Of a stretch of 64,000 bases of DNA, positions 1 to 64,000 are shown piece after piece. Positions within the stretch are counted from its first letter, which is position 1; every line of letters starts with the position of its first letter. The translations under genes were made by a program, and so were the position numbers. The notes beneath the pieces were generated by a model. That model was not told the origin of the DNA and made no database searches. It saw only the letters and a program-made list of their open reading frames with translations. Source of the stretch: a virus; IMG/VR virus record IMGVR_UViG_3300020185_000033, positions 11,830-75,829 of that record; one strand, 5' to 3'.

Positions 1-1168
1 GGCTGTCGTCACCTTCCATAAACTGTAACAGGCTGTTGAATGTATCTGTTGCACGACCCACAGGGTCTTTACCTTCGATCCATGCTAACGTTTCTTTAAT
101 CTGATTTATTGCTTTAGTTCGTAAATGTAGTGGTAATACTGTTGCTCTATGTACATGCTTACCTAGTAAAATATTAACACCAAAGTCTTTTGGTTCTATA
201 AATTCTATATCACATAACTTCCTATAAAAGTTGCATACGTCTAATACATTAAAAATACTAACCGTACAACTAATGTTAAAGTCGTGTTGCGGTAGCTCTT
301 GCTTTAGACGTTCTCTATTTGCAAGTGTATCACTCCATATAGTTCCTTTACGCAAGTACTCGCCTTTCTCCCAGCCTGCATCTAAACTGGCTCCTATGCT
401 AACATTCTTAAACTTCTTCCAGAGCTCAACGGCGTCTTCGTCTTTGTATGTTAGTTTACTAAAGTTGGTGTTGTAAAATATTCTTACATCTGTTCTGCCC
501 ATTTCTACTAACTTGTTCATGATGTACCAATGTTCATCCATTAGTAACGGCTCACCGCCTGCCCAATAAATTTTCTCTACTGTGTGCAAGTACGGATCGA
601 ACTGTTCCATAAATGCAGTATTTCCTTTTCTTATTTGCAATATCTTTTGTTCAGGAGTTCTGTTAAATTTACTGTCTACTGCCTCGTCGAACCATTGACT
701 GCTTAAATCAGGTCCACATGTTCTGCAACGCATGTTACATATATTACTAAATCTGATATCCATATAAGTTAGATGTACATCATCTAAACTGCCGTCTTCT
801 TTTGTCTCTTGTACAATATGCGACTTATCTTTGTGTAAGTCATACTTTTCAAATATGAATTCATCGTTGCTTCTCTTACGCAACGTATCATGTCCTACTT
901 CTTCTAGCTCGTAACATCTATTACAGTTAGATACTTTCTTATTGTCGAGCATGTCTAATCTAAACGACTTCATGTTATCACTGTTATAACATTCATCTAG
1001 GTCCATTTCGTTTAAGTTACCGATAGGTGCGTCATGCTCACTCAAGCAACATGTAAACACTCTGCCATCGGGCCAAGGGTGCATGTGTATCCAAGGTAGG
1101 ATACAGAACGCATCGCCTTCTGCTAACTTTTTTATTTCTTCTACTGTTTTATTAATCTTATTATCCAT
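1..1168 (-). CDS. Radical SAM protein with N-terminal Twitch/SPASM-like domain (runs off the left edge of the window)
   Basis: Hand translation of the minus strand from ATG 1168 (alternative 1183): MDNKINKTVEEIKKLAEGDAFCILPWIHMHPWPDGRVFTCCL...CNRCY...DIRFSNICNMRCRTCGP (CxxxCxxC)...IYWAGGEPLL. The frame is still open at position 2. Absent from the ORF track because it is truncated. Confidence 0.9.
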   Translation of the reverse strand, partial: MDNKINKTVEEIKKLAEGDAFCILPWIHMHPWPDGRVFTCCLSEHDAPIGNLNEMDLDECYNSDNMKSFRLDMLDNKKVSNCNRCYELEEVGHDTLRKRSNDEFIFEKYDLHKDKSHIVQETKEDGSLDDVHLTYMDIRFSNICNMRCRTCGPDLSSQWFDEAVDSKFNRTPEQKILQIRKGNTAFMEQFDPYLHTVEKIYWAGGEPLLMDEHWYIMNKLVEMGRTDVRIFYNTNFSKLTYKDEDAVELWKKFKNVSIGASLDAGWEKGEYLRKGTIWSDTLANRERLKQELPQHDFNISCTVSIFNVLDVCNFYRKLCDIEFIEPKDFGVNILLGKHVHRATVLPLHLRTKAINQIKETLAWIEGKDPVGRATDTFNSLLQFMEGDDS

Positions 1169-1905
1169 GCGTTTAAATCCCATTCCCACCATTTCTCACC
1201 TTGATGCCAAGCACCAGGGTTGCGGTGATGATTATTGTGCCATCCTTCGCCAAACGTTATTAAGTTGACCACGTGATGGTTAACACTTTTGTCTTGCGTG
1301 TCCCAAGTTCTATATCCTAAACTGCGTAACCCGTGCCCATGTCCCCATGTGTTAAAGGCACCTGTTGCCCATACGCATAAACTTGCTGGTACAAGGTATG
1401 CATATATAATTAACATAGGATCTATAATTACTAGCAATGCTATATATAATAATATATATGCAAAAAAGTATTTGTGAGCATTCATTACGTCTTTGTTCTT
1501 TATCCAGTCTTTAGCATTACGCAGATCCCAACGTCCTGTATCAGTTAAGTCTAATGTCCAACTGCGCCATGTACTCATATGATGTGGGCTGTGGGGGTCT
1601 AAAGCATCGTCTGTGTGCTTATGATGTTCTCTGTGGGTAACTATGTATCCAAACACACTACTAACACTTGCCAACGTGGCACTTAGTATTAACACCCTTT
1701 CCCAAAGTTTGCTTGTCTTAAATGTTTTATGAGCAAAGTATCTGTGTTGTCCAACACTGTTGCCTATACTTGCAAACCAAAAGTATGCCACAAGTGATAC
1801 CCACAAGTAGTTACTTGGTCCTAGTACCACAGCCGTAGCAAGTCCTAGATGCATTAAGCATCTTAACACTACGAGTTTAGGTCTAGTAAATGCTAGTATG
1901 TCCAC
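1141..1905 (-). CDS. Membrane fatty-acid (delta-9-type acyl-lipid/acyl-CoA) desaturase
   Basis: Three His boxes HRYFAH, HREHH and HNNHH, plus TDDALDPHSP, GEGWHNNHH and WWEWD motifs and several hydrophobic segments. Confidence 0.92.
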   Translation of the reverse strand: MDILAFTRPKLVVLRCLMHLGLATAVVLGPSNYLWVSLVAYFWFASIGNSVGQHRYFAHKTFKTSKLWERVLILSATLASVSSVFGYIVTHREHHKHTDDALDPHSPHHMSTWRSWTLDLTDTGRWDLRNAKDWIKNKDVMNAHKYFFAYILLYIALLVIIDPMLIIYAYLVPASLCVWATGAFNTWGHGHGLRSLGYRTWDTQDKSVNHHVVNLITFGEGWHNNHHRNPGAWHQGEKWWEWDLNAWIIRLIKQ

Positions 1906-3127
1906 TTTCTTCTACCTTGTCTACAAGTTTACTGAATGCTTCTCTCCAGTTACTTTCATCATTCTTATCTAATAAATCGTTATAACGACAAAACTGTTCC
2001 CACTTTAACTCGTCCCAGTCGCTGTTGTTAAACATGCTCAACAGTGTTCCTAGTTTGTGGTCATTGCCTAATTCTTTTCTAAATTCTGTATGTATCAACT
2101 CTCGAGCCTTAACGGGTATAACCGCAGGACTTAGGTAATCAGGATCATACACGAAGTTCATGTCAACTTCTATCCCATTCATCTCTGCCCATTTAAAAAA
2201 CTCAGGCAACGTTGCATAATTGTATGCACTCACAGTTTGTGTTATTCTTAGAACTAACTTGTCTCTGTTTTGCTTTAAAGTTTCTATGGTCTTTAATACA
2301 GCATTCCAGTTAGTACCTGTTCGTATAAAAGCATTACGATCTTCTAGGTCGTCTATGCTTAAACATATTCTTGCTTCTTTGAACTCGGGCCACAGTTCTA
2401 AAGCAATAGGCGGTAGCATAGTGCAATTAATGTTGTACCATAGTATAACATTTTTACTTCTGCCACTGTCTACTAATTTTTGTAAGTATGCCCAGTGTTG
2501 TTTAATTAATGTTGGCTCCCCTCCATTAATATATAGTAATTCTAAATTGGGTGCAGAGTCAAATAAATCATCATAGAAGTTATCATCCTCTGCCCACTTA
2601 AAGTCTTCCGGAAAGTTTAATCCTAAGTAACCCTTGTTTATGAAGTCAGCCTTTTCAACAATGTCTTTATAATCTTCGAGCCACTTTGAACTACTTGCTG
2701 GATTGCAAGTACGGCACCTAACGTTGCATACATTACCAAGCCTAAGCTCAACAAAACGCAAATCCATAGGTATGCTCCCATCCTCACTAGTAAGTTTGGA
2801 TGCCCAATCGGTGGTATTTTGTTTAAATACTTCGGTCTCATGTTGTCGTTTGCTTTTCACTCCTTTGTCTTCTTCCTCATAGCATCGCATACATGCTTTT
2901 GGTTTTTCGTCGTTTAGCATTTGCAGTCGAACTTCTTTATAGTAGTCACTATTCATATGCTGTTCAACTGACTGCTTGTTTAAATCAAAGAATTGGTTAT
3001 GGTCCTCCTTATAATTCCTTGCTCGATTCAAGCCATCAGTGTGATCACTTATACAACATAATGTTACACCACCGTGTGGGTGTGTTGCTAAATGATTCCA
3101 AGGTAGTGGACAATATGTGTTACTCAA
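1883..3127 (-). CDS. Radical SAM protein with N-terminal Twitch/SPASM-like domain
   Basis: CNVRCRTC cluster motif, NGGEP, and N-terminal YCPLPW...LCC...CMRC. Confidence 0.9.
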   Translation of the reverse strand: MSNTYCPLPWNHLATHPHGGVTLCCISDHTDGLNRARNYKEDHNQFFDLNKQSVEQHMNSDYYKEVRLQMLNDEKPKACMRCYEEEDKGVKSKRQHETEVFKQNTTDWASKLTSEDGSIPMDLRFVELRLGNVCNVRCRTCNPASSSKWLEDYKDIVEKADFINKGYLGLNFPEDFKWAEDDNFYDDLFDSAPNLELLYINGGEPTLIKQHWAYLQKLVDSGRSKNVILWYNINCTMLPPIALELWPEFKEARICLSIDDLEDRNAFIRTGTNWNAVLKTIETLKQNRDKLVLRITQTVSAYNYATLPEFFKWAEMNGIEVDMNFVYDPDYLSPAVIPVKARELIHTEFRKELGNDHKLGTLLSMFNNSDWDELKWEQFCRYNDLLDKNDESNWREAFSKLVDKVEESGHTSIY

Positions 3128-4545
3128 TTGCTATACTCCCCTTGACTGACAGGCAGGAACCCTGCTGTCGACACTGCTTCAAATTCTGCATCATAATCAA
3201 ACTCATGTTTAATTAACTCATACAGTTCAGGGAAAACTTTAACAAAGTTTTCTTCTCGGTATATATCTCCTCCCACTATTTGAGATTTGAATATAGTCCA
3301 TTTTTGCTGACTGCTACGCTCATCAAAGAACTTTAACTTTTCAGCATCAAATTTATTTTTTAAACTGCTAACTACACTGTCGCCATTTACATATAGCGGT
3401 GAGTTCATAAAGTTTACTAGTGCATTGGCTTCTTCTCTGTACTGAGGTAACCAATCATATCTTAATAATTTATCTGAAACCATCTTTTTCGCTGACTTCG
3501 GAAGTACTGGTGGCGATATCCATTTCGGATAGTGTACCGAATTATTCCAAATCTTAAAGTTAGGAAATGTAGTCTTAAAGTATTCGTGGAAGTCCGGCAA
3601 ATATAAAATGTTCAGTGCGGTAACTGTGTGTGTTATTTGTACAAACACAGGGTGCTCACTGTTATGTAATTCATAATAGTAATCTAAATTTTGTTTTACT
3701 TCGTCCCACTTGCCTGGGTGCCTGAGGTACGTGAACTTATCTTCTACTCCGTCTATGCTAACACTAAATGCTATGTCCTTAAAGTTTTTAACCATCTTGT
3801 CTAGGAAATCTTTATCAGCAATAGTACCGTTAGTACTTAATGTTAATGCTACATTCTTTGACCTACCTGTGTCAATCAAATAATCCACAAACTGTTTGAA
3901 CTCTTTCATATAGAAAGGCTCACCGCCCATTATTTCCATACGCATTACATCTTTAGTCCAGTCGTCCATTGTTTTCCAGAATGCACTACGCTCTATGTCG
4001 TTCATATTAATTTCAGCAGTTGTTTCCCAAAAAGGAATATTTCTGTCAATTGATTCTTCTCTCCACTTACTGCTGTAGTTTGTGTTGCAACTTCTACATT
4101 TTAAATTACATGTGTTATCAAATATTAACTGTACATCTATTAGTCTTTCAGGTTCAACGGAATAGTTAATACAATCATCGCCATACCATTCTTTATAATA
4201 GTTATTGTACTGCTGTCGTTTAGACTCTTTTCCGTTGCTCTCATCTACCCAACACGTCTCACAGTTAGGAATATCTTCGCCTCCACGAATTCTATTTCTC
4301 ATGTTGGTCATTGTTTCGCTATTAAGTATTTCAAGCATCGAATGTTCACCTAGGTTAAAATCTTTGCCGTGTTTATCTTTAATTCTGTCTTTTGCAATAC
4401 AGCAAGTTCTCACTGTGCCGCCAGGTTCATTACTAATATGACTCCATAGTAATGCACAGTATTTGAAATCCGGATCGAAATAATCCTTTGCATCAGCAGT
4501 GTCATACTCAAAACCGAACCTATTTATTTTTCGCGAAGTAGTCAT
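3124..4545 (-). CDS. Radical SAM protein with N-terminal Twitch/SPASM-like domain
   Basis: CNLKCRSC, MGGEPF, STNGT, SIDG, and N-terminal YCALLW...TCC...CETCW. Confidence 0.9.
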   Translation of the reverse strand: MTTSRKINRFGFEYDTADAKDYFDPDFKYCALLWSHISNEPGGTVRTCCIAKDRIKDKHGKDFNLGEHSMLEILNSETMTNMRNRIRGGEDIPNCETCWVDESNGKESKRQQYNNYYKEWYGDDCINYSVEPERLIDVQLIFDNTCNLKCRSCNTNYSSKWREESIDRNIPFWETTAEINMNDIERSAFWKTMDDWTKDVMRMEIMGGEPFYMKEFKQFVDYLIDTGRSKNVALTLSTNGTIADKDFLDKMVKNFKDIAFSVSIDGVEDKFTYLRHPGKWDEVKQNLDYYYELHNSEHPVFVQITHTVTALNILYLPDFHEYFKTTFPNFKIWNNSVHYPKWISPPVLPKSAKKMVSDKLLRYDWLPQYREEANALVNFMNSPLYVNGDSVVSSLKNKFDAEKLKFFDERSSQQKWTIFKSQIVGGDIYREENFVKVFPELYELIKHEFDYDAEFEAVSTAGFLPVSQGEYSN

Positions 4546-5527
4546 AGTTCTCTAATAAAAATTTACTAACACACAGTCTTGTTCTGTGGTTGCCTCTGTT
4601 TATGCTTTTATATTTTGCTTCTTGTGATGTAGCAAACAATACGCAATTAGTTACCTCTAAGTCGTTGTGTAAACACAAGGCATAGTAGGCGTCATAGTAT
4701 TTAACTGGAATGTAATCAGGGCTCCAGTTTAACATACAGAACACACCTATCTTACAGGCAAAGTTATTCACGATACCATTTTGGTTTGCAAACATTACAG
4801 GGTCGTCAATCTCATCACGCTGAAATCTTATACCTGCTCTAGCACCAATAATAGGAAATGTTTTGCCTAAACTAAATGTTACTTCTTCGATGCACTTGTG
4901 GGATAAATCTATATTTATATTTGAACACATACCAAAGTAAGCCATGTCTATTAAAACAGGAATATCCATTTTTGTTGCTGTTAGTAAAAAGTCAGTTAAC
5001 TGGTTATGCTTACAGCCGGTATCACTAAACGGACAACTAATTATTAAAGCATCGCCTGGCTCTAGTGCATTATGTTCTGAAAGCCATTCCCAATCAAGAT
5101 TCATTACGTTACAGGCAATCTTATGCATCATGAAGTCGCCTGTTGCTACTTTGAAGCGCCTGTTGTTATGTCTCATCATAAACATTTGAAATGCTTCCGA
5201 TGTGCCGTTAGTAATACTTGCATGTCGATATAAGTCTAATCCATGTATAGTATTAAGTTTTGTAGAACCAATCCAGTCTCTAAAAACTGTTTTATATTCT
5301 TCTTGTATAAGGTGCTTACCATCAGCAACAAATATATCAGTTAATCCATCTTTGGTATATTCTTTTAATTTCTTTGTTATGTCTTCATCTTGTAAAGCAT
5401 AGCCGCCTTTAAATTCTGCTACATCTACATTTCTAAGGTCAATACTTTCTCCGCATCGTTTAAATAGCGGGTTATCGTATTTAGGTATGTTCACTTCGTT
5501 ATTACATACTTCAATCTTCGTCAGCAT
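4520..5527 (-). CDS. PLP-dependent (fold type I) aminotransferase-like enzyme
   Basis: ITNGTSEAF, SCPFSDTG, VLIDMAY and TFSLGKTF...RAG (PLP lysine context) match class I/II aminotransferase motifs. Confidence 0.75.
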   Translation of the reverse strand: MLTKIEVCNNEVNIPKYDNPLFKRCGESIDLRNVDVAEFKGGYALQDEDITKKLKEYTKDGLTDIFVADGKHLIQEEYKTVFRDWIGSTKLNTIHGLDLYRHASITNGTSEAFQMFMMRHNNRRFKVATGDFMMHKIACNVMNLDWEWLSEHNALEPGDALIISCPFSDTGCKHNQLTDFLLTATKMDIPVLIDMAYFGMCSNINIDLSHKCIEEVTFSLGKTFPIIGARAGIRFQRDEIDDPVMFANQNGIVNNFACKIGVFCMLNWSPDYIPVKYYDAYYALCLHNDLEVTNCVLFATSQEAKYKSINRGNHRTRLCVSKFLLENYDYFAKNK

Positions 5528-6302
5528 CTAACTCTCCATGTCCGTATTCAGTATCAATGTGATAAGGCTGGTTCTTATCATTGTCATACCAATATAAACT
5601 TTTATGTGGTGGATCTCTCCAATCATGTACACTGTCGCTGATATAATAAAATAGTCTAAAGCCTACTCTAAACTTATCCTCAGGACAATCTATCGGATTA
5701 GGATGTCCATGAAAGCCACGTTTGTGATATTTCCAAATTACAACATTGCCCATCTCTGGGAAGTAACTTACAATTTTATCTTTCTTCTCGAAGTCCCAAA
5801 ATTGTAAATCTCCATTCCACTCTGGCTCCCATTCAGGAGTAAAATATAGAATCAAACTTAATGCCCTATGTGTTTGACATTGTTCATTCCAATTAAAGTC
5901 AGTGTGTATTTTTAAACTATCACCTTTATAACTTTTCATGTACCCTGCCCCCACAAGATACGGATCAGGGAGTAAATGACCTACGTCACAAACTTTGCTT
6001 AACCATGTCAAGAAAGGTTTGCTATGTAAGGCACTAACTACTGCTCTGGCAACTGGTGCCTCTTCTAAATCATTACACTCTTCCATATAACTATCAGCTC
6101 TTGTGAACGTTGTCCAAAATGCTTTAGGTATAGTTTTACTTTCTTCGTATAATGCTTTTGCTACATGCGGAGGAACAAAGTCCTCGACATGTAACGTAGG
6201 ATAAGGCGGAGTATATCGATACTTCTCATTTAAAGAACGCATCTCTTCCTTCTTGCCCCACTTAGTAAAAATATAATCTAGTATTTCCTGATCCGTAATC
6301 AA
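5511..6302 (-). CDS. 2OG-Fe(II) oxygenase (prolyl-hydroxylase-like)
   Basis: LKIHTDFN (HxD), WNGDLQFW, FHGHP (distal His) and RVGF (Arg). The start is placed at TTG 6302, after GGAG and the upstream stop; the ORF-track start at 6386 lies inside the previous gene. Confidence 0.88.
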   Translation of the reverse strand: MITDQEILDYIFTKWGKKEEMRSLNEKYRYTPPYPTLHVEDFVPPHVAKALYEESKTIPKAFWTTFTRADSYMEECNDLEEAPVARAVVSALHSKPFLTWLSKVCDVGHLLPDPYLVGAGYMKSYKGDSLKIHTDFNWNEQCQTHRALSLILYFTPEWEPEWNGDLQFWDFEKKDKIVSYFPEMGNVVIWKYHKRGFHGHPNPIDCPEDKFRVGFRLFYYISDSVHDWRDPPHKSLYWYDNDKNQPYHIDTEYGHGELDADED

Positions 6303-6303
6303 T

Positions 6304-7623
6304 TTACTCTCCCCTGGTGTTACCGTAATGTATAACAGTAATACCTTGAGCCTTAGGAGTCTTCCTCCACGGATCAATAACAACACTGCCTTCTGGGAAG
6401 GATAAGTCTGTGCCGTTACCCGTCTTAACAGTTAATGCAGTATCACAGTCTGTAACATTGTGATCACCGTACCACTTAGACACAAAGTCCAATTGCTCAC
6501 CGTAAGTGACCTCTGGGTTATGTGCTAGTAAGTAAACTGCTGGTTGGCTTAATACTTCTGCTGTAGGAATATCTCCTGTTTGTTCGTCATAGTAGTAAAG
6601 GGTATTACCTGCTTTCTCTACATAATGACCTACGAGCATACTGCTAGAGCCTGCTTCGTATGGAACCATTGGCTTGTATGCTTTACCTACAATAATTATA
6701 GGCTTCTCATCATACATCTTACCTTGGAACATATATCCACTAGTGTGCTTGATAAGTTCCTTTGCCATGTTCTCTGCTTGTACTTCTCTACTACGCATTA
6801 CTGCATCAAATAAGTCATAGCCTAAGTCCAAGTCCTCTGCCATCCAACGCAAGGCAATATTATCTCTAGGGTGGCAAGCACCACCATCGCCCATACCTGG
6901 CTTCATATAACCTGGTCCCATAATACGTCTGTCACTGTTAGCAAGTGCATCACATACAACTTCTGCATTGATGTTGCCTGCCTTTTGAGCAACGTCTTGA
7001 ATCATGTTTACTAAACTTACTTTTGCACTAATAAATGTGTTATAGAAAACTTTGATACATTCTACTTCGTCCCAAGTACCGATAACATAGTTTGGTTCAT
7101 TCTGCATAATTGTATCGTAAAAGTCTCTTAACTGTTTCGCATCACCAGTTTCGCTTCCGTCTTCTGTACCTATCATTACCATTTCTGGATTAACCATATC
7201 CCACTTGACTGTGCCCATAGCAATTAAGTATGGGTTGTAAATGAAACGTGCATTAGTAATAAGATGTACGAAGTCTCGTCTTACCGTTCCCGGTAGTACT
7301 GTTGATATAAGGACGACTAGTTGGTCTTTTGTTGCTACCTCATTCACCTGAGTTAGAACTCGCTTGACTGTACTATAGTCGAAGTCCTTATTTGGTAAAT
7401 GGCTGGTAGGTGCTTTTCCATCATATTGCGGATCATGTGGAGTTTGTACTGCAATAAAAACAATGTCTTGTCCTTTTACAGCATCTTCCATCTCGTTAAC
7501 CATTGTAAAGTTTTCAGGCTCTACCGGGTTAATATCATATCCAACAACATCATGTACTTCGGCGACCATTTCGGCGCAGGCTTGTCCTAACTTGCCAACT
7601 CCGATAAATCCGATTGAGGCCAT
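6304..7623 (-). CDS. UDP-glucose/GDP-mannose dehydrogenase family protein
   Basis: GFIGVGKLG NAD-binding loop, FIAVQTP, ISTVLPGT, IKVFYNTF, catalytic GDGGACHPRD and GKAYKP. AGGAG lies upstream. Confidence 0.92.
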   Translation of the reverse strand: MASIGFIGVGKLGQACAEMVAEVHDVVGYDINPVEPENFTMVNEMEDAVKGQDIVFIAVQTPHDPQYDGKAPTSHLPNKDFDYSTVKRVLTQVNEVATKDQLVVLISTVLPGTVRRDFVHLITNARFIYNPYLIAMGTVKWDMVNPEMVMIGTEDGSETGDAKQLRDFYDTIMQNEPNYVIGTWDEVECIKVFYNTFISAKVSLVNMIQDVAQKAGNINAEVVCDALANSDRRIMGPGYMKPGMGDGGACHPRDNIALRWMAEDLDLGYDLFDAVMRSREVQAENMAKELIKHTSGYMFQGKMYDEKPIIIVGKAYKPMVPYEAGSSSMLVGHYVEKAGNTLYYYDEQTGDIPTAEVLSQPAVYLLAHNPEVTYGEQLDFVSKWYGDHNVTDCDTALTVKTGNGTDLSFPEGSVVIDPWRKTPKAQGITVIHYGNTRGE

Positions 7624-7673
7624 GTTGTTCTCCTAAATTTTTAAATATGTGTGTGTAGAATTAACTACTCTTA

Positions 7674-7704
7674 TATTTATCATCTAAGTTAAACAGTGTT
7701 TTAA
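7674..7704 (-). promoter_or_regulatory. Putative phage late promoter, TTAAAA-N17-GATAAATA
   Basis: Minus strand reads ttaaaa cactgtttaacttagat gataaata in the gap upstream of the dehydrogenase operon. It resembles the T4 late -10 element TATAAATA. Confidence 0.65.
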
Positions 7705-7712
7705 AGTTGTGA

Positions 7713-8834
7713 TTAAGTATTTCTTGCTGAGAAAACATTTTCTATAAGACGTTGTCTATATATGTCTCGGTTTTTACCTGACAGTGTTTTGTAATTGTAT
7801 AATGCTATTTGTAGAATACGATCCCAATCATATGTATCTATGTTATTAATAATGTGTATAATATTATCATTCGTTTCTGCCCAGTCTAGACTTATGTAGT
7901 CGCCAAATATTTCTGTGTAGGGATTATATCCCATGTCTCTTAATGCGTCTAGAATATACCTACTACCATTTATAACAAACGGCATACCATACAAAATAGG
8001 CTTAAATGTTTTTTCTGTTATTTGTGTTATAGGATATAAGTCAGAGCCTACATCAGGAAATGTTTCCATACTGATCCACAATTTAGATTGTGTTACCCAT
8101 TGTTGTTTAACATCTCTATCATTACATTGTAAGGGATTACTTTCGTATTTTGGATTTATTATATGTTTATCCCAACTACCTATTATATTATTTTCCACTA
8201 GACTGTTATTACAGGCTTTGAACCACATATCTAATCTGTGTGATTTAATTTTACCCAGTAAGCATGTAAAGTCATGCTTTTTATTATTATGCGTGTTATC
8301 TTTAATGAACCTTTTTATGTCAACGTCTTCTAACCATTCAGGTATAAGCCTGCTAGTATTTGCTTCTTGTTCCCAAATATTTGCATGTACCCAATTAATA
8401 TCTGGATACTTTTTTGCCAGTCTTGGATCAACGTTGTCACTCACAATAGTAAATGATTTAGTATTGGACACCCAGTTAAACAGTGTGGGATCATCGTATA
8501 CCTTGGGCAGGTAATCTAGTTGCTCAAAAAACGGTATGCCCGGTATCCATGGCTCAGCAGGATTAGTTATTAAAATATGTTTGTCTCTAATCCAATCTCG
8601 TTCTTTTAATGCATAAAAAAGGTGAGTCGAAAGTTCTAGTATATCTGTTGTGTTCTCTTTAGCATCGTCGTAATCAACAAGTTCTATGTCTGTGCCTAAC
8701 AGTTTGTTAAGACTAAAGTGAGACACTGCTGTCCATGGACTAATTGGATCAAGTAGTGTGTTGATATCTGTTAGCCGGTCGATGTCAAACAAATTACTAT
8801 TATGTCGAGTAAAATTTATTGTTTTAATTTTCAT
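7713..8834 (-). CDS. Glycosyltransferase-like protein (GT10/fucosyltransferase-like C-terminal motif)
   Basis: ISMETF...ITEKTFKPILYGMPFVING resembles the GT10 'EN...Y(I/V)TEK...P(I/V)..G' motif. Two paralogs occur nearby. Confidence 0.5.
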   Translation of the reverse strand: MKIKTINFTRHNSNLFDIDRLTDINTLLDPISPWTAVSHFSLNKLLGTDIELVDYDDAKENTTDILELSTHLFYALKERDWIRDKHILITNPAEPWIPGIPFFEQLDYLPKVYDDPTLFNWVSNTKSFTIVSDNVDPRLAKKYPDINWVHANIWEQEANTSRLIPEWLEDVDIKRFIKDNTHNNKKHDFTCLLGKIKSHRLDMWFKACNNSLVENNIIGSWDKHIINPKYESNPLQCNDRDVKQQWVTQSKLWISMETFPDVGSDLYPITQITEKTFKPILYGMPFVINGSRYILDALRDMGYNPYTEIFGDYISLDWAETNDNIIHIINNIDTYDWDRILQIALYNYKTLSGKNRDIYRQRLIENVFSARNT

Positions 8835-8838
8835 AACT

Positions 8839-10161
8839 TTACTGTCTTTTAAAATGCTGAGCGTTTATATTAAACGGGTCATTGTTAGCCATTAGTGTAA
8901 TTAGTTTTTTGTTATGTTTTATTTTTTCCTGTACCTGGGGTGAAAAAAACTTTTCATGTATTTCTATTAGTGGTGTCTCTAGATAGTTAACTAATACTTC
9001 CTTTATAGCTTCCATACGCTCTCCGTCATCATGTATGTTGTCGAATGAATAGTCGAATATCTCTGGGAAAAGTTTAAAGCCTAATCCAGATATATGTTGA
9101 TGAGAGTGGCGCAATCCCACACATAACAAAGGCAATTCAAAATAAAATGCTTTAAAGGTTTTCTCTGTTATAAATCCTGTGAATGAACTGTGCTCATACT
9201 CTCCCCAGTCATTTCCTCCACCAGATGTAGGATTGGTGTTTGAATTAAAGTATGTTTCACATGCTATCCAGGAATACGCACTTGATATAACTCTATAAGG
9301 AGGACTATCTTGGTTACGCAAAAATCTGCCGTCTCTGTGTCTAGAATAAGAATTAACTGCTTCCTTCTTTAAAAATATTCCTTTGTCTCTGTATGAGTAA
9401 TATATGTCTCGTTCGTAAGGAGCAATAGTGTCTACTACTTGTGTGCGATGGGTTTTCGTAAAGTTATTTAAGCACACTAGTTTTTTAAATCTAATCTTGT
9501 TCCCTGTTTTATCTAGAATACTGTCGGGCCAAGATTTTTTGCCCGGACTATCTGATATGCGTAGAGGATATATAGTAAAGTACTGTACATCTGCTCCTTG
9601 CAAGACACGTTTATACTTTCTACAAATTGTCCAGTTAGCCATTAAAAATTTAAGACGGTCATACCCTATAGGCTCAAAATCCTTTGCAAGTTTCTCTGCT
9701 CTATCAAACTCTCGAAACTCATCTAGATACATATCCCACCCATTCACGAATGCTATGTGCAAGTTTTTGCAATTAGCATTAATAAACTCTTGTACTAATC
9801 CACTAAAGTCTATATTTTTATCGTTGTATGGATATGTAGATATACCCATGGTGTAATACATATTCTTATTAGGATATCGATTACAAAGGTCTTTTATTTG
9901 ATCCCAATCATCTACAATAATAATCGAGCCGTAAAAATTTGTTCTCTCAAACTCGCCTTCTAAGAAGTGCGGACTTATACTAACGAAGTTTCTGTTATCG
10001 TCGCTTTGTCCTTTCTCCAAGCAAATGCCGCCTTGGTCGTCAGTAGTACAAATACTGTGATAGATATATAGTTCGCTTGTTGAAGATATATCCGGGTTGG
10101 TATTCAGTAGTTTGTCGTATGACCAAACTAAATGTTCTGATACTCCTCCTATTTCAATCAT
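8839..10161 (-). CDS. Glycosyltransferase-like protein (GT10-like C-terminal motif)
   Basis: CLNNFTKTHR, IACETYF...FITEKTFKAFYFELPLLCVG and GFKLFPEIFDYSFD. Confidence 0.5.
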   Translation of the reverse strand: MIEIGGVSEHLVWSYDKLLNTNPDISSTSELYIYHSICTTDDQGGICLEKGQSDDNRNFVSISPHFLEGEFERTNFYGSIIIVDDWDQIKDLCNRYPNKNMYYTMGISTYPYNDKNIDFSGLVQEFINANCKNLHIAFVNGWDMYLDEFREFDRAEKLAKDFEPIGYDRLKFLMANWTICRKYKRVLQGADVQYFTIYPLRISDSPGKKSWPDSILDKTGNKIRFKKLVCLNNFTKTHRTQVVDTIAPYERDIYYSYRDKGIFLKKEAVNSYSRHRDGRFLRNQDSPPYRVISSAYSWIACETYFNSNTNPTSGGGNDWGEYEHSSFTGFITEKTFKAFYFELPLLCVGLRHSHQHISGLGFKLFPEIFDYSFDNIHDDGERMEAIKEVLVNYLETPLIEIHEKFFSPQVQEKIKHNKKLITLMANNDPFNINAQHFKRQ

Positions 10162-11594
10162 CTGCTGTTATGCTTCGGGTCTGTTCGTGTGTACCAATTA
10201 TATAGTTCTTCGTCTGCACTGTATATGTCCTGTATAGTTAATGCTTCGCCTGGTGCTCCATCGTTTCGTATTTCTGCAATAGTTTTTTGCCACTGTCTGC
10301 CGTTAAAGAACTGTTCTTCGTGTGTGTCCGGAAACTGTTCTGCAAACGTGGGTGTATTTAATATTGCCTCTAATTGTGCTATCACTGTGCTTTGTTTTTC
10401 TGTAACTATAGGGCGTAAGTCATTTAGTAAACTGTTTACTATCCTATCTAGTATATGCCTAGGCCAACTCATAAAACTAAACACAATGTCAGGGTGGAAT
10501 GCAAACATATTCTTTGTTTCTATTTTAACGTTAAGGTCTATAGCATACTGTACAAACTCGCGTAAGCCAAATAGTCCCGGGCCTGTTAGTGTTAAGTCCA
10601 TTAACATTTTACTGTCACCGCCTGGACATGCAACACCTTCTCTAAAGTTTTTATCCCACTCTTCCCAAACTAATCCTGTGCGAATAAACTCTCCGATTTT
10701 TCCAATGCCGTCTATACTAGCACACATAGTCCAATCTTTTGCTTGTGGTAACCAGTCATACAAATAATTTTTACCGTAGCGAACTCTACTTAGATTACTG
10801 TTGTAACGTAAGTGTACTTTGTTTAAGTTTCCATCTTCGGCAAGTCTAGCCATACTTTTCCAATGTATATCATACATCAATGGCTCACCTCCTACCCAGT
10901 ATATTTCTTCTACTGTGCCTGACTTAATGGCTTCCCAAAATTCTTCTTCTACTACTTCTTGCTGAAACTTTTGGATTATCTCTTTATTTTCCGGGACCAT
11001 GAACGGCTGACTCTCCGGCGTCCAATGATCGTTCTGTCTCTTTTCTGTTTCCCATGCCGAGCTAAGTTGTTCACCACACATACGGCACTTAAAGTTACAC
11101 AGATTGCTAACCCTATAATCAAAACTGATAGGGTCCATAGTTGTACTTCCATCATCGGTTGTCTCCTCAAAACATTTGTCTATCTTGTCTTCAAATAAGA
11201 AGCCTGTAAACCACTGACGATATGTGCTTTGACTTAGTATACTGTCATTACAAACAGCACATTGCGGAATAGTTTCTCCAGCAAGTAGTTTAAGGCGTAT
11301 GTCTCTCATATACTTACTGTTCCAATGTTCTTTTAAACTTATCGGCTGGTAGTCTGCAATAGTGCCACTCTCTTTAAATAAGCCTGTGCTTTCATCATTA
11401 CTGGCATCAATGTACTGCTTTTGAAACTGGTGTTCTTCTCTACTAGCACAGCACATACGTCTTTCAGACTGCGGACTAATATATGTATGAGTCCATGGTG
11501 CTGTACAAAAAACTTTGTTCTCTGATTCTGGGTGCATAGAACCATGCTCCCATTTAGGTTTAACTCTTTTCATCGACTGCTCCACCAAGTCCAT
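10158..11594 (-). CDS. Radical SAM protein with N-terminal Twitch/SPASM-like domain
   Basis: CNFKCRMC, WVGGEPL, ASIDG, and N-terminal FCTAPW...MCC...CAVC. Confidence 0.9.
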   Translation of the reverse strand: MDLVEQSMKRVKPKWEHGSMHPESENKVFCTAPWTHTYISPQSERRMCCASREEHQFQKQYIDASNDESTGLFKESGTIADYQPISLKEHWNSKYMRDIRLKLLAGETIPQCAVCNDSILSQSTYRQWFTGFLFEDKIDKCFEETTDDGSTTMDPISFDYRVSNLCNFKCRMCGEQLSSAWETEKRQNDHWTPESQPFMVPENKEIIQKFQQEVVEEEFWEAIKSGTVEEIYWVGGEPLMYDIHWKSMARLAEDGNLNKVHLRYNSNLSRVRYGKNYLYDWLPQAKDWTMCASIDGIGKIGEFIRTGLVWEEWDKNFREGVACPGGDSKMLMDLTLTGPGLFGLREFVQYAIDLNVKIETKNMFAFHPDIVFSFMSWPRHILDRIVNSLLNDLRPIVTEKQSTVIAQLEAILNTPTFAEQFPDTHEEQFFNGRQWQKTIAEIRNDGAPGEALTIQDIYSADEELYNWYTRTDPKHNSR

Positions 11595-13242
11595 CTGTCT
11601 CGGTGTCCCAACCTATACTGCTACCTGATTTACGTTTGATATTCGGATTGTAGTCTGGATCATCTTTATATTTTTCATCGTCGTAATCGTCATCGCTCTC
11701 ACCTGTTTGACGTCCACGTACTTTCATTTCTACAACTTTAACTTCTCCATCCTCTGTAACAATACGTTTAGCATACAGTGTATTTGTTACACCAACACTA
11801 TCCGGTGCTTGTATATCGTGGTCATCACTGATGTCTAAGACTTCAATACTGTCATACCATTCTGCAAGTCTTGGGAATGTTTCTTTAAAATTAAATCCTC
11901 GTCTTGCATCATACTGTTCATAAAATACTTTGAAGTCATGATGTAGTAAGTGTTGTTCTGCAGTATTTCTGTGCGGAGTCTTTACAACATCTAAGTATTC
12001 AATTAGTCTACTAATTTGATCTTGCTCCCACGGTTGCAATAATTCAGCGCCTGTGATTTCTGACTTCTCACCTTTTGCTCTAACGTTATCTAGCCAATCA
12101 CTAATTTCATCATGATACATTTTACGCAAGTGATCTGGTAATGTTAACGGACTTTGGAAACTAGGAAAACGTAATATGTTCACACTAATACCAGGTACAT
12201 GATGTCCGTACTTACGTTTCATTTCTAATGTCCAATCCCAAAACTGCGTGATTGTGTCTAAGCATAAAGCATTAATAGTCATCATACAATGTACACCTTC
12301 GAACCTTGCTTCACTGGCAAAACGTTCAAACTGTTTCGTCCATATGTCCCATTCCAGTCCGTCCCTAATGTACTCTGCTTGTGCGCCAAAGGCTTCATTA
12401 CTAGTGTACACATGGAAGTGTTCAATGTGTTGTGTTGCATCGATAAACCTATCGAGCAATGCTGGCTTAGCCATTAAGTTACTGTTAATTGCCAAACGCA
12501 TTTTATGTTTGTTCGGATCATCAGACTCTTTAAACCAATCAAACAACTTATAAATTTCAGGAGTCATTAATGGCTCACCGCCTGTAACTCTAATCTCTTC
12601 TAAGTCCTTACTTAGTTCGGGCCACCACTTCCAAAAAGCATCAACATAAGGATTAACATCACCGCGTTCAAACGGCTCGGCATACGGAGCATCATCAATA
12701 AAGTGACCTCTTGCATCACTCTTAATACCTTGATATCCACCATTAGTTCTAATATCTTTAACCCATGTACTACTAAATGCTGGGTTACAATAACTACATG
12801 CAAGTTGACATGTCCTATCAAAAGCAATTTCCATTGTTTTTAAATTAACATCTTCTTGCGGATCTAATGTTGCAATAAGATCCAAGTCATCGTCTTCGTA
12901 GATAACTGTCTTATAAACTCTGTCAGACACTGGCTCATTACCGTCTGAGTCTTGGCCCATGTCTTCTATCTTCCAACAGTACTCACACTCTTTTGGTCGA
13001 TCACCTTTCTGCATCATATCACGCATCTTTTTCTTATGCCGTGTGTTATGAATAGCTGATGGATTTGTTTTAATTTCTTCTGTATCTATTTGGTGTGCCG
13101 GGGGATGATGGCAACTGGTTGTACCGCCATGGCCCAACCATATTGTTGCGTTAAACCACTTAGCTCCACAGAACGAATTACTAACAGGATCAATCTTCCG
13201 TGCTTTAAACTCTCTGTGTGTCTCTCCTACTTTTCTTACCAT
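11560..13242 (-). CDS. Radical SAM protein with N-terminal Cys/His auxiliary domain and acidic C-terminal tail
   Basis: CQLACSYC, TGGEPL, and N-terminal FCGAKW...SCHHP...CEYCW. Confidence 0.9.
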   Translation of the reverse strand: MVRKVGETHREFKARKIDPVSNSFCGAKWFNATIWLGHGGTTSCHHPPAHQIDTEEIKTNPSAIHNTRHKKKMRDMMQKGDRPKECEYCWKIEDMGQDSDGNEPVSDRVYKTVIYEDDDLDLIATLDPQEDVNLKTMEIAFDRTCQLACSYCNPAFSSTWVKDIRTNGGYQGIKSDARGHFIDDAPYAEPFERGDVNPYVDAFWKWWPELSKDLEEIRVTGGEPLMTPEIYKLFDWFKESDDPNKHKMRLAINSNLMAKPALLDRFIDATQHIEHFHVYTSNEAFGAQAEYIRDGLEWDIWTKQFERFASEARFEGVHCMMTINALCLDTITQFWDWTLEMKRKYGHHVPGISVNILRFPSFQSPLTLPDHLRKMYHDEISDWLDNVRAKGEKSEITGAELLQPWEQDQISRLIEYLDVVKTPHRNTAEQHLLHHDFKVFYEQYDARRGFNFKETFPRLAEWYDSIEVLDISDDHDIQAPDSVGVTNTLYAKRIVTEDGEVKVVEMKVRGRQTGESDDDYDDEKYKDDPDYNPNIKRKSGSSIGWDTETDGLGGAVDEKS

Positions 13243-13838
13243 TACATATTCCCTACGTCAAAACTTAGATTTCTAACCTGTACATGTCTTTTTAGATCTA
13301 TCAACCATTCGATTTGTTCTGCTACACTATCAGCTGTCATCATAAAGTCTTCTGCAAAGTCTTTAAATATTGCTGTACTGTCAGTGTCAACAAATCCCGG
13401 TTTGATTAGACTCACTCTACACTTTCCCTGTTTGTGCATATTGGCTAATTGTAAACTTGCCCAGTCTAATCTGGCTTTGTCGCTTACATAGGGCGTCCAT
13501 TCTGCACTGTAACCCATTTGACTAAAGTTAGTTATACTGTCGCTACTAGTAGCACTCATATTAACTATTAGTCTAGGTTTATTTTGCCATTGCTCATACA
13601 TCAAATACAATAACCTAACTTGGTTATCTGGAACGTATGCATTATTTATAAATGCATCAGCGTTCCATTCTACTGCTTCTTTAACAACTTTTTTGCATGT
13701 ACTTACTTTCATTAAGTTGTAGCCATTGGACTTACTAAAGCCTTTAAGTTCAAAACCCCTGTCCTCTAAACGATTCCAAAGCTCTTTTCCTATACCTCTA
13801 GTGTGTCCTGTTATAGCAATTCTTTTAAGATGTGGCAT
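13242..13838 (-). CDS. Short-chain dehydrogenase/reductase
   Basis: ITGHTRGIG, FINNA, VNMSA, catalytic YVSDK (YxxxK) and IKPGFVDT. Confidence 0.85.
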   Translation of the reverse strand: MPHLKRIAITGHTRGIGKELWNRLEDRGFELKGFSKSNGYNLMKVSTCKKVVKEAVEWNADAFINNAYVPDNQVRLLYLMYEQWQNKPRLIVNMSATSSDSITNFSQMGYSAEWTPYVSDKARLDWASLQLANMHKQGKCRVSLIKPGFVDTDSTAIFKDFAEDFMMTADSVAEQIEWLIDLKRHVQVRNLSFDVGNM

Positions 13839-13863
13839 GTGTATATTTACTCTATTGTGTTAT

Positions 13864-14964
13864 TTATTCAAACAAATCTACGTTTTCCCATGGCATATTT
13901 TCTTTGCCAAAGTGTCCGTAGTTTGTGGTCCAACTAAGGTCTAAATTAAACAAATCAAACTTGTCTATGATACCTTTTGGTGTTAAGTCTACAAGTTGTC
14001 GTATTTCTTGTGTAATGTCGCTTCTGACTTCACCGTCAGCATATACATACACACTAGTTGGCTCTTTAACGCCAATAGCATAACTTAGTTGTACAGTACA
14101 GTTGTCTGCTTTACCTGATACTACAATGTTCTTTGCCAAGTAGCGAGCCATATATGCGGCTGATCTGTCGACTTTAGTAGGGTCCTTACCGCTAAATGCA
14201 CCGCCACCATGTGGAGCATACCCGCCATAAGTATCAACAATAATTTTCCGTCCAGTAAGTCCAGTATCTCCATCCGGTCCTCCAATTACAAATTTTCCTG
14301 TTGGGTTAATTAAGTATTCGGTGTCATCGTCAACAGGAGCATTAACACCCTTCAATGCTATTTTAACAAACGTTTCGATTGTTTCTCTAGTAACATCTAA
14401 TGAAAACTCTTCTGTGTGCTGACTGCTACACACTACTCTACTAACTCGTAGAGGAGTATTAATGTCGCTATATTCCATTGTAACTTGCGCCTTACTGTCT
14501 GGACCAAGCCACAATTCCTTATCTCGTCTTCTTCCTTCTAGGTATTTTAATATTGCATGACTGTAATATATTGCACTTGGCATGTGCGTGGGTGTCTCAT
14601 TACATGCATACCCAAACATAATGCCTTGGTCTCCGGCACCAAAGTCATCTGTGCCTAATGCAATGTCGGGTGATTGTCCGTGTAGCTCATTGTAAACTTT
14701 TAGTGTGTCCCAATGAAAACCTTCTTGCTCGTAACCAATTTCTTTTACAGTATCTCTGACAATTTTTTCAATAATTTCCTTGTCAAAGTTATCCGATTTA
14801 TATTCGCCCGCCAACGTTACCATGTTGGTAGTTACAAGTGTTTCGATTGCCGCTCTATGAGTGGCGTTGTTGTTTAGTAAGTAAGTAGCAACTCTGTCTG
14901 AAATCAAGTCTGCTATCTTATCTGGGTGTCCAGTACTAACACTTTCGCTCGTAAATTCGTACAT
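13864..14964 (-). CDS. metK: S-adenosylmethionine synthetase
   Basis: FTSESVSTGHPDK, GAGDQG, GGPDGDTGLTGRKIIVDTYGG, HGGGAFSGKDPTKVDRS and YGHFG. Confidence 0.98.
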   Translation of the reverse strand: MYEFTSESVSTGHPDKIADLISDRVATYLLNNNATHRAAIETLVTTNMVTLAGEYKSDNFDKEIIEKIVRDTVKEIGYEQEGFHWDTLKVYNELHGQSPDIALGTDDFGAGDQGIMFGYACNETPTHMPSAIYYSHAILKYLEGRRRDKELWLGPDSKAQVTMEYSDINTPLRVSRVVCSSQHTEEFSLDVTRETIETFVKIALKGVNAPVDDDTEYLINPTGKFVIGGPDGDTGLTGRKIIVDTYGGYAPHGGGAFSGKDPTKVDRSAAYMARYLAKNIVVSGKADNCTVQLSYAIGVKEPTSVYVYADGEVRSDITQEIRQLVDLTPKGIIDKFDLFNLDLSWTTNYGHFGKENMPWENVDLFE

Positions 14965-15000
14965 TTATTTCTCCGTTATAGTTTATATAGAATAGTTATA

Positions 15001-15324
15001 CTATCTGACGAATAAGCCTTTAAGTTCTTTGCCTTTAGCCATGTCGCCGTTGAACGTCATTTTGCCGCCCATTACCAATGATATAGGATTGCCACCTGCT
15101 AAGAACATTTCTAACAACGTGTCCTCATTAACAAACCCAACAGTGATATCTGATTTGTCTAACTGCTTGTGTGCAATACTAAATTCTTTGTCGTGAATAC
15201 TAACAGAAAATTTACCGTTAGTCTCACTAATAACATTAATATTAATGTCAATATCAATACCATCTGCTTTTTGTACTTGGAAGTTTTCTTCCAATTGTGT
15301 TTTAATTTTATCGTAGTCTAACAT
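15001..15324 (-). CDS. SCP2 sterol/lipid-binding domain protein
   Basis: 107 aa. DITV...LLEMFLAGGNPISLVMGGKMTFNGDMAK matches the SCP2 C-terminal pattern (G.L.P..A.M.GK.K..GD). AGGAG lies upstream. Confidence 0.75.
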   Translation of the reverse strand: MLDYDKIKTQLEENFQVQKADGIDIDININVISETNGKFSVSIHDKEFSIAHKQLDKSDITVGFVNEDTLLEMFLAGGNPISLVMGGKMTFNGDMAKGKELKGLFVR

Positions 15325-15349
15325 TATGTGTTCTCCTCTTGTATTGTGT

Positions 15350-16987
15350 TTACTCTAACAATGCATCTGCTTCCTCACAGATAAACCAGAAGTCGTGCAT
15401 CTCTGGAAATGTTGCTAGGAAGTTTGTGTTTCTTCTTATGTCATGTTCTGTAAAAAATTTATAAAAATCTGCTCGGTCTCTTATTAATTTTTCATTTGAT
15501 AACTCTACTTTCATAAAATCTAAATTTCTTTTTGCTTTTGCTATCTCAAAATCCTTGAAGCCTTTGTAGTCGACATAATCCTCATTGGCTTTGTTCTGCT
15601 CCATAAAGTCAATTGCTTCTTGCATATATTCTTGATACTGCCCAGGTAGTACTTGTATACTTTGCCACGCAGGAGCTCTGAGTAATGGAATGTCAAACCA
15701 TATACGTTGCTCTGGAACTTCCCACCCCATTGCGTATTGATTCTCTTTACTCCATTTTTCTCTAAGCTCTAAAATTCCCTGCAAGAATTCTTTGAAACTT
15801 GTTACACTTAAACAATTAAATGTGTTAATAAAATTGATACTAGTGAATCTTGTTTCGTCTAAAAATCTATGACAGTTGCTCCACACAGTCCAAAAGTCCA
15901 TACCATTACGCATGTACTCTGCTTGTTCGCCCCAACCATCTAAACTACAGAATACACTAAAGTTATGATATGCTTTATCATTGTATTCGTATATGTATGT
16001 GTAACTGTTATTGTCTTGTTCCTCACATTGTCCAACTTGCATAAACGTTTGTGGTATTTGTTCACGCTCTATAACTGGTAGTTCGCTGTCATGATAACGT
16101 TTTGCATCAGCACCTATAATAGAATGTTGCCATGTCTGCCAGTCAGTGCCGTCTAATGGATCAGTAACATATACCTCAGCACCATGTTGTACGTTGTCTA
16201 ACTGCTTAACTGCATCTAAAAACTTAACAAACAATTTATCGTTGACAGGACACATGTTTGTTGTTATACTTAATTCTAAATCTTTATTTGGATTATCGTA
16301 TACATAATCAAGTACCTTAAATGTATTCTTATCCATTAATGGTTCACCGCCTGTCATACGAAACACTCGTAGTGTTTTATACATCTCGGGCCACCATTTC
16401 CAAAAAGCAGTAACGTATGGGTTAGCATCCTGACTTACTTTAAGTGGCATAAGTCCTTTTTTGTTTAAACTGTTTATGTTGTTATGCGGTGCTGTAGTTG
16501 GATACTCACCGAACTCGTCAATCTCTTCTTGCCATGCAGTACTTAAATGCGGTGAACAATAACTACACTTAAAGTTACATGCTTGGTTAAAGTTTACTTC
16601 TACATAACGTGGATTGATGTTACCACTAGCACCAGCATCCATAATATCTTCTTTACTTTCCTGTGCCCAGTATTCTCCACTGCGATATACCCTATCACTT
16701 CTGTCGCCTTGGTCTTCGATGTTCCAGCAATAACTACAACCGTCAGGCCTCTCACCTTTAAGCATTTGTCTTCGTTGTTCTTTCTTCTCTTCGGTGTTAT
16801 GTAGTGCCGTAATATTTTTATCTAATTCATCTAACGGAATTTTATGTGTGGGAGGGTGATAACAACTGTGTGTCATACCATTCGTTAAATGCATAGACAC
16901 TTGACTCCACTTAGCATAACACATGCTAGGACTAATATTGTCTAGTTGTTTTTTTGCCTTATCTGCGGCTTGATCGTATATGCTCAT
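15350..16987 (-). CDS. Radical SAM protein with N-terminal Cys/His auxiliary domain and an internal insertion
   Basis: CNFKCSYC, TGGEPL and MCYAKW...SCYHP...CSYCW. The start is reassigned to ATG 16987 (MSIYDQ), coupled TAATG to a small upstream ORF. Confidence 0.9.
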   Translation of the reverse strand: MSIYDQAADKAKKQLDNISPSMCYAKWSQVSMHLTNGMTHSCYHPPTHKIPLDELDKNITALHNTEEKKEQRRQMLKGERPDGCSYCWNIEDQGDRSDRVYRSGEYWAQESKEDIMDAGASGNINPRYVEVNFNQACNFKCSYCSPHLSTAWQEEIDEFGEYPTTAPHNNINSLNKKGLMPLKVSQDANPYVTAFWKWWPEMYKTLRVFRMTGGEPLMDKNTFKVLDYVYDNPNKDLELSITTNMCPVNDKLFVKFLDAVKQLDNVQHGAEVYVTDPLDGTDWQTWQHSIIGADAKRYHDSELPVIEREQIPQTFMQVGQCEEQDNNSYTYIYEYNDKAYHNFSVFCSLDGWGEQAEYMRNGMDFWTVWSNCHRFLDETRFTSINFINTFNCLSVTSFKEFLQGILELREKWSKENQYAMGWEVPEQRIWFDIPLLRAPAWQSIQVLPGQYQEYMQEAIDFMEQNKANEDYVDYKGFKDFEIAKAKRNLDFMKVELSNEKLIRDRADFYKFFTEHDIRRNTNFLATFPEMHDFWFICEEADALLE

Positions 16988-17145
16988 TACCAATTGTGTA
17001 TATTGCCGGCTATGATAAAGAAGCAAGTGATAAAGTTTACGCCAACAATAACTGTGCGTATTAAAGCAATCTTGTCTGCTTCTGAATCCGTTGCGCCTTC
17101 CTTTTCGCCTATAGCCTTGGCCCATAGTCTCCAAAGTTGCTTCAT
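16987..17145 (-). CDS. Small membrane protein (52 aa)
   Basis: MKQLWRLWAKAIGEKEGATDSEADKIALIRTVIVGVNFITCFFIIAGNIHNW*. It is coupled ATGA to the upstream gene and TAATG to the downstream gene and has a C-terminal hydrophobic helix. Confidence 0.75.
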   Translation of the reverse strand: MKQLWRLWAKAIGEKEGATDSEADKIALIRTVIVGVNFITCFFIIAGNIHNW

Positions 17146-18140
17146 TGAATTAAACCTTTTTCTAGTAAATCTTGAATTTGTTTTTCTCTAATCATTGCAC
17201 CCCAACGCCTAGGATTAACATAAGTTTTCTTAAAGAATCTACACATCTGTGGGTTAGGATCAAACAACATCATTTCATTAATATCGCTGTTAAGTTCTGC
17301 TCCCAAGTCTTTGATTGCGATCTCTAACATTTCTTTATTCCATGTTGCTTTAGAGTATCTACATACTTCGTCTCCAGGGAAACGAGGTAATACATCATTA
17401 TTAAAAAATGATTTAAACCAATCGTAGTCCGATATTAAATTGGTATCCCAATCACTTAACACAGTCATTTTACAACCAAGTCTTGCACCATACATAGCCC
17501 ATAAGCCGTTGTCCACATCACTGCCTATGTTACACCATGTTTGTAATCTGTTATAGTTACCGTACCATATCTTATCTTTGAATTCGTCCGGTCTAACTCT
17601 TGCACCTTGGTCAGTACTCATCTTTACACCTTCTCTAAACCCTGCTCTAAAGGCTTGGAAAGGACTTGCTGTTTGATGTACTTCACTGAACGTGTCGTTG
17701 AGTTGTATGTAATCTAACTTCCAACAAAACTCCATGCCCTCACCGTCTGTCGCGGCTTCATGTGTGTTGATGCTTTTAGTATATTCAGTAGGCCAACATT
17801 TAAGTCCACCGTTACCATACACTAATCCGTTGAGAATGTTTTTAGCATTCCAACTAAAGATGCATTTGCTTATGTCATTGCCATCATGGTCTGTTTCAGG
17901 TACGTCAAGTTCCTGTTCAAAGAAATCGTCCATTACAATGTTATCACCGTCAACTGTGATAAAGCGATCTGTTTCTGATTGTTCAGCACATGCCTTATGT
18001 GCGGCATCGAAGCCTGTAACTCCGTGTACTCTTTTTGCCCAAGGGACTTTATTTAATAAGTCTGCCCAATGTTCTTCACAGTTGGGCTCGTCGTAACTGA
18101 TATAGAATATATCAAGTTCGGTAACATCAATTTTTGCCAT
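17142..18140 (-). CDS. Putative GT-A fold glycosyltransferase
   Basis: DIFYISYDEP...RVHGVTGFDAAHKACA...RFITVDGDN (DxD after a beta strand). The start at ATG 18140 follows AGGA. Confidence 0.6.
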   Translation of the reverse strand: MAKIDVTELDIFYISYDEPNCEEHWADLLNKVPWAKRVHGVTGFDAAHKACAEQSETDRFITVDGDNIVMDDFFEQELDVPETDHDGNDISKCIFSWNAKNILNGLVYGNGGLKCWPTEYTKSINTHEAATDGEGMEFCWKLDYIQLNDTFSEVHQTASPFQAFRAGFREGVKMSTDQGARVRPDEFKDKIWYGNYNRLQTWCNIGSDVDNGLWAMYGARLGCKMTVLSDWDTNLISDYDWFKSFFNNDVLPRFPGDEVCRYSKATWNKEMLEIAIKDLGAELNSDINEMMLFDPNPQMCRFFKKTYVNPRRWGAMIREKQIQDLLEKGLIQ

Positions 18141-18176
18141 GTGCGTGTCCTGTGTTTTGCTATGCACATATTTATC

Positions 18177-18770
18177 TTATTTAATGCTGTAGTTCTCGAA
18201 AATCTTGTGAGTGTACACACTATATGACTCGGGTAGTGTATCTTTATGCTTTACTTTTGCTGTATCGCTGTTTGCAAACTGTTCTACATTAACAACAACA
18301 CGTTCTATTAATATATGCGGATCTCTTAAAGGTGTAACATAAAATACTAACTGCTGTTTTACTTTTAGTGCCTTACTTTTAGTGATCTTCCATTCTTTCT
18401 TTGTTGTAGAAAACTGTATATCGAAATCTTTTGATGTTGCTGTTATTTCGGATAAAAAGTCTCTACTTGCTTTAACTTTTTCCGATTCAAATGTTTTTAA
18501 TTTAATATGACACACATCATGTTCATCTTCTTCTATCATAAACTGTGCTACACTCTTACCACCTTCGGTGATTTGAACATCTGTTGTTTTGAACATATAA
18601 GTTTTACATTCAGGATATAAACTCATATCAGGCACTGTTAGTCCTTTATATACTATGTCGCCTTCGTCATTGTATACCATGTGCGTGTGCTCTTGTTGAG
18701 CTTTTACTACAGCACTTAAATTGCCATCTAATTCTGTTTTTGCTAATGCAAGCCTTTCACCTGGTGTCAT
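18177..18770 (-). CDS. Hypothetical protein
   Basis: 197-aa ORF, translationally coupled within the operon, with no recognised motif. Confidence 0.7.
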   Translation of the reverse strand: MTPGERLALAKTELDGNLSAVVKAQQEHTHMVYNDEGDIVYKGLTVPDMSLYPECKTYMFKTTDVQITEGGKSVAQFMIEEDEHDVCHIKLKTFESEKVKASRDFLSEITATSKDFDIQFSTTKKEWKITKSKALKVKQQLVFYVTPLRDPHILIERVVVNVEQFANSDTAKVKHKDTLPESYSVYTHKIFENYSIK

Positions 18771-19630
18771 TTGTTTACCTCTATTTCCATCTGTTGTATT
18801 TTATCTTTTGTCATCCATGCTTTGTCCACATAGTGAAAAGGCTGAGTGATTTGAAAGTTGCCTATCTTAAAGTTATTATATGATTTATAGTATGTTGGAA
18901 TACTGTCTGTCCAGTTATCTTCTATTTCGCTAGTGGGAATATTTTGTATAAAACTTTTCATATGCACAAACGTAGGCAAGTCTGTTATATGATCCATTGT
19001 GCATTCGTCTTCTATACCTAGTAATTGTATTGCTAAACTAAATGCCACATCGGCACTTAACCAATCTGGTTTGCCTTTAGGCATATATTTAAAATAAAAC
19101 CTTTCCCAATTTTCAAAGATAATTTGTATCATTTTAAACAGTTCACTTGCTAAGTCACTTTTCTTAAAATAAAAGAATGCAGTATATACATTAGGCATCT
19201 TGTTTCTTTTCATGTCTAATCTATAATGCATATCAACTGCTAATTCGTCTCTGTATGTTTTTACATTTGTACATGCCCATACATCTCTAGTAGACAAGTG
19301 GTCCCACCAATGACTTACATCAAACGGAAATATCATGTCTGTGTCTAGTATCACAGTCTCTTCGTAAGGAGACATATAATAGTATTTCCATTTATTATTA
19401 ATTTTCCATTGTGCATCTGCGGCATGGTCTTCCCATGGTATATCTACAATATGGTCAAACGCACGTTTGTGTTTAGGCTGTATTAATGCTTTAGTCTTGG
19501 CATCTACACACACCGTAAGACTGCTTATAGTGCCCTGTGTTAGTTTTAAATTCAATGCGAGTGCATACGCTTGTTCTAGATAATCAACCGTGTCGTTGTT
19601 TTGTGCTATTACTATGTAGCCTTTACTCAT
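18767..19630 (-). CDS. Putative GT-A (GT8/mannosyltransferase-like) glycosyltransferase
   Basis: KGYIVIA...YLEQAYALA...SPYEETVILDTD (DxD)...D.AFS...HMK. Paralog of 21661-22545. The start at ATG 19630 overlaps the upstream TGA. Confidence 0.7.
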   Translation of the reverse strand: MSKGYIVIAQNNDTVDYLEQAYALALNLKLTQGTISSLTVCVDAKTKALIQPKHKRAFDHIVDIPWEDHAADAQWKINNKWKYYYMSPYEETVILDTDMIFPFDVSHWWDHLSTRDVWACTNVKTYRDELAVDMHYRLDMKRNKMPNVYTAFFYFKKSDLASELFKMIQIIFENWERFYFKYMPKGKPDWLSADVAFSLAIQLLGIEDECTMDHITDLPTFVHMKSFIQNIPTSEIEDNWTDSIPTYYKSYNNFKIGNFQITQPFHYVDKAWMTKDKIQQMEIEVNK

Positions 19631-20049
19631 TTGAGCTTCTTCTGTATCCATTTTATAGCCGCATATATTGTTAATCCATATACTGCAAATATTGTTAGTG
19701 GTACTGCCATATTAAGTATAACATCTATATCCAAGAACAACAAGTCCTTAGTAAAGTCGATGATTGCTTCTGCATCACCTTGTGCTGGCTGTACTGTTTC
19801 CGTTACATAATCATACTCCATACCAGCATCCATCATCATTGTGTTTAGTGCATCTTCTGTTAAACACTTGTAATATTGCTCCGGGCAATCTCCGACACCG
19901 CCATATCCTGTGCCAACTGGACTACCAAATATATCTGTGCCACCGGCTTCTAATTCTGCCTGTGTTTCGCCAGTTACACCAATCGGCACTGTGTTGTATG
20001 CATCGTCACCGACTGTGTGTCCGTGAAATGTTAAATCTTCATCATTCAT
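19627..20049 (-). CDS. Acidic protein with C-terminal transmembrane anchor
   Basis: D/E/G-rich N-terminus with CPEQYYKC, then hydrophobic VILNMAVPLTIFAVYGLTIYAAI followed by KWIQKKLK. GGAGG lies upstream. Confidence 0.7.
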   Translation of the reverse strand: MNDEDLTFHGHTVGDDAYNTVPIGVTGETQAELEAGGTDIFGSPVGTGYGGVGDCPEQYYKCLTEDALNTMMMDAGMEYDYVTETVQPAQGDAEAIIDFTKDLLFLDIDVILNMAVPLTIFAVYGLTIYAAIKWIQKKLK

Positions 20050-20215
20050 CTAATTTCCTCCATGACTCTTTAAACATGCAGAATCTTCTGTTACCGTCTT
20101 TTGTCTCGTAAACAAACTGCATTGATAAGAGTTGTACTACTTTGCCTTCGAACTTACCATTCAAAGTGCAAGTGTGTTCTATATTGTCTCCTAAGTTAGG
20201 TGTCTTTGTTGCCAT
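20042..20215 (-). CDS. Small hypothetical protein (57 aa)
   Basis: MATKTPNLGDNIEHTCTLNGKFEGKVVQLLSMQFVYETKDGNRRFCMFKESWRKLDE*. It fills the gap and is coupled TAATG to the upstream gene. Confidence 0.65.
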   Translation of the reverse strand: MATKTPNLGDNIEHTCTLNGKFEGKVVQLLSMQFVYETKDGNRRFCMFKESWRKLDE

Positions 20216-21474
20216 TATACTGTCTCCATCATTCTGTCAACTAGTGGATGTATGCCTTCTTCATAATTAAATGTGTGGTAACGCAAATAATTTTTAGAAT
20301 GCTCAAAAAACTTCCGCTGATTAAATTCCAACTTTTGCTGTACAGAATCACTGTAAAATAACTTGTGCAATTCCTCTGCAGGAGTTTCTATTATTTTACT
20401 TATTTGTTCTTCTACTTTACTTAGTCTTTCTTCTGCATCTAGTATGTCATCGTATGATTCGTCGAAGAATTCGGGAAAACTTTTAAAGCCTAATCTCTTC
20501 CATGTTTTCAAACTGCCTGGCAGTCCACATATCAGCATTGGTAATTTAAAAAATGCAGACTTTAATGTTTTCTCTGTAATGTATGCATACGTTATATCGT
20601 CTGTGTGTAATCTACTAGAGTACGGACTATGGTCGTAATTAAATACTTCCTTATGGTCAAAAAATGTTTCGGTGCTAATATAAGTGTATGCAGAGTTCAT
20701 CATTTCATGCTCAGGTCTATCCTGTAACTCAGATTGAGTAATCCTGTTAGAAAATGGTGCATCGCTTGTGTCTCTCTCCCAGTATGTGTACTTGCATTTA
20801 TCCTTATGTTTCTCACATAAATTAACAACGGCAGTTCTGTGATCTTTTACAATATTATTAAGTGTTAATACATGGTATTGCTTTTTATTATCTGTTTGTT
20901 CATAAACAGTATCACGGGCTAAGTTGTTGTAAATCATTCTAGGAAAATATATAGAATAATAGTTTATTGTTGCTTTAGGCAATGCTTGCCTATATAAATC
21001 GACTACATCATAATTTACTAAATCCATAATAATATTTTCTTGCTTTACTTTCTGTGTAGCATTTATGAACCATTCTATTCTCTTTTGCTCGTTGCCTCCA
21101 TATAAATCGTAGCCGTTTGAAAAACGCCATTTTAGATTATCGAAGCCAGGTGTTCCCACATACTGATCTATTATTCCTTCTAGTTCGTCGCAATCAATGT
21201 CGTACCATGGATACACCCTAAAGCCTAAATCAATTATGTACGATACTGTATTTCTTCTTGCATCTGCTTCCATCATTTGCTTCAATGTAAATGAGGTAAC
21301 TTGACGTAACTTTATATCATACCCATATTCTGTTAATTTAGTAAGCACTTGGTGGTCATAATTGTGTGTACAAATTTTATTATTGAACTCTCCTAAATAG
21401 AACATGCCCCTATCTTGCATCTGTGGTTTGGGCGTAAAATAATGCACAAGTTTTTCAATCACTGCACGTTCCAT
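20215..21474 (-). CDS. Glycosyltransferase-like protein (GT10-like C-terminal motif)
   Basis: LTLNNIVKDHR, ISTETFF...YITEKTLKSAFFKLPMLICG and GFKSFPEFFDESYD. Closest to 8839-10161. Confidence 0.5.
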   Translation of the reverse strand: MERAVIEKLVHYFTPKPQMQDRGMFYLGEFNNKICTHNYDHQVLTKLTEYGYDIKLRQVTSFTLKQMMEADARRNTVSYIIDLGFRVYPWYDIDCDELEGIIDQYVGTPGFDNLKWRFSNGYDLYGGNEQKRIEWFINATQKVKQENIIMDLVNYDVVDLYRQALPKATINYYSIYFPRMIYNNLARDTVYEQTDNKKQYHVLTLNNIVKDHRTAVVNLCEKHKDKCKYTYWERDTSDAPFSNRITQSELQDRPEHEMMNSAYTYISTETFFDHKEVFNYDHSPYSSRLHTDDITYAYITEKTLKSAFFKLPMLICGLPGSLKTWKRLGFKSFPEFFDESYDDILDAEERLSKVEEQISKIIETPAEELHKLFYSDSVQQKLEFNQRKFFEHSKNYLRYHTFNYEEGIHPLVDRMMETV

Positions 21475-21668
21475 TCCATGTTTTCTTCTAATGCATACTG
21501 TACGCCATGTATGTAATCTCGATCCTCTTCGCTAAGAACCTCCCATGCAAACGTTACCTTATCTAGTAAGTCGTGTACTTTTTGCGGGTCTGCAAGATGT
21601 TCATTTGCTTCCATGATACGTTGTATCTCATCCATCCTGTTGTTTAATTTATCTCTTAGGTTAGACAT
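21459..21668 (-). CDS. Small helical hypothetical protein
   Basis: 69-aa ORF overlapping both neighbours, with AGGAG upstream. Confidence 0.65.
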   Translation of the reverse strand: MSNLRDKLNNRMDEIQRIMEANEHLADPQKVHDLLDKVTFAWEVLSEEDRDYIHGVQYALEENMEWNVQ

Positions 21669-22545
21669 ACTGTAATAACTCCTTGCTTATTCTGTTTATT
21701 GCCCACTTGTTCATTACATGAATATCCAGTCCCCGCCACTTACATAACATAAAGTCGCCTAAACTTTTTGGTTTCTCGAGATAAAAAATAAGTTCATTTA
21801 GTGCCGGAGCACTGTGAACGTCATCTGTATCAAAAGTTTTATATAAGTGCGGGACCGGAAGTTGTGGAATACCTTTGTCTACGAAACCACCTAGCATGTG
21901 TGCCGCGACACTAAAACTGTAGTCATTTCGGTATAGTTGCCCAGGCCATTTGTATACGTCTTGGTAAAATTCTCTGTTGTCTCTAACATGCTTAACGGTC
22001 TCAAACATTTGTTCTGCAAATTCTGTTTTACGAAAATACACCACAGTTGCCCAATACATTGTTATGCCAGTTGGACTTAAACGTCTTAGTGTATCGTCAG
22101 TACGTTCGGTCATTATATCTTCGTATGACCAGTTCATCATAAACTCGTTGTCATGTCCCCAACAACTATTCAAGGTGTTGCTTAATATTAAATAATCAGC
22201 GTCTATTAGTATAGTTTCGTCGTAAGGTGATATATTGTATGCGTCACATCTATCAACGTTGTAGAAGGGCAATGGCTTGCTTGTATGGCTGGTATCTTTG
22301 TACAGTCTGGTATTGGAACGTTTAAAGTTTTTATCTTTTTCTGTAATTACAATATTAGATACTGCATCGTGTACAAAGTCTTTGCCTAGTTTTTCTGTTG
22401 TATAATCGTAACTGTGTTGGTTTGTTACAACTGTGATGTCATGTATGTCGCAATTTTTTTTGATTAGATATGCATTTACTACAGCAAGTTTAAGATAGTC
22501 TATTTCCTCATTGTTATGAGCAAACATTAAAAAGCCTTTAGTCAT
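21661..22545 (-). CDS. Putative GT-A glycosyltransferase
   Basis: KGFLMFA...DYLKLA...ISPYDETILIDAD (DxD)...YRNDYSFS...HVMNK. Confidence 0.7.
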   Translation of the reverse strand: MTKGFLMFAHNNEEIDYLKLAVVNAYLIKKNCDIHDITVVTNQHSYDYTTEKLGKDFVHDAVSNIVITEKDKNFKRSNTRLYKDTSHTSKPLPFYNVDRCDAYNISPYDETILIDADYLILSNTLNSCWGHDNEFMMNWSYEDIMTERTDDTLRRLSPTGITMYWATVVYFRKTEFAEQMFETVKHVRDNREFYQDVYKWPGQLYRNDYSFSVAAHMLGGFVDKGIPQLPVPHLYKTFDTDDVHSAPALNELIFYLEKPKSLGDFMLCKWRGLDIHVMNKWAINRISKELLQYV

Positions 22546-22897
22546 CTAAATCTAAATCTATCAACTTATGTACTTTTCTACTTTTCCTCAACTTAGTGTA
22601 TTCTGCGTGATATTCGTTAGTTGCTTCAAAGTACCTTGATAGAATTTCCTCTAGAAACTCGTCTAAATCTTCGACTTGAATTGGATTGTTATAAACATCC
22701 AGCAGTACTGCATTGTCATATCCTTTGTCCATTAATAGTTTAACAAACGATATAAGCTCTTGTGATATTTCAAACGTACCTCCATTAAGACTGTAACTTA
22801 ACAGTGTTTGAACTTTTGCCTTCAAGGCATTGTGTTGTACATTAAGAGTTGTTCTGTAGTTCGCGAACTCTAATGCTTTAGTTAGTTTAGACGACAT
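22538..22897 (-). CDS. Hypothetical phage protein
   Basis: ORF MSSKLTKALEFANYRTTL... The start is placed at ATG 22897, 5 nt after GATAAATA (22903-22910). Confidence 0.7.
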   Translation of the reverse strand: MSSKLTKALEFANYRTTLNVQHNALKAKVQTLLSYSLNGGTFEISQELISFVKLLMDKGYDNAVLLDVYNNPIQVEDLDEFLEEILSRYFEATNEYHAEYTKLRKSRKVHKLIDLDLDD

Positions 22898-22914
22898 AGT
22901 CATATTTATCAGTC

Positions 22915-22947
22915 AAAAAAAAGCCAGTTACGATGAACTGGCTTTTT
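22915..22947 (-). terminator. Rho-independent terminator (possibly bidirectional)
   Basis: Inverted repeat aaaaagccagtt-acgatg-aactggcttttt. On the minus strand the stem is followed by an 8-U tract, just after the stop of 22962-24008. Confidence 0.85.
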
Positions 22948-22961
22948 AATTTGTTTAAATT

Positions 22962-24008
22962 TTATATACCATTTGTGGTACTAAAAGTTGGTGCAGATAT
23001 AACAACACCGTTATTTGCACGTTTAGTTTGGATAGTACTTGATATTGTACCGTCTACACTGTCAACGTATCCAACACTATCGTCACTGTTACCGTCGATA
23101 CCGTCAGCACCAATACCATCGCCTAATGCGTGGTCGTCTCTCATTGTAACTGTGAATGTTAAAACAGTTGGGTTAGTTGTTGAATTCACTTTCCCTTCTA
23201 TTCTATAATAGTTACTTGCATACGCACCTGAACCATACTTAATATATAGTTGCTGATTACTTGTGGACAATTCATAAAAACCTTTACTTGCACTTGTACC
23301 TGTTGCACCTGAACTAGATAAGTTGTTTAAATCAAATGTTAATGTTCCCATTGCACTTAATAATGCTGTCCAGTTTGCATTCTGTGAACCAATTGTTCCT
23401 GCGGCACTACCTGATGTACCACCACTTCTTGCGCCTGTGAATAATACTTTGCCACCTGCATTAAAGAATGCTCTACAATGTGCTTCACTGCTGAATGTCA
23501 AAGTAAATATGTGGTCAATAGCTGGTGTACCTGAACTACCCCATCCTGTTGTTCTTGAACTTGAACCTGCGGAATCTGTTGTTAAACTTCCGTTAGGTAC
23601 ATTTAATCTACCGTCAAAAACATCTTTAACATCATCCATTAAGTTAGACCAATCACTTGCTGTCATTGAGTCACCTGCAGAACTATCTGAAGATGAACTA
23701 GAATTAAGTGAATGTCCTACGAATGTTGCCAGTGCCTGAACCTCATCCTGCAGGTTCTTATATCCGGTTGTACTATCAACTGCTTGGATCGACGATCCTG
23801 AAGTAGCATTTAAACTACCTGTTGATTGATTGTAACCCCATGTGTTACTGGCAGTATAAGTGCCAAGTGTGATGTCATTGGGTGTGCCTAACTGTCTATA
23901 AACGTTAGCCACCATATTATTGAAATCAGCAGTACCAATTGTGTCACCCGTTACGACCTGAGTCATATTAGTTCCACCTGTTACTGTTAGTGTTGAGCCG
24001 CTTGGCAT
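22962..24008 (-). CDS. Ser/Thr/Gly-rich virion structural protein
   Basis: Very S/T/G-rich, with TLTFSSEAHCRAFFNAGG-type repeat-protein segments. It lies in the tail module and has AGGAG and GGTAAATA upstream. Confidence 0.65.
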   Translation of the reverse strand: MPSGSTLTVTGGTNMTQVVTGDTIGTADFNNMVANVYRQLGTPNDITLGTYTASNTWGYNQSTGSLNATSGSSIQAVDSTTGYKNLQDEVQALATFVGHSLNSSSSSDSSAGDSMTASDWSNLMDDVKDVFDGRLNVPNGSLTTDSAGSSSRTTGWGSSGTPAIDHIFTLTFSSEAHCRAFFNAGGKVLFTGARSGGTSGSAAGTIGSQNANWTALLSAMGTLTFDLNNLSSSGATGTSASKGFYELSTSNQQLYIKYGSGAYASNYYRIEGKVNSTTNPTVLTFTVTMRDDHALGDGIGADGIDGNSDDSVGYVDSVDGTISSTIQTKRANNGVVISAPTFSTTNGI

Positions 24009-24044
24009 AATCTTCTCCTACGAAATTTATTACTACTATTTACC

Positions 24045-26009
24045 TTATTTAACTCCGATGACCGCTTCTATAGTTCCTTCATCGCCGTTATCTTTATCTT
24101 CTAATGATCTTCCTATAACTGCTTGTATCGGAGTCTCTTCGTCTGCCGCCCATGCTAGTCCTGGAACATCACTTGATGTTAATCTTTGTCCTTTCTTAAC
24201 CTTACCAATTACTTTAACTGGAACTCGTCCTGCTAATGCTACTGGAACACCGTCTGCTTGACTGTTCATTAAGTATGCTGGACTAGTAGATACTACACCA
24301 AATACTTCAATGTCTGCATGTTCAGTTGTCATTGTTACTTCAGCTTCACCGCCTATTTTAACAACTGTGCCTGCTTCGTAGTCCGTATCAGCTGAATATA
24401 TCTCAGCCAAATCCGCAAACTGTGCCGAAGTTGCTTCACCGTCAAATGTCGTTGCTGTTACTGTTCCACTAAACGTACCGTTAGTACCGCCTGTAATTGA
24501 GCCGCCGTTAATACTAAGTGCTCCATCAGTAACTGTACTACCTTGAACAGTACCAGCGAATGTGCCTGTTGTACCGTTAAGTGTAGTTATGTTACCTGTT
24601 GCAATTGTGGCTACACCTGTTAAGTTTGCAGTTACACCGTCAAATATTGAACTGAATACTGTGCCAAACTTTGTACCTGCATTACCTAACGTTGCTGAGT
24701 TATCAGCCGCCAATGTTGCGCCATCTAATGTTTTGTTACTCATTGTGGCTACACCATTTGTTGTGATAACTGCGTCACCACTAACATCTACTACAATAGC
24801 ACCTGTTACAGGATTTCTTAAATCTCCGTAGAAACCTAAGTTATTAGTCCACACATTGCCTTCATTAACAACTACGTTTGAAGCCCAAACTTCATCAATT
24901 GGTGCTGAGTTAGAACCAAATGTTTCTACGTTTAGACCACTAATGCCGCCGCCGTTTGCAAGTGTAATATTAGATACATATAAGTTATCAACAGGAGCAT
25001 CACTTTCACCAATGTCTAAAACAACACTAGTTGAACCGCCTGTTTTTGCTTTCTTGATGTACTGTGACGTACCTGATGCTGGGTCACCAATAAATATAGT
25101 GTCAACGTGTAGCTGACTAAATCTTGAACCAGCCGCACCCAACGTTTCGTTATCTGTTGTTGTAGGCACATAGCTCTTACCCTCATGGATAATTGCGTTT
25201 GCATCTACTTCACCTGCACCTGTTAGAATAGCATTTGATCTATCAGCCTGTGTTGCCACGTTTGCCAATGCAATAGCCGTTGATGCATATTTGTTTCTAA
25301 GGTTTAAACCAGGCTTAATAACACTTCCGATACCATCTGAATCTGTCATTTGTGAATATAAGTTTGTGTCTGCTAAACCTTCAATCTTCCATGATAGGGC
25401 AGAATCAATAGTAAATGCCGCATGGTCACTGAATATAGCCATGATGCTCTCACCACCACTAAATCCTGCTAAACCATTGTTGCCGTCATTCACATACATA
25501 AGTGCTAATACTGAATGGAAAATACCATCATCGCCTGGTACATACATACTTCTAAGTCTTGTACCATAAGCACTTGGACTACCTACATTAGATGTTCCAC
25601 TGTATTCGTTTGACACTTTACCTGCATACGAAGTATCTACAAAAGTAGTTCCGTTATGCACTTTTAATTTGTCGTCCACTGTATCAAAGTAAGCAGTACC
25701 TGAATCTACACCGCCGCTAGGTGCCGCCGCACTTACTGTGATACTCATTCTTTGCCAACCAGATCCGTCATAAACTCTCATCACGTCTTCTGTCTTATCA
25801 TACCAAATCTGACCTTCTAAAGGAATATCAGGAGTTGGTGCTGATGTACTGGCAAAGTTTTCTAAATGTCTTATAGAGTTTTGAACAAAATATTGTCCAT
25901 ATCCCGATACATTTCTACCGACCAGTGCAACGCTGAAAGAAGAGTTAACCTGACTAGCGGCTACGTTGATGGTCTTCGAACCATCTGTATTTTGTACTGA
26001 ATAAGTCAT
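24045..26009 (-). CDS. Tail fibre/baseplate-attached fibre with C-terminal intramolecular chaperone (Peptidase G2/S74-like autocleavage domain)
   Basis: N-terminal LVGRNVSGYG...LENFAS...EGQIWYD, G/T-rich beta repeats, and C-terminal ADLAEIY...GTVVKIGGEAEV...GVVST.PAYLMN...VALAGRVPVKV. Confidence 0.8.
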   Translation of the reverse strand: MTYSVQNTDGSKTINVAASQVNSSFSVALVGRNVSGYGQYFVQNSIRHLENFASTSAPTPDIPLEGQIWYDKTEDVMRVYDGSGWQRMSITVSAAAPSGGVDSGTAYFDTVDDKLKVHNGTTFVDTSYAGKVSNEYSGTSNVGSPSAYGTRLRSMYVPGDDGIFHSVLALMYVNDGNNGLAGFSGGESIMAIFSDHAAFTIDSALSWKIEGLADTNLYSQMTDSDGIGSVIKPGLNLRNKYASTAIALANVATQADRSNAILTGAGEVDANAIIHEGKSYVPTTTDNETLGAAGSRFSQLHVDTIFIGDPASGTSQYIKKAKTGGSTSVVLDIGESDAPVDNLYVSNITLANGGGISGLNVETFGSNSAPIDEVWASNVVVNEGNVWTNNLGFYGDLRNPVTGAIVVDVSGDAVITTNGVATMSNKTLDGATLAADNSATLGNAGTKFGTVFSSIFDGVTANLTGVATIATGNITTLNGTTGTFAGTVQGSTVTDGALSINGGSITGGTNGTFSGTVTATTFDGEATSAQFADLAEIYSADTDYEAGTVVKIGGEAEVTMTTEHADIEVFGVVSTSPAYLMNSQADGVPVALAGRVPVKVIGKVKKGQRLTSSDVPGLAWAADEETPIQAVIGRSLEDKDNGDEGTIEAVIGVK

Positions 26010-26027
26010 TTGTTTTTATCCTCTATA

Positions 26028-26651
26028 TTAATTTAACTGTACTCTGACAGTATATATTATTTCTATTGTTCTGTTTGCACTCTTTTGAACTGGGTGAAAT
26101 ATTACATGTGTTAACAACTTACTATCCGCTGGATCTGTTGCATAACTTAGTAAACCTAGTTCGTCAAAAACATAAGTTCCTTCGTTAGTAGTGCTACTAT
26201 CGAAGTCGTCCTGTCCCGCAGGCTGATTATAGCCTAACGTACAAGTAATTTTTAAATCTGTAAAACTAGTACCTGTGATTATTTCTATCTTGTCTGTACT
26301 AGTATTATTACTTACAACTTTCTCATAAGTTCTACTGTACAGAGTGGCACTATTTTCAAATGATTCACTTACCCTCGGTGCTTTGTAAATTACTTTACCT
26401 GCAGAGTCAACCGATGTTGCTCCGTTACCAAAAGCCATAAAGTGAATGTATGCACCTGCTTGGTTAGTAAGTGCATTTGCAATCATGTTAGCCATATTAC
26501 CGTAGTGGATGGCGTTTCTCTTATTGATAAGTTCCTCACCGGTATCTACATCTCTAATCAGGATATGTCCTGACATCTTGATACCTGCTTGTTCGTCTAT
26601 CGGCTTGTCATTTTTCATGTCAATCTCGGCTTTATCATTGCTGTTGTTCAT
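26028..26651 (-). CDS. Virion (baseplate/tail) structural protein
   Basis: GHILIRD...NAIHYGN...FGNG...FDELGL...LLTHVIFHPVQKS. It lies between the fibre and the giant baseplate protein. The start is placed at ATG 26651, 5 nt after GATAAATA. Confidence 0.65.
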   Translation of the reverse strand: MNNSNDKAEIDMKNDKPIDEQAGIKMSGHILIRDVDTGEELINKRNAIHYGNMANMIANALTNQAGAYIHFMAFGNGATSVDSAGKVIYKAPRVSESFENSATLYSRTYEKVVSNNTSTDKIEIITGTSFTDLKITCTLGYNQPAGQDDFDSSTTNEGTYVFDELGLLSYATDPADSKLLTHVIFHPVQKSANRTIEIIYTVRVQLN

Positions 26652-26656
26652 ATTCT

Positions 26657-26688
26657 TATTTATCACTTTTCATTATATATTGTTTTAA
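26657..26688 (-). promoter_or_regulatory. Putative late promoter, TTAAAA-N18-GATAAATA
   Basis: Minus strand reads ttaaaa caatatataatgaaaagt gataaata agaat ATG. Confidence 0.65.
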
Positions 26689-26691
26689 TTC

Positions 26692-29600
26692 TTACTCAAA
26701 ATTGTGCAAAAAGTCAATTATACTTACATTTGATTTAAGTACCGTACCTTTATCAGTAAGACTGCCTGCTTCTTTCTGCTCTTTATCACCTGAATCCCAA
26801 CCATTAACTTCATCTATGTCAAAGGATGGTAGTGTGAAATTCTCTACCTCGTTTGAAGTAGGCTTAAATGCACCCGCTACATTGGCATTAGCAAATGTTA
26901 CATTACTATTATCTTCTAACCAACTAGAGTCAAAACCATATGTAATATTGCCTGCATCACCATCATACGTTACGTTTGCATAGTTTACATTGGCACTAGT
27001 TACTGTTAGGCTACCATTACCATCCCAATCGTCATCAAACGGTATAGTGTCGTCAAAGATTTCAACTGGTTTAATCCAATTAAAGTCTTCCGGATCTCTG
27101 ATTAACTTACCATTCGCATCACGCAATCTAATGTTCTCAGTTTCTTCACCGTTATACACATGTGCGCCTACTTGAATAATTGTATTAGGCGTAGTACCTT
27201 TTGTTCCTCTTATAATACCAGATATAGAATTAGTGAGTGTGTTTACTTGTTCGTACTCTATTCTCTCACCATTAATCCAAATAACTGCTCTGTCTTGCTT
27301 AGTAGCTCTCGGTAACTTACTAACATCAGCAAATATAATTTCATTATCCCAAACTTCTAGTTCTGTTGCTACTGTTGTTAACGGTGTAACATTACGTCTG
27401 TAATATTCTGTATGGCCAAATATGTCCATGAATACCATAAAGCGTACATCTGTACTGTCTTGGCTAATTTGGACATTACCCTGTGTAGTAACATCCATTA
27501 CTAGTGTTTCTAGTGGTTGTACAACTACAAGTTCTTCTGGTCTATCTGGACCGTACTGTGACTTCAAGAATGTTACAGAATCGAAACCGTATACTGTTTG
27601 ATCGTCAACTCTATAATTAACATTACCTTGTGTGTCTTCGTCAAATATGCCTATGAAGTTGTTAACTTCTACTTCTCTATCAAACAAGCCATCGTCCCAA
27701 CCAAAAGTATCAAAACCTCTTGTGTCAGTATAATGTGTTGTGGGATGAGTTCCAGGAACAACATCAGTAAATATATTTCCGTCTAACTCTTGTCCTTGGA
27801 ATGTTGCATGTACTTTGCTCTTCACTAAGTTTAGTGCTGTTGTTAAATTACCACTGTTAACCATATCAGTTACTAAACTAATATTTGTAGTTATAGCAGT
27901 ATTTGAACCTGCACCTACACCATATGCTAAATCAAATGCATTAGTTACTTCTGTACGGACTGCTGGGTTAAACTTCCATAAACGTTCTGGTGCTGTCCAC
28001 TGTAGTGAAGTATTTGATATTGAAGTATTGGAAGCAGTTTCTACAGCAACAATATTCTTAGCAATAGAAACATTCATAGTTTCTAGAGTTGGATCAAAAC
28101 CGTCTATATACTTAACTTCTATCTTGTCACCGTTGTTTGGTAGCCCAATTGCATTATTAACATTTGCGTCATTACTAAATGATATGAACGAGTTACCAAC
28201 ATCAACGGCATAATTAGTAATTGTTGCTCCGGCGCTTGTTGAAGTTTTATCAACCTTCTTGCCATTTACAAATATCTGTAGTCTATCCGAATCTTCTACT
28301 GCAAAGTTTAAGTTAAACACAGATGCTGTTCCGTCTGCAATAATAGTTTGCACTGCACCGCCTGTGCTGTTCTCATACAATGCACCTTTAACTCTATCAA
28401 ACACAATTGTTTGATCCAAGCTTCTTATTTTAGAAGGTGTAGAGCTAAAACCAGTATAGTCCTTGTCAGTATTAAGCACCACTAAATCATCTGCATTGTT
28501 GGAATCTAATATTCTAACAGACTTTGTGTCTTCATCATAAAACGGAGGCCTATCAAAGTCAGATGTACTGCCGGACATTATTTCTACTGGTGCTTTTTTA
28601 ATATCGCTATAGTTTCTAATTTTACTACTGTAAGGTTTCACTTCATTAAAGTACTCAACTGCTTTATCAAAGTTATCAATCTTAAATCCTTTAAATGGTA
28701 TTAAGTCTGTTTCTTCTTTAACAATTTTCAAGTAAGTCGTCTTAAATGCCCAATCAAGTTCTCCTTGTTCTGCGTATGCATACTTTAACATTTCAAAGAA
28801 GAACTTGTTCCAATGTACTGCGTATGTGTCAACAAACACATGTTTGTAAAGCACATCTAGTATTTGTCTAACTTCTTTACCTAATGTTAGGCTTTGTCCT
28901 GAACTGTATACACTCTTAACCCAACGTATAGTTTCATTTTCCATTGCAATTAACTTAAAGGTATCAGTTTTCTTAGTGTATTCGTAAAGTGTATACCTTG
29001 TAGAATCATTCTTCTGTACTTGTATAATACTCTTGTCTAGTACATTTTGTAATAAATCGAACTGTTTTGTATCAGTAACCTTTCTAAGTGGCTTGTATGT
29101 ATTATCGTAATATATTACAGCATTATTAGTTTTGTCTGTTCTTAGATGCTCATACCAGTTTACTCTTTCTATATAAGAGTAGGCTGTTGGCAAGTTGTCT
29201 CTCCAATTTAAGAATGTTGATTCCATCTGTATTTGCTTGAATATGTCATTTAGAATAACAAACATTTGCTTTCTTGCTTTCTTAATATCTTTAAACATTG
29301 TTTGTCTAGGTCTAAACTTAGAGCCGTATCTTTCGGAAACACTAAGCCCGGAACCAGGTACTGCTTGATCCAATGCATTAAACCCTGCTAAACTGTCAAT
29401 CAATTTAACACTTAAATTGTCTGGTATAGTTCCATCTCTATCTCCTTCGCCCGCTAATGACCAACTGCTATGCTTTTGTGCATTTTCAGTATCCTTACGT
29501 TTAAAGTTTACACTTAATATGCTATCGTCTGTTTTAATCAATGAGCCCATGGTATTAACAACCAATCCATCAGGTGATATAATACCTGTATATGGAACTC

Positions 29601-32600
29601 TTTCAGCATCTAAATTCTGTAGTAGTCTGGTTATTTCAGCAACGCTTCTTTCTTTTTGGAAGTTCACTCTAGCCGCATCAGAAACAACTGTTAAGCCTGT
29701 TTGCCAGAAGTAATAAAACGTTTGTGGTTTTCCATTTATATCTGGGTGTACTTCCGTTATATAGTCACGTGATGTTGTAGGTGCAGTTAAACTTTCTACC
29801 CATTCATAAATTACTACTCTACTACCTGGGAACATCTCTCCCCAATTTTGTGAGCGTTCGTAATTGTTATAGCCCAATGATCCATATGTACCTAAACCTT
29901 GCTCATACCATGTATAACGTAATGTTGATGTATCCCACCATCTCAGACCTACATCTTTTTTGCCGTATTTTACTTTACGAGGATCGTATACAACAGGGTC
30001 TCTTTCGGTCTTAAAGTCAATTTCTTTACCAATAAATCCTGGTAGTATACCTTTAAACGGATCGTATAAGTCCACATCAAATTCTTTTTCAGCACTTGCT
30101 TCATCATATGTGAATACGTCTCTGATAAATTTAGTATCTACTAATTTCTCTTGCTGTCTTATTACCGTATTATTTTCTAAGTATGCCCACTTACCTGTGT
30201 TTTGATAATCGTCAATCCATACGTTACTTAAATTTGAAACATCAACCTTAATGGCTCCGTTTGCATGTAAGTCATTACCGATACGTTGACTCTGTAATGC
30301 ATAAGCATTAACATGCATTGCACTAACATCTGTTGCAGTAATATTGATAGGCGAAGAACCATCTAATCTTCTTAATTCGTATTTGTACAACTCACCGGAT
30401 GCTACTAAGTCACCTATAGAACTACTAATACCAAATGGGTTAGTGCTCTTAAATCTAATACTCTTATTTGCATCTGGGCCTGTTCCCGAAGCAATAGCAT
30501 TACCATTTATGTCGAGTCCGTCTCCGTTAGGGCCGCCTGTCTTGTCTCTATTTCCGGACCATGCAGGGCCACCTGAAACGACATCAATGATTGGCGGTAT
30601 CTCTGGTATATATGCTCCTTCGTCTATGTTCATTTCTTTCAGCATACCAGGTTCACTGCCTTTGATATCAAAACCGTCACCTTCTTCAGTGGTGATTATA
30701 ATACCTGGAAGTCCTCCGCCGGTTTCTAATGAAGCACTGAAGTATGGGAAGCCGTTAGGGTCTTTAGTACTGTGATCGTTAATATAATCTACTAGGCTTT
30801 GTTCGTAATTCTTACCTTTTTGTACACCTTCTGTTAATCCCATGTCTTGGATTGCTGTGCCTTTTTGTGTGCAATCGCCTATTAATCTTCCTGTTAAAAA
30901 TACCCTTCCGCCTTTGCCTTGGCTTCTTTGTACCGGTGGAACTGATCCAACTCCCGCCGGACTAAATGCTAAACCGCCGCCAGCACTTGCCTGGCCATCG
31001 TTATTTAATTTCGAAACATGGTATTCTAACGGAACACCACTGTTAAGATCACCTGGGAATGTTTGGTATAGTCCTCTGTTTAGTATTTTTAACTCTAAAA
31101 TAGCGCCGTCATCATCTACGTCTGTAACTTTAAATACTGCAACTTCTTCCTGATTAGAAGGTGCATCAGCATTAAAAATTACTATACCTTTGGCTCTTCT
31201 GCCTTTACCAACAATAGTCACAGTTGGAGGATTATTATATACATAATTTTGACCAAACAAGCCTGTGCCGTCGTTATTTCCTGTAGGAATAGCTGGTAGA
31301 CCTTGGTAATTAGTAACGCCGTCAGTCCAGTTAACTCCAATCAGTGCGCCAGTCGTTGGATCAATTTTAATATCACGTTCGTCAAATTCAAATCCGTAAC
31401 CACTCTGCCCGGGCCCGCCAACAATAACTCTTGTACTGCCATCATTCTCATATTCGCCTGTTGCGGGATTTATTTTTCCGTATCCAAAACCGCCTTGAGC
31501 AAAACTTATTCCGTATATACCAAGTCCTTCACCTCCACTAAATGCAGGATTACTTTGTTGACTTACTGCTATACCGCCAACTGCTCTAAGAATATCGTCT
31601 CTCTCATACCCGGATCCATTAAAGCCCTGTGTTATAGTAGAAGGTTTTTTTCTGGCCAAACGTTGTTGTGCTGTTATAGTATTTGTTATATAATCAGTAC
31701 CTGATGCTGTTGTTGACACACTACCAACTTTTACGGCTGCCGTGTTAGCATCGCTATCTGTGTCAGCTGATATATCTGTACTTACATTTGTTGTGCTTGT
31801 TCTAGTACCTGCAAGGGTTGTTGTCTCACCATAAGCATAATTCTTTTTATTATTAACAGTATAGTCTAGTACTTCTTTTAATTCTCCGCCTTTGCAACCA
31901 TTTCTTAAAATTATTGGATCCGGAGTGTTATCTCTCATCCTAACTTCGACACAACGTCCGCCATACCCATCATCTATCTCTGTTACGTCGACTGCTCCAC
32001 CAATCGATGATTGTTGAATAGCCGCCCTCATACTTTCCGTAGATGTTACGCCTGTTAGTGTTATTTGTGTATTGTTAATCCAAAACGAGTCACCTGCTCT
32101 CACACTATATATAGAATGCGATGATGCAATACCGGCAGGTCCATTAGCGCCTGGATTAATCCATTTATTATCCGCACAGAACTTAACTTTCTTGCCCATA
32201 CAGTATTCGTCCATTGGTATAGATAATGCCCCTTGTGACGCTCCTACAATAAGAGGTCCGTACATTCCTGTCTTATTTTTCTTTAACAGTGAAATTGTCA
32301 TTACACGTGGCTTAGGCTTTTGAGGATTACTATGCGGATTAAACGCACTGTTATCGGGTATTGGTGATTTTGTGCTTGGCACAAACGAGCCATCTGCCGC
32401 CGCAAATGACGGTCTGCCACTTAGTGGGCCTGTAGGTTGACTTCCTGAATTATTAAAGTTAGTTGCACTTGCTGTTATACTACCTTTATAAAATGATTCC
32501 TGGTTATCAAAACGTTTAACTGTGGTAGTTTGTGCGCCACCGCGAATATTTGGCTTAGTACCTAATCCTGGTCCATTACCCACCAGGTTGATATAGGCTC

Positions 32601-35600
32601 CTATATATGGATTAGTGAGTCCGTTATACTGTGCAACTGCTACTGGGTTAACGTGGACCTGATGACCCACCTGATTAACCTGATGAGTAGTACTACCAGT
32701 TTTGTTACCACTTACTGTGTTATACTGCACTGAAGTACAGCCTTGATTATTTCTTTGACTATTTCTACGTTGATTAGTATTACCACCAGAGTTACTGCCA
32801 CCGCCTTGTCCATTTTCATTTCCAACACCTGCACCGCCTTGATTAGATGCGCCGCCAGTCTGGGCACCAGTACCTTGGGAACCATTTGATTGCTCGAAGT
32901 ACCAAGGATTTTGTCCTCTGTCTATTAAGAATCTATCTGCGGCCCAAAGGAACACAGACGAGCCAGTACCACCAATACCTCTTGTTGTTTTAACTGTTAT
33001 CCATCTACCGTTACCTGGTCTATAGTTAAAGAAGCATTTACCTACATTCTTTCTGCCGCCGCCGGCTGTGATGCCGCCCATGTCCGCATAACCTGTGAGG
33101 TATCCATCACCACCACTCAGGTTTGTTTTTATTTCGTCAAATCTGTTCCTTTCTGCTGTTGTCAGTGTAGTACAGTTTGGATTAGAAGATGTTGATGCAA
33201 CGTGTCTTTGTGTATTACCTTTTGTAGTACCTTGGTATACATCCATTCTATCTGCCGCACCATACATGTTAAAGAATATGTTTAATGTTTTATTAATACT
33301 GGTGTCTGCCGCTAAGTGAAAACTTGTGATTTCAGTTGTAGGACCGTTACTATGGTACAAGTAGTAATCTACTTCTTCAAAATCAGGTACTGGGCTTACT
33401 GAAGTATCGTCAATCACAACACTAGCAGTACCTATATCTGATAACCCTTCACTTGCTCCATTAGAGTCTGCCCCTGCAGGTGTTAGTATTAATGTTTCGC
33501 TACCTTCTGTTAAAACGTCTTCCTTTGTGACTACAGATGCAGTGCCTATCCAGTTGTTGCCGTTTGTTGGCACCATATCAAATGTTATTGTCATTGAATC
33601 AGATAAATCACCGCCACTATCAAAGTCAGCACGTTGTACGCCTGTCATTGTGGCTGTGAGTGTTGCACCTGATTGTAAATTTTTACCAGATACTGTAAAC
33701 TCTATTCTTTCGCCATTTTCACTTACTTTACTCTTATCAGCCTGTATATTAGTATATGTCGGTACTGGGTCTAAACTTGTATCTCCTACTGCAACCGTGT
33801 CTGCTGGTCCGCCAGTAATACTACCTTTGTTTGTTGTTCCTCTTAATTTGAATTTTAATGTTTCCTGTCCTTCCGTGTTACTATCAGCAACAAATTGTAC
33901 TGTTTTTGTTGCGGTACCTTTGCCGTTCCCATCAACACTAAATGTCATAGTAAATGGTGATGTTATTCCACCTGATATATCAGTAACGCCAATGAGATCT
34001 ACACTACCTGTTGCATCGACTTCAATTGTTTCGCCTGCTACAACGTTATCAGCAGTTACAGTAAATGTTGCAGATGTTCCTTCGTTAGCAACGTCTTTAT
34101 TCCATAGTGCTGTGAAGGACTCTGCATAAGGCTTATAGCAACTTGCAATACCGTCTACATATCGTGTTTCTGTCTCTTTACTACATTTACCATGCTTAGG
34201 ATCAGTTGCATTTTTACACTTCCATATTTGTATTTCTGTACCTGCGCCGTTATAGCCATTCGCATCGATGAAACACGACTTGCTCTGCAATTCATACGCA
34301 TGTGTATGTGGTATTAAATCTGCACAATCTACATTTGCATGTTTTATTGTAAGTCCCGGCATTTCTTCAGTGACTGTTGCACCTAACTGCACATCATTAA
34401 ACAATGCAATTTTACCTGTCAAAGCAGGATTATTAGGTGAGACAGTTAGTGATCCACCTACACCGTATTTTTTACCGTAATCGCTGAACTGATCTCCTAA
34501 TGCACCCATTGTGCCTTTTTCAGTTCTTGTCGATGATGTTACCCATATAGTTCCATCGTCGGCTTCAATTGTTCCATCACTCATCATTGTATATGTTACG
34601 CCGTCTCGTTCCCAAGATGTGCCTACCTCTACTGACTCCCACGCACCTGTAACATGATTATATACTGATTGCTCAGTGCCCCAGCTACTGCCGCCGTCAC
34701 CGTAAGTAATGTTGTCGTCTGTAAGTTGTCCACCGCCTAACGAATATCCCTGCTGGTTATTCTGCAAGTAAGTCTGTGCTTGTGGTGATACCATTGTTTG
34801 TTGGTGTGGCAATACATTATCTACAAGATTTTTTAACCCGGCTACTAATGCCTGGTTTGCAATCTCTTGTGGCGTTAGAGTGGGCTTTTCTTTCGGTTGA
34901 GAGTTTTTTGTCGTAGTTTGAATAGTATTCATTAAATCATTAAACGTGTTCTGGGGGTTTCCAGCCGTTGCTGGCTCTGGCGCTACATATCCAGGTGGTT
35001 GCTGAGGACCAAACGTTACCTTTGCTGTCGTCATAGCTGGTGCTGTACTTTTTTTCGTTGTTCCAACTGATAAAGGCGCCGCCTTTGCACCAGGTCGTGC
35101 ATCTGGTCTGCCGCCAGCGGCTTGGTATGCCGCTACAGCGTCTTTTATGTTAATGAAATTCATATTAATACCGAAGGAGCCTTTTTTAACTACTGTACCA
35201 GCTTTGCTGTACATAGTGTCTCTGATGTCATTAGCATATTGTTCCACACTGTGCCACGGGTAAGCACCCTTAACAACATCTGCCCCATTCATTTTGATAT
35301 CACCTAGGTGGTCTGCAATGAGGAATGGTATGAAGCCTGCCTTGCCGGTCAATTTGTTTGCATCTTCTCCGTGCATAAGATATTCGAATCTAGAACTATA
35401 TGTTTCGCCACCTATTTGGTATGGGTGTGCAAATCCTGGATAGTCAACAACTATTGTATTTGCTGTTGGGATATCAACTACGGTGAATGTATTATTATAA
35501 TAATCAGGCTCAAACGCATTTACTGTTATTTCTTTTCCTATTAACTTGTCTGAGCCGTCTGTTGCAAATGAGTGGTCTTCTCTAGTTGTAATAACTGTGT

Positions 35601-38600
35601 TTGCACTCATAAATGTTGCTTCTTCATACAGTGTCATTGTGGTTTGAATTGTGGCACCTGCACTCAATGTGACTGCATTTGTTAATGTAATATCTGTTTC
35701 GTTGTCGGATACGGACTCAACTTTTGTATTTGCTGGAACACCTGTGCCGCTAACATTCATTCCAATAACTAGTCTATTAGTAGTACCTACTACGCTTATA
35801 GTTGTGTTTGCTGTAACATCACGTGCCACAGTAAATTCATCTTCTATAGGTGCTAACATTGTATCCAGTATAACAAAACTATTTGTTGTAGTGTCGAGCT
35901 TTCTTATTTTTTGTATAATAAGTTCAGGCGACATTTTATTAATTTTCACATAACCTAAATTTTCAAGTGTGGATAGATCTGCATCTGTTGTAATTTTTGT
36001 TGCTTCGTTGATTGTGAACGATAAGTTTGTTTCGTCTAAGTTACCGCCTGTGTAGGTATCAAGTTCAATATCGAATACAACAAGATCTACAGTCTCCGCA
36101 GGAGTACCTGGAACTATCTCGCGAATTGCTTTTGCAAATTCTATTGTGTCGTTCGATGATAATGTTACTGTGTTCTTAACTGTAACATTAGCAACTTGTC
36201 CATCGCCTTTATGCCTAAACTTCAACGTATCGTTATTATTAATCACTCTGCCGTCAGCTAGAGTAATATCGTAATAATCAAATTGTGTTTCGTCCCATAA
36301 AATATTATAAGGTTCTCCCTCTGGTGTTATACCCACCGTTGTAACTGATGTAATGCCCTGTGACAACGTTATGTCTCTTCCTGATATACTTGCTACTGTT
36401 ACAGTGTCCTCTTCGGCATCTATTACACCTGTTAGTGTAATAAAGTCGCCTACACGAATATTTGATGTACTCGATAATGTAAGTGTGTTGTTTGTTGCGT
36501 TAGCACTTTCAATAAACCTTGCAGGCTCGGATCCTTCGTTGTCAAAATCGAAATTAACACTCATAACCTCTACTGGTTCTGCTATACTTTCATGGAACAA
36601 ATACATGCCCGGTTCAATTAGTTCAGGTGTTGTTACATCTACTATTGTGCCGCTTACAACACTATTTTCAACAGTGCCTTGTAAAGGTACAGATACATTT
36701 CCTAATTTACCTACACTGTCTGTTATAAGATCTTTATTAAGAACTCGCTCTCCTCTGATATTCTTTGGAGCAAAACTGTTGCCTGCTAATTCAGTACCCG
36801 AAGCATCTTTGAATCTAACTGTTATGCCGTTAACTAAAGCGTCTGATATTTCTTCGTAACTATGACCCATAGTTGAAATGCTGTTTGGAACTGCTGTAAT
36901 CTTTAATGTTGTTTTTGCTAATGAAACATTTGCACTGTCTGTGATTACATCCAATGATGAATTAGTGCCATATAGCCTAGATCCAACTGTAAATGTGTCG
37001 TTAGTAGTTGCGTTAACAGTGAATACTTCGCCTGCACTACCACCTAGGTTATCAACATCAAACACAATCTCTGTGCCTGTTCTAAAATCGTGTCCAGGTG
37101 AATACATTTGTACATCATAATCAATACTTGTATTGCCTGTTTTGTTTTTACCAAAGTTTATAAAACTAATGTTTGCTTTAGGCACTGTGTTAGTCATTCC
37201 GCCTAATACTGTTGTGTTAGCATATAATTGTACATCGCCAGCGCCTGTTAGATTTGCAACTTGGAATATGTTTCCATTTAAATTTGAACCGCTGTTGTCG
37301 TTAAACTTTAAATAATGTCCAATTGCAACTCCGTCTGTTGCACCATTATTAATTGTGAACGTTAACTGGTTGTTAACAATTCTCATGTCGGGGACAGCAT
37401 CTACACTTCTAAAGATTGTTATGTCTGTTGTTGTAGGTACTGTTGCTCTAGCAAACTGGTATGCATGTTGTAATGCAACTGGTTCAGCACTTATAATATT
37501 ACCACTTAGTTGTGGTCTAATCTCGAGAATTGAATTAACAGCTGGAATTGTATATTCGATATTGCCCATCTCAACAGATTGTTCAGCAACTTTTTCTTCG
37601 CTTACAAATCTTGTTACAGGATGGTCAACTTCTGCTTGTTCTGTTACATATATTGGGTTGCCGTCAAAGGATACCAAGTCTTTGTATGCGTCCGATATAA
37701 CGTTGTCGCCTTTAAGTGCTAATACCTGATCAAACCACTTAGTGTGGTCATACTCTGTGCTTGTATTAGCATTATCATTGTTGTCTAGTATAATATCGGA
37801 CAACTTAACATCTGCCCAAAGGAACGATGTTCCAACAGTGTTGTCGTATTCTACATACGAAATAGTTGCGCCAGTGTCTGTGAGTTTATAAACTTCAAAT
37901 TCTTCGTGCTCGCCTTTTGCAAAGTGAACTGTATCGTTTACTTTTGGCAATTTGTTTGTTCTAGTAATTTTAGTAATATCAAATAAGTTTTCAAAATCAT
38001 AAATGTCAAATGCTTGGTACTGTACATTATACTTGGATACATATCCTGAGTTAGGTAAAGGCGCATACTTGCTGTCTACCATGCCTACATAACTAACACT
38101 TGATGTCATAGGCCATAAGCCTTTCTCCGCCATGTCAGTAGGTCTTACTGTCAATCTTAGAGGATCATCGACATCAATTAATATTGTTGCATCATCTTTT
38201 GAATCTGGATAAATTTCAAATGTTCTTATCTGCGTTAACTTAGCCGCTAATGCATCGTTGGCAAATACCTTAATGTTCAACGATGAACCAGGTAAGTCAC
38301 CTTGGTATGAATCTTCCAAGTCAATTGTGCCACGTTCAATAATTTCTATAGTTGAATTAGGCTGTATAGGTGAACCAGGAATAGCACCACAGTCTAGGAA
38401 TGTTATAGTAGATTCCCCTGAGGAAACATTACTAGTAATTGTGTATAATGCTTCTTCGCTAGTTTCTGGTAGTTTAATACCGTTAATTTCTACATCGACA
38501 TGCGGATAACTGCCGTTAATAATTTGTAAATTGTCTGCGGCTATTTCATCTGTTGTTGTTATACCGTCACTAACACTTACTGGTGTAAACGTAAAGCTCT

Positions 38601-41600
38601 GTGAAATATTACCGGATAATAATGCGTTAGTAACAATTGTTGTTCTGCTACCTTCGTCAAATTCCCAATCATGCGAGCCAGGCGGAGTACCTACAATATT
38701 ACCTGTTGTAGTTGCACCGTCAACAGAAACAATAATGTCACTAAACGTTGTGCTGTTTGCAGTTTCGAAACTGTAACGTTGTCTTGGCTGGTATCGCTTT
38801 GCAGGTAAGTTTAATGTGCTTTCTAACGTACTGCCTGCACCTTGCTCTGCTAGTGTAAAGTCATTGCCCTTAATTGTTAAGAAGAATTCTTCAGTGCCTG
38901 TACCTGCTGTTCTAGTAAACGTTGCTGAAATATTTGCACTAATTTCTGCTGTATTATTAATTGCATTAGCAACATCTTCTACAGTAGTAACTGAGCTTAG
39001 ATCAATAACAGTGTTTACATTAGAACTAAAATGATCTGTGATTAAAATATTACCAGCCGAAGTTAAATCTGCAACTGTTATGTTGCTTGTAGAAACAGCA
39101 TATGGCTTCAAGAATGATGTAGTAATATTTGCTGTAAATAACTGTGCCGCAACTACTGTTACACTAGGATTAATAGTGTAACCGTACCCTGGTTCGTCTA
39201 CAGTCACATCAGATATTCTTCCGTCTGTTCCGATATTAACTGTGGCTTTAGCAGTTGTGCCGCCGCCGTATTCGAAACTACCTGGAATGTCTGCAGGAGG
39301 TGGTTCAATTTCTAAGAATGGTCTTTGATAGAATTTAGTTGTTCTATCAAGCACTTCCACTTCGTTAACTTTACTAACAATGTCTTCTGGGTAAGCAACT
39401 TGTATAAGTTGTCTTTCGTTTGTTATTTCACTCTCTGCAATTTTTAAATCTATTGTTTGGTAGTTTTCTATGTCACCGAAGTCGCCCGCTTTAAGAGCCC
39501 ATTCGTCATAAATTGCAACACTACCAGGAACAAGAACTTTGTCGCTGTTAAGTAATACTTCGATACTGTTCTTAGTACCTTTACTTCTGATCATTCCAGA
39601 ATAAAAATCATACTGGTCATCTTGCGTAAGTTCAAATTCTCTTAAATATTTTCTTTCTTCATAACCGTACTGTCTTCTACTTGCTTCGTATAGTTGTTTC
39701 TCAACTGGTACATGTCCAATCTCATTATATTTGCCCATGTCGCCTGCAAGTGTATCAAAGTTTGGCTTTAAGCCGTTGTCTGTGATAATATAGCCATCTG
39801 CTGTTAATGTGCCGTTCCAATTAGCAGTACGTTTACCTTTAATTTTTATTCTACGTTGTCTTTGACTTAAAACGTTGTCAAATATTGTATCACCAAATAT
39901 AGTTTTATTTGATAATACCATTGCATGTTCAATTTCATTTGTGTATAATATTACACCGTAAATCTGTTTGCCTTCAGGTGGATTAATAGTAATCTTATTC
40001 GTATCTCTAATAATCTCGCACTCGGAAGTTTTAATTGATCTACCTTCTTGATCCAATATGCTGTACTGACTTTGGTCAACATCAATAATTTTACTTACTC
40101 TACCAATTGGTGCTGTAAACTTGACCCCAGACGCTAATGGACTTAAACTTAATGTGTTACCTGCGGCCCATTTGCCTATGCTCCAGAACAGGAATTGCCT
40201 TCCGCTGTATAGCCAGTTATTAACGTCATTGATATCTCCGTTAAACTCGCCGAAGTCGAAACCCATTGCTTCTTGCTTTCTGCCTAAACTATTTAAGAAA
40301 TCAAATACTTCGTTAACTGTATCAAGTACTGTGCCATATTCCACTTTCTTAATTGTACCTGTGCCTGTTAAGTATAATGTTGCTTCAGCGGCGCCAGTCA
40401 TTGGCAATGAAGGTAGTCTCTGCCAAATTGCTGTGTCTGTTACAACACTGCCTGCAGGAGCAAACTCTTTTGCTCTATAAAAGTTATAGCCTGATTTTAC
40501 TATTGAACCTATTTGATAATTTGTACTGTTGCTATAATTTGCAAATTCAACAGGTTCTCCGCCAACAGTAACTTCTGTTGCTGGACCACTAGTGTTACTT
40601 TCTTCTATTTCAAAGAAGCGTTTTACTGAATTATAGCCGTCTATCTTGTACTTGCCGTCAGTTGTGTAAGTAATTAATACACCAGTAAAGTCATTTGTTG
40701 TGCTGTAAGGTCCTACATGCACATTTACTTCAATATCTTCTTGGGGCAATATTAAACTTGAACTGTTACCAGTTGAACTGTAACTATCACTGAACACTGT
40801 CATAGTATCTTTGTCTATGTAGCCAGCAAATTTATGACCAAGTTTGCTTATAATTGATCTGTAAGGTTTAACAAATTCTGCTGTTGTGTTAAGACCTTGG
40901 AATTTCATAAATGCATGGATGAACTGGGTAAAGCCCACAGTATAAACTGTTTGCTCAGACGCATTAATTTCGCCGTGTATATCTACTAATTTAGTTTTAA
41001 TTCTTCTCTTTGTATCTCTATCTAATAACTGCTTAGAGTTAGCAAGTCCTCTAAACGGTTTTCTCGGATCGGAGAACACACTGGCAAACTTACCAGGCTG
41101 TGCTAATAATAGCGCCTGCATAACCGCAAATGGATAACCTTCTGAGATTCTCCATGCATTTTCTACAGGAGCATTGTCTCCAAATTTCCAATTTTTATTT
41201 GTAAGTTCTGTGTTTACTGAGTATGTTGTATCTAATGTACTTAAAACAGTAAACGTTGCAAGAGACTGATCCTGGGTAGTAGCAGTACCGTTATTATTTG
41301 TACTAACAGTTCTCGGTGTTGATGCAAAACTTGGTCCTGTTGTGTATGGATATGCTGGGTTACTGTCAGCATCCACAGTTGCAACATAGTAATATGTGCC
41401 TGCAGGGAATTCAGGAGTTATGCCGTGACGGCCATTGTATGCATCAAGATCACCAGTTGAAGAACTATACTCGTAGTCTTCTACAAACTCTCCTGTAGGC
41501 AAGCCGCCTATTGTCGATCTCGTTGTTGTTTTTAAACTGTAACTACTTTCTATTCTTTTAATGCTACTCGAAGCATTTGCTCTGTCTGAGTATCCATATG

Positions 41601-44600
41601 GTCCGTAAATTGGGAAACCATCAAATGCCCAACCTACTATAGGTGAATGAGCAGTTGTATTCCAGCTGTCTAATCCAACTGCTTGTGGGCTAGGTTGAAT
41701 ATATCCGTAAATGCCGTTGTTGTCAGGTGCGCCGCCGGCTGTATCTCTGCTAACTTCATTTCTATACATGCTGTTGTAAGTAAAGTTAGTGCTATCGCTG
41801 TGTGCTATACCTGAGTTAGCATTAGTAATTAATGCACCGTTAGTTGCTAGACCAATTGCAGTGTTGCTAGTTGAAGTTGCGTTTGCATAACTTGTTCCTA
41901 AACTACTAGGATCTACTCGTCCTACAAACGATTCTATTGTGTACGAATAAGATTTATCTTCTATTGTATTAGCATTATCTGACGTAGGAAAGTTGCCTAC
42001 TGGGTGATTCATAACATTGTGTGTTGTTATGTTCATCACCGTGCCTACTTCCCACACACTTAACCCGTCAACATTTAAAATTGTATCTGCATCGGCACCC
42101 GAAGTACCACTTGTGGTTGACGTCCAACTAGTTGATTTTGTTGTTGCTGTTGTGCTAATAATATTAGCAGGTGCAATCAACTCGCCACTTGCATTAACAG
42201 GTAGCTCATATGCTAATCCGATACGTCTGTACGGATTATTTTCTCTGTATCTATTGTTAGTTACATTTTCTCTGTTACCTTGCCTAATAATACCTTGTTC
42301 CAAGTCAGCCCATAAATTAACATTAGTCGAACTATAATCTGTGCCGTATGTTGTTTCCCACCATGTAGGCTTTCTAGTAAATCCTAGCATTTCCCACGGA
42401 TGTGTATGAGGGCGTTCTGTGTCATAACATGATTCGAATATTCCTCTCCAGTAAGCAGGCTTAGGCGTGCCGGCATTGTAATTCCAAGTCCATACGTCGT
42501 CTTCTCTGTAGAATTCATTCTTAACAAAATCTACGTTGTTTCTTGTGATATAGTTGTTAAAGTTAGAACGTAACAATGCATAAAATTCGTCTCTGTTTCT
42601 ACCTGTTGTTCTAAATCTGCCTGGTCTAATGTCTGTAACATTTAAGTCAGGTAAACTATCAGAATTCCTAAACTGTTGTAGTGTGGCATTGTAAATTCTT
42701 TTCTCAAATTCTAACAATATAAAGTCGTGTACATCATCTAGTGCAACAGACTTACTACCATCGTGTCCTACTACCATCTTTATAGGACTAACAAATGATG
42801 TATCAGTGATAATCTCTGGATATGTGATAGGGTACATTCCCAATGCACTAGGTGTTGAAGGTACTTGGGCACTTTCTCTGTTAGCATCATATAGCCTAAC
42901 TTTAATAGTGTTGCCTAGTGTTGGCGTGTAATTGGTTGTAAATGTAATTGTAACAACGCCATTGCTAGAACTTACAGCATAGTCGATATCAGCACACAAC
43001 AGTTTGTCAGGTGTAACACCGTCTGATTCGTATACATAAACTGTGTTGTCAATTTTTAATAAATCTAAGTAGTGCGAACAAGTGTATTCTTTTGTTAGCA
43101 CATTATTAATAACAATCTTCTCTTCGATATATTTGTCACCGAATGCTATCATGAATGTATCATCAAATACATTCTTACCTTGGTTATATGCTATAACATT
43201 TTCTATTACTAACTCTAGCATGTCGCCGTAGGACATAGCACTGTAATCATTGCCATTTACAAAGTTAACAATCTCTTTCTTTAATCTGTTTTTATACTTG
43301 ACGTATTCTTCAGCAACAAAATCCATACTGTCTTTGATATTAAATTTATCGTTGCTGAATAAGAATGCTGACAACCTTAAATCATCGTCAGTTTGTAAAA
43401 TCTTGTCTGCATATTTTAATTCTGTTTTTATGTCTGCAGAGTTGTTTGCACCTAGAGAATCACCTTTTGCATCTTCTTGGAGCTCTAATAAGTTTTTAAA
43501 ATGCTCTAAATATTCGGGCTGTGATATAGAAAGAATATCAGCATTATCTAAGTTCGAATGCCAACTGCCTGGAACGTGATATCTGCCATCTGTGTTTGCA
43601 TTAATAAAGTAACCAGTTTTTGTTTCAGTAAATATATCAATTATATCAAATTTGCTAAATGTAAAACTGCTAAATTTAATAGCAATTTGTTCACTGTCGT
43701 ATGAGAACAGTTCTGTTCTAATACCGTTAACATACACTCTAATACTTTTTTCTACTAAGCCTGCAATATCACTATCTGAGTTTGTAGGTACTGCTGATAT
43801 ATGGTACAATCTTCTAGAGGTTTCGAAATCACTATCGCTTATGACATACCTGTCTTCTACACGTTGCTGTAGTTTGTCTTCTAATGGTCTCCATGCCGTA
43901 TCGTATGTTACATCATTATTATTTCTCTTATAATATATGTAGCCTTTAATTTGAGACTTAGTTGTTCCGCCAAAAGGAACATACGATTCAAAATAATCAT
44001 CTATATGGTTTGTAAAGGATATTTCACTAAAGTTATTAAAGTTTTTATACTCTAACGGAAATCCTAAAACAGTATCTTCTGTAGTATTTACTTTCGCGGG
44101 TGTATACCCGAAGATATTATTACCTGTAAATGTACTGTTAGGGTACACTGCATCATCGTCAAGTCTAACTTTGTTACTGTCGTACATAACAAATTCAATT
44201 GGTGTATTAATTTTTGTCTTTTGTTGTCCTGCTACCCAGTCAGTGCCTGACCAGTGGTATTCTATACCCTGATACCTAGCACCAAACTTAATTGTTATTA
44301 CATCACCTTTTTGTGCAACGTAAGGTATAAAACCTACATCACCATCTAATAATCCTGCAGGGCTACTTTCGTCTGCCAGTCTAGATAATGCTACATTGCC
44401 TGAACCGTCATCATTAATAACGTATGCATATTGGGAAATAGACGCACTGTCACTTGCAAGTAGTATTGTATTACCGGGTTGTAGTGTTACTGAATCAATT
44501 GACGCTCCTGTTGGACGTCCGACTACTTCGGATTGCAGATAACCTTCAGTACTGATATCTACTGCAAATTTACCTGTAGTACCAAAATTGTACAATTCGA

Positions 44601-45720
44601 TATTTCTTTCAAATTCTATAATAGGCCTTACTGCACGTTTGGTTTTTGGAGGTAATTGATCTCCGACATCTAAGAAATTATTCTTATGATGCCAAAAGTT
44701 AATTCTACTCCACACATTGTTATCAGTTGCTCCACGCTCCATAATAATATAGTCGGGATTTTCTTGAGTGTTGTCACTGTCAAAAGGCTCAACATCAAAA
44801 GCGCCTTCTCCGCCTACAGTATATACAAGTTGTGTGCCTAAAGGTGCAACATAACCGCCCCACAGTGCAATGCCTGTATCTGGGTCTGTTTGGTCAAATG
44901 TATAGTCCGGGGTTGGCCAATTATTTTGTCCTGCGGTTGAAACATAATTTTCAACACCTGCTAAACCACCACTGTTAAATTCTGTTGTGCCGTCTGGTAC
45001 AGTTGCAACGAGGTCGTCATCACTATCAATTATAGTTTGGTCATACGGTATATAATCTTCAGTACTGAACACAGTTGCAAAGTTTTGTTCTTTGTCGTGT
45101 AGTATAATACCTTCGCCCACGCCTTCTACAATAAATCGTTTTTCGTTCTTAAATCTATTTGGTATAACATAGTTTCCAGAAAAGGTAACAACCATTCCTG
45201 TTTTAAACTCAACTCCGCTCGGTGTTGTAAATGACTTTTTACCTACAATATCTTTTTCAATGTTTACAGGGTTTGTATCTGTACCTTCTACAATAACTGG
45301 TGTTGGACCGTTTGGGCTCCAAAAATACTCTTGGTAGTTAATGAATTTATCAATACTTATTGGTGGTAAGAACGTATACGCTTCGGTATCAAAGATACTA
45401 TTTTGATTTAGTGTATTAACACCATAACTTTTAAGTACATTAATATAGTCCTCATAGAACATGATATTTGTACTTTTACCCGTTGTTTGGTCAATTGAGC
45501 TTACTGCTGGTTCTAAACTAAATTTATCTCTGTCAGCAGTTGGTTGCAAAATATATGTATCTCTTGCATCTAATAAGTCTTCTTCGCGCCTGCCCACATA
45601 AGCAGACATTGACTCAACGTTTGCTTTACTAAAAAGTTGCTCTACTGTAGTATCGAAAAAATTCTTTATTACAGGAGTCTGGTGAATTACCGGAAGTTTT
45701 GTATATTTTTTATCAGCCAT
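26692..45720 (-). CDS. Giant (6342 aa) virion/baseplate structural protein with a YHYH-like domain and Ig-like inserts
   Basis: Uninterrupted 19-kb ORF directly downstream of the gp6-like wedge gene. It contains DKFINYQEYFW, ERPHTHPWEMLGF, HSPIVGWAFDGFPIYGPYG, DLYDPFKG, KPYSSKIR and PEELV, and is T/S/G/N/D-rich. Confidence 0.8.
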   Translation of the reverse strand: MADKKYTKLPVIHQTPVIKNFFDTTVEQLFSKANVESMSAYVGRREEDLLDARDTYILQPTADRDKFSLEPAVSSIDQTTGKSTNIMFYEDYINVLKSYGVNTLNQNSIFDTEAYTFLPPISIDKFINYQEYFWSPNGPTPVIVEGTDTNPVNIEKDIVGKKSFTTPSGVEFKTGMVVTFSGNYVIPNRFKNEKRFIVEGVGEGIILHDKEQNFATVFSTEDYIPYDQTIIDSDDDLVATVPDGTTEFNSGGLAGVENYVSTAGQNNWPTPDYTFDQTDPDTGIALWGGYVAPLGTQLVYTVGGEGAFDVEPFDSDNTQENPDYIIMERGATDNNVWSRINFWHHKNNFLDVGDQLPPKTKRAVRPIIEFERNIELYNFGTTGKFAVDISTEGYLQSEVVGRPTGASIDSVTLQPGNTILLASDSASISQYAYVINDDGSGNVALSRLADESSPAGLLDGDVGFIPYVAQKGDVITIKFGARYQGIEYHWSGTDWVAGQQKTKINTPIEFVMYDSNKVRLDDDAVYPNSTFTGNNIFGYTPAKVNTTEDTVLGFPLEYKNFNNFSEISFTNHIDDYFESYVPFGGTTKSQIKGYIYYKRNNNDVTYDTAWRPLEDKLQQRVEDRYVISDSDFETSRRLYHISAVPTNSDSDIAGLVEKSIRVYVNGIRTELFSYDSEQIAIKFSSFTFSKFDIIDIFTETKTGYFINANTDGRYHVPGSWHSNLDNADILSISQPEYLEHFKNLLELQEDAKGDSLGANNSADIKTELKYADKILQTDDDLRLSAFLFSNDKFNIKDSMDFVAEEYVKYKNRLKKEIVNFVNGNDYSAMSYGDMLELVIENVIAYNQGKNVFDDTFMIAFGDKYIEEKIVINNVLTKEYTCSHYLDLLKIDNTVYVYESDGVTPDKLLCADIDYAVSSSNGVVTITFTTNYTPTLGNTIKVRLYDANRESAQVPSTPSALGMYPITYPEIITDTSFVSPIKMVVGHDGSKSVALDDVHDFILLEFEKRIYNATLQQFRNSDSLPDLNVTDIRPGRFRTTGRNRDEFYALLRSNFNNYITRNNVDFVKNEFYREDDVWTWNYNAGTPKPAYWRGIFESCYDTERPHTHPWEMLGFTRKPTWWETTYGTDYSSTNVNLWADLEQGIIRQGNRENVTNNRYRENNPYRRIGLAYELPVNASGELIAPANIISTTATTKSTSWTSTTSGTSGADADTILNVDGLSVWEVGTVMNITTHNVMNHPVGNFPTSDNANTIEDKSYSYTIESFVGRVDPSSLGTSYANATSTSNTAIGLATNGALITNANSGIAHSDSTNFTYNSMYRNEVSRDTAGGAPDNNGIYGYIQPSPQAVGLDSWNTTAHSPIVGWAFDGFPIYGPYGYSDRANASSSIKRIESSYSLKTTTRSTIGGLPTGEFVEDYEYSSSTGDLDAYNGRHGITPEFPAGTYYYVATVDADSNPAYPYTTGPSFASTPRTVSTNNNGTATTQDQSLATFTVLSTLDTTYSVNTELTNKNWKFGDNAPVENAWRISEGYPFAVMQALLLAQPGKFASVFSDPRKPFRGLANSKQLLDRDTKRRIKTKLVDIHGEINASEQTVYTVGFTQFIHAFMKFQGLNTTAEFVKPYRSIISKLGHKFAGYIDKDTMTVFSDSYSSTGNSSSLILPQEDIEVNVHVGPYSTTNDFTGVLITYTTDGKYKIDGYNSVKRFFEIEESNTSGPATEVTVGGEPVEFANYSNSTNYQIGSIVKSGYNFYRAKEFAPAGSVVTDTAIWQRLPSLPMTGAAEATLYLTGTGTIKKVEYGTVLDTVNEVFDFLNSLGRKQEAMGFDFGEFNGDINDVNNWLYSGRQFLFWSIGKWAAGNTLSLSPLASGVKFTAPIGRVSKIIDVDQSQYSILDQEGRSIKTSECEIIRDTNKITINPPEGKQIYGVILYTNEIEHAMVLSNKTIFGDTIFDNVLSQRQRRIKIKGKRTANWNGTLTADGYIITDNGLKPNFDTLAGDMGKYNEIGHVPVEKQLYEASRRQYGYEERKYLREFELTQDDQYDFYSGMIRSKGTKNSIEVLLNSDKVLVPGSVAIYDEWALKAGDFGDIENYQTIDLKIAESEITNERQLIQVAYPEDIVSKVNEVEVLDRTTKFYQRPFLEIEPPPADIPGSFEYGGGTTAKATVNIGTDGRISDVTVDEPGYGYTINPSVTVVAAQLFTANITTSFLKPYAVSTSNITVADLTSAGNILITDHFSSNVNTVIDLSSVTTVEDVANAINNTAEISANISATFTRTAGTGTEEFFLTIKGNDFTLAEQGAGSTLESTLNLPAKRYQPRQRYSFETANSTTFSDIIVSVDGATTTGNIVGTPPGSHDWEFDEGSRTTIVTNALLSGNISQSFTFTPVSVSDGITTTDEIAADNLQIINGSYPHVDVEINGIKLPETSEEALYTITSNVSSGESTITFLDCGAIPGSPIQPNSTIEIIERGTIDLEDSYQGDLPGSSLNIKVFANDALAAKLTQIRTFEIYPDSKDDATILIDVDDPLRLTVRPTDMAEKGLWPMTSSVSYVGMVDSKYAPLPNSGYVSKYNVQYQAFDIYDFENLFDITKITRTNKLPKVNDTVHFAKGEHEEFEVYKLTDTGATISYVEYDNTVGTSFLWADVKLSDIILDNNDNANTSTEYDHTKWFDQVLALKGDNVISDAYKDLVSFDGNPIYVTEQAEVDHPVTRFVSEEKVAEQSVEMGNIEYTIPAVNSILEIRPQLSGNIISAEPVALQHAYQFARATVPTTTDITIFRSVDAVPDMRIVNNQLTFTINNGATDGVAIGHYLKFNDNSGSNLNGNIFQVANLTGAGDVQLYANTTVLGGMTNTVPKANISFINFGKNKTGNTSIDYDVQMYSPGHDFRTGTEIVFDVDNLGGSAGEVFTVNATTNDTFTVGSRLYGTNSSLDVITDSANVSLAKTTLKITAVPNSISTMGHSYEEISDALVNGITVRFKDASGTELAGNSFAPKNIRGERVLNKDLITDSVGKLGNVSVPLQGTVENSVVSGTIVDVTTPELIEPGMYLFHESIAEPVEVMSVNFDFDNEGSEPARFIESANATNNTLTLSSTSNIRVGDFITLTGVIDAEEDTVTVASISGRDITLSQGITSVTTVGITPEGEPYNILWDETQFDYYDITLADGRVINNNDTLKFRHKGDGQVANVTVKNTVTLSSNDTIEFAKAIREIVPGTPAETVDLVVFDIELDTYTGGNLDETNLSFTINEATKITTDADLSTLENLGYVKINKMSPELIIQKIRKLDTTTNSFVILDTMLAPIEDEFTVARDVTANTTISVVGTTNRLVIGMNVSGTGVPANTKVESVSDNETDITLTNAVTLSAGATIQTTMTLYEEATFMSANTVITTREDHSFATDGSDKLIGKEITVNAFEPDYYNNTFTVVDIPTANTIVVDYPGFAHPYQIGGETYSSRFEYLMHGEDANKLTGKAGFIPFLIADHLGDIKMNGADVVKGAYPWHSVEQYANDIRDTMYSKAGTVVKKGSFGINMNFINIKDAVAAYQAAGGRPDARPGAKAAPLSVGTTKKSTAPAMTTAKVTFGPQQPPGYVAPEPATAGNPQNTFNDLMNTIQTTTKNSQPKEKPTLTPQEIANQALVAGLKNLVDNVLPHQQTMVSPQAQTYLQNNQQGYSLGGGQLTDDNITYGDGGSSWGTEQSVYNHVTGAWESVEVGTSWERDGVTYTMMSDGTIEADDGTIWVTSSTRTEKGTMGALGDQFSDYGKKYGVGGSLTVSPNNPALTGKIALFNDVQLGATVTEEMPGLTIKHANVDCADLIPHTHAYELQSKSCFIDANGYNGAGTEIQIWKCKNATDPKHGKCSKETETRYVDGIASCYKPYAESFTALWNKDVANEGTSATFTVTADNVVAGETIEVDATGSVDLIGVTDISGGITSPFTMTFSVDGNGKGTATKTVQFVADSNTEGQETLKFKLRGTTNKGSITGGPADTVAVGDTSLDPVPTYTNIQADKSKVSENGERIEFTVSGKNLQSGATLTATMTGVQRADFDSGGDLSDSMTITFDMVPTNGNNWIGTASVVTKEDVLTEGSETLILTPAGADSNGASEGLSDIGTASVVIDDTSVSPVPDFEEVDYYLYHSNGPTTEITSFHLAADTSINKTLNIFFNMYGAADRMDVYQGTTKGNTQRHVASTSSNPNCTTLTTAERNRFDEIKTNLSGGDGYLTGYADMGGITAGGGRKNVGKCFFNYRPGNGRWITVKTTRGIGGTGSSVFLWAADRFLIDRGQNPWYFEQSNGSQGTGAQTGGASNQGGAGVGNENGQGGGSNSGGNTNQRRNSQRNNQGCTSVQYNTVSGNKTGSTTHQVNQVGHQVHVNPVAVAQYNGLTNPYIGAYINLVGNGPGLGTKPNIRGGAQTTTVKRFDNQESFYKGSITASATNFNNSGSQPTGPLSGRPSFAAADGSFVPSTKSPIPDNSAFNPHSNPQKPKPRVMTISLLKKNKTGMYGPLIVGASQGALSIPMDEYCMGKKVKFCADNKWINPGANGPAGIASSHSIYSVRAGDSFWINNTQITLTGVTSTESMRAAIQQSSIGGAVDVTEIDDGYGGRCVEVRMRDNTPDPIILRNGCKGGELKEVLDYTVNNKKNYAYGETTTLAGTRTSTTNVSTDISADTDSDANTAAVKVGSVSTTASGTDYITNTITAQQRLARKKPSTITQGFNGSGYERDDILRAVGGIAVSQQSNPAFSGGEGLGIYGISFAQGGFGYGKINPATGEYENDGSTRVIVGGPGQSGYGFEFDERDIKIDPTTGALIGVNWTDGVTNYQGLPAIPTGNNDGTGLFGQNYVYNNPPTVTIVGKGRRAKGIVIFNADAPSNQEEVAVFKVTDVDDDGAILELKILNRGLYQTFPGDLNSGVPLEYHVSKLNNDGQASAGGGLAFSPAGVGSVPPVQRSQGKGGRVFLTGRLIGDCTQKGTAIQDMGLTEGVQKGKNYEQSLVDYINDHSTKDPNGFPYFSASLETGGGLPGIIITTEEGDGFDIKGSEPGMLKEMNIDEGAYIPEIPPIIDVVSGGPAWSGNRDKTGGPNGDGLDINGNAIASGTGPDANKSIRFKSTNPFGISSSIGDLVASGELYKYELRRLDGSSPINITATDVSAMHVNAYALQSQRIGNDLHANGAIKVDVSNLSNVWIDDYQNTGKWAYLENNTVIRQQEKLVDTKFIRDVFTYDEASAEKEFDVDLYDPFKGILPGFIGKEIDFKTERDPVVYDPRKVKYGKKDVGLRWWDTSTLRYTWYEQGLGTYGSLGYNNYERSQNWGEMFPGSRVVIYEWVESLTAPTTSRDYITEVHPDINGKPQTFYYFWQTGLTVVSDAARVNFQKERSVAEITRLLQNLDAERVPYTGIISPDGLVVNTMGSLIKTDDSILSVNFKRKDTENAQKHSSWSLAGEGDRDGTIPDNLSVKLIDSLAGFNALDQAVPGSGLSVSERYGSKFRPRQTMFKDIKKARKQMFVILNDIFKQIQMESTFLNWRDNLPTAYSYIERVNWYEHLRTDKTNNAVIYYDNTYKPLRKVTDTKQFDLLQNVLDKSIIQVQKNDSTRYTLYEYTKKTDTFKLIAMENETIRWVKSVYSSGQSLTLGKEVRQILDVLYKHVFVDTYAVHWNKFFFEMLKYAYAEQGELDWAFKTTYLKIVKEETDLIPFKGFKIDNFDKAVEYFNEVKPYSSKIRNYSDIKKAPVEIMSGSTSDFDRPPFYDEDTKSVRILDSNNADDLVVLNTDKDYTGFSSTPSKIRSLDQTIVFDRVKGALYENSTGGAVQTIIADGTASVFNLNFAVEDSDRLQIFVNGKKVDKTSTSAGATITNYAVDVGNSFISFSNDANVNNAIGLPNNGDKIEVKYIDGFDPTLETMNVSIAKNIVAVETASNTSISNTSLQWTAPERLWKFNPAVRTEVTNAFDLAYGVGAGSNTAITTNISLVTDMVNSGNLTTALNLVKSKVHATFQGQELDGNIFTDVVPGTHPTTHYTDTRGFDTFGWDDGLFDREVEVNNFIGIFDEDTQGNVNYRVDDQTVYGFDSVTFLKSQYGPDRPEELVVVQPLETLVMDVTTQGNVQISQDSTDVRFMVFMDIFGHTEYYRRNVTPLTTVATELEVWDNEIIFADVSKLPRATKQDRAVIWINGERIEYEQVNTLTNSISGIIRGTKGTTPNTIIQVGAHVYNGEETENIRLRDANGKLIRDPEDFNWIKPVEIFDDTIPFDDDWDGNGSLTVTSANVNYANVTYDGDAGNITYGFDSSWLEDNSNVTFANANVAGAFKPTSNEVENFTLPSFDIDEVNGWDSGDKEQKEAGSLTDKGTVLKSNVSIIDFLHNFE

Positions 45721-45725
45721 GTTTA

Positions 45726-48700
45726 TTAATATCCACTTGAGTCGCTTGAGTTATTGCCTGAACTACTTGCACTAGTACCTGAAATCTGATTATTGATTAC
45801 ATTGTCCTGCGTGGTAGTTGCTGTATTCGTACCTTCTTCTGCTACATAGTTGCCCATGTACGTTGTTATGCCGTTAGGCATAAAAAATGTCTTTCCAAAG
45901 AAATCATGTGTATGAGATGTTCCGTTACCCACAAAGTCTGATGCTTCTTTAGTTGGGTACAACGGATAGTAACCGTTGATTGCGAATGGGCCAATTTCAC
46001 TTTCTGGATTTTCATATGCAGTAAATGTTGGAGTACCACTTGCAGGTTTAATATTGTCTTTAGTAATTTTGTCAACTATGTCAATGTCGTCGACAGATGC
46101 TGTACTTAAAAATAACTCGTCACTGTCGCTTTTCACTTGAAATAAATCTCCAAATACGCCTGATGTTTTCTTGGGCACAATAACAATACTACCAATTGAG
46201 TTACCTACTTGTTGATGTATGTAACTACTCAATTCTGTGAAGTAGAATGTATCGCCAAATTCCCAATTATCTATACTGAAATATTTAGTAATAGCAGTAG
46301 CAATATTGGTTTTAATCTCGTTGTCACTTAACGAGGTACCAGGTAATCTTACTACCTTGAATCTTGCTTGTAACTCTGCTAACGCATCGTTACCGAATAA
46401 TAACTTAAATCTGCCACTTTTGAATAAAATTTGATCACTAGCCGCTTTGTAAGTTTGTAAATTTTGGAACTCTGTTTCAAGTTCTAATGTGGATGGCTCT
46501 TCGGGCCATGCTGTTCCTGGAACATTAACATACGAAAGTACTTGGTCATAGTAGTTGTCTGTTAGCACGAAAAATTCGTGTACATTACTAATACTAGGAT
46601 CTATTCGCATATCGTTATTTGCTATGTGGTTCCATTTAAATACTACACTCTCTTGTGTAGAATTATTTGTATCTTGAGTAAAACTTTTACCAATCTTAGC
46701 TCTGTGTTTTGAGCTTTCGTAGTTGTTGACTACATCGAGATTCGTACTGCTGTAAGATAACAAGTAAATTTTGCCTGTATCTTTTGCATAAACTTTTTTG
46801 TTATGTAATTTACCTTGTGTATTATTAAATGTATCCACAATGGCCTTTGTCTTAACTAAAATAATATCATAGTCTGCTAGGCTATAATATGTGCCTGTTA
46901 AATTCAATGCACTACCAGTAGAATTACCTGCAATTTTATCTCTTGTTGCACTAAAGTTTACACCTGGTTCTCTGCGTAAGTCCAATATACCTGTCTTAAC
47001 AGGCTTCGTATATGTGTAACCGTCGAAACTATCAAAGTCTTCAAAAATAACAATATCGCTTGGCCCAACAAACTCTTCGAATTGAATAGGGTTATCAGGA
47101 CTATCATCGTTAGTGGAATTAAAAGGAGTTACTTGTACTTTTCTTGCATCGGTATGTCCATCTGGATATATAAAGTTTTTAACAGCACTCCACACAATAG
47201 GGGATTCCAGTCTATCTTTTGATCTCACATAGTCTACGTTAATAAGATCTTTACTTGACAAACCAGAACTGTCAATTGCATAGTGCCTTGTAGTATTAAA
47301 ATTAGTTATTGTTAATGTTCCTGACTGTGTAGAAACATTTGCGTTAGAAACATAAATGTGTCCGCCACCGGCATTTGATTCTATATTGGACTCAAATAAT
47401 GCAGAGTCACGTTTATACGCAATGTTACCACTAGCATTTAATATTGGAAATCCAAATGTTGTACTATTAAAGTCTATGTCTAACTTGCTCGGCAGTGAGT
47501 GTACAACACCTGTGTTGTTTGCAATAGTAACATTGATGTTACTTGTTAAATCTGATGTATCGAAGTTAGAGCCTAACGGTATAGTTAGGTTGTGTACAAA
47601 AGTATTACCGCTAGAATCACCATTTTTGAATATACCAAAGTTCGAGTTCAATGTAAACTCAACCTGACTGTAATTTACGCTTCTGGATTTTAATGGAATA
47701 TCATTAAAGTTAACACCGTCTTTAGTTGAATACCATTTATCGCCAATATAGTCTGGTGTAGGCGATGTAGTATCTCTCCATTCAAAGCCTTCTTGTGTTT
47801 GACCTTGGCTGTTAAGAGTGGTTAGTTCTAATGTGTCGTATTTTGCTCTACCTGTAAAACTGTCTACAATTCTGTTTTGATTTATGTTGTAGAATCTGCA
47901 ATCTTCGTAACTTTCGAATATGTATTTAGTACCTCTTAGTTCCACATTATATCTAAACGACAATGTGTCAATTGGCTCATATGAAAACTTCATAATCCAA
48001 CTTCTATCTCTGTTGTTGCCTGAAGTGTCTTCTGCGTTACCTATGTCAAATGTTCTGTTCAAATCAATGTCGTTGTTATTGATAACATAAAACGTATCAC
48101 TTGTAGCATTGTACCCAATGCCAAATGATTGTTTTTGGCCAATTGCTGTAGCAATTCTTGTTGCTTCAACTTCGTAGAACTTACTTCTCAATGTAGTAAT
48201 AATTTCCTTTCCAGTCCAACCGTCTCTTACATTTTCGCTTAATGCGAATGGACCGTTTGCTGTAGTACTAGAGCTAACACGTCTGCCGTTATCTCTAACA
48301 GAAACAATTTTAACCCATTTATATTTCGTAATATCGTCAGGGTCTACAAATTTTATCATGTGCCCTGGTTGTATAAGCGCCAAGGCTACTTTGGAAATAT
48401 TTACATCACTTATTGTACCACTGGTCGTAAATGTTTCTGTCATGTACCCTGTATCGTTTTCAGTTGTCTTAGGCAAAGTCTTCCATACTATACCGTACTG
48501 ATCTAACTTAAATTTATTTGGTTGTGTTTCGATCCACTTATTTCTGAAATCACTGTAAATAAAATCTCTTAATTCCAAATTCTTCAAATAAGTTGTGAAC
48601 ACTTTTTCAATTTGTTCGGATGCTGTATTGTTGCCATCAATGATAAATGAATAGCTCTGTGGAGAATCTTCTTTGTATAATGCTCCATCTTCAGCAATAG

Positions 48701-50135
48701 TTGTTGTTGTCTGGAATGTGCTAGTAGGATCAGTAATATCGATATACCTACTATGTCCAGCATGTGTTTTATTAGTAACTTTTAGTTTTCTAATGTTATT
48801 ACTTTTTGCTAAAGGTAACACTTGATAATCTTGTGCTGACACCATTCTGTCTTGGGCATAGTATGCCTGTGGTGCTCTTTCTTTTATGCCTGCTAATGTT
48901 TCTGAAGGTAATGCATTATTAATACTAGTTTGTAGTCTAGCAGTAATAGTTAACACATATTTTTGACCAGCAGGTGTCTCATAAGTAATATCAGTTGAAA
49001 CGTTGCCAATATCATCTGGCTGTATGCTATACCTTTCGTCGGCACTTGCTCTATAAAATGCTCTATAGTTTCCTACTGGAACATTAGCAAAGTTACCATC
49101 AGCAAACTGTAATTTAATACCGCCTGTGCCTAAGTTTTGGACAGCATATAAGTTAGGCGAGTTTTTTGCTAAAGTATTGTACTGAAGTGTTTGCCCAACT
49201 GTGTTAGGAATCTTTTTCCACTTGGACAAAACACCACCGATTGTACTTACTTGTTGAAAAAATACATCATTTTCATTAATACCGTCAACCGCAATTGTTT
49301 GCGATCTGTTTTCTTCTGGTGTTTCAAAATTGTAACTCTCTGTTTGCAATACTCCTTGTTTGAACATCAAGAAGAATCCGTTATTTGCACTAGAAAGTCC
49401 CATCCCGTCATTTCGATGGATTATACCAAAGTTGTCTGCAGGGTCAGGATGCTTTTCGAAGAAAAAGTTATTATCTTCGAAATCTGCATTTACAATTTCA
49501 AAATCCCTACTTACACCGTTTATACTCTTTTTAAACTTGTAAACAAATGGCGCATTTATTTGAGTGTTAATTTCATATAAGTCGGTAATAATATCGTTAA
49601 TAGAACCAGTTTTAACTGGCTTACTGAATCTATTTACATTGCCAAAGGCATTGTTCATTATTGTAATGAACTGCTCGTAACTGTCAGGATTGTTAGCATC
49701 ATTCCAAGTAACAGCTCTGTTACCTATTTGTGTGCCTGCACTATCCGTTAATGGCTGTGTGGTGCTAACACTTACAACTTTTAGTAAGCCACTTGCGGAA
49801 ATATTTCTTTTAGGATTATATCCTAACTGTCTTGCAAGTTTGTAAACAGAATCTTTTCTCTCTGCTGTTTCTAAAAAGTTCTCTCTTGTATTAACATCCA
49901 TTCTAAATGCAATACTTTGAGCCAAGTATGCAAGTAATTCTATAATAGCAATAAACTCTGAACTTTCGATATAATCGTTGAAGTTTTCAGGGAAATTAGT
50001 TCTGATATATTCTATCATTGCGGTGCGAATAGTTTCAAAATCGTATGCTTGGAAGTTTACATTACTATATGCCTTGTAGGCTATGTCCCAATCTTCCGCC
50101 GCAAATAAGTTGTTTTGTCTGTTGCTAGTTGCCAT
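45726..50135 (-). CDS. Baseplate wedge subunit (T4 gp6-like, extended)
   Basis: YDFETIR...ENFNDYIESSEFIAIIELLAY...ENFLETAERKDSV..LA..LGYNP, FADGNF, ETLAGIKERAP...QDRMVSAQDY and WEFGDTFY. Confidence 0.85.
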   Translation of the reverse strand: MATSNRQNNLFAAEDWDIAYKAYSNVNFQAYDFETIRTAMIEYIRTNFPENFNDYIESSEFIAIIELLAYLAQSIAFRMDVNTRENFLETAERKDSVYKLARQLGYNPKRNISASGLLKVVSVSTTQPLTDSAGTQIGNRAVTWNDANNPDSYEQFITIMNNAFGNVNRFSKPVKTGSINDIITDLYEINTQINAPFVYKFKKSINGVSRDFEIVNADFEDNNFFFEKHPDPADNFGIIHRNDGMGLSSANNGFFLMFKQGVLQTESYNFETPEENRSQTIAVDGINENDVFFQQVSTIGGVLSKWKKIPNTVGQTLQYNTLAKNSPNLYAVQNLGTGGIKLQFADGNFANVPVGNYRAFYRASADERYSIQPDDIGNVSTDITYETPAGQKYVLTITARLQTSINNALPSETLAGIKERAPQAYYAQDRMVSAQDYQVLPLAKSNNIRKLKVTNKTHAGHSRYIDITDPTSTFQTTTTIAEDGALYKEDSPQSYSFIIDGNNTASEQIEKVFTTYLKNLELRDFIYSDFRNKWIETQPNKFKLDQYGIVWKTLPKTTENDTGYMTETFTTSGTISDVNISKVALALIQPGHMIKFVDPDDITKYKWVKIVSVRDNGRRVSSSTTANGPFALSENVRDGWTGKEIITTLRSKFYEVEATRIATAIGQKQSFGIGYNATSDTFYVINNNDIDLNRTFDIGNAEDTSGNNRDRSWIMKFSYEPIDTLSFRYNVELRGTKYIFESYEDCRFYNINQNRIVDSFTGRAKYDTLELTTLNSQGQTQEGFEWRDTTSPTPDYIGDKWYSTKDGVNFNDIPLKSRSVNYSQVEFTLNSNFGIFKNGDSSGNTFVHNLTIPLGSNFDTSDLTSNINVTIANNTGVVHSLPSKLDIDFNSTTFGFPILNASGNIAYKRDSALFESNIESNAGGGHIYVSNANVSTQSGTLTITNFNTTRHYAIDSSGLSSKDLINVDYVRSKDRLESPIVWSAVKNFIYPDGHTDARKVQVTPFNSTNDDSPDNPIQFEEFVGPSDIVIFEDFDSFDGYTYTKPVKTGILDLRREPGVNFSATRDKIAGNSTGSALNLTGTYYSLADYDIILVKTKAIVDTFNNTQGKLHNKKVYAKDTGKIYLLSYSSTNLDVVNNYESSKHRAKIGKSFTQDTNNSTQESVVFKWNHIANNDMRIDPSISNVHEFFVLTDNYYDQVLSYVNVPGTAWPEEPSTLELETEFQNLQTYKAASDQILFKSGRFKLLFGNDALAELQARFKVVRLPGTSLSDNEIKTNIATAITKYFSIDNWEFGDTFYFTELSSYIHQQVGNSIGSIVIVPKKTSGVFGDLFQVKSDSDELFLSTASVDDIDIVDKITKDNIKPASGTPTFTAYENPESEIGPFAINGYYPLYPTKEASDFVGNGTSHTHDFFGKTFFMPNGITTYMGNYVAEEGTNTATTTQDNVINNQISGTSASSSGNNSSDSSGY

Positions 50136-50137
50136 GT

Positions 50138-50509
50138 TTAAATCTCTCTGCTATCCTGTGTGTATTCCACAAGCAGGGTTTCTTCATCTAGAAAAGGCTT
50201 AAGAGTTAATTGAACTTGCACTCTAATTGTATGATCAAGCACTGTAGTAAAAATTGATTGAACATTGATCCTCGGATCTTTAGTGCATATTCTTATAACT
50301 TCGTCTTTAACTTCTTGCTCTACATATGAATCTAAAGGATTCATAATAATATCATAAATAGTAGTACCAAACTTAGGACGCATTACTCTCTCGCCTCGTC
50401 TAGTGTACAATTCGTTCAAAAGGTCAATCTTCACTACTTCACCATTAGTAACGGTGTAAGGAGGTCTAATTTTTCCTATTGTACTAAAGCCTTTATATAT
50501 GTTTGCCAT
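50138..50509 (-). CDS. Baseplate wedge subunit (T4 gp25-like)
   Basis: YKGFST...VKIDLLN...TRRGERVMRPKFGT.I...DPR is the gp25/GPW signature. The start is at ATG 50509. Confidence 0.88.
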   Translation of the reverse strand: MANIYKGFSTIGKIRPPYTVTNGEVVKIDLLNELYTRRGERVMRPKFGTTIYDIIMNPLDSYVEQEVKDEVIRICTKDPRINVQSIFTTVLDHTIRVQVQLTLKPFLDEETLLVEYTQDSREI

Positions 50510-50514
50510 ATCAA

Positions 50515-50546
50515 TATTTATCACACTTAGTTAAAACTAGTTTTAA
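50515..50546 (-). promoter_or_regulatory. Putative late promoter, TTAAAA-N18-GATAAATA, with a perfect 16-bp palindrome
   Basis: ttaaaactagttttaa (50531-50546) is a perfect palindrome. GATAAATA is at 50522-50515 and the ATG follows 5 nt later. Confidence 0.7.
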
Positions 50547-50575
50547 TACAGCCTAAAAAGGCACCAAAAAAAAGG

Positions 50576-50604
50576 TTGACTTTGGGTATAATAGAATACA
50601 TAAT
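50576..50604 (+). promoter_or_regulatory. Sigma70-type (early) promoter
   Basis: TTGACT-N17-CATAAT with an A-tract upstream. It precedes the plus-strand cassette. Confidence 0.7.
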
Positions 50605-50660
50605 ACTGAAGCATAAAACATTTTATGTAATTTTTTTCACTACGAAATATAGGACAGTTA

Positions 50661-50945
50661 ATGAAAAACGTTTTAGACAAATTTAACAGCATTGTTGAGC
50701 TTGCCGATAAGGCAAATAAGGTTATTGCAAGTAATGGCTACAAGTGGACTACTGGCTACGGGCCTAGGTTCAGAAAGATGATGCATTTTGATAACAGACG
50801 AGTACACTCTGTTGGTATATACGATTACCATGAGAAGAAATATATACTTTTTGAGATGGTAAACATGGTTGGTCAGTCGAAGCACTCGGTTCCAAAAGAG
50901 TTGCGTCAGATGGAGAGACTGATATTAGATGCCAAAATTGCCTAA
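50661..50945 (+). CDS. Hypothetical protein
   Basis: 94-aa ORF with AGGA upstream, downstream of the sigma70-like promoter. Confidence 0.7.
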   Translation: MKNVLDKFNSIVELADKANKVIASNGYKWTTGYGPRFRKMMHFDNRRVHSVGIYDYHEKKYILFEMVNMVGQSKHSVPKELRQMERLILDAKIA

Positions 50946-51579
50946 TGTAGTATTTGTACACGGATCAGGTCAAAGCGGACTAAGTGTAAATTATCTTCAA
51001 GTATTCCTACCCGAGTGTAATCTATTAACCCTAGAGTATGCAGTTCAGGAAAATCCTGATGATATACTAGAACGCTTTGATAAAGAAGTTAACGACACGT
51101 TCGGTGAAGAACATTACCATATCATAGCACACAGTTATGGTTGCTTGTTGTCCACACTGTTAGCAGATAAAACAAAACGAGTTTTGACCATGGTGACCAT
51201 GAGTGCCCCATGGGGAGGAAGTCATACAGCACGTTGGATCTCAATGGTGTTTAGGCAAAGTAAGTTGTTTTCTAATGTCAAACCCAATAGCATGTTTTTA
51301 CAAGATATTCAGAAAATACAGTTAAGCATTCCTGTTGCTAATATCATAACAACAGGTTCAAAAGGTTCTGCAAATGATCTTGCTGGTTTAGGCAGTCAAC
51401 ATAACGATGGACTGCTCACAGTTGAGACGCAGAAAAAACTTCCCAGCAAGTTTATTTACGCAAAATCAATTGAGCTTCCTTTGAGCCACAATGAAGTGCT
51501 TTTGTCATTCGACACTATAAATATAATTAAGCAACACATATTTGGAGACACTAGTGGAACAGAATACTTCACTGAATAA
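50929..51579 (+). CDS. Alpha/beta-hydrolase (esterase/lipase-like)
   Basis: VFVHGSG oxyanion loop, IIAHSYG nucleophile elbow, SAPWGGS, NDGLL (Asp) and SHNEV (His). Confidence 0.85.
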   Translation: MPKLPNVVFVHGSGQSGLSVNYLQVFLPECNLLTLEYAVQENPDDILERFDKEVNDTFGEEHYHIIAHSYGCLLSTLLADKTKRVLTMVTMSAPWGGSHTARWISMVFRQSKLFSNVKPNSMFLQDIQKIQLSIPVANIITTGSKGSANDLAGLGSQHNDGLLTVETQKKLPSKFIYAKSIELPLSHNEVLLSFDTINIIKQHIFGDTSGTEYFTE

Positions 51580-51742
51580 TACACTTGAAGAAGAACTAAG
51601 AATTATGCTTGTTGAAAAAAATGAAGAGTGTAACGCACTTAAAGAACATATCAAAATGCTCAAACAAAATATCGCAGACGAGCAAGAACAAAAATACAGA
51701 GCATACGTTAAAATAGCAGATTTACAAAAAGTAAGAGCTTAA
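51554..51742 (+). CDS. Small coiled-coil protein
   Basis: GTG start after GGAGA and a heptad-rich sequence. Its TAA shares the TTAA at 51739-51742 with the stop of the convergent gp5-like gene. Confidence 0.6.
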   Translation: MEQNTSLNNTLEEELRIMLVEKNEECNALKEHIKMLKQNIADEQEQKYRAYVKIADLQKVRA

Positions 51743-54477
51743 AAACCTTTTTGGATTTTGTGCAATCGGTAAAGATATTGATTAATCTCGTCCCAGCCAT
51801 GGCCTCCTTTCATTATCGTTAATATGTCTGGACGCATCGAGTCTGGCGATGACCATAATTTACTTAAAGCAGTGCCTTGACTTTGGTATATAGTTTTATT
51901 ACCTGCTTCACTTGTCATTCTGATATTTCTAGCAATTTGGTCATACTGTCCAGCTTGAATAGACTTTAATACTGATGACTGATCAAATCTGCTTGGACCA
52001 AGCCGTTGTGTTAATATCGTTAATGCCATACCTTGTTGTACAGACATCGGTGACTTAGCACGATTGAATGCATACAGAGCCGATTGTTTTAAATCATTAT
52101 TCAGTAATTGTTTACTTGCTTCTTTACTCATGCCAGCCGCTGTTTGGTTTATGAATATAGGTTCCTTGTATCCACCACTTTCTGGAATAATAGCGTATGC
52201 GGAATCACCTGCTTTGAAATTGTTGCTTATATCACTTGCATTATAGATTCCTTGCGATGTTAAGTTTTGTCCCGGGCCTGCGTCTTTGATAATTGCTGAT
52301 ATGTCGGCGGCCGATATCTTCGACTTCCCGGTGTCGATTATTGTTGTTGCTGATGTTGGATCAAAGTTTTTGCCATCACCGAACATTATTGTGCCTGCTT
52401 GTTTTTCGGCATCGCCTATAACATGCTTATACCCGATTGCTGTTATATCTTTGTTTGGGAAGTTACCGTTCTCATCGACCATACTTGTTTCCGTCAATGA
52501 AGGTGATGTGGCACTAGCAAGTGCATCTGAACATCCTTGTAAGCCGCCGGTTGCCACAAGTTCTGACGCTAAGGCAGAGCCCGAAAGTGTATCGCTTTTA
52601 AGCAATGGTGCTTCTTTGTAATCTGGTACCATAGAACGTATTTGTCCTCCATCTACAATCTGTATACCACCACCGGCAACTACTTGTTCATTAGTGGCAT
52701 GTTTATCTGTGAGATAATCTTGCAAAGCCGGACCTTTAACTCCGTCATAGCCTACGCCTAAGTCAACAGTGCCGTCTGGATTAACAATAGTGTCTGGTCC
52801 TATTCGACCGTAGTCACTTGCACCCGGAGGATATGATCCTGCTGTAAATCCTTCTGAGTTAACAGCTTCGAAACCACTTGCAGTTTGAACTTGTGTGTCT
52901 GCAGTCTTGTGACCGAACCAAGGTTCTCTGGTTGTGATCATTGTGGTTGTTGAAGCAACTTTTATCTTTTTGCCTCTAGGGTCACTGAAATTACTTTCTG
53001 TACCTTGTGGTATTGATGCTGGCAAACTTGGGTCTGTTTGTCTTAATCCGCCACCTGGTAGTGGATTTCTAGTATCAACGTTTGTTGCGTCATAGTCCAC
53101 AACAGGAATACTCATAGGCTCGTCATGGAATATATTTACTGCTAGTGGTGTCACTGGAGTTGGCGCTTCTGCTGTGCCGCCTGAGCCACCGTCATTGAGG
53201 TGTACTGTCGACCCTTTAACAAAACTTTGACCTCCAGACACGACATGACCACTACCACCTGATGTTACAAATGTGTCTCCGCCTGACTTTATTACACTAT
53301 TCTGCGGTGTGGAACTTTCTATACCAGTGGCTCCGTACAACAATGTTTTACCTGCGGAGTTTGTGGATATAACACTACCGCCTTTTTTGGTTTCCATCTT
53401 AATTGCTGAGTTTGTTAATTGATTAATGCTGTTACCTGATTGTATGTAAACATCGCCACCAATTGGACCTTCCATCTTAGGATCTACTTCGTCGCCCTGG
53501 TCTTCCATTAGCCCTGCATTTATGTTTACTCTAATACCAGCATCTAAATTTAGCTCTTGGTCTGCTCTGATATTAATATTATTTGTGGATCTCATGTTTA
53601 TATCTTCATCGCTGAATATTTGTATGCTACCATCAGCTGATAATTCTACCCATGCTGTGCCTGGACTATTAATAACATAAACTAACTCGTTTGTATCGTC
53701 TATTAATATTTGTCCGCCGCCTGCTGTTCTCATTCTAATGTGACGTTGTCCTGCATTGTCGTCTAATACAAAACTATGGCCACCAAGTCTATTTGTGCCG
53801 TCTCGCTTGCCAGTGTCTAAGTTTACTTGTTCTGGCCCGGGTGTTAAGAAGCCAAATACTTGTGAGGGACTTTCACGTCTTGCCCCACTTGTTGTTGTTC
53901 CTCTAATAGGATCATTTATCAAGCCTTGATTAATTATTGGAATAGCAATAAACGGATTCAGTGGACGTTGTACATTTTTCCCGTGACTTTTGTTGTCATC
54001 ACCTCTATTCTTCTCTGCTACAGGCAATGGTACTTCAGTACCGAATGTTGGGCCTGCAGGATTACCGGGAACCATGTTCTGCATTTGATCAGGGAACATA
54101 CAACCGATTATAATTGGATTTTTCTTTTTGCCGTCGCCGAATATTACTAACACAAAATTGCCTGGATCAGGTGGAACCATCCACATGCCGTAGGTTTTCA
54201 TTGTGTCGCCGTGACTGTATTTATTTTTGCCTACTGCCGCACTCGGTGTTGTACCTGCGAAAGGACTGCTCCAAAAACAGTTAAAATATCCTCTTGGATC
54301 GTTTCTGTCTTTTGATAGCATAGGAATATATACTGGTATACGACCACTGTGGCTTTCATCTTTAGGTCTTACAATTACTTCACCTACGTAGATACCATGA
54401 TCCAAGTTTGCCTCTTCACGAGATTTATCTACTGGATTCTTTCTGTTTACTTTATATTCGTTTGCTTTGTAACCCAT
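51739..54477 (-). CDS. Baseplate hub/central spike protein (T4 gp5/VgrG-like) with a degenerate C-terminal lysozyme-like domain
   Basis: OB-fold-like GIYVGEV...GRIPVYIP...YGMWMVPPDPGNFVLVIF, beta-helix repeats GHSFVLDD...RMRTAGGGQILIDD..., and a C-terminal GH24-like segment. Confidence 0.8.
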   Translation of the reverse strand: MGYKANEYKVNRKNPVDKSREEANLDHGIYVGEVIVRPKDESHSGRIPVYIPMLSKDRNDPRGYFNCFWSSPFAGTTPSAAVGKNKYSHGDTMKTYGMWMVPPDPGNFVLVIFGDGKKKNPIIIGCMFPDQMQNMVPGNPAGPTFGTEVPLPVAEKNRGDDNKSHGKNVQRPLNPFIAIPIINQGLINDPIRGTTTSGARRESPSQVFGFLTPGPEQVNLDTGKRDGTNRLGGHSFVLDDNAGQRHIRMRTAGGGQILIDDTNELVYVINSPGTAWVELSADGSIQIFSDEDINMRSTNNINIRADQELNLDAGIRVNINAGLMEDQGDEVDPKMEGPIGGDVYIQSGNSINQLTNSAIKMETKKGGSVISTNSAGKTLLYGATGIESSTPQNSVIKSGGDTFVTSGGSGHVVSGGQSFVKGSTVHLNDGGSGGTAEAPTPVTPLAVNIFHDEPMSIPVVDYDATNVDTRNPLPGGGLRQTDPSLPASIPQGTESNFSDPRGKKIKVASTTTMITTREPWFGHKTADTQVQTASGFEAVNSEGFTAGSYPPGASDYGRIGPDTIVNPDGTVDLGVGYDGVKGPALQDYLTDKHATNEQVVAGGGIQIVDGGQIRSMVPDYKEAPLLKSDTLSGSALASELVATGGLQGCSDALASATSPSLTETSMVDENGNFPNKDITAIGYKHVIGDAEKQAGTIMFGDGKNFDPTSATTIIDTGKSKISAADISAIIKDAGPGQNLTSQGIYNASDISNNFKAGDSAYAIIPESGGYKEPIFINQTAAGMSKEASKQLLNNDLKQSALYAFNRAKSPMSVQQGMALTILTQRLGPSRFDQSSVLKSIQAGQYDQIARNIRMTSEAGNKTIYQSQGTALSKLWSSPDSMRPDILTIMKGGHGWDEINQYLYRLHKIQKGF

Positions 54478-54478
54478 T

Positions 54479-56884
54479 CTAGTTTCCTGTGATGTCTATC
54501 TTAGATAAACTAAGTGATGTCTGTTTAGGTGCTTTGGTCATTTCAATTTCAAATAAGCCTCCGCTAAAGCTGGCTTGTAGCCCGTATATTGCATATACAC
54601 CACTTATAAAAAATGCTGTACCTTGTCTTGTCATATAACCAGTGTTCTCATCTTCATCGTCCATATTTGGATCTCTAACACGTGGCGTCTGCATTGTAAA
54701 TAAAAAGTAGTTATCACTGCCGCCGAATACAGCATACTCATCTGTGGACTTGCTTTCTTCTTTTACTGCGCCTACATTTCCTGGATTACGCAAAGCTCTG
54801 GCTTCTGCATAAGTCATAGGTTTTCCTAAGTACCAAGGATCTCCTCGTACTTTTAAATTTAGGTCTACTAGAATACTAGCATCGTTTACGTTTTGATACA
54901 TATAGCCAAACAGTGTTGCACTTGCTGTACCATCGTTCGTTTGGTTTGAAGTTGCTACAATACTTCTACTGTATGAATATTTTGACCTAGGTGTCGTGTC
55001 TATGTCTTCTTTAGTTCTGTTTGCACTGTTCTTAAGTTGTTGTAGTGCTTGATTTCCAGACAGTTCTCCTATAACAGTTTGAGAGCCGCCATATGATTCT
55101 AACAAGTCTGCACCGTATAAGTATCCGCTTGCCTCAGGTTTGTATTTTTGTGCTTGTGGATTAGGAACTCCTCCTTCCATAGGGAAGTCTTCATTTCCTT
55201 GTTGTGTTTTTCTATAGCCCAATGGATCAGAACCTTGATTGTTTACATATAATATAGTTTCTGCTAGGTCATTCTTTCTGGCATCGTCTTTCATTATGTC
55301 TGCATATTCCCCGGAGGTTAATCCAAGTTCAGTCTGCACTCTAGCAGAAAAACTTGGGTCGCTTAGTGCGGCTTTTACACCTGACGGGTCTTGAACTTTC
55401 GCGGCAATTTCAGCATCTCTGTCTTTGCCGTCATAGTCTGTTGTAGCATCTTGATTCATTGTTGGGCTATTAGCATTCGTAGACATGTCGCCCATTGTGC
55501 CACCATTGGGCACAGCAAGTAATAATTGACCAGCGTCATATGAAATATCAGCACTTAGTACTTGATCATTCAGTCCTGTGTAAAGATAGTTGTATGCTTT
55601 CTTTATATTCATTTCTCTTACACGTTTTGTGGTCTGATCTTTATTAAGATTTTCTTGTGCCGCCGCTTCGGGCATATCTGCTTTATCATAAATTATAGGT
55701 TTAAAGATTATCTTCTTAGGATATTTGTTACGTTTAGTGTCAAATACTGCGGCGCCAGTGGCATCAAGTTCATGCGATATACTTGCCTCAATTTTATACC
55801 ACTTAGTAAATGTTTGTGCTAGATCGAAACCATCCTCATTAACGACAGGATCGTTAAACACTTTCTTTCTTGACGACTTGTCTAAAAACGAATCACACAT
55901 CACAAACAGTGTTGTAAAGAACTGGTTTAAGTCTGTGCCTTCTTTCATGTTTATATTCTGGTTTCCGAATATAGTAGTACCAGCTTCAACACCACCGTCA
56001 AAACTTTCCGGATCGTCTTCGAGTGCCTTTTTGTAATCGTCTAATGACTTAACACCTTTTTCTTGTGAGTTAATTAATCTGTTTACTTCTTCTGCCGCAT
56101 TAGCACCTGCTCTTGTTACAGTAAGTGAATCTAGTTGCTCTTTGACTTGTGATAAATCAAAAACAATCTCATCGTGTATGCCTTCTGCTTTTAAATTTTC
56201 TTCTCTAAAATTCTTTAGTTGGTCTTGTAGGTCAATTGTTAGTTCTTCAATGTCGTTACCTTGTACTTTTAAATCCTTTGGCAACTTAAAATATTCATCA
56301 GAATAAGCCACCTGTGATCCCACTGGGCACTCGAAATCGTAAGTACTGCCCGTACTATCAATTGATATACCAACTTTTGCAAGAACTAATTTATAAATGA
56401 AAGGTCCCCCAATCGGGCTTAACACATCGTCGAAACTTTGTACTGGCTTGCCTTGGTCATCGATGTCGTCTTCAACACTTGCTTCGTAACCTTTGAATTC
56501 TATTGCTAAAAATAGCGGGACATCTGCCCACATATATTCGTGACCTAGAGCCAACTTTGCGGCTTGTATTTGATCTAATAAATCTGCCGCGCCTGGTTGA
56601 AATAATTGAAAACTTGTGTTAACTGCTAACGCATTTCCTGTTTTAGGTGAACCAACTATCTCTATGTTTAGGTTGTCTATTTGCACACCTGTTACACCTG
56701 TTTGTGCAAGTACAACTGTGCGACCAGGTTCGGCGGCATATTGCCCTCTGAGCCATTCCTCTTCGCCTATCATGTACAGTTTAAGGTTGTAACTAGTATT
56801 TTCATAATGGTCAAGTATATTTCCCATTACTGCGTCTAGGTATACGTTTTCTACTGCCGCTTTTTTATCTTTTGTGTTTGCCAT
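54479..56884 (-). CDS. Baseplate hub/tail-associated protein (gp27/gpD-like position)
   Basis: NILDHYENTSYNLKL, KKAYNYLYTGLNDQVL, LKVRGDPWYL and SGVYAI...FSGGLF. It lies between the gp53-like and gp5-like genes. Confidence 0.6.
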   Translation of the reverse strand: MANTKDKKAAVENVYLDAVMGNILDHYENTSYNLKLYMIGEEEWLRGQYAAEPGRTVVLAQTGVTGVQIDNLNIEIVGSPKTGNALAVNTSFQLFQPGAADLLDQIQAAKLALGHEYMWADVPLFLAIEFKGYEASVEDDIDDQGKPVQSFDDVLSPIGGPFIYKLVLAKVGISIDSTGSTYDFECPVGSQVAYSDEYFKLPKDLKVQGNDIEELTIDLQDQLKNFREENLKAEGIHDEIVFDLSQVKEQLDSLTVTRAGANAAEEVNRLINSQEKGVKSLDDYKKALEDDPESFDGGVEAGTTIFGNQNINMKEGTDLNQFFTTLFVMCDSFLDKSSRKKVFNDPVVNEDGFDLAQTFTKWYKIEASISHELDATGAAVFDTKRNKYPKKIIFKPIIYDKADMPEAAAQENLNKDQTTKRVREMNIKKAYNYLYTGLNDQVLSADISYDAGQLLLAVPNGGTMGDMSTNANSPTMNQDATTDYDGKDRDAEIAAKVQDPSGVKAALSDPSFSARVQTELGLTSGEYADIMKDDARKNDLAETILYVNNQGSDPLGYRKTQQGNEDFPMEGGVPNPQAQKYKPEASGYLYGADLLESYGGSQTVIGELSGNQALQQLKNSANRTKEDIDTTPRSKYSYSRSIVATSNQTNDGTASATLFGYMYQNVNDASILVDLNLKVRGDPWYLGKPMTYAEARALRNPGNVGAVKEESKSTDEYAVFGGSDNYFLFTMQTPRVRDPNMDDEDENTGYMTRQGTAFFISGVYAIYGLQASFSGGLFEIEMTKAPKQTSLSLSKIDITGN

Positions 56885-57180
56885 TATCTGAGTCTGTCTA
56901 TTGCTGTAGTTGAAGGAATATAAATTTCTAATCCTGAAGTAAAATCTTCAAGCGGGTCTACTAATAAATCTGGATTTCTTAACGCAAACACCCACCATAA
57001 TTTAGTGGTACCAAATAAGTTATCAGACAAAAGATCTGGTCTTTTGTCAAACCTGCTTTCAATAGCATAGAGCTGATCAGCGGGTGACCCTGCGATTTTG
57101 GGTAGTGTGTTAACATCCAAATAAAACTTAGTTACTGGTGCACCTTTTAAGAAACTGTCGCTGTCATGAAAACTAGCCAT
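56884..57180 (-). CDS. Baseplate wedge protein (gp53/LysM-like)
   Basis: KRPDLLSDNLFGTTKLWWVFALRNPD...GLEIYIP is the gp53-type pattern. Confidence 0.8.
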   Translation of the reverse strand: MASFHDSDSFLKGAPVTKFYLDVNTLPKIAGSPADQLYAIESRFDKRPDLLSDNLFGTTKLWWVFALRNPDLLVDPLEDFTSGLEIYIPSTTAIDRLR

Positions 57181-57911
57181 TAGATAAATCCTTTATTAAA
57201 GTCTGCACCGCTTGTGAATGCATTTAAATCAAATCTACTTCTTAATTTCTTTTGCGTATACTGAGGTACCATTTCTATCATGATATCCGTCTCAGTAGGC
57301 ATGTAAGTCACTGTATTGCCCATAGTAGGGTGATTGTACTCAACTGGTACATAATCCACTCCGTCGGGTAATTGTATGTTAAAACTTCTAATAATAACTG
57401 GTACTTTGTTAAAGCCAAATGCACCCAGGTATTCAAAAATCATCACAGGAGGCGGAGTACCATAGTATCCTTGCTCTACTGCTGAGTCGCCATAGTAACC
57501 TTTTGTTATAGTTCTTAAAAAATGAAATATAGACAACAGGTATTGTGCTTCTTCTAGTGTGTTTGCTGTAAATTGTCCTTGTACAGGAAGTGTTGCAGGC
57601 TTACTGTTAATGTATGTATAGAACGGATAGTTAGAACCATGCTGACTGTGTTCGTCATAATCAACCGAGCCTTGCAAAAATACGTTTGGAGTATATGGGT
57701 ACACGATGCCACCGCGTTCTTTAAGAGGACTTAGGATACTGCTCTGATCGTCACCCTTATGATTTTTTGTGCCGTAGGCTTGATCTTCGCCTCCTCTTTT
57801 TGGTCGTATTCTTGCTCGCCAGTCAAAGTTTCCGATATCTTTTCTGCCGTCAGCAGTTTGACCAGGTGTTTGTCCTGAATCCGTGCCGTTTACTGTAATT
57901 GGTGGTGCCAT
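57180..57911 (-). CDS. Baseplate/tail-tube initiator-like protein (gp48/gp54-type)
   Basis: GIVYPYTP...HGSNYPFY...FLRTITK..YG...GTPPPV...FNKVPVIIRSFNIQLPDGVDY. The start at ATG 57911 follows AGGAG. Confidence 0.6.
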   Translation of the reverse strand: MAPPITVNGTDSGQTPGQTADGRKDIGNFDWRARIRPKRGGEDQAYGTKNHKGDDQSSILSPLKERGGIVYPYTPNVFLQGSVDYDEHSQHGSNYPFYTYINSKPATLPVQGQFTANTLEEAQYLLSIFHFLRTITKGYYGDSAVEQGYYGTPPPVMIFEYLGAFGFNKVPVIIRSFNIQLPDGVDYVPVEYNHPTMGNTVTYMPTETDIMIEMVPQYTQKKLRSRFDLNAFTSGADFNKGFI

Positions 57912-57928
57912 AATATCTCTCCTGCTAT

Positions 57929-57960
57929 TATTTATCATAATAAATAAAAACGTATTTTAA
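57929..57960 (-). promoter_or_regulatory. Putative late promoter, TTAAAA-N18-GATAAATA
   Basis: Minus strand reads ttaaaa tacgtttttatttattat gataaata atagc AGGAG at the head of the baseplate operon. Confidence 0.7.
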
Positions 57961-57984
57961 TTCTAATAACCTTTAGAATAAACA

Positions 57985-58012
57985 TTGACTTCTAGTAGAA
58001 TCTATGTATAAT
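57985..58012 (+). promoter_or_regulatory. Sigma70-type promoter
   Basis: TTGACT-N16-TATAAT upstream of the late sigma gene. Confidence 0.7.
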
Positions 58013-58047
58013 ACAATATAAACGAATTATAGTTTTGAGGAGACACA

Positions 58048-58923
58048 ATGACTACGACAGGCAGAAAAGTAAATTATCTTAACAATAAAGATATTTTAAA
58101 AGAAATTCACAAAAGTAAACTTAGTTACTGTTATGTAACTGACGACAAATACATACAGCAAGACATTATCCTAGATGATGTTACACAAATTAACAAAACA
58201 ACAATCAAACAGGCTCAAATAAACAAAGCACATGGCATGTCTAGGGCGGCATACGAAAAAGCCGTTAAAGAAGGCGATTGGGTTAAGAAGCCTAAGCAAA
58301 AAGAATTTGCGGTTGATCCTGATAGTTTAGCAGTCGATGATTTAGTTTTTAGAGTTATGGGCTACGATCATATACCGCTAGAGCCAGGCAGGAAGAAAAC
58401 AACAAAGACAATTGCTGATACAAAGGCAAAAGTAAACTTCCCACCGTTTAAGCATTATATTTTAGATAGTGCTGGAGCAAATCCCAGGGAAGTCGTAAGA
58501 AGTCATTGGGTAGGTGGTCTACACAATGGACACTTCAGTTGTACACACGGTACAATTACAAACGAACTAGGCAAGATGTTTATGAAACTTGTTGAGCGTT
58601 ACAGTCAGAGAGGTAACTGGAGAGGTTACACTTATGTTGATGAGATGCGTGGACAAGCACTTGTGCAACTTGCACAAATTGGTTTGCAGTTTAACGAAGC
58701 AAAATCTGATAACCCGTTTGCATATTATACTGCTACGGTTAATAACAGTTTCACAAGAGTGTTAAACTTAGAAAAACGCAACCAGACAATCAGAGACGAC
58801 ATTTTAATTGAGCAAGGACATTTACCAAGTTACGGCAGACAGATTGCACACGAAAACTCTTTAAGAGAAATGAGAGAAAGTGCAGAAGCTGAATTGGAAA
58901 ATACCGGTAATACAACTAAGTAG
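58048..58923 (+). CDS. Late-transcription sigma factor (T4 gp55-like)
   Basis: NYLNNKDILKEI, NWRGYTYVDEMRGQA and FNEAKSDNPFAYYT. It sits directly before gp47/gp46, as in T4-like phages. GAGGAG RBS. Confidence 0.85.
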   Translation: MTTTGRKVNYLNNKDILKEIHKSKLSYCYVTDDKYIQQDIILDDVTQINKTTIKQAQINKAHGMSRAAYEKAVKEGDWVKKPKQKEFAVDPDSLAVDDLVFRVMGYDHIPLEPGRKKTTKTIADTKAKVNFPPFKHYILDSAGANPREVVRSHWVGGLHNGHFSCTHGTITNELGKMFMKLVERYSQRGNWRGYTYVDEMRGQALVQLAQIGLQFNEAKSDNPFAYYTATVNNSFTRVLNLEKRNQTIRDDILIEQGHLPSYGRQIAHENSLREMRESAEAELENTGNTTK

Positions 58924-58931
58924 GTAATCAT

Positions 58932-59951
58932 ATGGCAAACCTTTTTGAAAGGGCCGCATGTTTTACAGATATACATTACGGCTTAAAACAAAACAGTAGA
59001 CAGCATCTTAAAGACTGTCACAACTATGTAGATTGGTTTATAGAAGAAGCAAAAGCACGAGACTGTGAGACTTGTATCTTCTTAGGTGATTGGCATCATC
59101 ACAGAGCAAGTATTAATATTGCTACTATGAATGCTACAATTAAAGATCTTAAAAAGTTAAACGACAACTTTAGTAAAGTTTATTTTATTACTGGTAATCA
59201 CGATTTATACTACAGAGAAAAACGTGACCTTAACAGTGTAGAGTTTGCTAGAGACTTAGAAAACTTTGTAATGGTAGATGAACACTTCTGTGAAGACGGT
59301 GTTGCTATCATTCCATGGTTAGTTGGCGACGAGCACAAAACACTTAACAAGTTAGATTGTAAGTATATGTTTGGTCATTTTGAGTTACCGTACTTTAAAA
59401 TGAATGCAATGGTAGAAATGCCAGACCATGGCGGTGTAAAAGCATCTGACTTGTCTAATCCAGAATATGTGTTTAGTGGTCACTTCCATAAACGTCAATA
59501 CAAAGGTAACATACATTATATAGGTAATGCATTTCCACACAACTATGCTGATGCACAAGACAACGAGCGTGGTGCTATGTTCTTAGAATGGGACAAAGAA
59601 CCTGTGTATGTCAATTGGGATCAGTGTCCTAAGTATGTAACTATGGGACTTAGAGAACTACTCGAAGCACCAGATAAATTTTTAGATGATACAACACATG
59701 CTAGGATTAAACTAGATGTTGCTATCAGTTACGAAGAAGCAAACTTCTTAAGAGAAACATTTGCTGAAAAATATAATGTTAGAGAACTTCAACTTATTGT
59801 TGTAAAAGAAGAAGATGAGGTTTTTGACGGAGAAGAAATTAACTTTGAGAGTGTTGACCAAATTGTAATTAGTCAATTAGAAACAATTGAGAGTCAACTG
59901 GTAGACACGAATAGATTAATTGAGATTTACAGGGATATAGAAATTGCTTAA
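58932..59951 (+). CDS. Recombination endonuclease subunit (T4 gp47 / Mre11 / SbcD-like)
   Basis: Metallophosphoesterase motifs DIH, LGDWHH, GNHD, GHFE and SGHFH. Confidence 0.93.
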   Translation: MANLFERAACFTDIHYGLKQNSRQHLKDCHNYVDWFIEEAKARDCETCIFLGDWHHHRASINIATMNATIKDLKKLNDNFSKVYFITGNHDLYYREKRDLNSVEFARDLENFVMVDEHFCEDGVAIIPWLVGDEHKTLNKLDCKYMFGHFELPYFKMNAMVEMPDHGGVKASDLSNPEYVFSGHFHKRQYKGNIHYIGNAFPHNYADAQDNERGAMFLEWDKEPVYVNWDQCPKYVTMGLRELLEAPDKFLDDTTHARIKLDVAISYEEANFLRETFAEKYNVRELQLIVVKEEDEVFDGEEINFESVDQIVISQLETIESQLVDTNRLIEIYRDIEIA

Positions 59952-61716
59952 AATTAAAAATGTAACAGCAAAGAACTTTATGAGTGTAGGCAACAACTTA
60001 CAAGCAGTAACGTTTGACACCGATTCGTTAACATTGGTATTAGGTCATAACTTAGACCTCGGTGGCGATGGTAGTAGAAACGGTACAGGTAAGACTACAA
60101 TTATTAATGCACTCAGTTATGCACTTTATGGCGAAGCATTAACAAACATCAGAAAGGATAATCTTATTAACAAAACAAATGGTAAAGGAATGATTACCAC
60201 TGTTGATTTTGAGATTAAAGGAACAGAGTATCGCATTGAGCGTGGCAGGCGACCTAACGTACTAAAGTTTTATATCGACGGCAATGAATCAGCTGACAAT
60301 GAACAACAAGGTGACATGCGTGAGACACAAAAAGATATCGAACGTGTGATTGGATTCCCACATAATATGTTTAAGCATTTAATTGCATTAAACACTTACA
60401 CCGAACCGTTCCTCAGTATGAAAACAAATGACCAACGAGACATGATTGAGCAGTTGTTGGGTATTACTGAAATTAGTGCCAAGGCAGATGTGCTAAAAGA
60501 GTTGTTAAAACAAACCAAAGACAATATCAAAGAAGAAGAATTGCGTATACAAGCAGTTACCAATGCTAATAAACGTGTAGAGTCTAGCATTAAGGATATC
60601 GAAAGCCGGAGCAAAGCATGGGCTAGGAATAAAGGAGACAAAGTAAACGGACTGCAAACTAGTTTGGACACATTAGAGCATACTAATATTAAAGAAGAAC
60701 TGGACAGTCATAGAAAAATTATAGATATAAACGAAAAGCAAAATAAACTTACTGCACTTAAAACAGACTTGTCGACTCGAACAACGTCGATGAATCGTAG
60801 TGACAGTAAACTTGTTACGTTGGAGGCTAACTTAGAAAGTGCAAAGTCCGGTGTATGTCCTACATGCGAACAAGGTACGGCACATTTAGACACACATGAA
60901 AAATACACAGCGGACTTAGAAGAAGAAATTAAAGAAGAACAACGGTACAACGTTGAGTTAGTGGACAAGATTAGAGATATTACTAGCGGTATTAAACAGC
61001 TGGGCAATATTCCAGAAACACCAATTACTTTTTACAACAACATGGAAGATGCTTTACAGCATAAACATAATGTAGATACATTGCAAGAACAAATCGAAGA
61101 AAAGATTAAAGAAGAAAACCCGTATGTCGAACAAGTTGACCAACTACGCCAGACAGGCATCGAAGAGGTTAGTTACGAACTTATCAATGACTACACTAGC
61201 CTAAAAGAGCATCAAGAGTTTTTACACAAACTGTTAACAAGCAAAGACAGTTTTATTAGAAAGAAAATTATTGACCAAAACTTACAGTACTTGAATTACA
61301 GACTAGGGCATTACTTAGAAAAGTTAGGCTTACCACATGATGTTAAATTTAACAGTGATTTATCTGTTGACATCACGGAGTATGGCAGAGACTTGGATTT
61401 TGATAATTTAAGCCGAGGAGAGCGTAATAGACTTATACTTGGTATGAGTTGGGCATTTAGAGACATATATGAAAGTCTCAACCAACCAATGAATTTGATG
61501 TGCATAGACGAACTGGTAGACAGTGGCATGGATACCACTGGTGTTGAAAATGCATTGGCAGTTCTTAAGAAGATGGGAAGAGAATCAAATAAAAATGTGT
61601 TCTTAATTTCACACAAAGAGGAACTACAAGGGCGTGTTAATAACGTTCTTTATGTTGTTAAAGAAGGAGGATTCACTAGTTACAGTAATGACATAGAAAT
61701 CCTCGATGAGACTTAA
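59944..61716 (+). CDS. Recombination ATPase subunit (T4 gp46 / Rad50 / SbcC-like)
   Basis: Walker A NGTGKTT, coiled coils with a CPTC zinc hook, signature LSRGE, Walker B/D-loop CIDELVDSGMD and H-loop ISH. Confidence 0.95.
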   Translation: MLKIKNVTAKNFMSVGNNLQAVTFDTDSLTLVLGHNLDLGGDGSRNGTGKTTIINALSYALYGEALTNIRKDNLINKTNGKGMITTVDFEIKGTEYRIERGRRPNVLKFYIDGNESADNEQQGDMRETQKDIERVIGFPHNMFKHLIALNTYTEPFLSMKTNDQRDMIEQLLGITEISAKADVLKELLKQTKDNIKEEELRIQAVTNANKRVESSIKDIESRSKAWARNKGDKVNGLQTSLDTLEHTNIKEELDSHRKIIDINEKQNKLTALKTDLSTRTTSMNRSDSKLVTLEANLESAKSGVCPTCEQGTAHLDTHEKYTADLEEEIKEEQRYNVELVDKIRDITSGIKQLGNIPETPITFYNNMEDALQHKHNVDTLQEQIEEKIKEENPYVEQVDQLRQTGIEEVSYELINDYTSLKEHQEFLHKLLTSKDSFIRKKIIDQNLQYLNYRLGHYLEKLGLPHDVKFNSDLSVDITEYGRDLDFDNLSRGERNRLILGMSWAFRDIYESLNQPMNLMCIDELVDSGMDTTGVENALAVLKKMGRESNKNVFLISHKEELQGRVNNVLYVVKEGGFTSYSNDIEILDET

Positions 61717-62141
61717 TGAGTGCATGGACATATAAAGGTAAATTAGTAGACACACTTCCGGATGATTGTGAAGCATTTGTGTACTTGATTACAAACACAA
61801 CAAACGATAAGAAATACATTGGTAAAAAACTTGCAAAGTTTAAAACAACCAAGCCGCCCTTAAAGGGAAGAAAGAATAAACGCCGAGGATTTAAAGAAAG
61901 CGACTGGCGTACTTATTGGGGTAGCTCGGATCACTTAAACGAGGACGTAATTACTTTAGGCGAACACAAGTTTACTAGAGAAATACTACACTATTGCCCA
62001 ACTAGAGGTATTGCAAGTTACATTGAAGCACAAGAACAATTTGAACGAAATGTTCTCTTGACAGACGAATATTATAATGGTATAATAAACGTTAGAGTAG
62101 GCGGTTCACAAATCCTTAAGGAACATTTTAAAAAGATATAA
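61716..62141 (+). CDS. Small stand-alone GIY-YIG family endonuclease
   Basis: AFVYLITN...KKYIGKK, ESDWRTYWGSS, FTREIL, SYIEAQEQ (Glu) and YYN (Asn). There is no separate DNA-binding tail. It is coupled TAATG to gp46. Confidence 0.82.
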   Translation: MSAWTYKGKLVDTLPDDCEAFVYLITNTTNDKKYIGKKLAKFKTTKPPLKGRKNKRRGFKESDWRTYWGSSDHLNEDVITLGEHKFTREILHYCPTRGIASYIEAQEQFERNVLLTDEYYNGIINVRVGGSQILKEHFKKI

Positions 62142-62162
62142 CTATATATCGAACATGGCACA

Positions 62163-62209
62163 CATAGACACCCAGTCACGCTAATAAAAACATCACAGAC
62201 ACCAAGTCA
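62163..62209 (+). repeat. Two 16-nt direct repeats, 31-nt period
   Basis: catagacacccagtca (62163-62178) and cacagacaccaagtca (62194-62209) are 14/16 identical. Confidence 0.75.
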
Positions 62210-62222
62210 ACTACATAGGTTC

Positions 62223-62530
62223 TACACCACCCCGGCGAGGCTAAAATTCGCTGTCCTTGACAAACCGGTAATCCCGGTGCGAGATACTGGACTGTAGACG
62301 GCAAGATACAAACACGATACAGTATTAAAATGATTCAGGCAATGAGAAAAAGCAACCTGAAAGTTAATATAGTTGAACTCGACAAGACTATATTAATTTC
62401 CGTGAGGTCGAAAGACAGTGACGGTAGTGTATGGGGAGAAAAGGCTCACCGCTTCCTAGTAGCACCCGAGTTTGAGATGGCGATGCTCATCTTGATGACA
62501 TTTTTTTTATTCACCCGGAGACGGGTGAAT
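62223..62530 (+). ncRNA. Putative large structured non-coding RNA of unrecognised class
   Basis: About nine consecutive stems, many with plus-strand G-U pairs, GAAA and GAGA tetraloops, and a 7-bp loop-to-downstream pseudoknot (gaactcg 62375-62381 with cgagttt 62467-62473). The region is richer in G+C than other intergenic gaps. Confidence 0.65.
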
Positions 62531-62572
62531 TATGGCTTAACTTTCTTGATAACTTCTTAACTTACTAAAAAA

Positions 62573-62636
62573 TTACTACAAGAACTGATATGAATGAAAT
62601 GAATGAAGTTAGCAGTAGTAAAGATACGAAGTATCT
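62573..62636 (+). other. Twin hairpins with GAA triloops and tandem G-A pairs (ssDNA-type structure)
   Basis: ttactac...aact-GA-(t)at-GA-at-GAA-at-GA-at-GA-agtt...gtagtaa is followed immediately by agatac-GAA-gtatct. Confidence 0.6.
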
Positions 62637-63153
62637 ATAAAGTGTTTAAGAATGCAACAGTATCTGTGTAAGACAAACGTAAATTAACTGTGTAAAGATA
62701 AAAGTCTTTCTCCAAACTATGTTTGGATGCTCCATGGAACTTGGTAACGTCTAATATACACACCTCACCTGGATTTAACATTTTGTTGTGTTCGCTGTCT
62801 TTGTGGATTATTTCTAATGGAGAATCTTCTAGGTTAAACATAATATTGGTTTTTCTAGTTAACGGATTGTTCCATCCCATTAACCAGTCCTGATGCAACT
62901 TTACCATTGATCCTTGCTTTACTGTTTCTATTGCCACACTGTGTTCCGCGATGTCTAAAGGCAATGGTGTAGCATTTATAATTTGTTGTTGTAGGCTTTG
63001 GGGCATGTCGCGGAGTAAAAATATGTGTTGATCCATATCCACACGATCCTCGACCACGTTGTACGCACTTGCTTCTTTGAACTCTGTGATAGGTTTTACG
63101 AGCTGGCGCATTGCAACAACATCATAATCCCATTTTAAAACTGTGCTAAACAT
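62635..63153 (-). CDS. Cupin/2OG-Fe(II) oxygenase-like protein
   Basis: VKLHQD (HxD), TNIMFNL and PGEVCILDVTKFHGA (distal His). Confidence 0.65.
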   Translation of the reverse strand: MFSTVLKWDYDVVAMRQLVKPITEFKEASAYNVVEDRVDMDQHIFLLRDMPQSLQQQIINATPLPLDIAEHSVAIETVKQGSMVKLHQDWLMGWNNPLTRKTNIMFNLEDSPLEIIHKDSEHNKMLNPGEVCILDVTKFHGASKHSLEKDFYLYTVNLRLSYTDTVAFLNTL

Positions 63154-63575
63154 TCGCTATAGTGTTTCCTATTATTAATTGTTACAAACTCCGCAATAGT
63201 GCTACTTTGACGGTTGTCACAGCCATGTTCTTTAGTAGTATCAAGCACAAAGAAATCACCTGGCTGTATGGTATAGTCCTCTGTTACATCATTATTAGTG
63301 TGCTGTATAATAGCAGGATGGTCACCCACATTAACTAGTATGTTACTGCGTCTTCCGCCAATATCGGTGTGTAATGCTAGATAATCACCGGGTCTAACAA
63401 ACTCCAACCCTATGAAATGTTCGGGCTCTATATTGTATTTTTTAATGAAATCTGTGGGCATTCTGTCCCATAATTGGCTCGCAGAGTACAGTTTTTGGTG
63501 TATCTTCTTTAGTTGTACCACACTGCTTAACTGCTTATCTTGACGTAAAAACGCCACAAAATCATCTATATCCAT
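63135..63575 (-). CDS. Cupin/2OG-Fe(II) oxygenase-like protein
   Basis: LALHTD, SNILVNV and PGDFFVLDTTKEHGC. Paralog of the adjacent gene. The start at ATG 63575 lies 5 nt after GTTAAATA. Confidence 0.65.
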   Translation of the reverse strand: MDIDDFVAFLRQDKQLSSVVQLKKIHQKLYSASQLWDRMPTDFIKKYNIEPEHFIGLEFVRPGDYLALHTDIGGRRSNILVNVGDHPAIIQHTNNDVTEDYTIQPGDFFVLDTTKEHGCDNRQSSTIAEFVTINNRKHYSECLAQF

Positions 63576-63619
63576 ACTTGTATTTAACAAAAAAGATGCC
63601 AATATTTGTGGTAAAAAGG

Positions 63620-63647
63620 TTGACTTTGCCACAAAAACCAGTATAAT
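63620..63647 (+). promoter_or_regulatory. Sigma70-type (early) promoter inside an inverted repeat
   Basis: TTGACT-N16-TATAAT. Arms tttgtggtaaa (63605-63615) and tttgccacaaa (63625-63635) enclose the -35 box. Confidence 0.75.
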
Positions 63648-63682
63648 AGTGTGTATATTAAATAAAAAAGGTAGGAGTTTTT

Positions 63683-64000
63683 ATGTTTAAATTAGAAGAT
63701 ATTGTTAAAATTGCAGGTGAAACTGTTCGTAAACAGCGTTTTGGTATGGCATCTATGAACGATGATCACAAAACATTCACCGGTGATGTACTTTATACGT
63801 CACAAAAAGGCAACAACTTTTCAAGTAGCATCGAGGAAAAGTTCCAAGATACTGCTCAAGTAGATGGACTTACTGTTTGGAAGTCAAACGGTGAAGTTCC
63901 TTTTACAGATATGTTGTTAGATTTTGTTCAAATTGGTGCTATTACTTTTGAACAGGCTGAATTTTCAGCTATTCAAAAGAACAAAGATGCAGAAGCATCG
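63683..64000 (+). CDS. Hypothetical early protein (runs off the right edge of the window)
   Basis: AGGAG, then ATG 63683: MFKLEDIVKIAGETVRKQRFG...WKSNGEVPFTDMLLDF..., open to the end of the window. Confidence 0.75.
   Translation, partial: MFKLEDIVKIAGETVRKQRFGMASMNDDHKTFTGDVLYTSQKGNNFSSSIEEKFQDTAQVDGLTVWKSNGEVPFTDMLLDFVQIGAITFEQAEFSAIQKNKDAEAS

What the first reader, a model, noticed from the sequence alone, without database searches (positions are those of the whole stretch)
61716..62636. Candidate new system: small GIY-YIG nuclease + direct repeats + large structured RNA + folded-ssDNA hairpins, next to gp46/gp47
Seen: a compact 141-aa GIY-YIG nuclease with no DNA-binding tail is translationally coupled to the Rad50-like gene. 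It is followed by the largest non-coding gap in the window (about 490 nt), which has three parts in order: two 16-nt repeats, an RNA-style structured block (G-U pairs, GNRA loops, pseudoknot) and a DNA-style structured block (GAA triloops, tandem G-A pairs). The gap lies where plus- and minus-strand transcription converge. Established: compact nucleases with an adjacent large ncRNA define RNA-guided families (IscB/omegaRNA, TnpB/reRNA); RNA-then-DNA structured tracts occur in retron msr/msd and in RNA-primed origins (ColE1 RNA II, T4 R-loop origins). Inference: this is one functional unit, either a ribonucleoprotein GIY-YIG nuclease or an RNA-primed/nick-initiated replication or recombination origin. 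I recognise no named family with this layout.
Basis: partly seen in the sequence, partly recalled or inferred. Interest (0 to 1): 0.92.

Follow-up and report, generated by a model that had tools for sequence, protein, structure and literature searches.

The report
Twin-box phage RNA with nuclease
The gene-free stretch behind a small DNA-cutting-enzyme gene of this uncultured marine giant T4-like phage encodes a real, roughly 480-base, doubly knotted RNA that matches no catalogued family, is never found without that enzyme gene beside it, and still has no known job.

Summary
Window 61716-62141 encodes a 141-aa nuclease consisting only of a SegE-type GIY-YIG domain. The 493-nt gap behind it (62142-62634) is a conserved structured RNA on the + strand. 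It has 78 nested pairs, 48 of them with compensatory changes, plus two covarying pseudoknots. It matches no Rfam family. RNA-library contigs from four studies lie on it.

The RNA and the nuclease gene form a tight two-gene module. In this family, 111 of 111 RNA loci carry the nuclease just upstream. In a sister family the order is reversed, and 55 of 55 loci carry the nuclease just downstream. All 71 informative gp46 relatives carry the pair.

The reverse does not hold. Nucleases 72-79% identical occur without any such RNA, for example in the complete Melnitz phage genome. I found no guide-like segment and no nuclease/box co-variation.

Two 7-10-nt "twin boxes" (62490-62499 and 62544-62553) change between phages yet stay identical to each other. 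I found no complementary partner for them, so they remain unexplained.

My best reading is that a homing-type nuclease and a stand-alone RNA are exchanged together by gene conversion. RNA guidance and an RNA-primed origin are not supported, but neither is excluded.

This scan has already found the same RNA kind on other genomes. The permuted gene order, as far as I can tell from those notes, and the transcript evidence are the additions here.

The parts
59944..61716 (+). gp46 / Rad50-like recombination nuclease subunit (context). gp47/Mre11-like lies at 58932-59951 and a gp55-like late sigma factor at 58048-58923.
   Evidence: Pfam AAA_23 and SMC_N for gp46, Metallophos for gp47. phrog_12791 late sigma factor. 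The nearest isolates are Pseudomonas jumbo phages of the PA5oct type, 52% aa identity.
61716..62141 (+). 141-aa GIY-YIG nuclease made of the catalytic domain only (SegE-type, phrog_447). Its start codon overlaps the gp46 stop codon.
   Evidence: PF19835 at 118 bits, residues 4-124. phrog_447, E 1.6e-35. The motifs FVYLITN and KKYIGKK and conserved R, E and N residues are invariant in 10 diverse relatives. More than 580 relatives exist in IMG/VR.
62142..62214 (+). Variable 5' leader with short direct repeats. Here AGACACCNAGTCA occurs twice (62166-62178, 62197-62209) and GGCAC once. Relatives carry 1-4 GGCAC units.
   Evidence: the repeat finder family D2. Leaders of 68 distinct relatives are listed. 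The pattern occurs nowhere else in the window without mismatches. RNA-library contigs begin at 62157 and 62159.
62157..62636 (+). The whole twin-box RNA, about 480 nt. The ends are approximate: the 5' limit comes from contig starts, the 3' limit from the end of conservation.
   Evidence: nhmmer profile hits of 220-425 bits in 27 + 117 loci. RNA-library contigs of four studies lie on 62157-62497. No Rfam match.
62221..62298 (+). Domain I, a three-way junction: closing helix 62223-62226/62293-62296, hairpin 62234-62238/62248-62252, and a bulged hairpin 62256-62283 with a CCGG/CCGG tip.
   Evidence: Helices 1-4. Pair types include CG:29/UA:12/AU:2 and CG:34/GC:11.
62305..62470 (+). Domain II: hairpins 62305-62309/62322-62326, 62335-62339/62356-62360 (with the invariant loop AAAAAGCAAC), the 14-bp hairpin 62361-62399, and the receptor-like helix 62422-62438/62452-62468.
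   Evidence: Helices 5-11. 13 of the 14 pairs of the long hairpin change on both sides.
62378..62476 (+). Pseudoknot 1: the loop of the long hairpin (62378-62382) pairs with 62472-62476.
   Evidence: 93.5% of cells paired, all 5 pairs with two-sided changes, 24-53% when slid. It first appeared as a top mutual-information signal.
62402..62449 (+). Pseudoknot 2: GUGAG at 62402-62406 pairs with CUCAC at 62445-62449, in the loop of the receptor-like helix.
   Evidence: 100% of cells paired, 4 of 5 pairs with two-sided changes, 21-52% when slid.
62476..62499 (+). Twin module 1, ending in box 1 (TCTTGATGAC, 62490-62499).
   Evidence: Identity couplings with module 2 are the strongest signals in the alignment of 83 RNAs. 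Examples: 62487~62542 (TT36/AA33/CC12) and 62492~62546 (AA55/GG15/TT13), identity 0.90-1.00.
62510..62529 (+). G+C-rich hairpin between the boxes (UUCACCC-GGAGAC-GGGUGAA), preceded by a U8 run in this phage.
   Evidence: Helix 12, with 4 of 8 pairs changing on both sides. Position 62513 also covaries with 62419.
62531..62553 (+). Twin module 2, ending in box 2 (TCTTGATAAC, 62544-62553).
   Evidence: These are the only two copies of TCTTGATRAC on either strand in the whole 75.8-kb record.
62573..62636 (+). 3' domain: a long G/A-rich hairpin (62573-62620) and a terminal hairpin with a C-GAA-G loop (62622-62636). The domain abuts the stop codon of the convergent gene at 62635-63153.
   Evidence: Helices 13 and 14, with 7 of 7 and 3 of 6 pairs changing on both sides. 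Conservation ends here. This hairpin type is not a general gene-end signal in the window.

Best explanation
The locus is a two-gene module carried by uncultured marine jumbo T4-like phages beside their gp47/gp46 recombination genes.

(1) The first gene is a compact, domain-only GIY-YIG nuclease of the SegE / phrog_447 family.

(2) The second, on the same strand, is a gene for a roughly 480-nt, doubly pseudoknotted non-coding RNA, the 'twin-box RNA'. It accumulates as an RNA.

The steps shown here are these:
- the RNA fold;
- its presence in RNA libraries;
- the strict adjacency of the two genes in either order;
- their joint inversion relative to gp46;
- their exchange between phage lineages.

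The inferred steps are as follows. The nuclease acts as a homing-type, double-strand-break-making enzyme. Its breaks are repaired from a co-infecting relative, so the nuclease gene and the neighbouring RNA gene are copied together by gene conversion. This keeps the pair together and shuffles it among lineages. The RNA is a passenger or dependent partner, not a guide. It works as a folded RNA in its own right. Its two identical boxes most likely each pair with the same external nucleic acid, which has not been found.
For: RNA reality.
- 98.2% of cells pair, against about 39% in slid controls, and 48 of 78 pairs are compensatory.
- Two pseudoknots covary.
- The 76-aa ORF in the gap is frameshifted in a close relative.
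- G-U wobbles put the fold on the + strand.

Expression. Short contigs of metatranscriptome libraries from four studies lie on 62157-62497 with 1-7 differences each.

Linkage.
- 111 of 111 RNA loci found by an RNA motif have the nuclease upstream on the same strand.
- A sister RNA family has the reverse order, RNA then nuclease, in 55 of 55 loci.
- A model built from that sister family also hits the downstream RNAs of the L016 cluster.
- All 71 informative loci among the 80 nearest gp46 relatives carry the pair: 52 co-oriented with gp46 and 19 inverted as a unit.

Mobility.
- Pairwise distances of the nuclease correlate poorly with those of gp46 (Spearman 0.17). RNA against gp46 gives 0.45, and RNA against nuclease 0.32.
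- Phages 15-25% apart in gp46 can share nuclease and RNA that are 99% identical. Phages under 5% apart in gp46 can differ by 19% and 16%.
- Nucleases stay 72-79% identical across phages whose gp46 is about 50% identical or not syntenic at all.

Not a guide.
- The nuclease occurs without the RNA in the complete Melnitz genome.
- The nuclease sequence shows no RNA-specific features.
- Boxes and nuclease do not co-vary.
Against: - No empty (nuclease-less) allele and no RNA-only locus was found among 71 + 166 loci. This is unusual for a purely selfish homing gene and suggests that both genes are kept by selection, possibly because they work together.
- The nuclease has no DNA-binding domain, so site-specific homing is unproven, and no target site is known.
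- Same-strand adjacency in both gene orders is also what a ribonucleoprotein pair would show.
- The identity coupling of the twin boxes and the family-specific leader repeats is not explained by this model.
- The expression evidence is assembled contigs only. RNA libraries can hold DNA, and contigs show neither strand nor ends.
Confidence: 0.5

Rival explanations
1. Ribonucleoprotein partnership. The domain-only GIY-YIG nuclease binds the twin-box RNA. The RNA then supplies targeting, with the boxes pairing with DNA, or controls the enzyme as an inhibitor, self-immunity factor or scaffold for a nuclease dimer on the two identical modules.
For: - The nuclease lacks any DNA-binding domain.
- The RNA is never found without the nuclease, in either gene order, and always on the same strand: 166 of 166 loci.
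- This linkage survives RNA divergence beyond what sequence search can detect.
- The boxes evolve fast yet stay identical to each other, as two sites read by one partner would.
- No nuclease-less allele occurs in 71 gp46 relatives.
Against: - Nucleases 72-79% identical, with the same invariant residues and the same basic loop, exist without the RNA.
- The RNA diverges far faster than the protein. The two RNA families barely align while their proteins are about 75% identical.
- Box variants rank 43rd to 150th of 183 RNA columns for coupling to protein columns.
- No complement of the boxes or the leader repeats occurs in the flanks or in the 75.8-kb record.
- Box variant does not follow insertion context.
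Confidence: 0.2
2. Replication or recombination origin. The transcript folds and forms a persistent hybrid or primer, as ColE1 RNA II and the T4 oriE/oriF R-loops do. The leader repeats and twin boxes would act as iteron-like or primer-relocation sites next to the recombination genes.
For: - Family-specific short direct repeats flank the fold. They are GGCAC or AGAC..GTCA units here and CTAATA units in the sister family.
- Identical boxes bracket a hairpin and a T-run.
- The position beside gp46/gp47 is constant.
- Identical direct repeats are what primer-translocation systems use (my own knowledge of hepadnavirus DR1/DR2, not tested here).
Against: - GC and AT skew only mirror the direction of transcription, with no extra inflection.
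- The locus lies where transcription converges.
- The tetraloop-receptor-type architecture and the two pseudoknots point to a stably folded RNA rather than an RNA-DNA hybrid.
- The unit is inverted in 19 of 71 relatives without loss.
- No initiator gene was recognised nearby.
Confidence: 0.08
3. The RNA is a resident phage gene and the nuclease is a homing endonuclease that targets it. The RNA gene would be the landing pad, as tRNA genes are for T4 segB, and would have been invaded independently on either side.
For: - The gene order differs between RNA families.
- RNA divergence follows gp46 more closely than the nuclease does: 0.45 against 0.17.
- Members of the nuclease family sit elsewhere in other phages, for example beside ribonucleotide reductase in Melnitz.
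Against: - A landing-pad gene should often be found un-invaded, yet 0 of 166 RNA loci lack the nuclease.
- The RNA is itself exchanged horizontally together with the nuclease. The minimum RNA distance is 0.007 between phages that are 15-25% apart in gp46.
Confidence: 0.12

Closest known systems
GOLLD, ROOL and OLE: large 'ornate' bacterial and phage RNAs (Rfam RF01998, RF03087; cryo-EM study PMC12286853)
   Same: A large (over 400 nt), multi-domain non-coding RNA with long-range tertiary features. It is carried by phages, was found by comparative analysis of environmental sequence, and has no known function.
   Different: No sequence or structure match to any of them. This RNA is obligatorily next to a small GIY-YIG nuclease gene and carries two identity-coupled boxes. 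Its oligomeric state is unknown.
Free-standing GIY-YIG homing endonuclease genes of T-even phages (segA-G; SegE gives the Pfam model PF19835)
   Same: The same catalytic domain family. It is an intergenic insertion in a T4-like genome, translationally coupled to the gene in front, and its phylogeny disagrees with that of the flanking genes.
   Different: Only the catalytic domain is present, with no C-terminal DNA-binding part. The gene is fixed in all 71 relatives examined rather than sporadic. It is always paired with a large RNA gene.
HEARO / omega-RNA with IscB, and TnpB with its omega (re)RNA: nuclease-associated structured RNAs
   Same: A compact nuclease gene sits directly beside a conserved structured RNA of several hundred nucleotides on the same strand, upstream in some lineages and downstream in others.
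   Different: - The nuclease fold is different: GIY-YIG, not RuvC/HNH.
- No transposon ends are present.
- No guide segment was found.
- Close nuclease relatives live without the RNA.
- No Rfam HEARO match.
T4 mobA plus the gene 60 bypass element (a homing endonuclease with a non-coding passenger)
   Same: A homing-type nuclease gene and a neighbouring structured non-coding element are inherited as one cassette. In gene 60, too, two identical short sequences bracket a hairpin about 50 nt long (my own knowledge, not tested here).
   Different: The element here is not inside a coding gene. It is ten times larger, and its boxes are 7-10 nt long rather than one codon.
Polynucleobacter-1 (RF01718) and Methylobacterium-1 (RF01712) motifs. 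Earlier agents of this scan named these as catalogued fragments of related freshwater RNAs.
   Same: Orphan motifs from environmental sequence (PMC2864571). Earlier notes say they form part of freshwater relatives of this RNA.
   Different: Neither motif matches this window or any of 25 related marine loci, even at E up to 1-10. I could not confirm the link for this family.

Membership tests
GIY-YIG nuclease superfamily, SegE-type domain (PF19835) / phrog_447 | Profile match above the curated cut-off over the whole catalytic domain | tested here: met
   118.2 bits against a cut-off of 25, residues 4-124 of 141. phrog_447 E 1.6e-35.
GIY-YIG nuclease superfamily, SegE-type domain (PF19835) / phrog_447 | GIY and YIG motifs plus conserved Arg, Glu and Asn | tested here: met
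   V22-Y23-L24, Y34-I35-G36, R56, R88-E89, E104, E107 and N121 are invariant or nearly so in 10 diverse relatives. Which residues are catalytic is inferred by analogy with I-TevI.
Free-standing homing endonuclease (Seg type) | C-terminal DNA-binding domain tethered to the catalytic domain | tested here: not met
   The protein ends 17 residues after the Pfam domain. All relatives are 140-153 aa.
Free-standing homing endonuclease (Seg type) | Sporadic presence, with empty alleles in close relatives | tested here: not met
   0 empty sites among the 71 informative loci of the 80 nearest gp46 relatives.
Free-standing homing endonuclease (Seg type) | Phylogeny discordant with flanking genes (horizontal spread) | tested here: met
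   Spearman correlation of nuclease against gp46 distances is 0.17. Near-identical nucleases occur in phages 15-25% apart in gp46.
Free-standing homing endonuclease (Seg type) | Cleaves the nuclease-less allele and is copied into it | not testable with these tools
   This needs enzyme assays or phage crosses.
RNA-guided nucleases (IscB / TnpB / Cas9-like OMEGA systems) | RuvC and/or HNH nuclease fold | tested here: not met
   Only GIY-YIG families match.
RNA-guided nucleases (IscB / TnpB / Cas9-like OMEGA systems) | Variable guide segment next to a conserved scaffold that matches target or flanking DNA | tested here: not met
   The variable parts (leader repeats, boxes) have no complement in the flanks, the window or the 75.8-kb record. 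Box type is independent of insertion context.
RNA-guided nucleases (IscB / TnpB / Cas9-like OMEGA systems) | The nuclease is not found without its RNA | tested here: not met
   The complete Melnitz genome has a 75%-identical nuclease but no RNA by BLAST or by two covariance models. In Melnitz and L013-type loci the neighbouring DNA is coding. A very divergent RNA elsewhere cannot be fully excluded.
Any Rfam 15 family (including group I intron RF00028, HEARO, GOLLD, ROOL, Polynucleobacter-1) | Covariance-model match | tested here: not met
   No relevant hit at E up to 10 on 62050-62660 or at E up to 1 on 61000-64000. None at gathering score on the window or on 20 loci. None at E up to 1 on 5 divergent loci.
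Group I intron with a GIY-YIG homing endonuclease | Interrupts a host gene whose exons flank the RNA | tested here: not met
   gp46 aligns to its last residues in all relatives, whatever lies behind it. Conservation stops at both ends of the module.
Retron msr/msd | Adjacent reverse transcriptase gene | tested here: not met
   No RT family is found in the eight neighbouring ORFs.
RNA-primed origin (ColE1 RNA II, T4 oriE/oriF type) | Strand-composition switch, iterons and an initiator, R-loop formation | tested here: inconclusive
   Direct repeats are present. There is no skew inflection beyond that due to transcription direction, and no initiator gene was recognised. R-loop formation cannot be tested here.
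'Twin-box RNA' (informal family noted earlier in this scan) | Two short boxes that differ between phages but are identical within each RNA and bracket a G+C-rich hairpin, beside a small GIY-YIG gene, in a pseudoknotted fold | tested here: met
   Identity couplings of 0.90-1.00 at six column pairs. The same architecture with other box sequences appears in the L040 and L059 loci and in the upstream family. Pseudoknots are supported.

The most novel reading that the evidence does not exclude
The twin-box RNA and the domain-less GIY-YIG nuclease form a ribonucleoprotein. The two identical, fast-evolving boxes would set what the enzyme cuts or spares, for instance self versus non-self alleles of competing phages. 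This would be a nucleic-acid-programmed GIY-YIG nuclease with no known precedent.
Probability: 0.12. Interest if true: 0.95.

Novelty: new variant of a known kind. Interest (0 to 1): 0.72.

Why it matters
- Large, intricately folded RNAs are rare, and most known ones turned out to be ribozymes or machines.
- This one is abundant in ocean jumbo phages and appears in metatranscriptome libraries.
- Unlike GOLLD or ROOL, it has a fixed protein-gene partner. That partner gives a direct experimental handle.
- The identity-coupled twin boxes are a kind of covariation that standard RNA-structure tools do not look for. They imply an unseen partner or a copying mechanism.
- If the RNA does act with the nuclease, it would extend RNA-linked DNA cutting to the GIY-YIG fold. 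If it does not, it is a clear case of a non-coding passenger spread by a homing nuclease.
- Either answer is testable with two synthetic genes.

Tried and rejected
- **Single-sequence folding.** z-scores are only -1.8 and -1.5, so folding alone is not informative.
- **Sigma-70 promoter.** A perfect TTGACA-17-TATAAT lies at 62058-62086 inside the nuclease gene. It is not conserved in relatives, so it is chance or lineage-specific.
- **ORF76 (62330-62560) as a gene.** Rejected, because it is frameshifted in L202.
- **Cis partner for the boxes.** None appears in mutual-information tables, within -700 to +600 nt of each locus, in the window, or in the 75.8-kb record. The boxes are palindromic only in some variants, so box-box pairing is not general.
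- **Box or leader resemblance to 16S rRNA.** I noticed 9-mer matches by eye. About 2.7 such matches are expected by chance for a 470-nt RNA against a 1.5-kb rRNA (my own arithmetic), so I dropped the idea.
- **Nuclease/box co-variation.** None beyond background.
- **GC skew as an origin signal.** None.
- **C-GAA-G hairpins as a general gene-end signal of this phage.** Not so.
- **Bacterial and archaeal genomes.** The RNA motif gave three hits without any profile similarity, so they are chance.
- **Isolate phages.** No record matches the RNA.
- **Generic box-hairpin-box detector.** It was too strict to classify divergent clusters. The L036-type RNAs remain linked only by eye.
- **Model R1.** It does not reach the L016, L036 or L025 clusters.
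- **Empty site among close relatives.** Searching with the downstream gene found only three loci, all occupied.
- **Read laying.** No contig of the four RNA libraries lies on 62498-63800. In three of them none lies on gp46 or the nuclease either. With contigs at depth 2-12 this shows nothing about transcript ends or relative levels.
- **Link to Polynucleobacter-1 or Methylobacterium-1.** Claimed in earlier notes, but not reproducible for this marine family.

Full report
**What is at the locus**

The window is part of a 75.8-kb IMG/VR virus fragment. Its gp46 is closest, at 52% identity, to Pseudomonas jumbo phages of the PA5oct type.

The + strand carries, in order:
- a gp55-like late sigma factor gene;
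- gp47 (Mre11-like) and gp46 (Rad50-like);
- a 141-aa ORF at 61716-62141, whose ATG overlaps the gp46 stop codon.

That ORF is a GIY-YIG nuclease and nothing more. Pfam SegE_GIY-YIG covers residues 4-124 at 118 bits. The best phage family is phrog_447, a 148-residue profile that is often mislabelled 'NAD synthetase'.

Behind the ORF lies the largest ORF-free stretch of the window, 62142-62634. After it come convergent minus-strand genes.

**The gap is an RNA gene**

Folding the single sequence says little, with z of -1.8 and -1.5. Comparison decides the matter.

- More than 580 nuclease relatives exist in IMG/VR. In 27 of the best 80, the 490 nt behind the nuclease are 70-81% identical to the window.
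- On a 46-sequence alignment, RNAalifold finds 72 pairs, 44 of them compensatory.
- A slightly extended structure of 78 pairs is paired in 98.2% of cells, against about 39% when partners are slid. 48 pairs change on both sides, against 11-16 when slid. No shuffle out of 500 reaches the observed value.
- Mutual information pointed to two pseudoknots, and pair counts confirm both: 62378-62382 with 62472-62476 and 62402-62406 with 62445-62449.
- GNRA-capped hairpins and a UAUGG...CCUAG element resembling the 11-nt tetraloop receptor are visible in the alignments.
- G-U wobbles place the fold on the + strand.
- The only ORF in the gap (76 aa) is frameshifted in a relative whose nuclease is 94% identical.
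- No Rfam family matches the window or 25 related loci at any threshold tried.
- Short contigs from metatranscriptome libraries of four different studies lie on 62157-62497. This is modest evidence that the RNA is made.

**Linkage to the nuclease**

- A motif scan for the RNA itself returned 118 loci. All 111 with enough upstream sequence have the nuclease on the same strand. It usually lies 50-85 nt in front of the conserved core, and in 12 loci a further gene sits between them.
- Centring the search on gp46 instead, all 71 informative loci among its 80 nearest relatives (67-99% identity) carry nuclease plus RNA within about 2 kb. There are three arrangements: directly after gp46, after an inserted gene (a methyltransferase in L205, or an unknown 263-aa ORF), or with the pair inverted as a unit.
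- The key result came from the nuclease loci that seemed to lack the RNA. In ten of them a related twin-box RNA lies directly upstream of the nuclease on the same strand.
- A motif of that sister family retrieves 57 loci. All 55 informative ones have the nuclease 220-310 nt downstream, with two showing an insertion.
- A covariance model built from the sister family also detects the downstream RNAs of the L016 cluster.
- So the gene order is permuted between lineages, while adjacency and strand are kept.

**The reverse dependence does not hold**

- The complete genome of Methylophilales phage Melnitz encodes a 75%-identical nuclease, next to ribonucleotide reductase. It has no such RNA by BLAST or by either covariance model, and the surrounding DNA is coding.
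- L013-type loci look the same.
- Ten nucleases from the RNA-downstream, RNA-upstream and RNA-less contexts are 72-79% identical. They share their invariant residues and their basic loop.
- The two RNA families, by contrast, are barely alignable.

**Twin boxes**

The strongest couplings in an 83-sequence alignment are not Watson-Crick. Six column pairs between 62476-62499 and 62531-62553 are identical to each other in 90-100% of sequences while varying between phages. Box forms include TCTTGAT, TCATGAT, ACATGAT, TCGTGAT, TCGAGAT and ATATGAT.

The sister family shows the same behaviour with GAACAAGT, TGACAAGT and TATCAAGT. The L040 and L059 loci show it with ACATGAT and AGATAATG.

I found no complementary partner in the RNA, the flanks, the window or the record. 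The boxes do not co-vary with the nuclease.

The 5' leader also holds family-specific short repeats. Both features remain unexplained.

**Evolution of the module**

Within the main family, pairwise distances of the nuclease hardly follow those of gp46 (Spearman 0.17). The RNA is intermediate: 0.45 against gp46 and 0.32 against the nuclease.

Phages 15-25% apart in gp46 can share 99%-identical nuclease and RNA. Near-identical gp46 genes can sit next to pairs that differ by 16-19%. The pair is therefore exchanged between lineages, as expected for gene conversion driven by a homing-type nuclease with co-conversion of its neighbour.

**Weighing the readings**

- *Mobile nuclease plus stand-alone RNA.* This best fits the asymmetry: the RNA is never alone, while the nuclease sometimes is. 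It also fits the rate mismatch, the absence of any guide and the mosaic phylogeny. It does not explain why no empty or RNA-only allele exists, nor the boxes.
- *Ribonucleoprotein.* It explains the perfect linkage in both orders but conflicts with the RNA-less nucleases and the lack of co-variation.
- *Origin.* It has only the direct repeats in its favour.
- *Landing pad.* It predicts un-invaded RNA genes, and none were seen.

I put these at roughly 0.5, 0.2, 0.08 and 0.12.

**Relation to earlier work**

The papers I searched describe nothing like this. The nearest published kind is the large ornate RNAs GOLLD, ROOL and OLE (PMC12286853).

Earlier agents of this scan found the same kind of RNA on other genomes and coined the name 'twin-box'. 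I re-derived the boxes and the knots here. I could not reproduce their link to Rfam motifs for this marine family. What this report adds is the permuted gene order (as far as I can tell from those short notes), the two 100% linkage counts, the gp46-centred census, the distance analysis and the RNA-library contigs.

Noticed in passing
L033, L047, L049, L050, L055, L058, L063, L075, L076, L079 (about 2440-2990 of each locus); L284-L340: A sister twin-box RNA family lies upstream of the same nuclease, so the gene order is reversed. It has an almost invariant 25-mer, GAGGGAATCGYCAACCGACCTCGCC, and a leader of 3-5 CTAATA repeats.
   Followed up: yes
window 62058-62086 (+): A perfect extended sigma-70 promoter consensus (TTGACA, 17 nt, TG-n-TATAAT) lies inside the 3' end of the nuclease gene. 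It is not conserved in relatives, where the same codons read differently.
   Followed up: yes
window 62635-63153 (-) and 63135-63632 (-): Two adjacent minus-strand ORFs of 172 and 165 aa are distant paralogues of each other (27-32% identity in tblastn cross-hits). They have no Pfam or PHROG family.
   Followed up: partly
L205 5273-5914: In a relative with 99%-identical gp46, a 213-aa SAM-methyltransferase-like gene is inserted between gp46 and the nuclease. Other relatives carry an unknown 263-aa ORF at that place (L236 5267-6061, L247 5110-5901). The gp46 3' flank is an insertion hot spot.
   Followed up: partly
window 62419, 62513, 62526: Position 62419 is always identical to 62526, and both are complementary to 62513. 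The 5' arm of the hairpin between the boxes could alternatively pair with GUGA at 62418-62421, which hints at a conformational switch. Only two states are seen.
   Followed up: no
L013 about 2236-2600: Melnitz-like loci without the RNA keep a short stretch, GGGTGATTATGGCTTTGCC, behind the nuclease. It resembles the 3' arm of the inter-box hairpin plus the start of module 2. It may be a remnant.
   Followed up: no
L027 4399-4471: A tRNA gene lies about 1.5 kb downstream of the nuclease in one RNA-less locus (Rfam, 58.6 bits).
   Followed up: no
window 58048-58923 (+): A gp55-like late sigma factor gene lies directly in front of gp47 and gp46, the same neighbourhood as in T4.
   Followed up: no

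What the first reader, a model, noticed from the sequence alone, without database searches (positions are those of the whole stretch)
62223..62530. About 310-nt multi-stem pseudoknotted RNA-like element
Stems traced by hand on the plus strand: cggcgag/ttcgctg (62233-39/62247-53); accgg/ccggt (62264-68/62274-78); gatactg/cagtatt (62283-89/62320-26) enclosing tgta/taca; ttcagg/cctgaa (62334-39/62356-61) around a purine-rich loop; a 14-bp stem aagttaatatagtt/gactatattaattt (62361-74/62386-99) whose loop gaactcg pairs with cgagttt at 62467-73 (pseudoknot); ccgt/acgg enclosing gtc-GAAA-gac (62400-62424); ggggag/cttcct (62433-57); gagatg/catctt (62474-93); and attcacccg-GAGA-cgggtgaat (62509-30). 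A possible long-range pairing is tacaccacc (62223-31) with ggtagtgta (62423-31). The non-Watson-Crick positions in these stems are mostly G-U on the plus strand, which indicates the functional strand. I did not find RNase P, tmRNA, group I or group II core motifs. The complexity is of the kind seen in ribozymes or RNP scaffolds (inference).
Basis: partly seen in the sequence, partly recalled or inferred. Interest (0 to 1): 0.85.

Follow-up and report, generated by a model that had tools for sequence, protein, structure and literature searches.

The report
Twin-box knotted RNA of ocean phages

Summary
Window 62150-62640 (+) encodes a large structured non-coding RNA. On 55 homologues, 89 hand-placed pairs in 16 helices are 93% paired. 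59 pairs show compensatory changes, which no shuffle or slid control reaches. Three are wrong: gatactg/cagtatt, ccgt/acgg and the long-range tacaccacc/ggtagtgta. The pseudoknot exists in another register (62379-82 x 62472-75). A second pseudoknot was missed (62402-06 x 62445-49). The 76-aa ORF is not coding: 95 of 96 homologues have an in-frame stop.

The RNA always lies behind a 141-aa SegE-type GIY-YIG gene beside gp46/gp47, in either orientation. It keeps its own promoter-like box, and it appears alone in two ocean metatranscriptomes.

Two 10-nt boxes (62490-99, 62544-53) changed at least 24 times, yet they are identical in 96 of 97 sequences. No complementary partner turned up in the RNA, its flanks or a 316-kb relative.

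No Rfam family matches the window. Distant relatives behind GIY homologues start with Rfam Polynucleobacter-1 (RF01718) and share the knot, hairpin and twin-box plan. The window's RNA is therefore a divergent full-length relative of that orphan motif.

Function is unknown. This scan has found the same family before on other DNA.

The parts
61716..62141 (+). 141-aa catalytic-domain-only GIY-YIG nuclease gene (SegE type). It is the constant upstream neighbour of the RNA.
   Evidence: Pfam PF19835 E=3.4e-34. It lies upstream and co-oriented in every locus with enough room: 163 directly adjacent and 15 with 0.6-1.5 kb inserted.
62058..62086 (+). Perfect sigma-70 consensus promoter (TTGACA-17-TATAAT, with TG) inside the 3' end of the GIY gene.
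   Evidence: It is kept in only 12 of 90 distinct homologues, the window's own clade.
62137..62144 (+). TATAACTA box, 7 of 8 matches to the T4 late-promoter TATAAATA, overlapping the GIY stop codon. Candidate promoter of the RNA.
   Evidence: A 7/8 match sits 50-70 nt upstream of ACATAGG in 42 of 85 homologues. GATAACTA is kept at the same distance in loci where other genes separate GIY and RNA. The motif is depleted in the window, 7 against 19.5 expected.
62150..62213 (+). Leader with a variable number of CA-rich 9-10-nt repeats (ACAYRGRCAC / CAGACACCAAGTCA).
   Evidence: Alignment A1 and leaders. RNA-Seq contigs of two studies start at 62157 and 62159.
62220..62299 (+). 5' three-way-junction domain. 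Pc is 62221-26/62293-98, Pa 62234-38/62248-52, Pb 62253-56/62289-92, and hairpin S2 62265-68/62274-77 with a GA/AGA internal loop.
   Evidence: Helices 1-4 all have compensatory changes. Pc variants are TTCTACA/TGTAGA, CCATACA/TGTATGG, CTATACA/TGTATAG and CTCCACA/TGTGGA.
62305..62326 (+). Hairpin Pd (GATAC/GTATT).
   Evidence: Helix 5: 100% paired, 2 pairs with double changes.
62334..62361 (+). Hairpin Pe with the near-invariant loop GAGAAAAAGCAA.
   Evidence: Helices 6-7: 4 of 6 pairs with double changes. The loop is invariant in A1 and is also present in the distant relative L265.
62361..62399 (+). Long hairpin Pf. Its loop (62378-82) forms pseudoknot PK1 with 62472-76.
   Evidence: Helix 8 has 11 of 13 pairs with double changes. 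Helix 9 (PK1) has 4 of 4 pairs with double changes and is 95.9% paired.
62402..62468 (+). Core knot. PK2 is GTGAG 62402-06 x CTCAC 62445-49. It also holds the optional GAAA hairpin 62407-18, helix Px 62422-30/62462-68 and hairpin Pg 62433-38/62452-57.
   Evidence: Helices 10-12 are each 100% paired with 3 pairs showing double changes. The same PK2/Pg plan occurs in L257, L265, L274, L275 and L277.
62476..62491 (+). Hairpin Ph (GATG/CATC).
   Evidence: Helix 13: 78.5% paired, no double change. This is the weakest helix.
62490..62499 (+). Twin box 1, TCTTGATGAC. General form X1-X4 GAT G X9X10.
62509..62530 (+). Hairpin Pi between the two boxes, followed by the conserved TATGRCT.
   Evidence: Helix 14 has 4 pairs with double changes. 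A like hairpin sits between the twin words of all distant relatives.
62544..62553 (+). Twin box 2, TCTTGATAAC. It matches box 1 except that position 8 is always A.
   Evidence: There are 13 variants. The two boxes are identical in 96 of 97 distinct sequences, with at least 24 changes on the tree. The twin column has the top mutual information for every variable position.
62572..62636 (+). 3' domain. The stem is TTACTAC/GTAGTAA (62572-78/62614-20) around a G-A-rich inner hairpin. The terminal hairpin 62623-26/62632-35 has a GAA loop and abuts the stop codon of the convergent ORF (62635-37).
   Evidence: Helices 15-16 have 6 of 7 and 4 of 4 pairs with double changes. No RNA-Seq contig covered this part.

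Best explanation
This is a gene in its own right for a large, doubly pseudoknotted, non-coding RNA of uncultured marine T4-like jumbo phages. It is a divergent full-length member of a wider 'twin-box' RNA superfamily, whose 5' third in other clades is the orphan Rfam motif Polynucleobacter-1.

Shown here:
- the fold
- the strand
- the lack of coding
- the fixed place behind a GIY-YIG gene next to gp46/gp47
- the identity constraint on two 10-nt boxes

Inferred:
- It is transcribed from its own late-type promoter-like box at about 62137-44, as a discrete and fairly abundant RNA.
- It acts in trans as a folded scaffold. The scaffold presents the two identical, apparently unpaired boxes, one on each side of hairpin Pi.
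- An outside reader recognises both boxes by their sequence. The likeliest reader is a nucleic acid bound by base pairing, at two like sites or at one site twice.
- The GIY-YIG nuclease is a conserved neighbour and possible co-worker, not a demonstrated partner.
For: Structure: one search gives 93.1% of cells paired and 59 of 89 pairs with double changes. That is 0 of 500 shuffles; slid controls reach 11-21 pairs. One search agrees.

Non-coding: 95 of 96 homologues carry an in-frame stop and there is no 3-periodicity. The ORF is frame-broken in tblastn.

Abundance: the RNA is in 186 IMG/VR loci.

Independent gene:
- In 15 loci unrelated genes lie between GIY and the RNA, some on the opposite strand. 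They include 2OG-Fe(II) oxygenases and an IMPDH-like gene.
- In those loci the RNA keeps its own GATAACTA box and leader.

Expression:
- RNA-Seq contigs of four studies cover 62157-62497.
- Two of those runs hold nothing else of 61000-63600 at high identity.
- Contigs of two studies start within 2 nt of each other, at 62157 and 62159.

Twin boxes. The boxes are not in any supported helix, and no internal column covaries with them as a complement.

Superfamily link:
- RF01718 scores 79.3 and 74.9 bits directly behind GIY homologues in L277 and L275.
- Both loci go on with the same PK2/Pg knot, Pi-like hairpin and twin words with G then A.
- The iterated nhmmer link to L275 has E = 4.7e-5 before L275 enters the model.
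Against: - No reader was found. There is no complement of the boxes within 2.5 kb or in the 75.8-kb record. None stands out in relatives of 110, 91 and 66 kb or in a 91%-complete 316-kb relative, beyond chance level.
- The fixed G (box 1) versus A (box 2) is not explained by one common U-containing partner.
- Ends and expression rest on assembled contigs, which cannot show true ends or strand.
- The late-promoter reading rests on a 7/8 motif that overlaps a stop codon in most loci.
- A strict GIY linkage (178 of 178 loci with room) is odd for a fully independent gene.
Confidence: 0.5

Rival explanations
1. The RNA is the working partner of the adjacent GIY-YIG nuclease. It serves as a guide or docking scaffold that supplies the sequence recognition that this catalytic-domain-only enzyme lacks, with the twin boxes as the specificity element.
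For: GIY lies upstream and co-oriented in all 178 loci with room, and the pair inverts as one unit beside gp46. The protein is only the 123-residue SegE catalytic domain plus a Lys/Arg-rich insert, with no DNA-binding domain. Distant RNA relatives also sit behind GIY homologues.
Against: Close GIY homologues do without the RNA. These include Melnitz at 75% identity, followed by a 148-nt gap, and S-SRM01, B23 and phiM12 with gaps of 29-112 nt. In all, 434 cultured phage records hold the protein and none holds the RNA. 35 loci of the P0124 branch lack the RNA. Unrelated genes on the other strand separate the two in 15 loci. Box positions show no special association with GIY residues, ranking 219 and 90 of 251 RNA columns. 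No target was found.
Confidence: 0.15
2. The GIY-YIG gene is a free-standing homing endonuclease parked beside a highly conserved RNA gene that holds its target. The T4 seg genes sit next to the genes they cut in the same way. The linkage is then selfish, not functional, and box turnover reflects escape from cleavage by rival alleles.
For: The protein belongs to the SegE family. Structured RNA genes are typical homing targets (established knowledge of T4 Seg and Mob enzymes). The boxes change fast, at least 24 times. The cassette occurs in two orientations at one site.
Against: The nuclease is present in every RNA-bearing locus rather than sporadically, and it diverges in step with gp46. Escape from cleavage does not explain why two boxes must stay identical. 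No RNA gene without the nuclease was seen in this clade.
Confidence: 0.15
3. The RNA is a ribozyme or a processed RNA whose two boxes are matching cleavage, ligation or polymerase-jump sites. The roughly 54-nt Pi segment is cut out, skipped or released.
For: Identical words flank a hairpin. The box length, 10 nt, equals an RNA-DNA hybrid in RNA polymerase. The RNA-Seq contigs seen end at or before 62497, inside box 1, and none covers 62500-62640. The box spacing varies (46-60 nt) while the identity is kept.
Against: No joint across 62490-62553 was reported. Contig ends are not molecule ends. No known self-cleaving or self-splicing family matches. All 97 DNA copies keep both boxes and Pi.
Confidence: 0.1
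4. It is a cis-acting 3' UTR or terminator region of the GIY mRNA or of the convergent genes, or it encodes the 76-aa ORF.
For: It lies between convergent genes, and Pi and the last hairpin look like terminator stems. An ORF of 76 aa exists.
Against: About 450 nt with two pseudoknots is far beyond a terminator, and no U-run follows either hairpin. It is separated from GIY in 15 loci. The ORF is broken in 95 of 96 homologues.
Confidence: 0.03

Closest known systems
Polynucleobacter-1 RNA motif (Rfam RF01718; Weinberg et al. 2010, PMC2864571)
   Same: In distant relatives (L275, L277) the RF01718 model matches at 75-79 bits at the same place as the window's 5' domain. That place is directly behind a GIY-YIG homologue and ahead of the same knot, Pi hairpin and twin-word plan. 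A sequence-profile link joins the window's family to L275. The first hairpin loops look alike: GGC..AAUAUC in both.
   Different: The RF01718 model does not match the window or 13 close relatives, even at E <= 10. The Rfam motif is 141 nt and covers at most the first third. The window's 5' domain has a different helix plan (three-way junction Pc/Pa/Pb). The last RF01718 helix with its two inner hairpins is reduced here to the plain hairpin Pd. The paper lists the motif as an orphan from Burkholderiales and fresh water, with no function.
GOLLD, ROOL and other large 'ornate' RNAs of phages and bacteria (Rfam; cryo-EM in 10.1101/2024.12.08.627333)
   Same: They are large (over 400 nt), intricately folded, phage-associated and of unknown function, and they were known first from covariation alone.
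   Different: There is no sequence or structure match. Nothing here shows self-assembly. Twin identical boxes are not described for them (my knowledge, not tested).
Free-standing GIY-YIG homing endonuclease cassettes of T4-like phages (Seg proteins, Pfam PF19835)
   Same: The neighbour gene is a SegE-type catalytic domain. It sits beside a conserved gene, as seg genes do.
   Different: The nuclease has no DNA-binding domain. It is universal rather than sporadic in this clade, and no cleavage site is known.
Paired identical recognition sites read by one phage-specific factor (lambda nutL/nutR boxB; coronavirus TRS-L/TRS-B)
   Same: Two copies of one short word differ between relatives but are identical within a genome, because one reader must recognise both. 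This is an analogy from established knowledge.
   Different: Both copies here lie 54 nt apart within one RNA. No N-like protein, and no nascent-strand jump, is shown.

Membership tests
Rfam RF01718 Polynucleobacter-1 | Match to the Rfam covariance model at or above its gathering score (37 bits) | tested here: not met
   There is no hit at gathering score, nor at E <= 10, on the window, on its 5' domain alone or on 13 close relatives. The same search gives 79.3 and 74.9 bits on L277 and L275, so the test works.
Rfam RF01718 Polynucleobacter-1 | Homology by context and shared downstream architecture with RF01718-positive RNAs | tested here: met
   L275 and L277 carry RF01718 directly behind a GIY homologue. 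A PK2/Pg-type knot, a Pi-like hairpin and twin words ending G then A follow. The nhmmer profile of the window's family reaches L275 at E = 4.7e-5.
Twin-box RNA family (this scan's working name, unpublished) | Two copies of one short word that vary between phages but stay identical within each RNA, on either side of a hairpin | tested here: met
   The boxes are 62490-99 and 62544-53. They are identical in 96 of 97 sequences, with 13 variants and at least 24 changes.
Twin-box RNA family (this scan's working name, unpublished) | Two pseudoknots supported by covariation | tested here: met
   PK1 has 4 of 4 pairs and PK2 has 3 of 5 pairs with double changes. They are 96-100% paired.
Group I / group II introns, RNase P RNA, tmRNA | Match to the family covariance models or ARAGORN; flanking exons for introns | tested here: not met
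   No Rfam match. ARAGORN finds no tmRNA or tRNA. gp46 and the GIY ORF are complete, and no split gene flanks the RNA.
RNA-guided nuclease systems (guide RNA plus nuclease) | A guide segment complementary to a target, and a nuclease that depends on the RNA | tested here: inconclusive
   No target complementary to the boxes was found in up to 316 kb of phage genome. The nuclease family mostly occurs without the RNA. Binding and dependence cannot be tested with these tools.
Protein-coding gene (76-aa ORF 62330-62560) | Open frame and codon-position pattern kept in homologues | tested here: not met
   An in-frame stop occurs in 95 of 96 homologues. Variability by codon position is 0.185 / 0.152 / 0.163.

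The most novel reading that the evidence does not exclude
The twin boxes are a programmable specificity element. The folded RNA holds two copies of a 10-nt address and uses them to bring a partner to a matching pair of sites. The partner may be the GIY-YIG nuclease next door. Alternatively, the boxes make a polymerase or a processing enzyme act at both copies. Either way this would be a new kind of sequence-addressed RNA machine in abundant ocean phages.
Probability: 0.15. Interest if true: 0.9.

Novelty: new variant of a known kind. Interest (0 to 1): 0.7.

Why it matters
Large RNAs with two covariation-proven pseudoknots are rare, and most of the known ones turned out to be ribozymes or cores of RNA-protein machines. 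This one is common in giant T4-like phages of the ocean: 186 loci were fetched here, and the nuclease is seen on contigs of up to 345 kb. It is transcribed in the sea, and it is absent from all 50,697 deposited phage genomes, so no laboratory system has met it.

Its twin boxes are a clear and testable oddity. Two 10-nt words changed together at least 24 times, which means that something reads both.

The work also gives the 16-year-old orphan Rfam motif Polynucleobacter-1 a context. It is the head of a roughly 450-nt phage RNA that sits beside a minimal GIY-YIG nuclease.

Tried and rejected
- **Rfam.** No family matched at gathering score or at E <= 10, on the window, on the 5' domain alone or on 13 close relatives. 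A sn668 snoRNA hit (E = 8.6) is noise.
- **tRNA/tmRNA.** ARAGORN found none.
- **Deposited phages.** blastn of the RNA against 50,697 records gave no match.
- **Bacterial genomes.** A core-pattern scan of 185,579 species genomes gave two Poribacteria MAG hits at one shared locus. They have no nhmmer match and no GIY, so they are a chance match. I therefore could not confirm earlier notes that the family occurs in bacteria, and the exact pattern would miss divergent members.
- **Sigma-70 promoter as the RNA's promoter.** It is kept only in the window's clade.
- **Box partner inside the RNA.** No complementary covarying column exists. Apparent sites near 62480 come from the palindrome CATCATGATG of one variant, and sites near 62520 are as common with control boxes.
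- **Box partner elsewhere.** Nothing stood out in the 75.8-kb record, in relatives of 110, 91 and 66 kb, or in a 316-kb relative. Two partner-sense sites 2 kb apart in the 316-kb genome lie in unrelated contexts.
- **Box to leader-repeat pairing.** Rejected by eye on three clades.
- **Box to GIY residue co-variation.** No signal.
- **Translation logic.** The box spacing is not a multiple of three in relatives.
- **RNA-Seq.** The parts 62500-63600 had no cover in the four runs laid. This proves nothing about the 3' domain.
Distant relatives were reached through the search for related loci instead.

Full report
**Context.** The window is 64 kb of a 75.8-kb IMG/VR record. CheckV rates the record about 21% complete. 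The nuclease protein discussed below is seen on contigs of up to 328-345 kb, so this is a jumbo phage. The finding lies in a 493-nt gap (62142-62634). Upstream, on the + strand, lie gp47- and gp46-like recombination nuclease genes (58932-61716). They are followed by a 141-aa ORF (61716-62141) that matches Pfam SegE_GIY-YIG at E = 3.4e-34. Downstream lie two convergent cupin/2OG-oxygenase-like ORFs.

- The 308 nt fold to -87.8 kcal/mol on the + strand, z = -3.0, and none of 100 shuffles folds as well. The - strand gives z = -2.1.
- The strong evidence is comparative. The gp46-like protein fetched 80 related viral contigs, and blastn found the gap sequence in 73 of them at 70-98% identity.
- nhmmer places the element in 186 loci. 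These give 96 distinct full-length copies besides the window's own.
- RNAalifold on 55 sequences predicts 59 pairs, 38 of them with compensatory changes.
- I then laid out a structure by hand, guided by sequence variants, and had it counted. It has 89 pairs in 16 helices, and 93.1% of cells are paired, against 81.8% in shuffles. 59 pairs carry changes on both sides, against 35.3 +/- 2.4 in shuffles, and 0 of 500 shuffles reach any of the five measures.
- Sliding the 3' partners by 1-3 columns drops pairing to 34-44% and leaves 11-21 such pairs.
- G-U pairs lie on the + strand, so that is the RNA strand.

- Confirmed: 62234-38/62248-52 (Pa), 62265-68/62274-77, 62334-39/62356-61 (Pe), the long stem 62361-74/62386-99 (Pf), 62433-38/62452-57 (Pg) and 62509-17/62522-30 (Pi).
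- GATG/CATC (62476-79/62488-91) is possible but has no compensatory change.
- Not supported: gatactg/cagtatt. CAGTATT pairs with GATAC at 62305-09. TGTA 62293-96 pairs with TACA 62223-26 in a helix (Pc) that covaries through four variants. GGAC 62289-92 pairs with GTCC 62253-56.
- Not supported: ccgt/acgg and the long-range 62223-31 x 62423-31. ACGG-TAGTG (62422-30) pairs with 62462-68. There, G-C to A-U and U-A to C-G changes occur while ACACC stays fixed.
- The loop pseudoknot is real, but it is 62379-82 x 62472-75. All four pairs have double changes.
It shows GTAAG/CTTAC, GTGGG/CCCAC, GTAGG/CCTAC and GTGAA/TTCAC variants and is 100% paired.
- The GAAA hairpin at 62407-18 is an insert of a few clades.
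- The element also extends further: a leader from about 62150, and a covarying 3' domain up to 62636 (helices 15 and 16).

**Not coding.** Read from the position aligned to the ATG of the 76-aa ORF, 95 of 96 homologues hit an in-frame stop. Variability is flat over codon positions (0.185, 0.152, 0.163). The longest + strand ORF in the region is mostly 20-40 aa. tblastn finds the ORF only as pieces in different frames.

**Neighbourhood.**
- In every locus with enough upstream sequence (178), the GIY-YIG gene lies upstream on the same strand. It is directly adjacent in 163 loci and 0.6-1.5 kb away in 15.
- The inserts in those 15 are unrelated genes, partly on the opposite strand. They include two 2OG-Fe(II) oxygenases and an IMPDH/GMP-reductase-like gene.
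- The pair always sits beside gp46, in two orientations. Among RNA-found loci, 66 are as in the window and 22 are inverted as a unit.
- The nuclease family itself is much wider than the RNA. It is in 434 deposited phage records, mostly cyanophages. Melnitz (75% identity), S-SRM01, B23 and phiM12 have only 29-148 nt after the gene.
- 35 loci of another GIY branch have neither this RNA nor any Rfam hit.
- The RNA is in none of 50,697 deposited phage records at blastn sensitivity.

**Its own gene?**
- The perfect sigma-70 promoter at 62058-86 is kept only in the window's own clade, 12 of 90.
- A TATAACTA/TATAAGTA/GATAACTA box, 7 of 8 matches to the T4 late promoter TATAAATA, lies 50-70 nt upstream of the conserved start ACATAGG.
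- That box is kept at this distance even where other genes separate GIY and RNA. The motif is depleted in the window.
- Between the box and the fold lies a leader with a variable number of CA-rich repeats.
- Four ocean RNA-Seq runs from four studies hold contigs over 62157-62497.
- In two of them (X10, X13) this is the only part of 61000-63600 covered at high identity. Their contigs start at 62159 and 62157, with no loose ends.
It fits a start a few bases after the box.
- No contig covered 62500-62640, which proves nothing.

**Twin boxes.**
- Box 1 (62490-99, TCTTGATGAC) and box 2 (62544-53, TCTTGATAAC) have the form X1-X4 GAT G/A X9X10.
- Among 97 distinct sequences there are 13 variants, and the two boxes agree at all six variable positions in 96.
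- For every variable position, the column with the highest mutual information is its twin, with identity 0.99-1.0.
- On a tree built from the rest of the RNA, the box changed at least 24 times. Recombination of the whole box-Pi-box segment could inflate that number, but it would not explain the identity.
- Position 8 is always G in box 1 and A in box 2. Position 3 is A, T or G, never C.
- No column of the RNA covaries with the boxes as a complement.
- No site with 9 of 10 complementary bases lies within 2.5 kb, apart from a palindrome effect in one variant.
- None stands out in the 75.8-kb record, in relatives of 110, 91 and 66 kb, or in a 91%-complete 316-kb relative. That genome had 5 extra hits against 3 for the control, and the two partner-sense sites lie in unrelated contexts.
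- Box positions show no special association with GIY residues.
- So something outside the RNA reads both boxes, and I could not name it.

**Relation to known families.**
- No Rfam family matches the window, its 5' domain alone or 13 close relatives, even at E <= 10.
- Earlier notes of this scan claimed that relatives begin with Rfam Polynucleobacter-1. I tested this.
- A search of protein representatives gave a GIY relative, P0121, that is 64% identical to the window's protein. Its relatives in IMG/VR include loci where nhmmer finds weak matches to the window's family right behind the gene.
- cmscan finds RF01718 at 79.3 bits (L277, 1948-2090) and 74.9 bits (L275, 1991-2132), directly behind the GIY gene.
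- Both loci continue with a PK2-type pairing (GTCGT/ACGAC, GTCAT/ATGAC) into the loop of a GAGG/CCTC hairpin. Then come a first word, a Pi-like hairpin with T(A/G)TGRCT, and the same word again. The words are GAATAAT and AGATAAT, followed by G in the first copy and A in the second.
- Intermediate relatives (L265, L257, L274, L272) share the GAGAAAAAGCAAC loop or the same plan.
- An iterated profile reaches L275 at E = 4.7e-5 before L275 enters the model.
- The window's RNA is therefore a divergent full-length member of a superfamily whose head is RF01718 in other clades. It fails the RF01718 model itself.
- Its 5' domain has a different helix plan, so I do not file it as an RF01718 member.
- Weinberg et al. 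2010 list that motif as an orphan from Burkholderiales and fresh water.
- I found no paper that describes the full-length RNA or a GIY-YIG-linked RNA.

**How it most likely works.**
- Shown: a folded, non-coding, conserved RNA with two knots and two identical boxes, beside a minimal nuclease gene.
- Inferred: it is a trans-acting RNA, made from its own late-type promoter. Its fold presents the two boxes to an outside reader that recognises their sequence, most simply by base pairing.
- The nuclease-guide reading is attractive. The enzyme has no DNA-binding domain and the linkage is strict. But relatives of the enzyme manage without the RNA, genes can be inserted between the two, no target was found, and no box-protein co-variation shows.
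- The homing-cassette reading explains the neighbourhood but not the twin identity.
- A processing or jump reading explains the identity, but it has no direct support.

**Note.** This scan has found the same family before on other DNA, in many windows. I re-tested the main claims here and cite only my own results as evidence.

Noticed in passing
window 26692-45720 (-): A single 6342-aa ORF lies among baseplate-like genes, followed by a 1469-aa ORF (45726-50135). It is one of the largest phage proteins one is likely to meet.
   Followed up: no
window 62058-62086 (+): A perfect extended sigma-70 consensus promoter sits inside the 3' end of the GIY-YIG coding sequence. It is kept only in the window's closest clade (12 of 90 homologues). 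It would give an early, host-polymerase transcript through the RNA in that clade alone.
   Followed up: partly
window 62635-63153 and 63135-63632 (-): Two tandem paralogous 165-172-aa ORFs (about 30% identical to each other by tblastn) converge on the RNA. In relatives, like ORFs match 2OG-Fe(II) oxygenase (PF13640) and sometimes lie between the GIY gene and the RNA.
   Followed up: partly
L008:7770-8561, L013:7800-8585, L041:7764-8558: In several relatives a 261-264-aa ORF with no Pfam match is inserted between gp46 and the GIY gene.
   Followed up: partly
L156:4122-5153: An IMPDH/GMP-reductase-like gene (PF00478, E = 2e-72) is inserted between the GIY gene and the RNA in one lineage. It looks like an auxiliary metabolic gene.
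   Followed up: partly
window 62150-62213 and homologous leaders: The RNA's leader holds 2-5 tandem copies of a 9-10-nt CA-rich unit (ACAAGGCAC, ACATGGCAC, CAGACACCAAGTCA). Copy number and sequence differ between clades. Their role is unknown.
   Followed up: partly
window 62486-62495 in relatives with box TCATGATGAC: In the commonest box variant, box 1 and its 5' flank form a perfect 10-nt palindrome (CATCATGATG). That could let two RNA molecules pair. Other variants, including the window's, lack it.
   Followed up: partly
L196:3053-3131, L197:4126-4204: Two Candidatus Poribacteria MAG chromosomes match the 25-base core pattern of the RNA at one shared locus. They have no further similarity and no GIY gene, so this is a chance match.
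   Followed up: yes

Follow-up and report, generated by a model that had tools for sequence, protein, structure and literature searches.

Tandem sheared G·A pairs are a standard motif of RNA; in the (Py-G-A-Pu)2 context they have reportedly been characterized by Chou and Reid for DNA and by Turner and SantaLucia for RNA, and because the Py-GA-Pu context rule holds for both RNA and DNA it does not tell them apart. ColE1 RNA II is accompanied by primosome assembly sites downstream, and oriF and oriG of T4 are R-loop origins. DNA mini-hairpins of the type d(GCGAAGC) and d(GCGNNAGC) carry C-G-closed GNA or GNNA loops, with a G facing an A across the loop and any base at N, and fold on one strand only. 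The melting temperature of d(GCGAAGC) is 76.5 °C as compared with 39 °C for r(GCGAAAGC), a stability that standard energy models miss; such hairpins sit at the complementary-strand origin of phage G4, at ssiA of RSF1010 (CCGAAGG), and at the early promoters of N4 (PMC13037366). GAA triloops also act in RNA, in aptamers and riboswitches (PMC12550061).

The locus described here, from an uncultured marine T4-like phage, contains two abutting hairpins that share the loop rule and the one-strand folding of the DNA mini-hairpins. The G4, RSF1010, and N4 elements act in proven single-stranded DNA (ssDNA), that of ssDNA phages or plasmids, or in promoters extruded by supercoiling and used by a virion RNA polymerase, whereas the present element lies behind an RNA gene of a T4-like dsDNA phage and has mostly A-T stems. 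The tract TGAA TGAAA TGAA TGAA resembles the repeats of GGAAT/GAATG-type satellite fold-backs; unlike an expandable repeat, however, the element consists of one short hairpin whose fixed architecture is maintained by purifying selection. A comparison can also be made with the large orphan structured RNAs of phages and bacteria, GOLLD, ROOL, and OLE: the hairpins end a non-coding cassette of roughly 450-550 nt that matches no Rfam family, although those RNAs have not been described with an end composed of a GA zipper and a GNA mini-hairpin, or with a GIY-YIG partner. A further likeness, to ColE1 RNA II and T4 oriF/oriG, may be seen in the succession of a promoter, a folded RNA of ~500 nt, a repeated RNA-sense word, and non-template-strand hairpins; this likeness is purely architectural, and the spacer here is sometimes only 8 nt.

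The window (the whole 64,000-nt stretch analyzed) takes up the final 64 kb of a viral contig of 75.8 kb from IMG/VR, with an estimated completeness of 21%. T4-type genes assigned with Pfam and PHROGs lie upstream of the hairpins on the plus strand: gp55, the late sigma factor (58048-58923); gp47 (SbcD-like); and gp46 (SbcC-like, 59944-61716). The head of the cassette is a plus-strand gene for a SegE-like GIY-YIG protein of 141 aa (61716-62141; Pfam PF19835, E 3e-34), which consists of the nuclease domain without a DNA-binding tail. A phmmer search with this protein against PDB sequences returned no match. Its closest cultured homologue, at 75% identity, is found in Methylophilales phage Melnitz, where it is placed behind ribonucleotide reductase genes and is followed by neither the RNA nor the hairpins. 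In nearly all loci of the family described below, the GIY-YIG gene lies directly 5' of the RNA, with 71-82% identity in most; such conservation and fixed placement are unlike those of a decaying selfish homing gene. Across loci with this level of GIY-YIG identity, gp46 is only 64-70% identical, and the GIY-YIG gene stays directly upstream of the RNA even where gp46 sits on the other side in reversed orientation.

A sigma-70 promoter of extended consensus lies on the plus strand inside the 3' end of the GIY-YIG gene (62058-62086). Its elements are perfect (TTGACA, 17 nt, TGgTATAAT); outside the window's group it is conserved in a single other lineage, and it is degenerate in the lineages of loci L121, L122, and L126. 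An RNA-run contig from a relative begins at 62090, near this promoter. Downstream of the GIY-YIG gene, positions 62142-62634 are non-coding; a 76-aa ORF at 62330-62560 was ruled out as coding since relatives carry 7- and 9-nt indels there. Two minus-strand ORFs converge on this stretch, of 172 aa (62635-63153), its TAG stop codon at 62635-62637 overlapping the second hairpin, and of 165 aa (63135-63632). Neither has an assigned function or a match in Pfam or PHROGs; the two are distant paralogues (27-32% identity by TBLASTN), and their family is found in marine contigs only. Among the neighboring genes, namely gp55, gp47, gp46, the GIY-YIG gene, and uncharacterized ORFs, no integrase or TnpA was identified with Pfam or PHROGs. 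A folded-ssDNA recombination site of the kind seen in integron attC or at IS200/IS605 ends was rejected, as these searches gave no tyrosine integrase or Y1 transposase gene nearby.

The non-coding stretch begins with a structured RNA core on the plus strand (62157-62497), recognized by RNAalifold and by metatranscriptome contigs. RNAalifold on 12 close sequences predicts 95 pairs, 23 of them with compensatory changes, and the same helices were recovered in 49 sequences. Rfam searches gave no match at gathering score in the window or in 10 diverse loci of the family; within 61900-62800 the only hit was a chance snoRNA match (E 8.6). Near-identical contigs from four genuine metatranscriptome runs, belonging to four studies, cover 62157-62497. 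These contigs begin at 62157-62194 and end at 62424-62497, and none lies over the neighboring minus-strand genes. The core is followed by a run of eight T (62501-62508) and a GC-rich hairpin, attcacccg-GAGA-cgggtgaat (62509-62530, plus strand), which is a possible end of the abundant RNA. In relatives its stem is replaced by a compensated one (TTCTCCT...AGGAGAA), and its loop is unconstrained (GCAA, GAGA, GTAT, GCAT, and others), so that there is no clean contrast in which the RNA part uses GNRA loops. The stop of the contigs would fit an RNA ending near the T-run and GC hairpin (62501-62530); no contig was found on 62512-63300, but the contigs are short and of low depth, which makes this a weak hint of an RNA ending upstream of the hairpins and not evidence of absence. 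The T-run and GC hairpin are flanked on the plus strand by twin boxes, TCTTGAT, at 62490-62496 and 62544-62550. Variants of the box in relatives (TCATGAT, ACATGAT, TCGTGAT, TCGAGAT, ATATGAT, ACTTGAT) are each present twice, both copies changing together. The second box lies only ~20 nt upstream of the hairpin domain.

The hairpin domain itself is preceded, directly 5' of the first hairpin, by a run of six A (62567-62572), which on the minus strand is a T-run after the hairpin. Five to eight A occupy this position in about three quarters of the family, including loci with a co-directional downstream gene. The long imperfect hairpin (62573-62621, plus strand) has an outer stem (ttactac, 62573-62579; gtagtaa, 62615-62621), an inner stem (aact, 62583-62586; agtt, 62607-62610), and a GA-zipper interior, GATATGAATGAAATGAATGA (62587-62606), capped by an apical GAA at 62596-62598. 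Within the interior, G62587·A62606 and A62588·G62605 are followed by A62590-T62604 and T62591-A62603, then by G62592·A62602 and A62593·G62601, and then by A62594-T62600 and T62595-A62599, an arrangement possible only with T62589 bulged, a detail absent from the sequence-only reading that preceded this analysis. Every G·A step has the form T-GA-A, C-GA-A, or T-GA-G, that is, Py-GA-Pu on both sides, and alternates with two Watson-Crick pairs. The mini hairpin, agatac-GAA-gtatct (62622-62636, plus strand; c-GAA-g at 62627-62631), abuts the long hairpin with 0 nt between them. Viewed as a single sequence, the hairpins are unremarkable and not above chance. Folded as DNA with ViennaRNA DNA parameters, the long hairpin scores -2.1 kcal/mol (z -0.7), and as RNA -6.6 kcal/mol (z -1.9), weak energies that both lie within the shuffled range. 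The 75.8-kb contig holds ~30 perfect hairpins with a 6-bp stem and a 3-nt loop, the chance rate, so that about one c-GNA-g hairpin is expected. Exact scans of IMG/VR with the 15-mer of the mini hairpin and a 20-mer of the interior returned mostly chance matches; the 15-mer has >108 occurrences, roughly the chance number.

Searches of the region (BLASTN, near and distant) and of the 172-aa ORF (TBLASTN) against 50,697 phage records gave no match. Searching with the same ORF recovered three, then 15 and nine, related loci on viral and marine metagenome contigs, at 63-99% protein identity, and both hairpins are kept in all of them. A 16-mer from the RNA core, TGAGAAAAAGCAACCT, matched at least 118 IMG/VR contigs, among which ~85 are distinct true relatives. 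The cassette is thus present in >80 marine viral contigs, comprising the SegE-like GIY-YIG gene, a structured RNA of ~400 nt, a linker, and the hairpins. The shared order is GIY-YIG gene, structured RNA, GC hairpin, TTATGRCTC...ATGATAAC, A-rich spacer, long hairpin, and mini hairpin. The window's locus has each trait of this twin-box family: the GIY-YIG gene directly upstream, the conserved core (TGAGAAAAAGCAACCT and others), and twin identical boxes. Wherever a locus extends far enough downstream, a single hairpin pair follows the core; it is the last conserved part of the cassette and marks its exact downstream edge. With a covariance model, the domain was likewise detected just once in each locus, in every case behind the RNA core, and nowhere else in ~1 Mb of related phage DNA. 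A scan of genome contigs with an RNA-core 15-mer, too short a word for that collection, gave 120 matches, all of them without the family signature, and is therefore uninformative on bacterial hosts.

Of 43 loci, 32 have a convergent gene downstream of the hairpins and 11 a co-directional one; the element is kept in both arrangements. At least three unrelated families of convergent downstream genes (~172-187, 273-283, and 115-118 aa) end in TAG at the mini hairpin. The A and G of these stop codons are the first bases of the minus-strand arm of the mini hairpin, and the edge of the cassette coincides with the stop codon to the exact base. In seven loci (L239, L268, L309, L313, L320, L321, and L329) there are 570-1500 extra bases between the GIY-YIG gene and the RNA core, where something is apparently inserted inside the cassette.

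Fifty distinct copies of the domain were aligned, and pairs were counted in the outer stem, the two apical pairs, and the mini hairpin. Standard pairs make up 96.5% of cells, as compared with 77.4% in shuffles, and the covariation score is 0.525 versus 0.175; none of 500 shuffles reached either observed value, though counts across relatives are not phylogenetically independent. With slid partners only 30-46% of cells pair. Compensatory changes on both sides occur in 13 of 16 tested pairs; the outer stem has them in seven of eight aligned pairs, and the mini hairpin, in which 100% of cells are Watson-Crick, in four of six. By the measure of this covariation, the hairpins are confirmed as real and selected as structure, and are kept in dozens of related phages. 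The fold drawn in the sequence-only reading (outer stem, 2-bp A-T steps with tandem G·A pairs, GAA cap, and abutting c-GAA-g hairpin) has accordingly been conserved by evolution in homologues. That reading had named the lack of the GA/GNA pattern in homologous loci as a reason to abandon it; the pattern is kept. Its placement of the hairpins directly downstream of a structured RNA is also borne out, on the plus strand and with an RNA supported by covariation.

The make-up of the loops and steps varies within narrow bounds. The closing C-G pair of the mini hairpin does not vary among the 50 aligned copies. In the 60 unique parses made automatically, which include some mis-parsed or non-family rows, it is C-G in 56, and the loop reads GAA in 47, GTA in five, GCA in one, and AAA in two. 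The stems of the mini hairpin differ widely (AGACAC, AGATAC, AGGTCC, AGACCC, TGATGTGC, AGATGTC, AGATGGTT), and the second closing pair is mostly A-T, not G-C. In the long hairpin, the pair closing the apical GAA is U-A (T-A) in 38 sequences versus C-G in nine, the next pair is A-U (A-T) in 24 versus G-C in 23, and the middle base of the loop may be A, C, T, or G. The 32 distinct apical modules comprise 17 GNA, eight GNYA, and seven GNRA loops. One subfamily has a 5-bp Watson-Crick stem (TATGT/ACATA) in place of the flanking A-T steps, and another has 7 bp instead (GTTTCAT-GAA-ATGAAAC); others, of the form GA|GT|GAA|GT|GAA|AC|GAA|AC|GA, still alternate 2-bp steps with purine-purine stacks. In some copies a GNRA tetraloop takes the place of a triloop (GTAA in L008 and L315; in distant subfamilies, GAAA or GTAA), and the words GCGAAGC, GCGATAGC, and GCGTTAGC themselves occur in distant subfamilies.

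The strand that folds can be read from the same alignment. Outer-stem wobbles occur in 10 of the 50 unique sequences, all of them T(5')·G(3') on the plus strand and none A·C; on the minus strand they would be C·A, and the opposite arrangement occurs in no sequence. The G·A stacks, too, exist on the plus strand only. Since both features are confined to the plus strand, the strand that folds has the sense of the upstream RNA, and the pattern of pairs indicates that the hairpins fold on this strand only. G·U pairs account for 1.4% of cells in the hairpin domain, with none in the mini hairpin, as compared with 12.5% in the RNA core, several of them invariant there, a ninefold difference. Sequence alone, however, cannot tell folding in RNA from folding in ssDNA.

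We tentatively propose that the hairpins act in the plus-strand transcript, as a 3'-terminal domain, an end structure, or a docking platform, and consider this quite possible, if somewhat short of probable. The long helix is irregular, its 2-bp Watson-Crick steps interspersed with tandem or triple G·A stacks beneath a GNA or GNNA cap, and the hairpin that abuts it coaxially, without a spacer, has 6-8 bp and a GNA triloop closed by C-G. Within the RNA, this pair could serve as a compact end structure that resists nucleases, as a platform on which a protein or an adenine of the same RNA docks, or as both; its role would be to stabilize or delimit the RNA in read-through or precursor transcripts, and not to encode information. 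The domain lies on the same strand as the covariation-supported RNA and in fixed order with it, in one copy per locus behind the core and nowhere else in the ~1 Mb searched, with as few as 8 nt of linker between it and the nearest conserved element upstream (L141 type) and no canonical terminator between the core and the hairpins. Strong covariation, wobbles that are G·U on the plus strand throughout, the exchange of triloops for GNRA tetraloops, and the known roles of GAA triloops in RNA (PMC12550061) all argue for an RNA domain. Against it stand the weak hint from the low-depth RNA-run contigs, which contribute nothing from 62512 on, and the scarcity of G·U, though short A/U-rich stems may avoid G·U for stability alone. 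Furthermore, half of the tetraloop caps are GNYA, unusual for RNA, the 2-bp A-U steps with a triloop cap are predicted by modeling to be unstable as RNA, and no U-tract follows the hairpins on the plus strand.

The same hairpins could instead form in plus-strand DNA displaced by an R-loop, as in ColE1 RNA II or T4 oriF/oriG, with the adjacent RNA kept on its template; the SSB-resistant mini hairpins would then recruit a helicase, a primase, or the structure-specific GIY-YIG nuclease of the cassette. We regard this as unlikely but as a live minority reading, on account of the loop rule, the few G·U pairs, and the RNA contigs that end upstream. The loops obey the rule of the DNA mini-hairpins GCGNAGC/GCGNNAGC, being G-N-A or G-N-N-A with any N and C-G-closed, to the point of the literal motifs in distant subfamilies; such hairpins are far more stable as DNA than as RNA and have precedents at G4, RSF1010, and N4 (PMC13037366). 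G·T pairs are strongly depleted relative to the RNA core, the contigs reach no further than 62497 and stop short of a GC hairpin at which the RNA could end, the hairpins come after an A/T-rich spacer, and through the twin boxes the RNA could pair with the template strand ~55 nt downstream. Nevertheless, there is no direct sign of single-stranded DNA, the 8-nt spacer of some subfamilies is too short for an unwinding element, no second signal appears on the other strand or elsewhere, and GC and AT skew profiles only follow gene direction; the A-T-rich stems are unlike the G-C-closed model hairpins, and every sequence feature fits RNA too. The inference of the sequence-only reading that this strand is exposed as ssDNA was neither supported nor contradicted; the covariation and the plus-strand G·T/G·U wobbles fit RNA equally well. 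The reading's account of the hairpin chemistry holds for the stability in DNA, but its description of these motifs as less characteristic of RNA was overstated. Taken further, the cassette might serve marine T4-like phages as a portable start site for replication or recombination, in which the GIY-YIG nuclease, a pre-primer-like RNA, an unwinding spacer, and the GNA mini-hairpins would work as one unit and the hairpins would be the initiation signal in R-loop-displaced ssDNA; we consider this extension doubtful. As an intrinsic terminator for the convergent minus-strand genes, possibly in addition to another role, the hairpins would be followed by six T on the minus strand; convergent genes flank the element, the stop codon of the 172-aa ORF overlaps the mini hairpin, the downstream gene is convergent in most loci, the minus-strand T-run follows in about three quarters of the family, and the mini hairpin, being pure Watson-Crick, folds on either strand. 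It also resembles 3'-terminal stem-loops and intrinsic terminators in its position at the end of a transcription unit and in the hairpin beside a minus-strand T-run. It differs from them in its long irregular helix with conserved purine mismatches, in its restriction to the cassette, and in having no U-tract on the folding strand (there is no T-run after 62636), and the minus-strand stem is A-T rich. The terminator scan makes no call at the element, and the minus-strand fold is weak (-4.9 kcal/mol, z -1.9), with a pyrimidine loop of 20-35 nt. Moreover, 10 sequences would have C·A mismatches in the 8-bp stem beside the T-run, the conserved G·A interior cannot pair on the minus strand, the element and its A-run are kept in the 11 loci with a co-directional next gene, and it occurs only behind the twin-box RNA and never at other gene ends. 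Termination of the convergent genes is thus an improbable function of the element; a plain minus-strand terminator is unlikely, and this would at most be a secondary role. A duplex-DNA site for a dimeric protein, in the form of a 15-bp palindrome (AGAYAC-N3-GTRTCT) whose half-sites co-evolve with the protein, would account for the perfect palindrome, the fixed 3-bp spacer, and the dominance of AGACAC GAA GTGTCT in the family, and symmetric change of half-sites would mimic covariation. We consider it very improbable, as stem length ranges from 5 to 8 bp with many unrelated sequences, the central GNA is conserved on one strand only, and duplex binding leaves unexplained the wobbles and non-palindromic G·A pairing of the adjoining long hairpin. 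Chance inverted repeats in A/T-rich low-complexity spacer DNA would agree with the single-sequence z-scores and the hairpin census, both at chance level, but are refuted by conservation and covariation across the 50 distinct copies, which no shuffle equaled in pairing or in score, and retain practically no probability.

Whether in RNA or in DNA, the element provides a defined downstream boundary and a third conserved component for a widespread, uncatalogued nuclease-plus-RNA cassette of ocean phages. Its make-up is odd, with G·A zippers, C-G-closed GNA loops that admit any N, and almost no G·U, unlike the adjacent RNA core. Should it act in the RNA, the known motifs of large phage RNAs would be extended by a compact end cap; should it act as DNA, an R-loop-type origin or a nuclease entry site would be indicated in phages not yet culturable, and the element would be a rare case of a large dsDNA virus making natural use of DNA mini-hairpins. 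In loci L100, L239, and L249 and their relatives, the long hairpin has an apex (A-C-GAA-G-T-G) identical in every letter to the mini hairpin's loop region, and in this subfamily one partner may read both loops.
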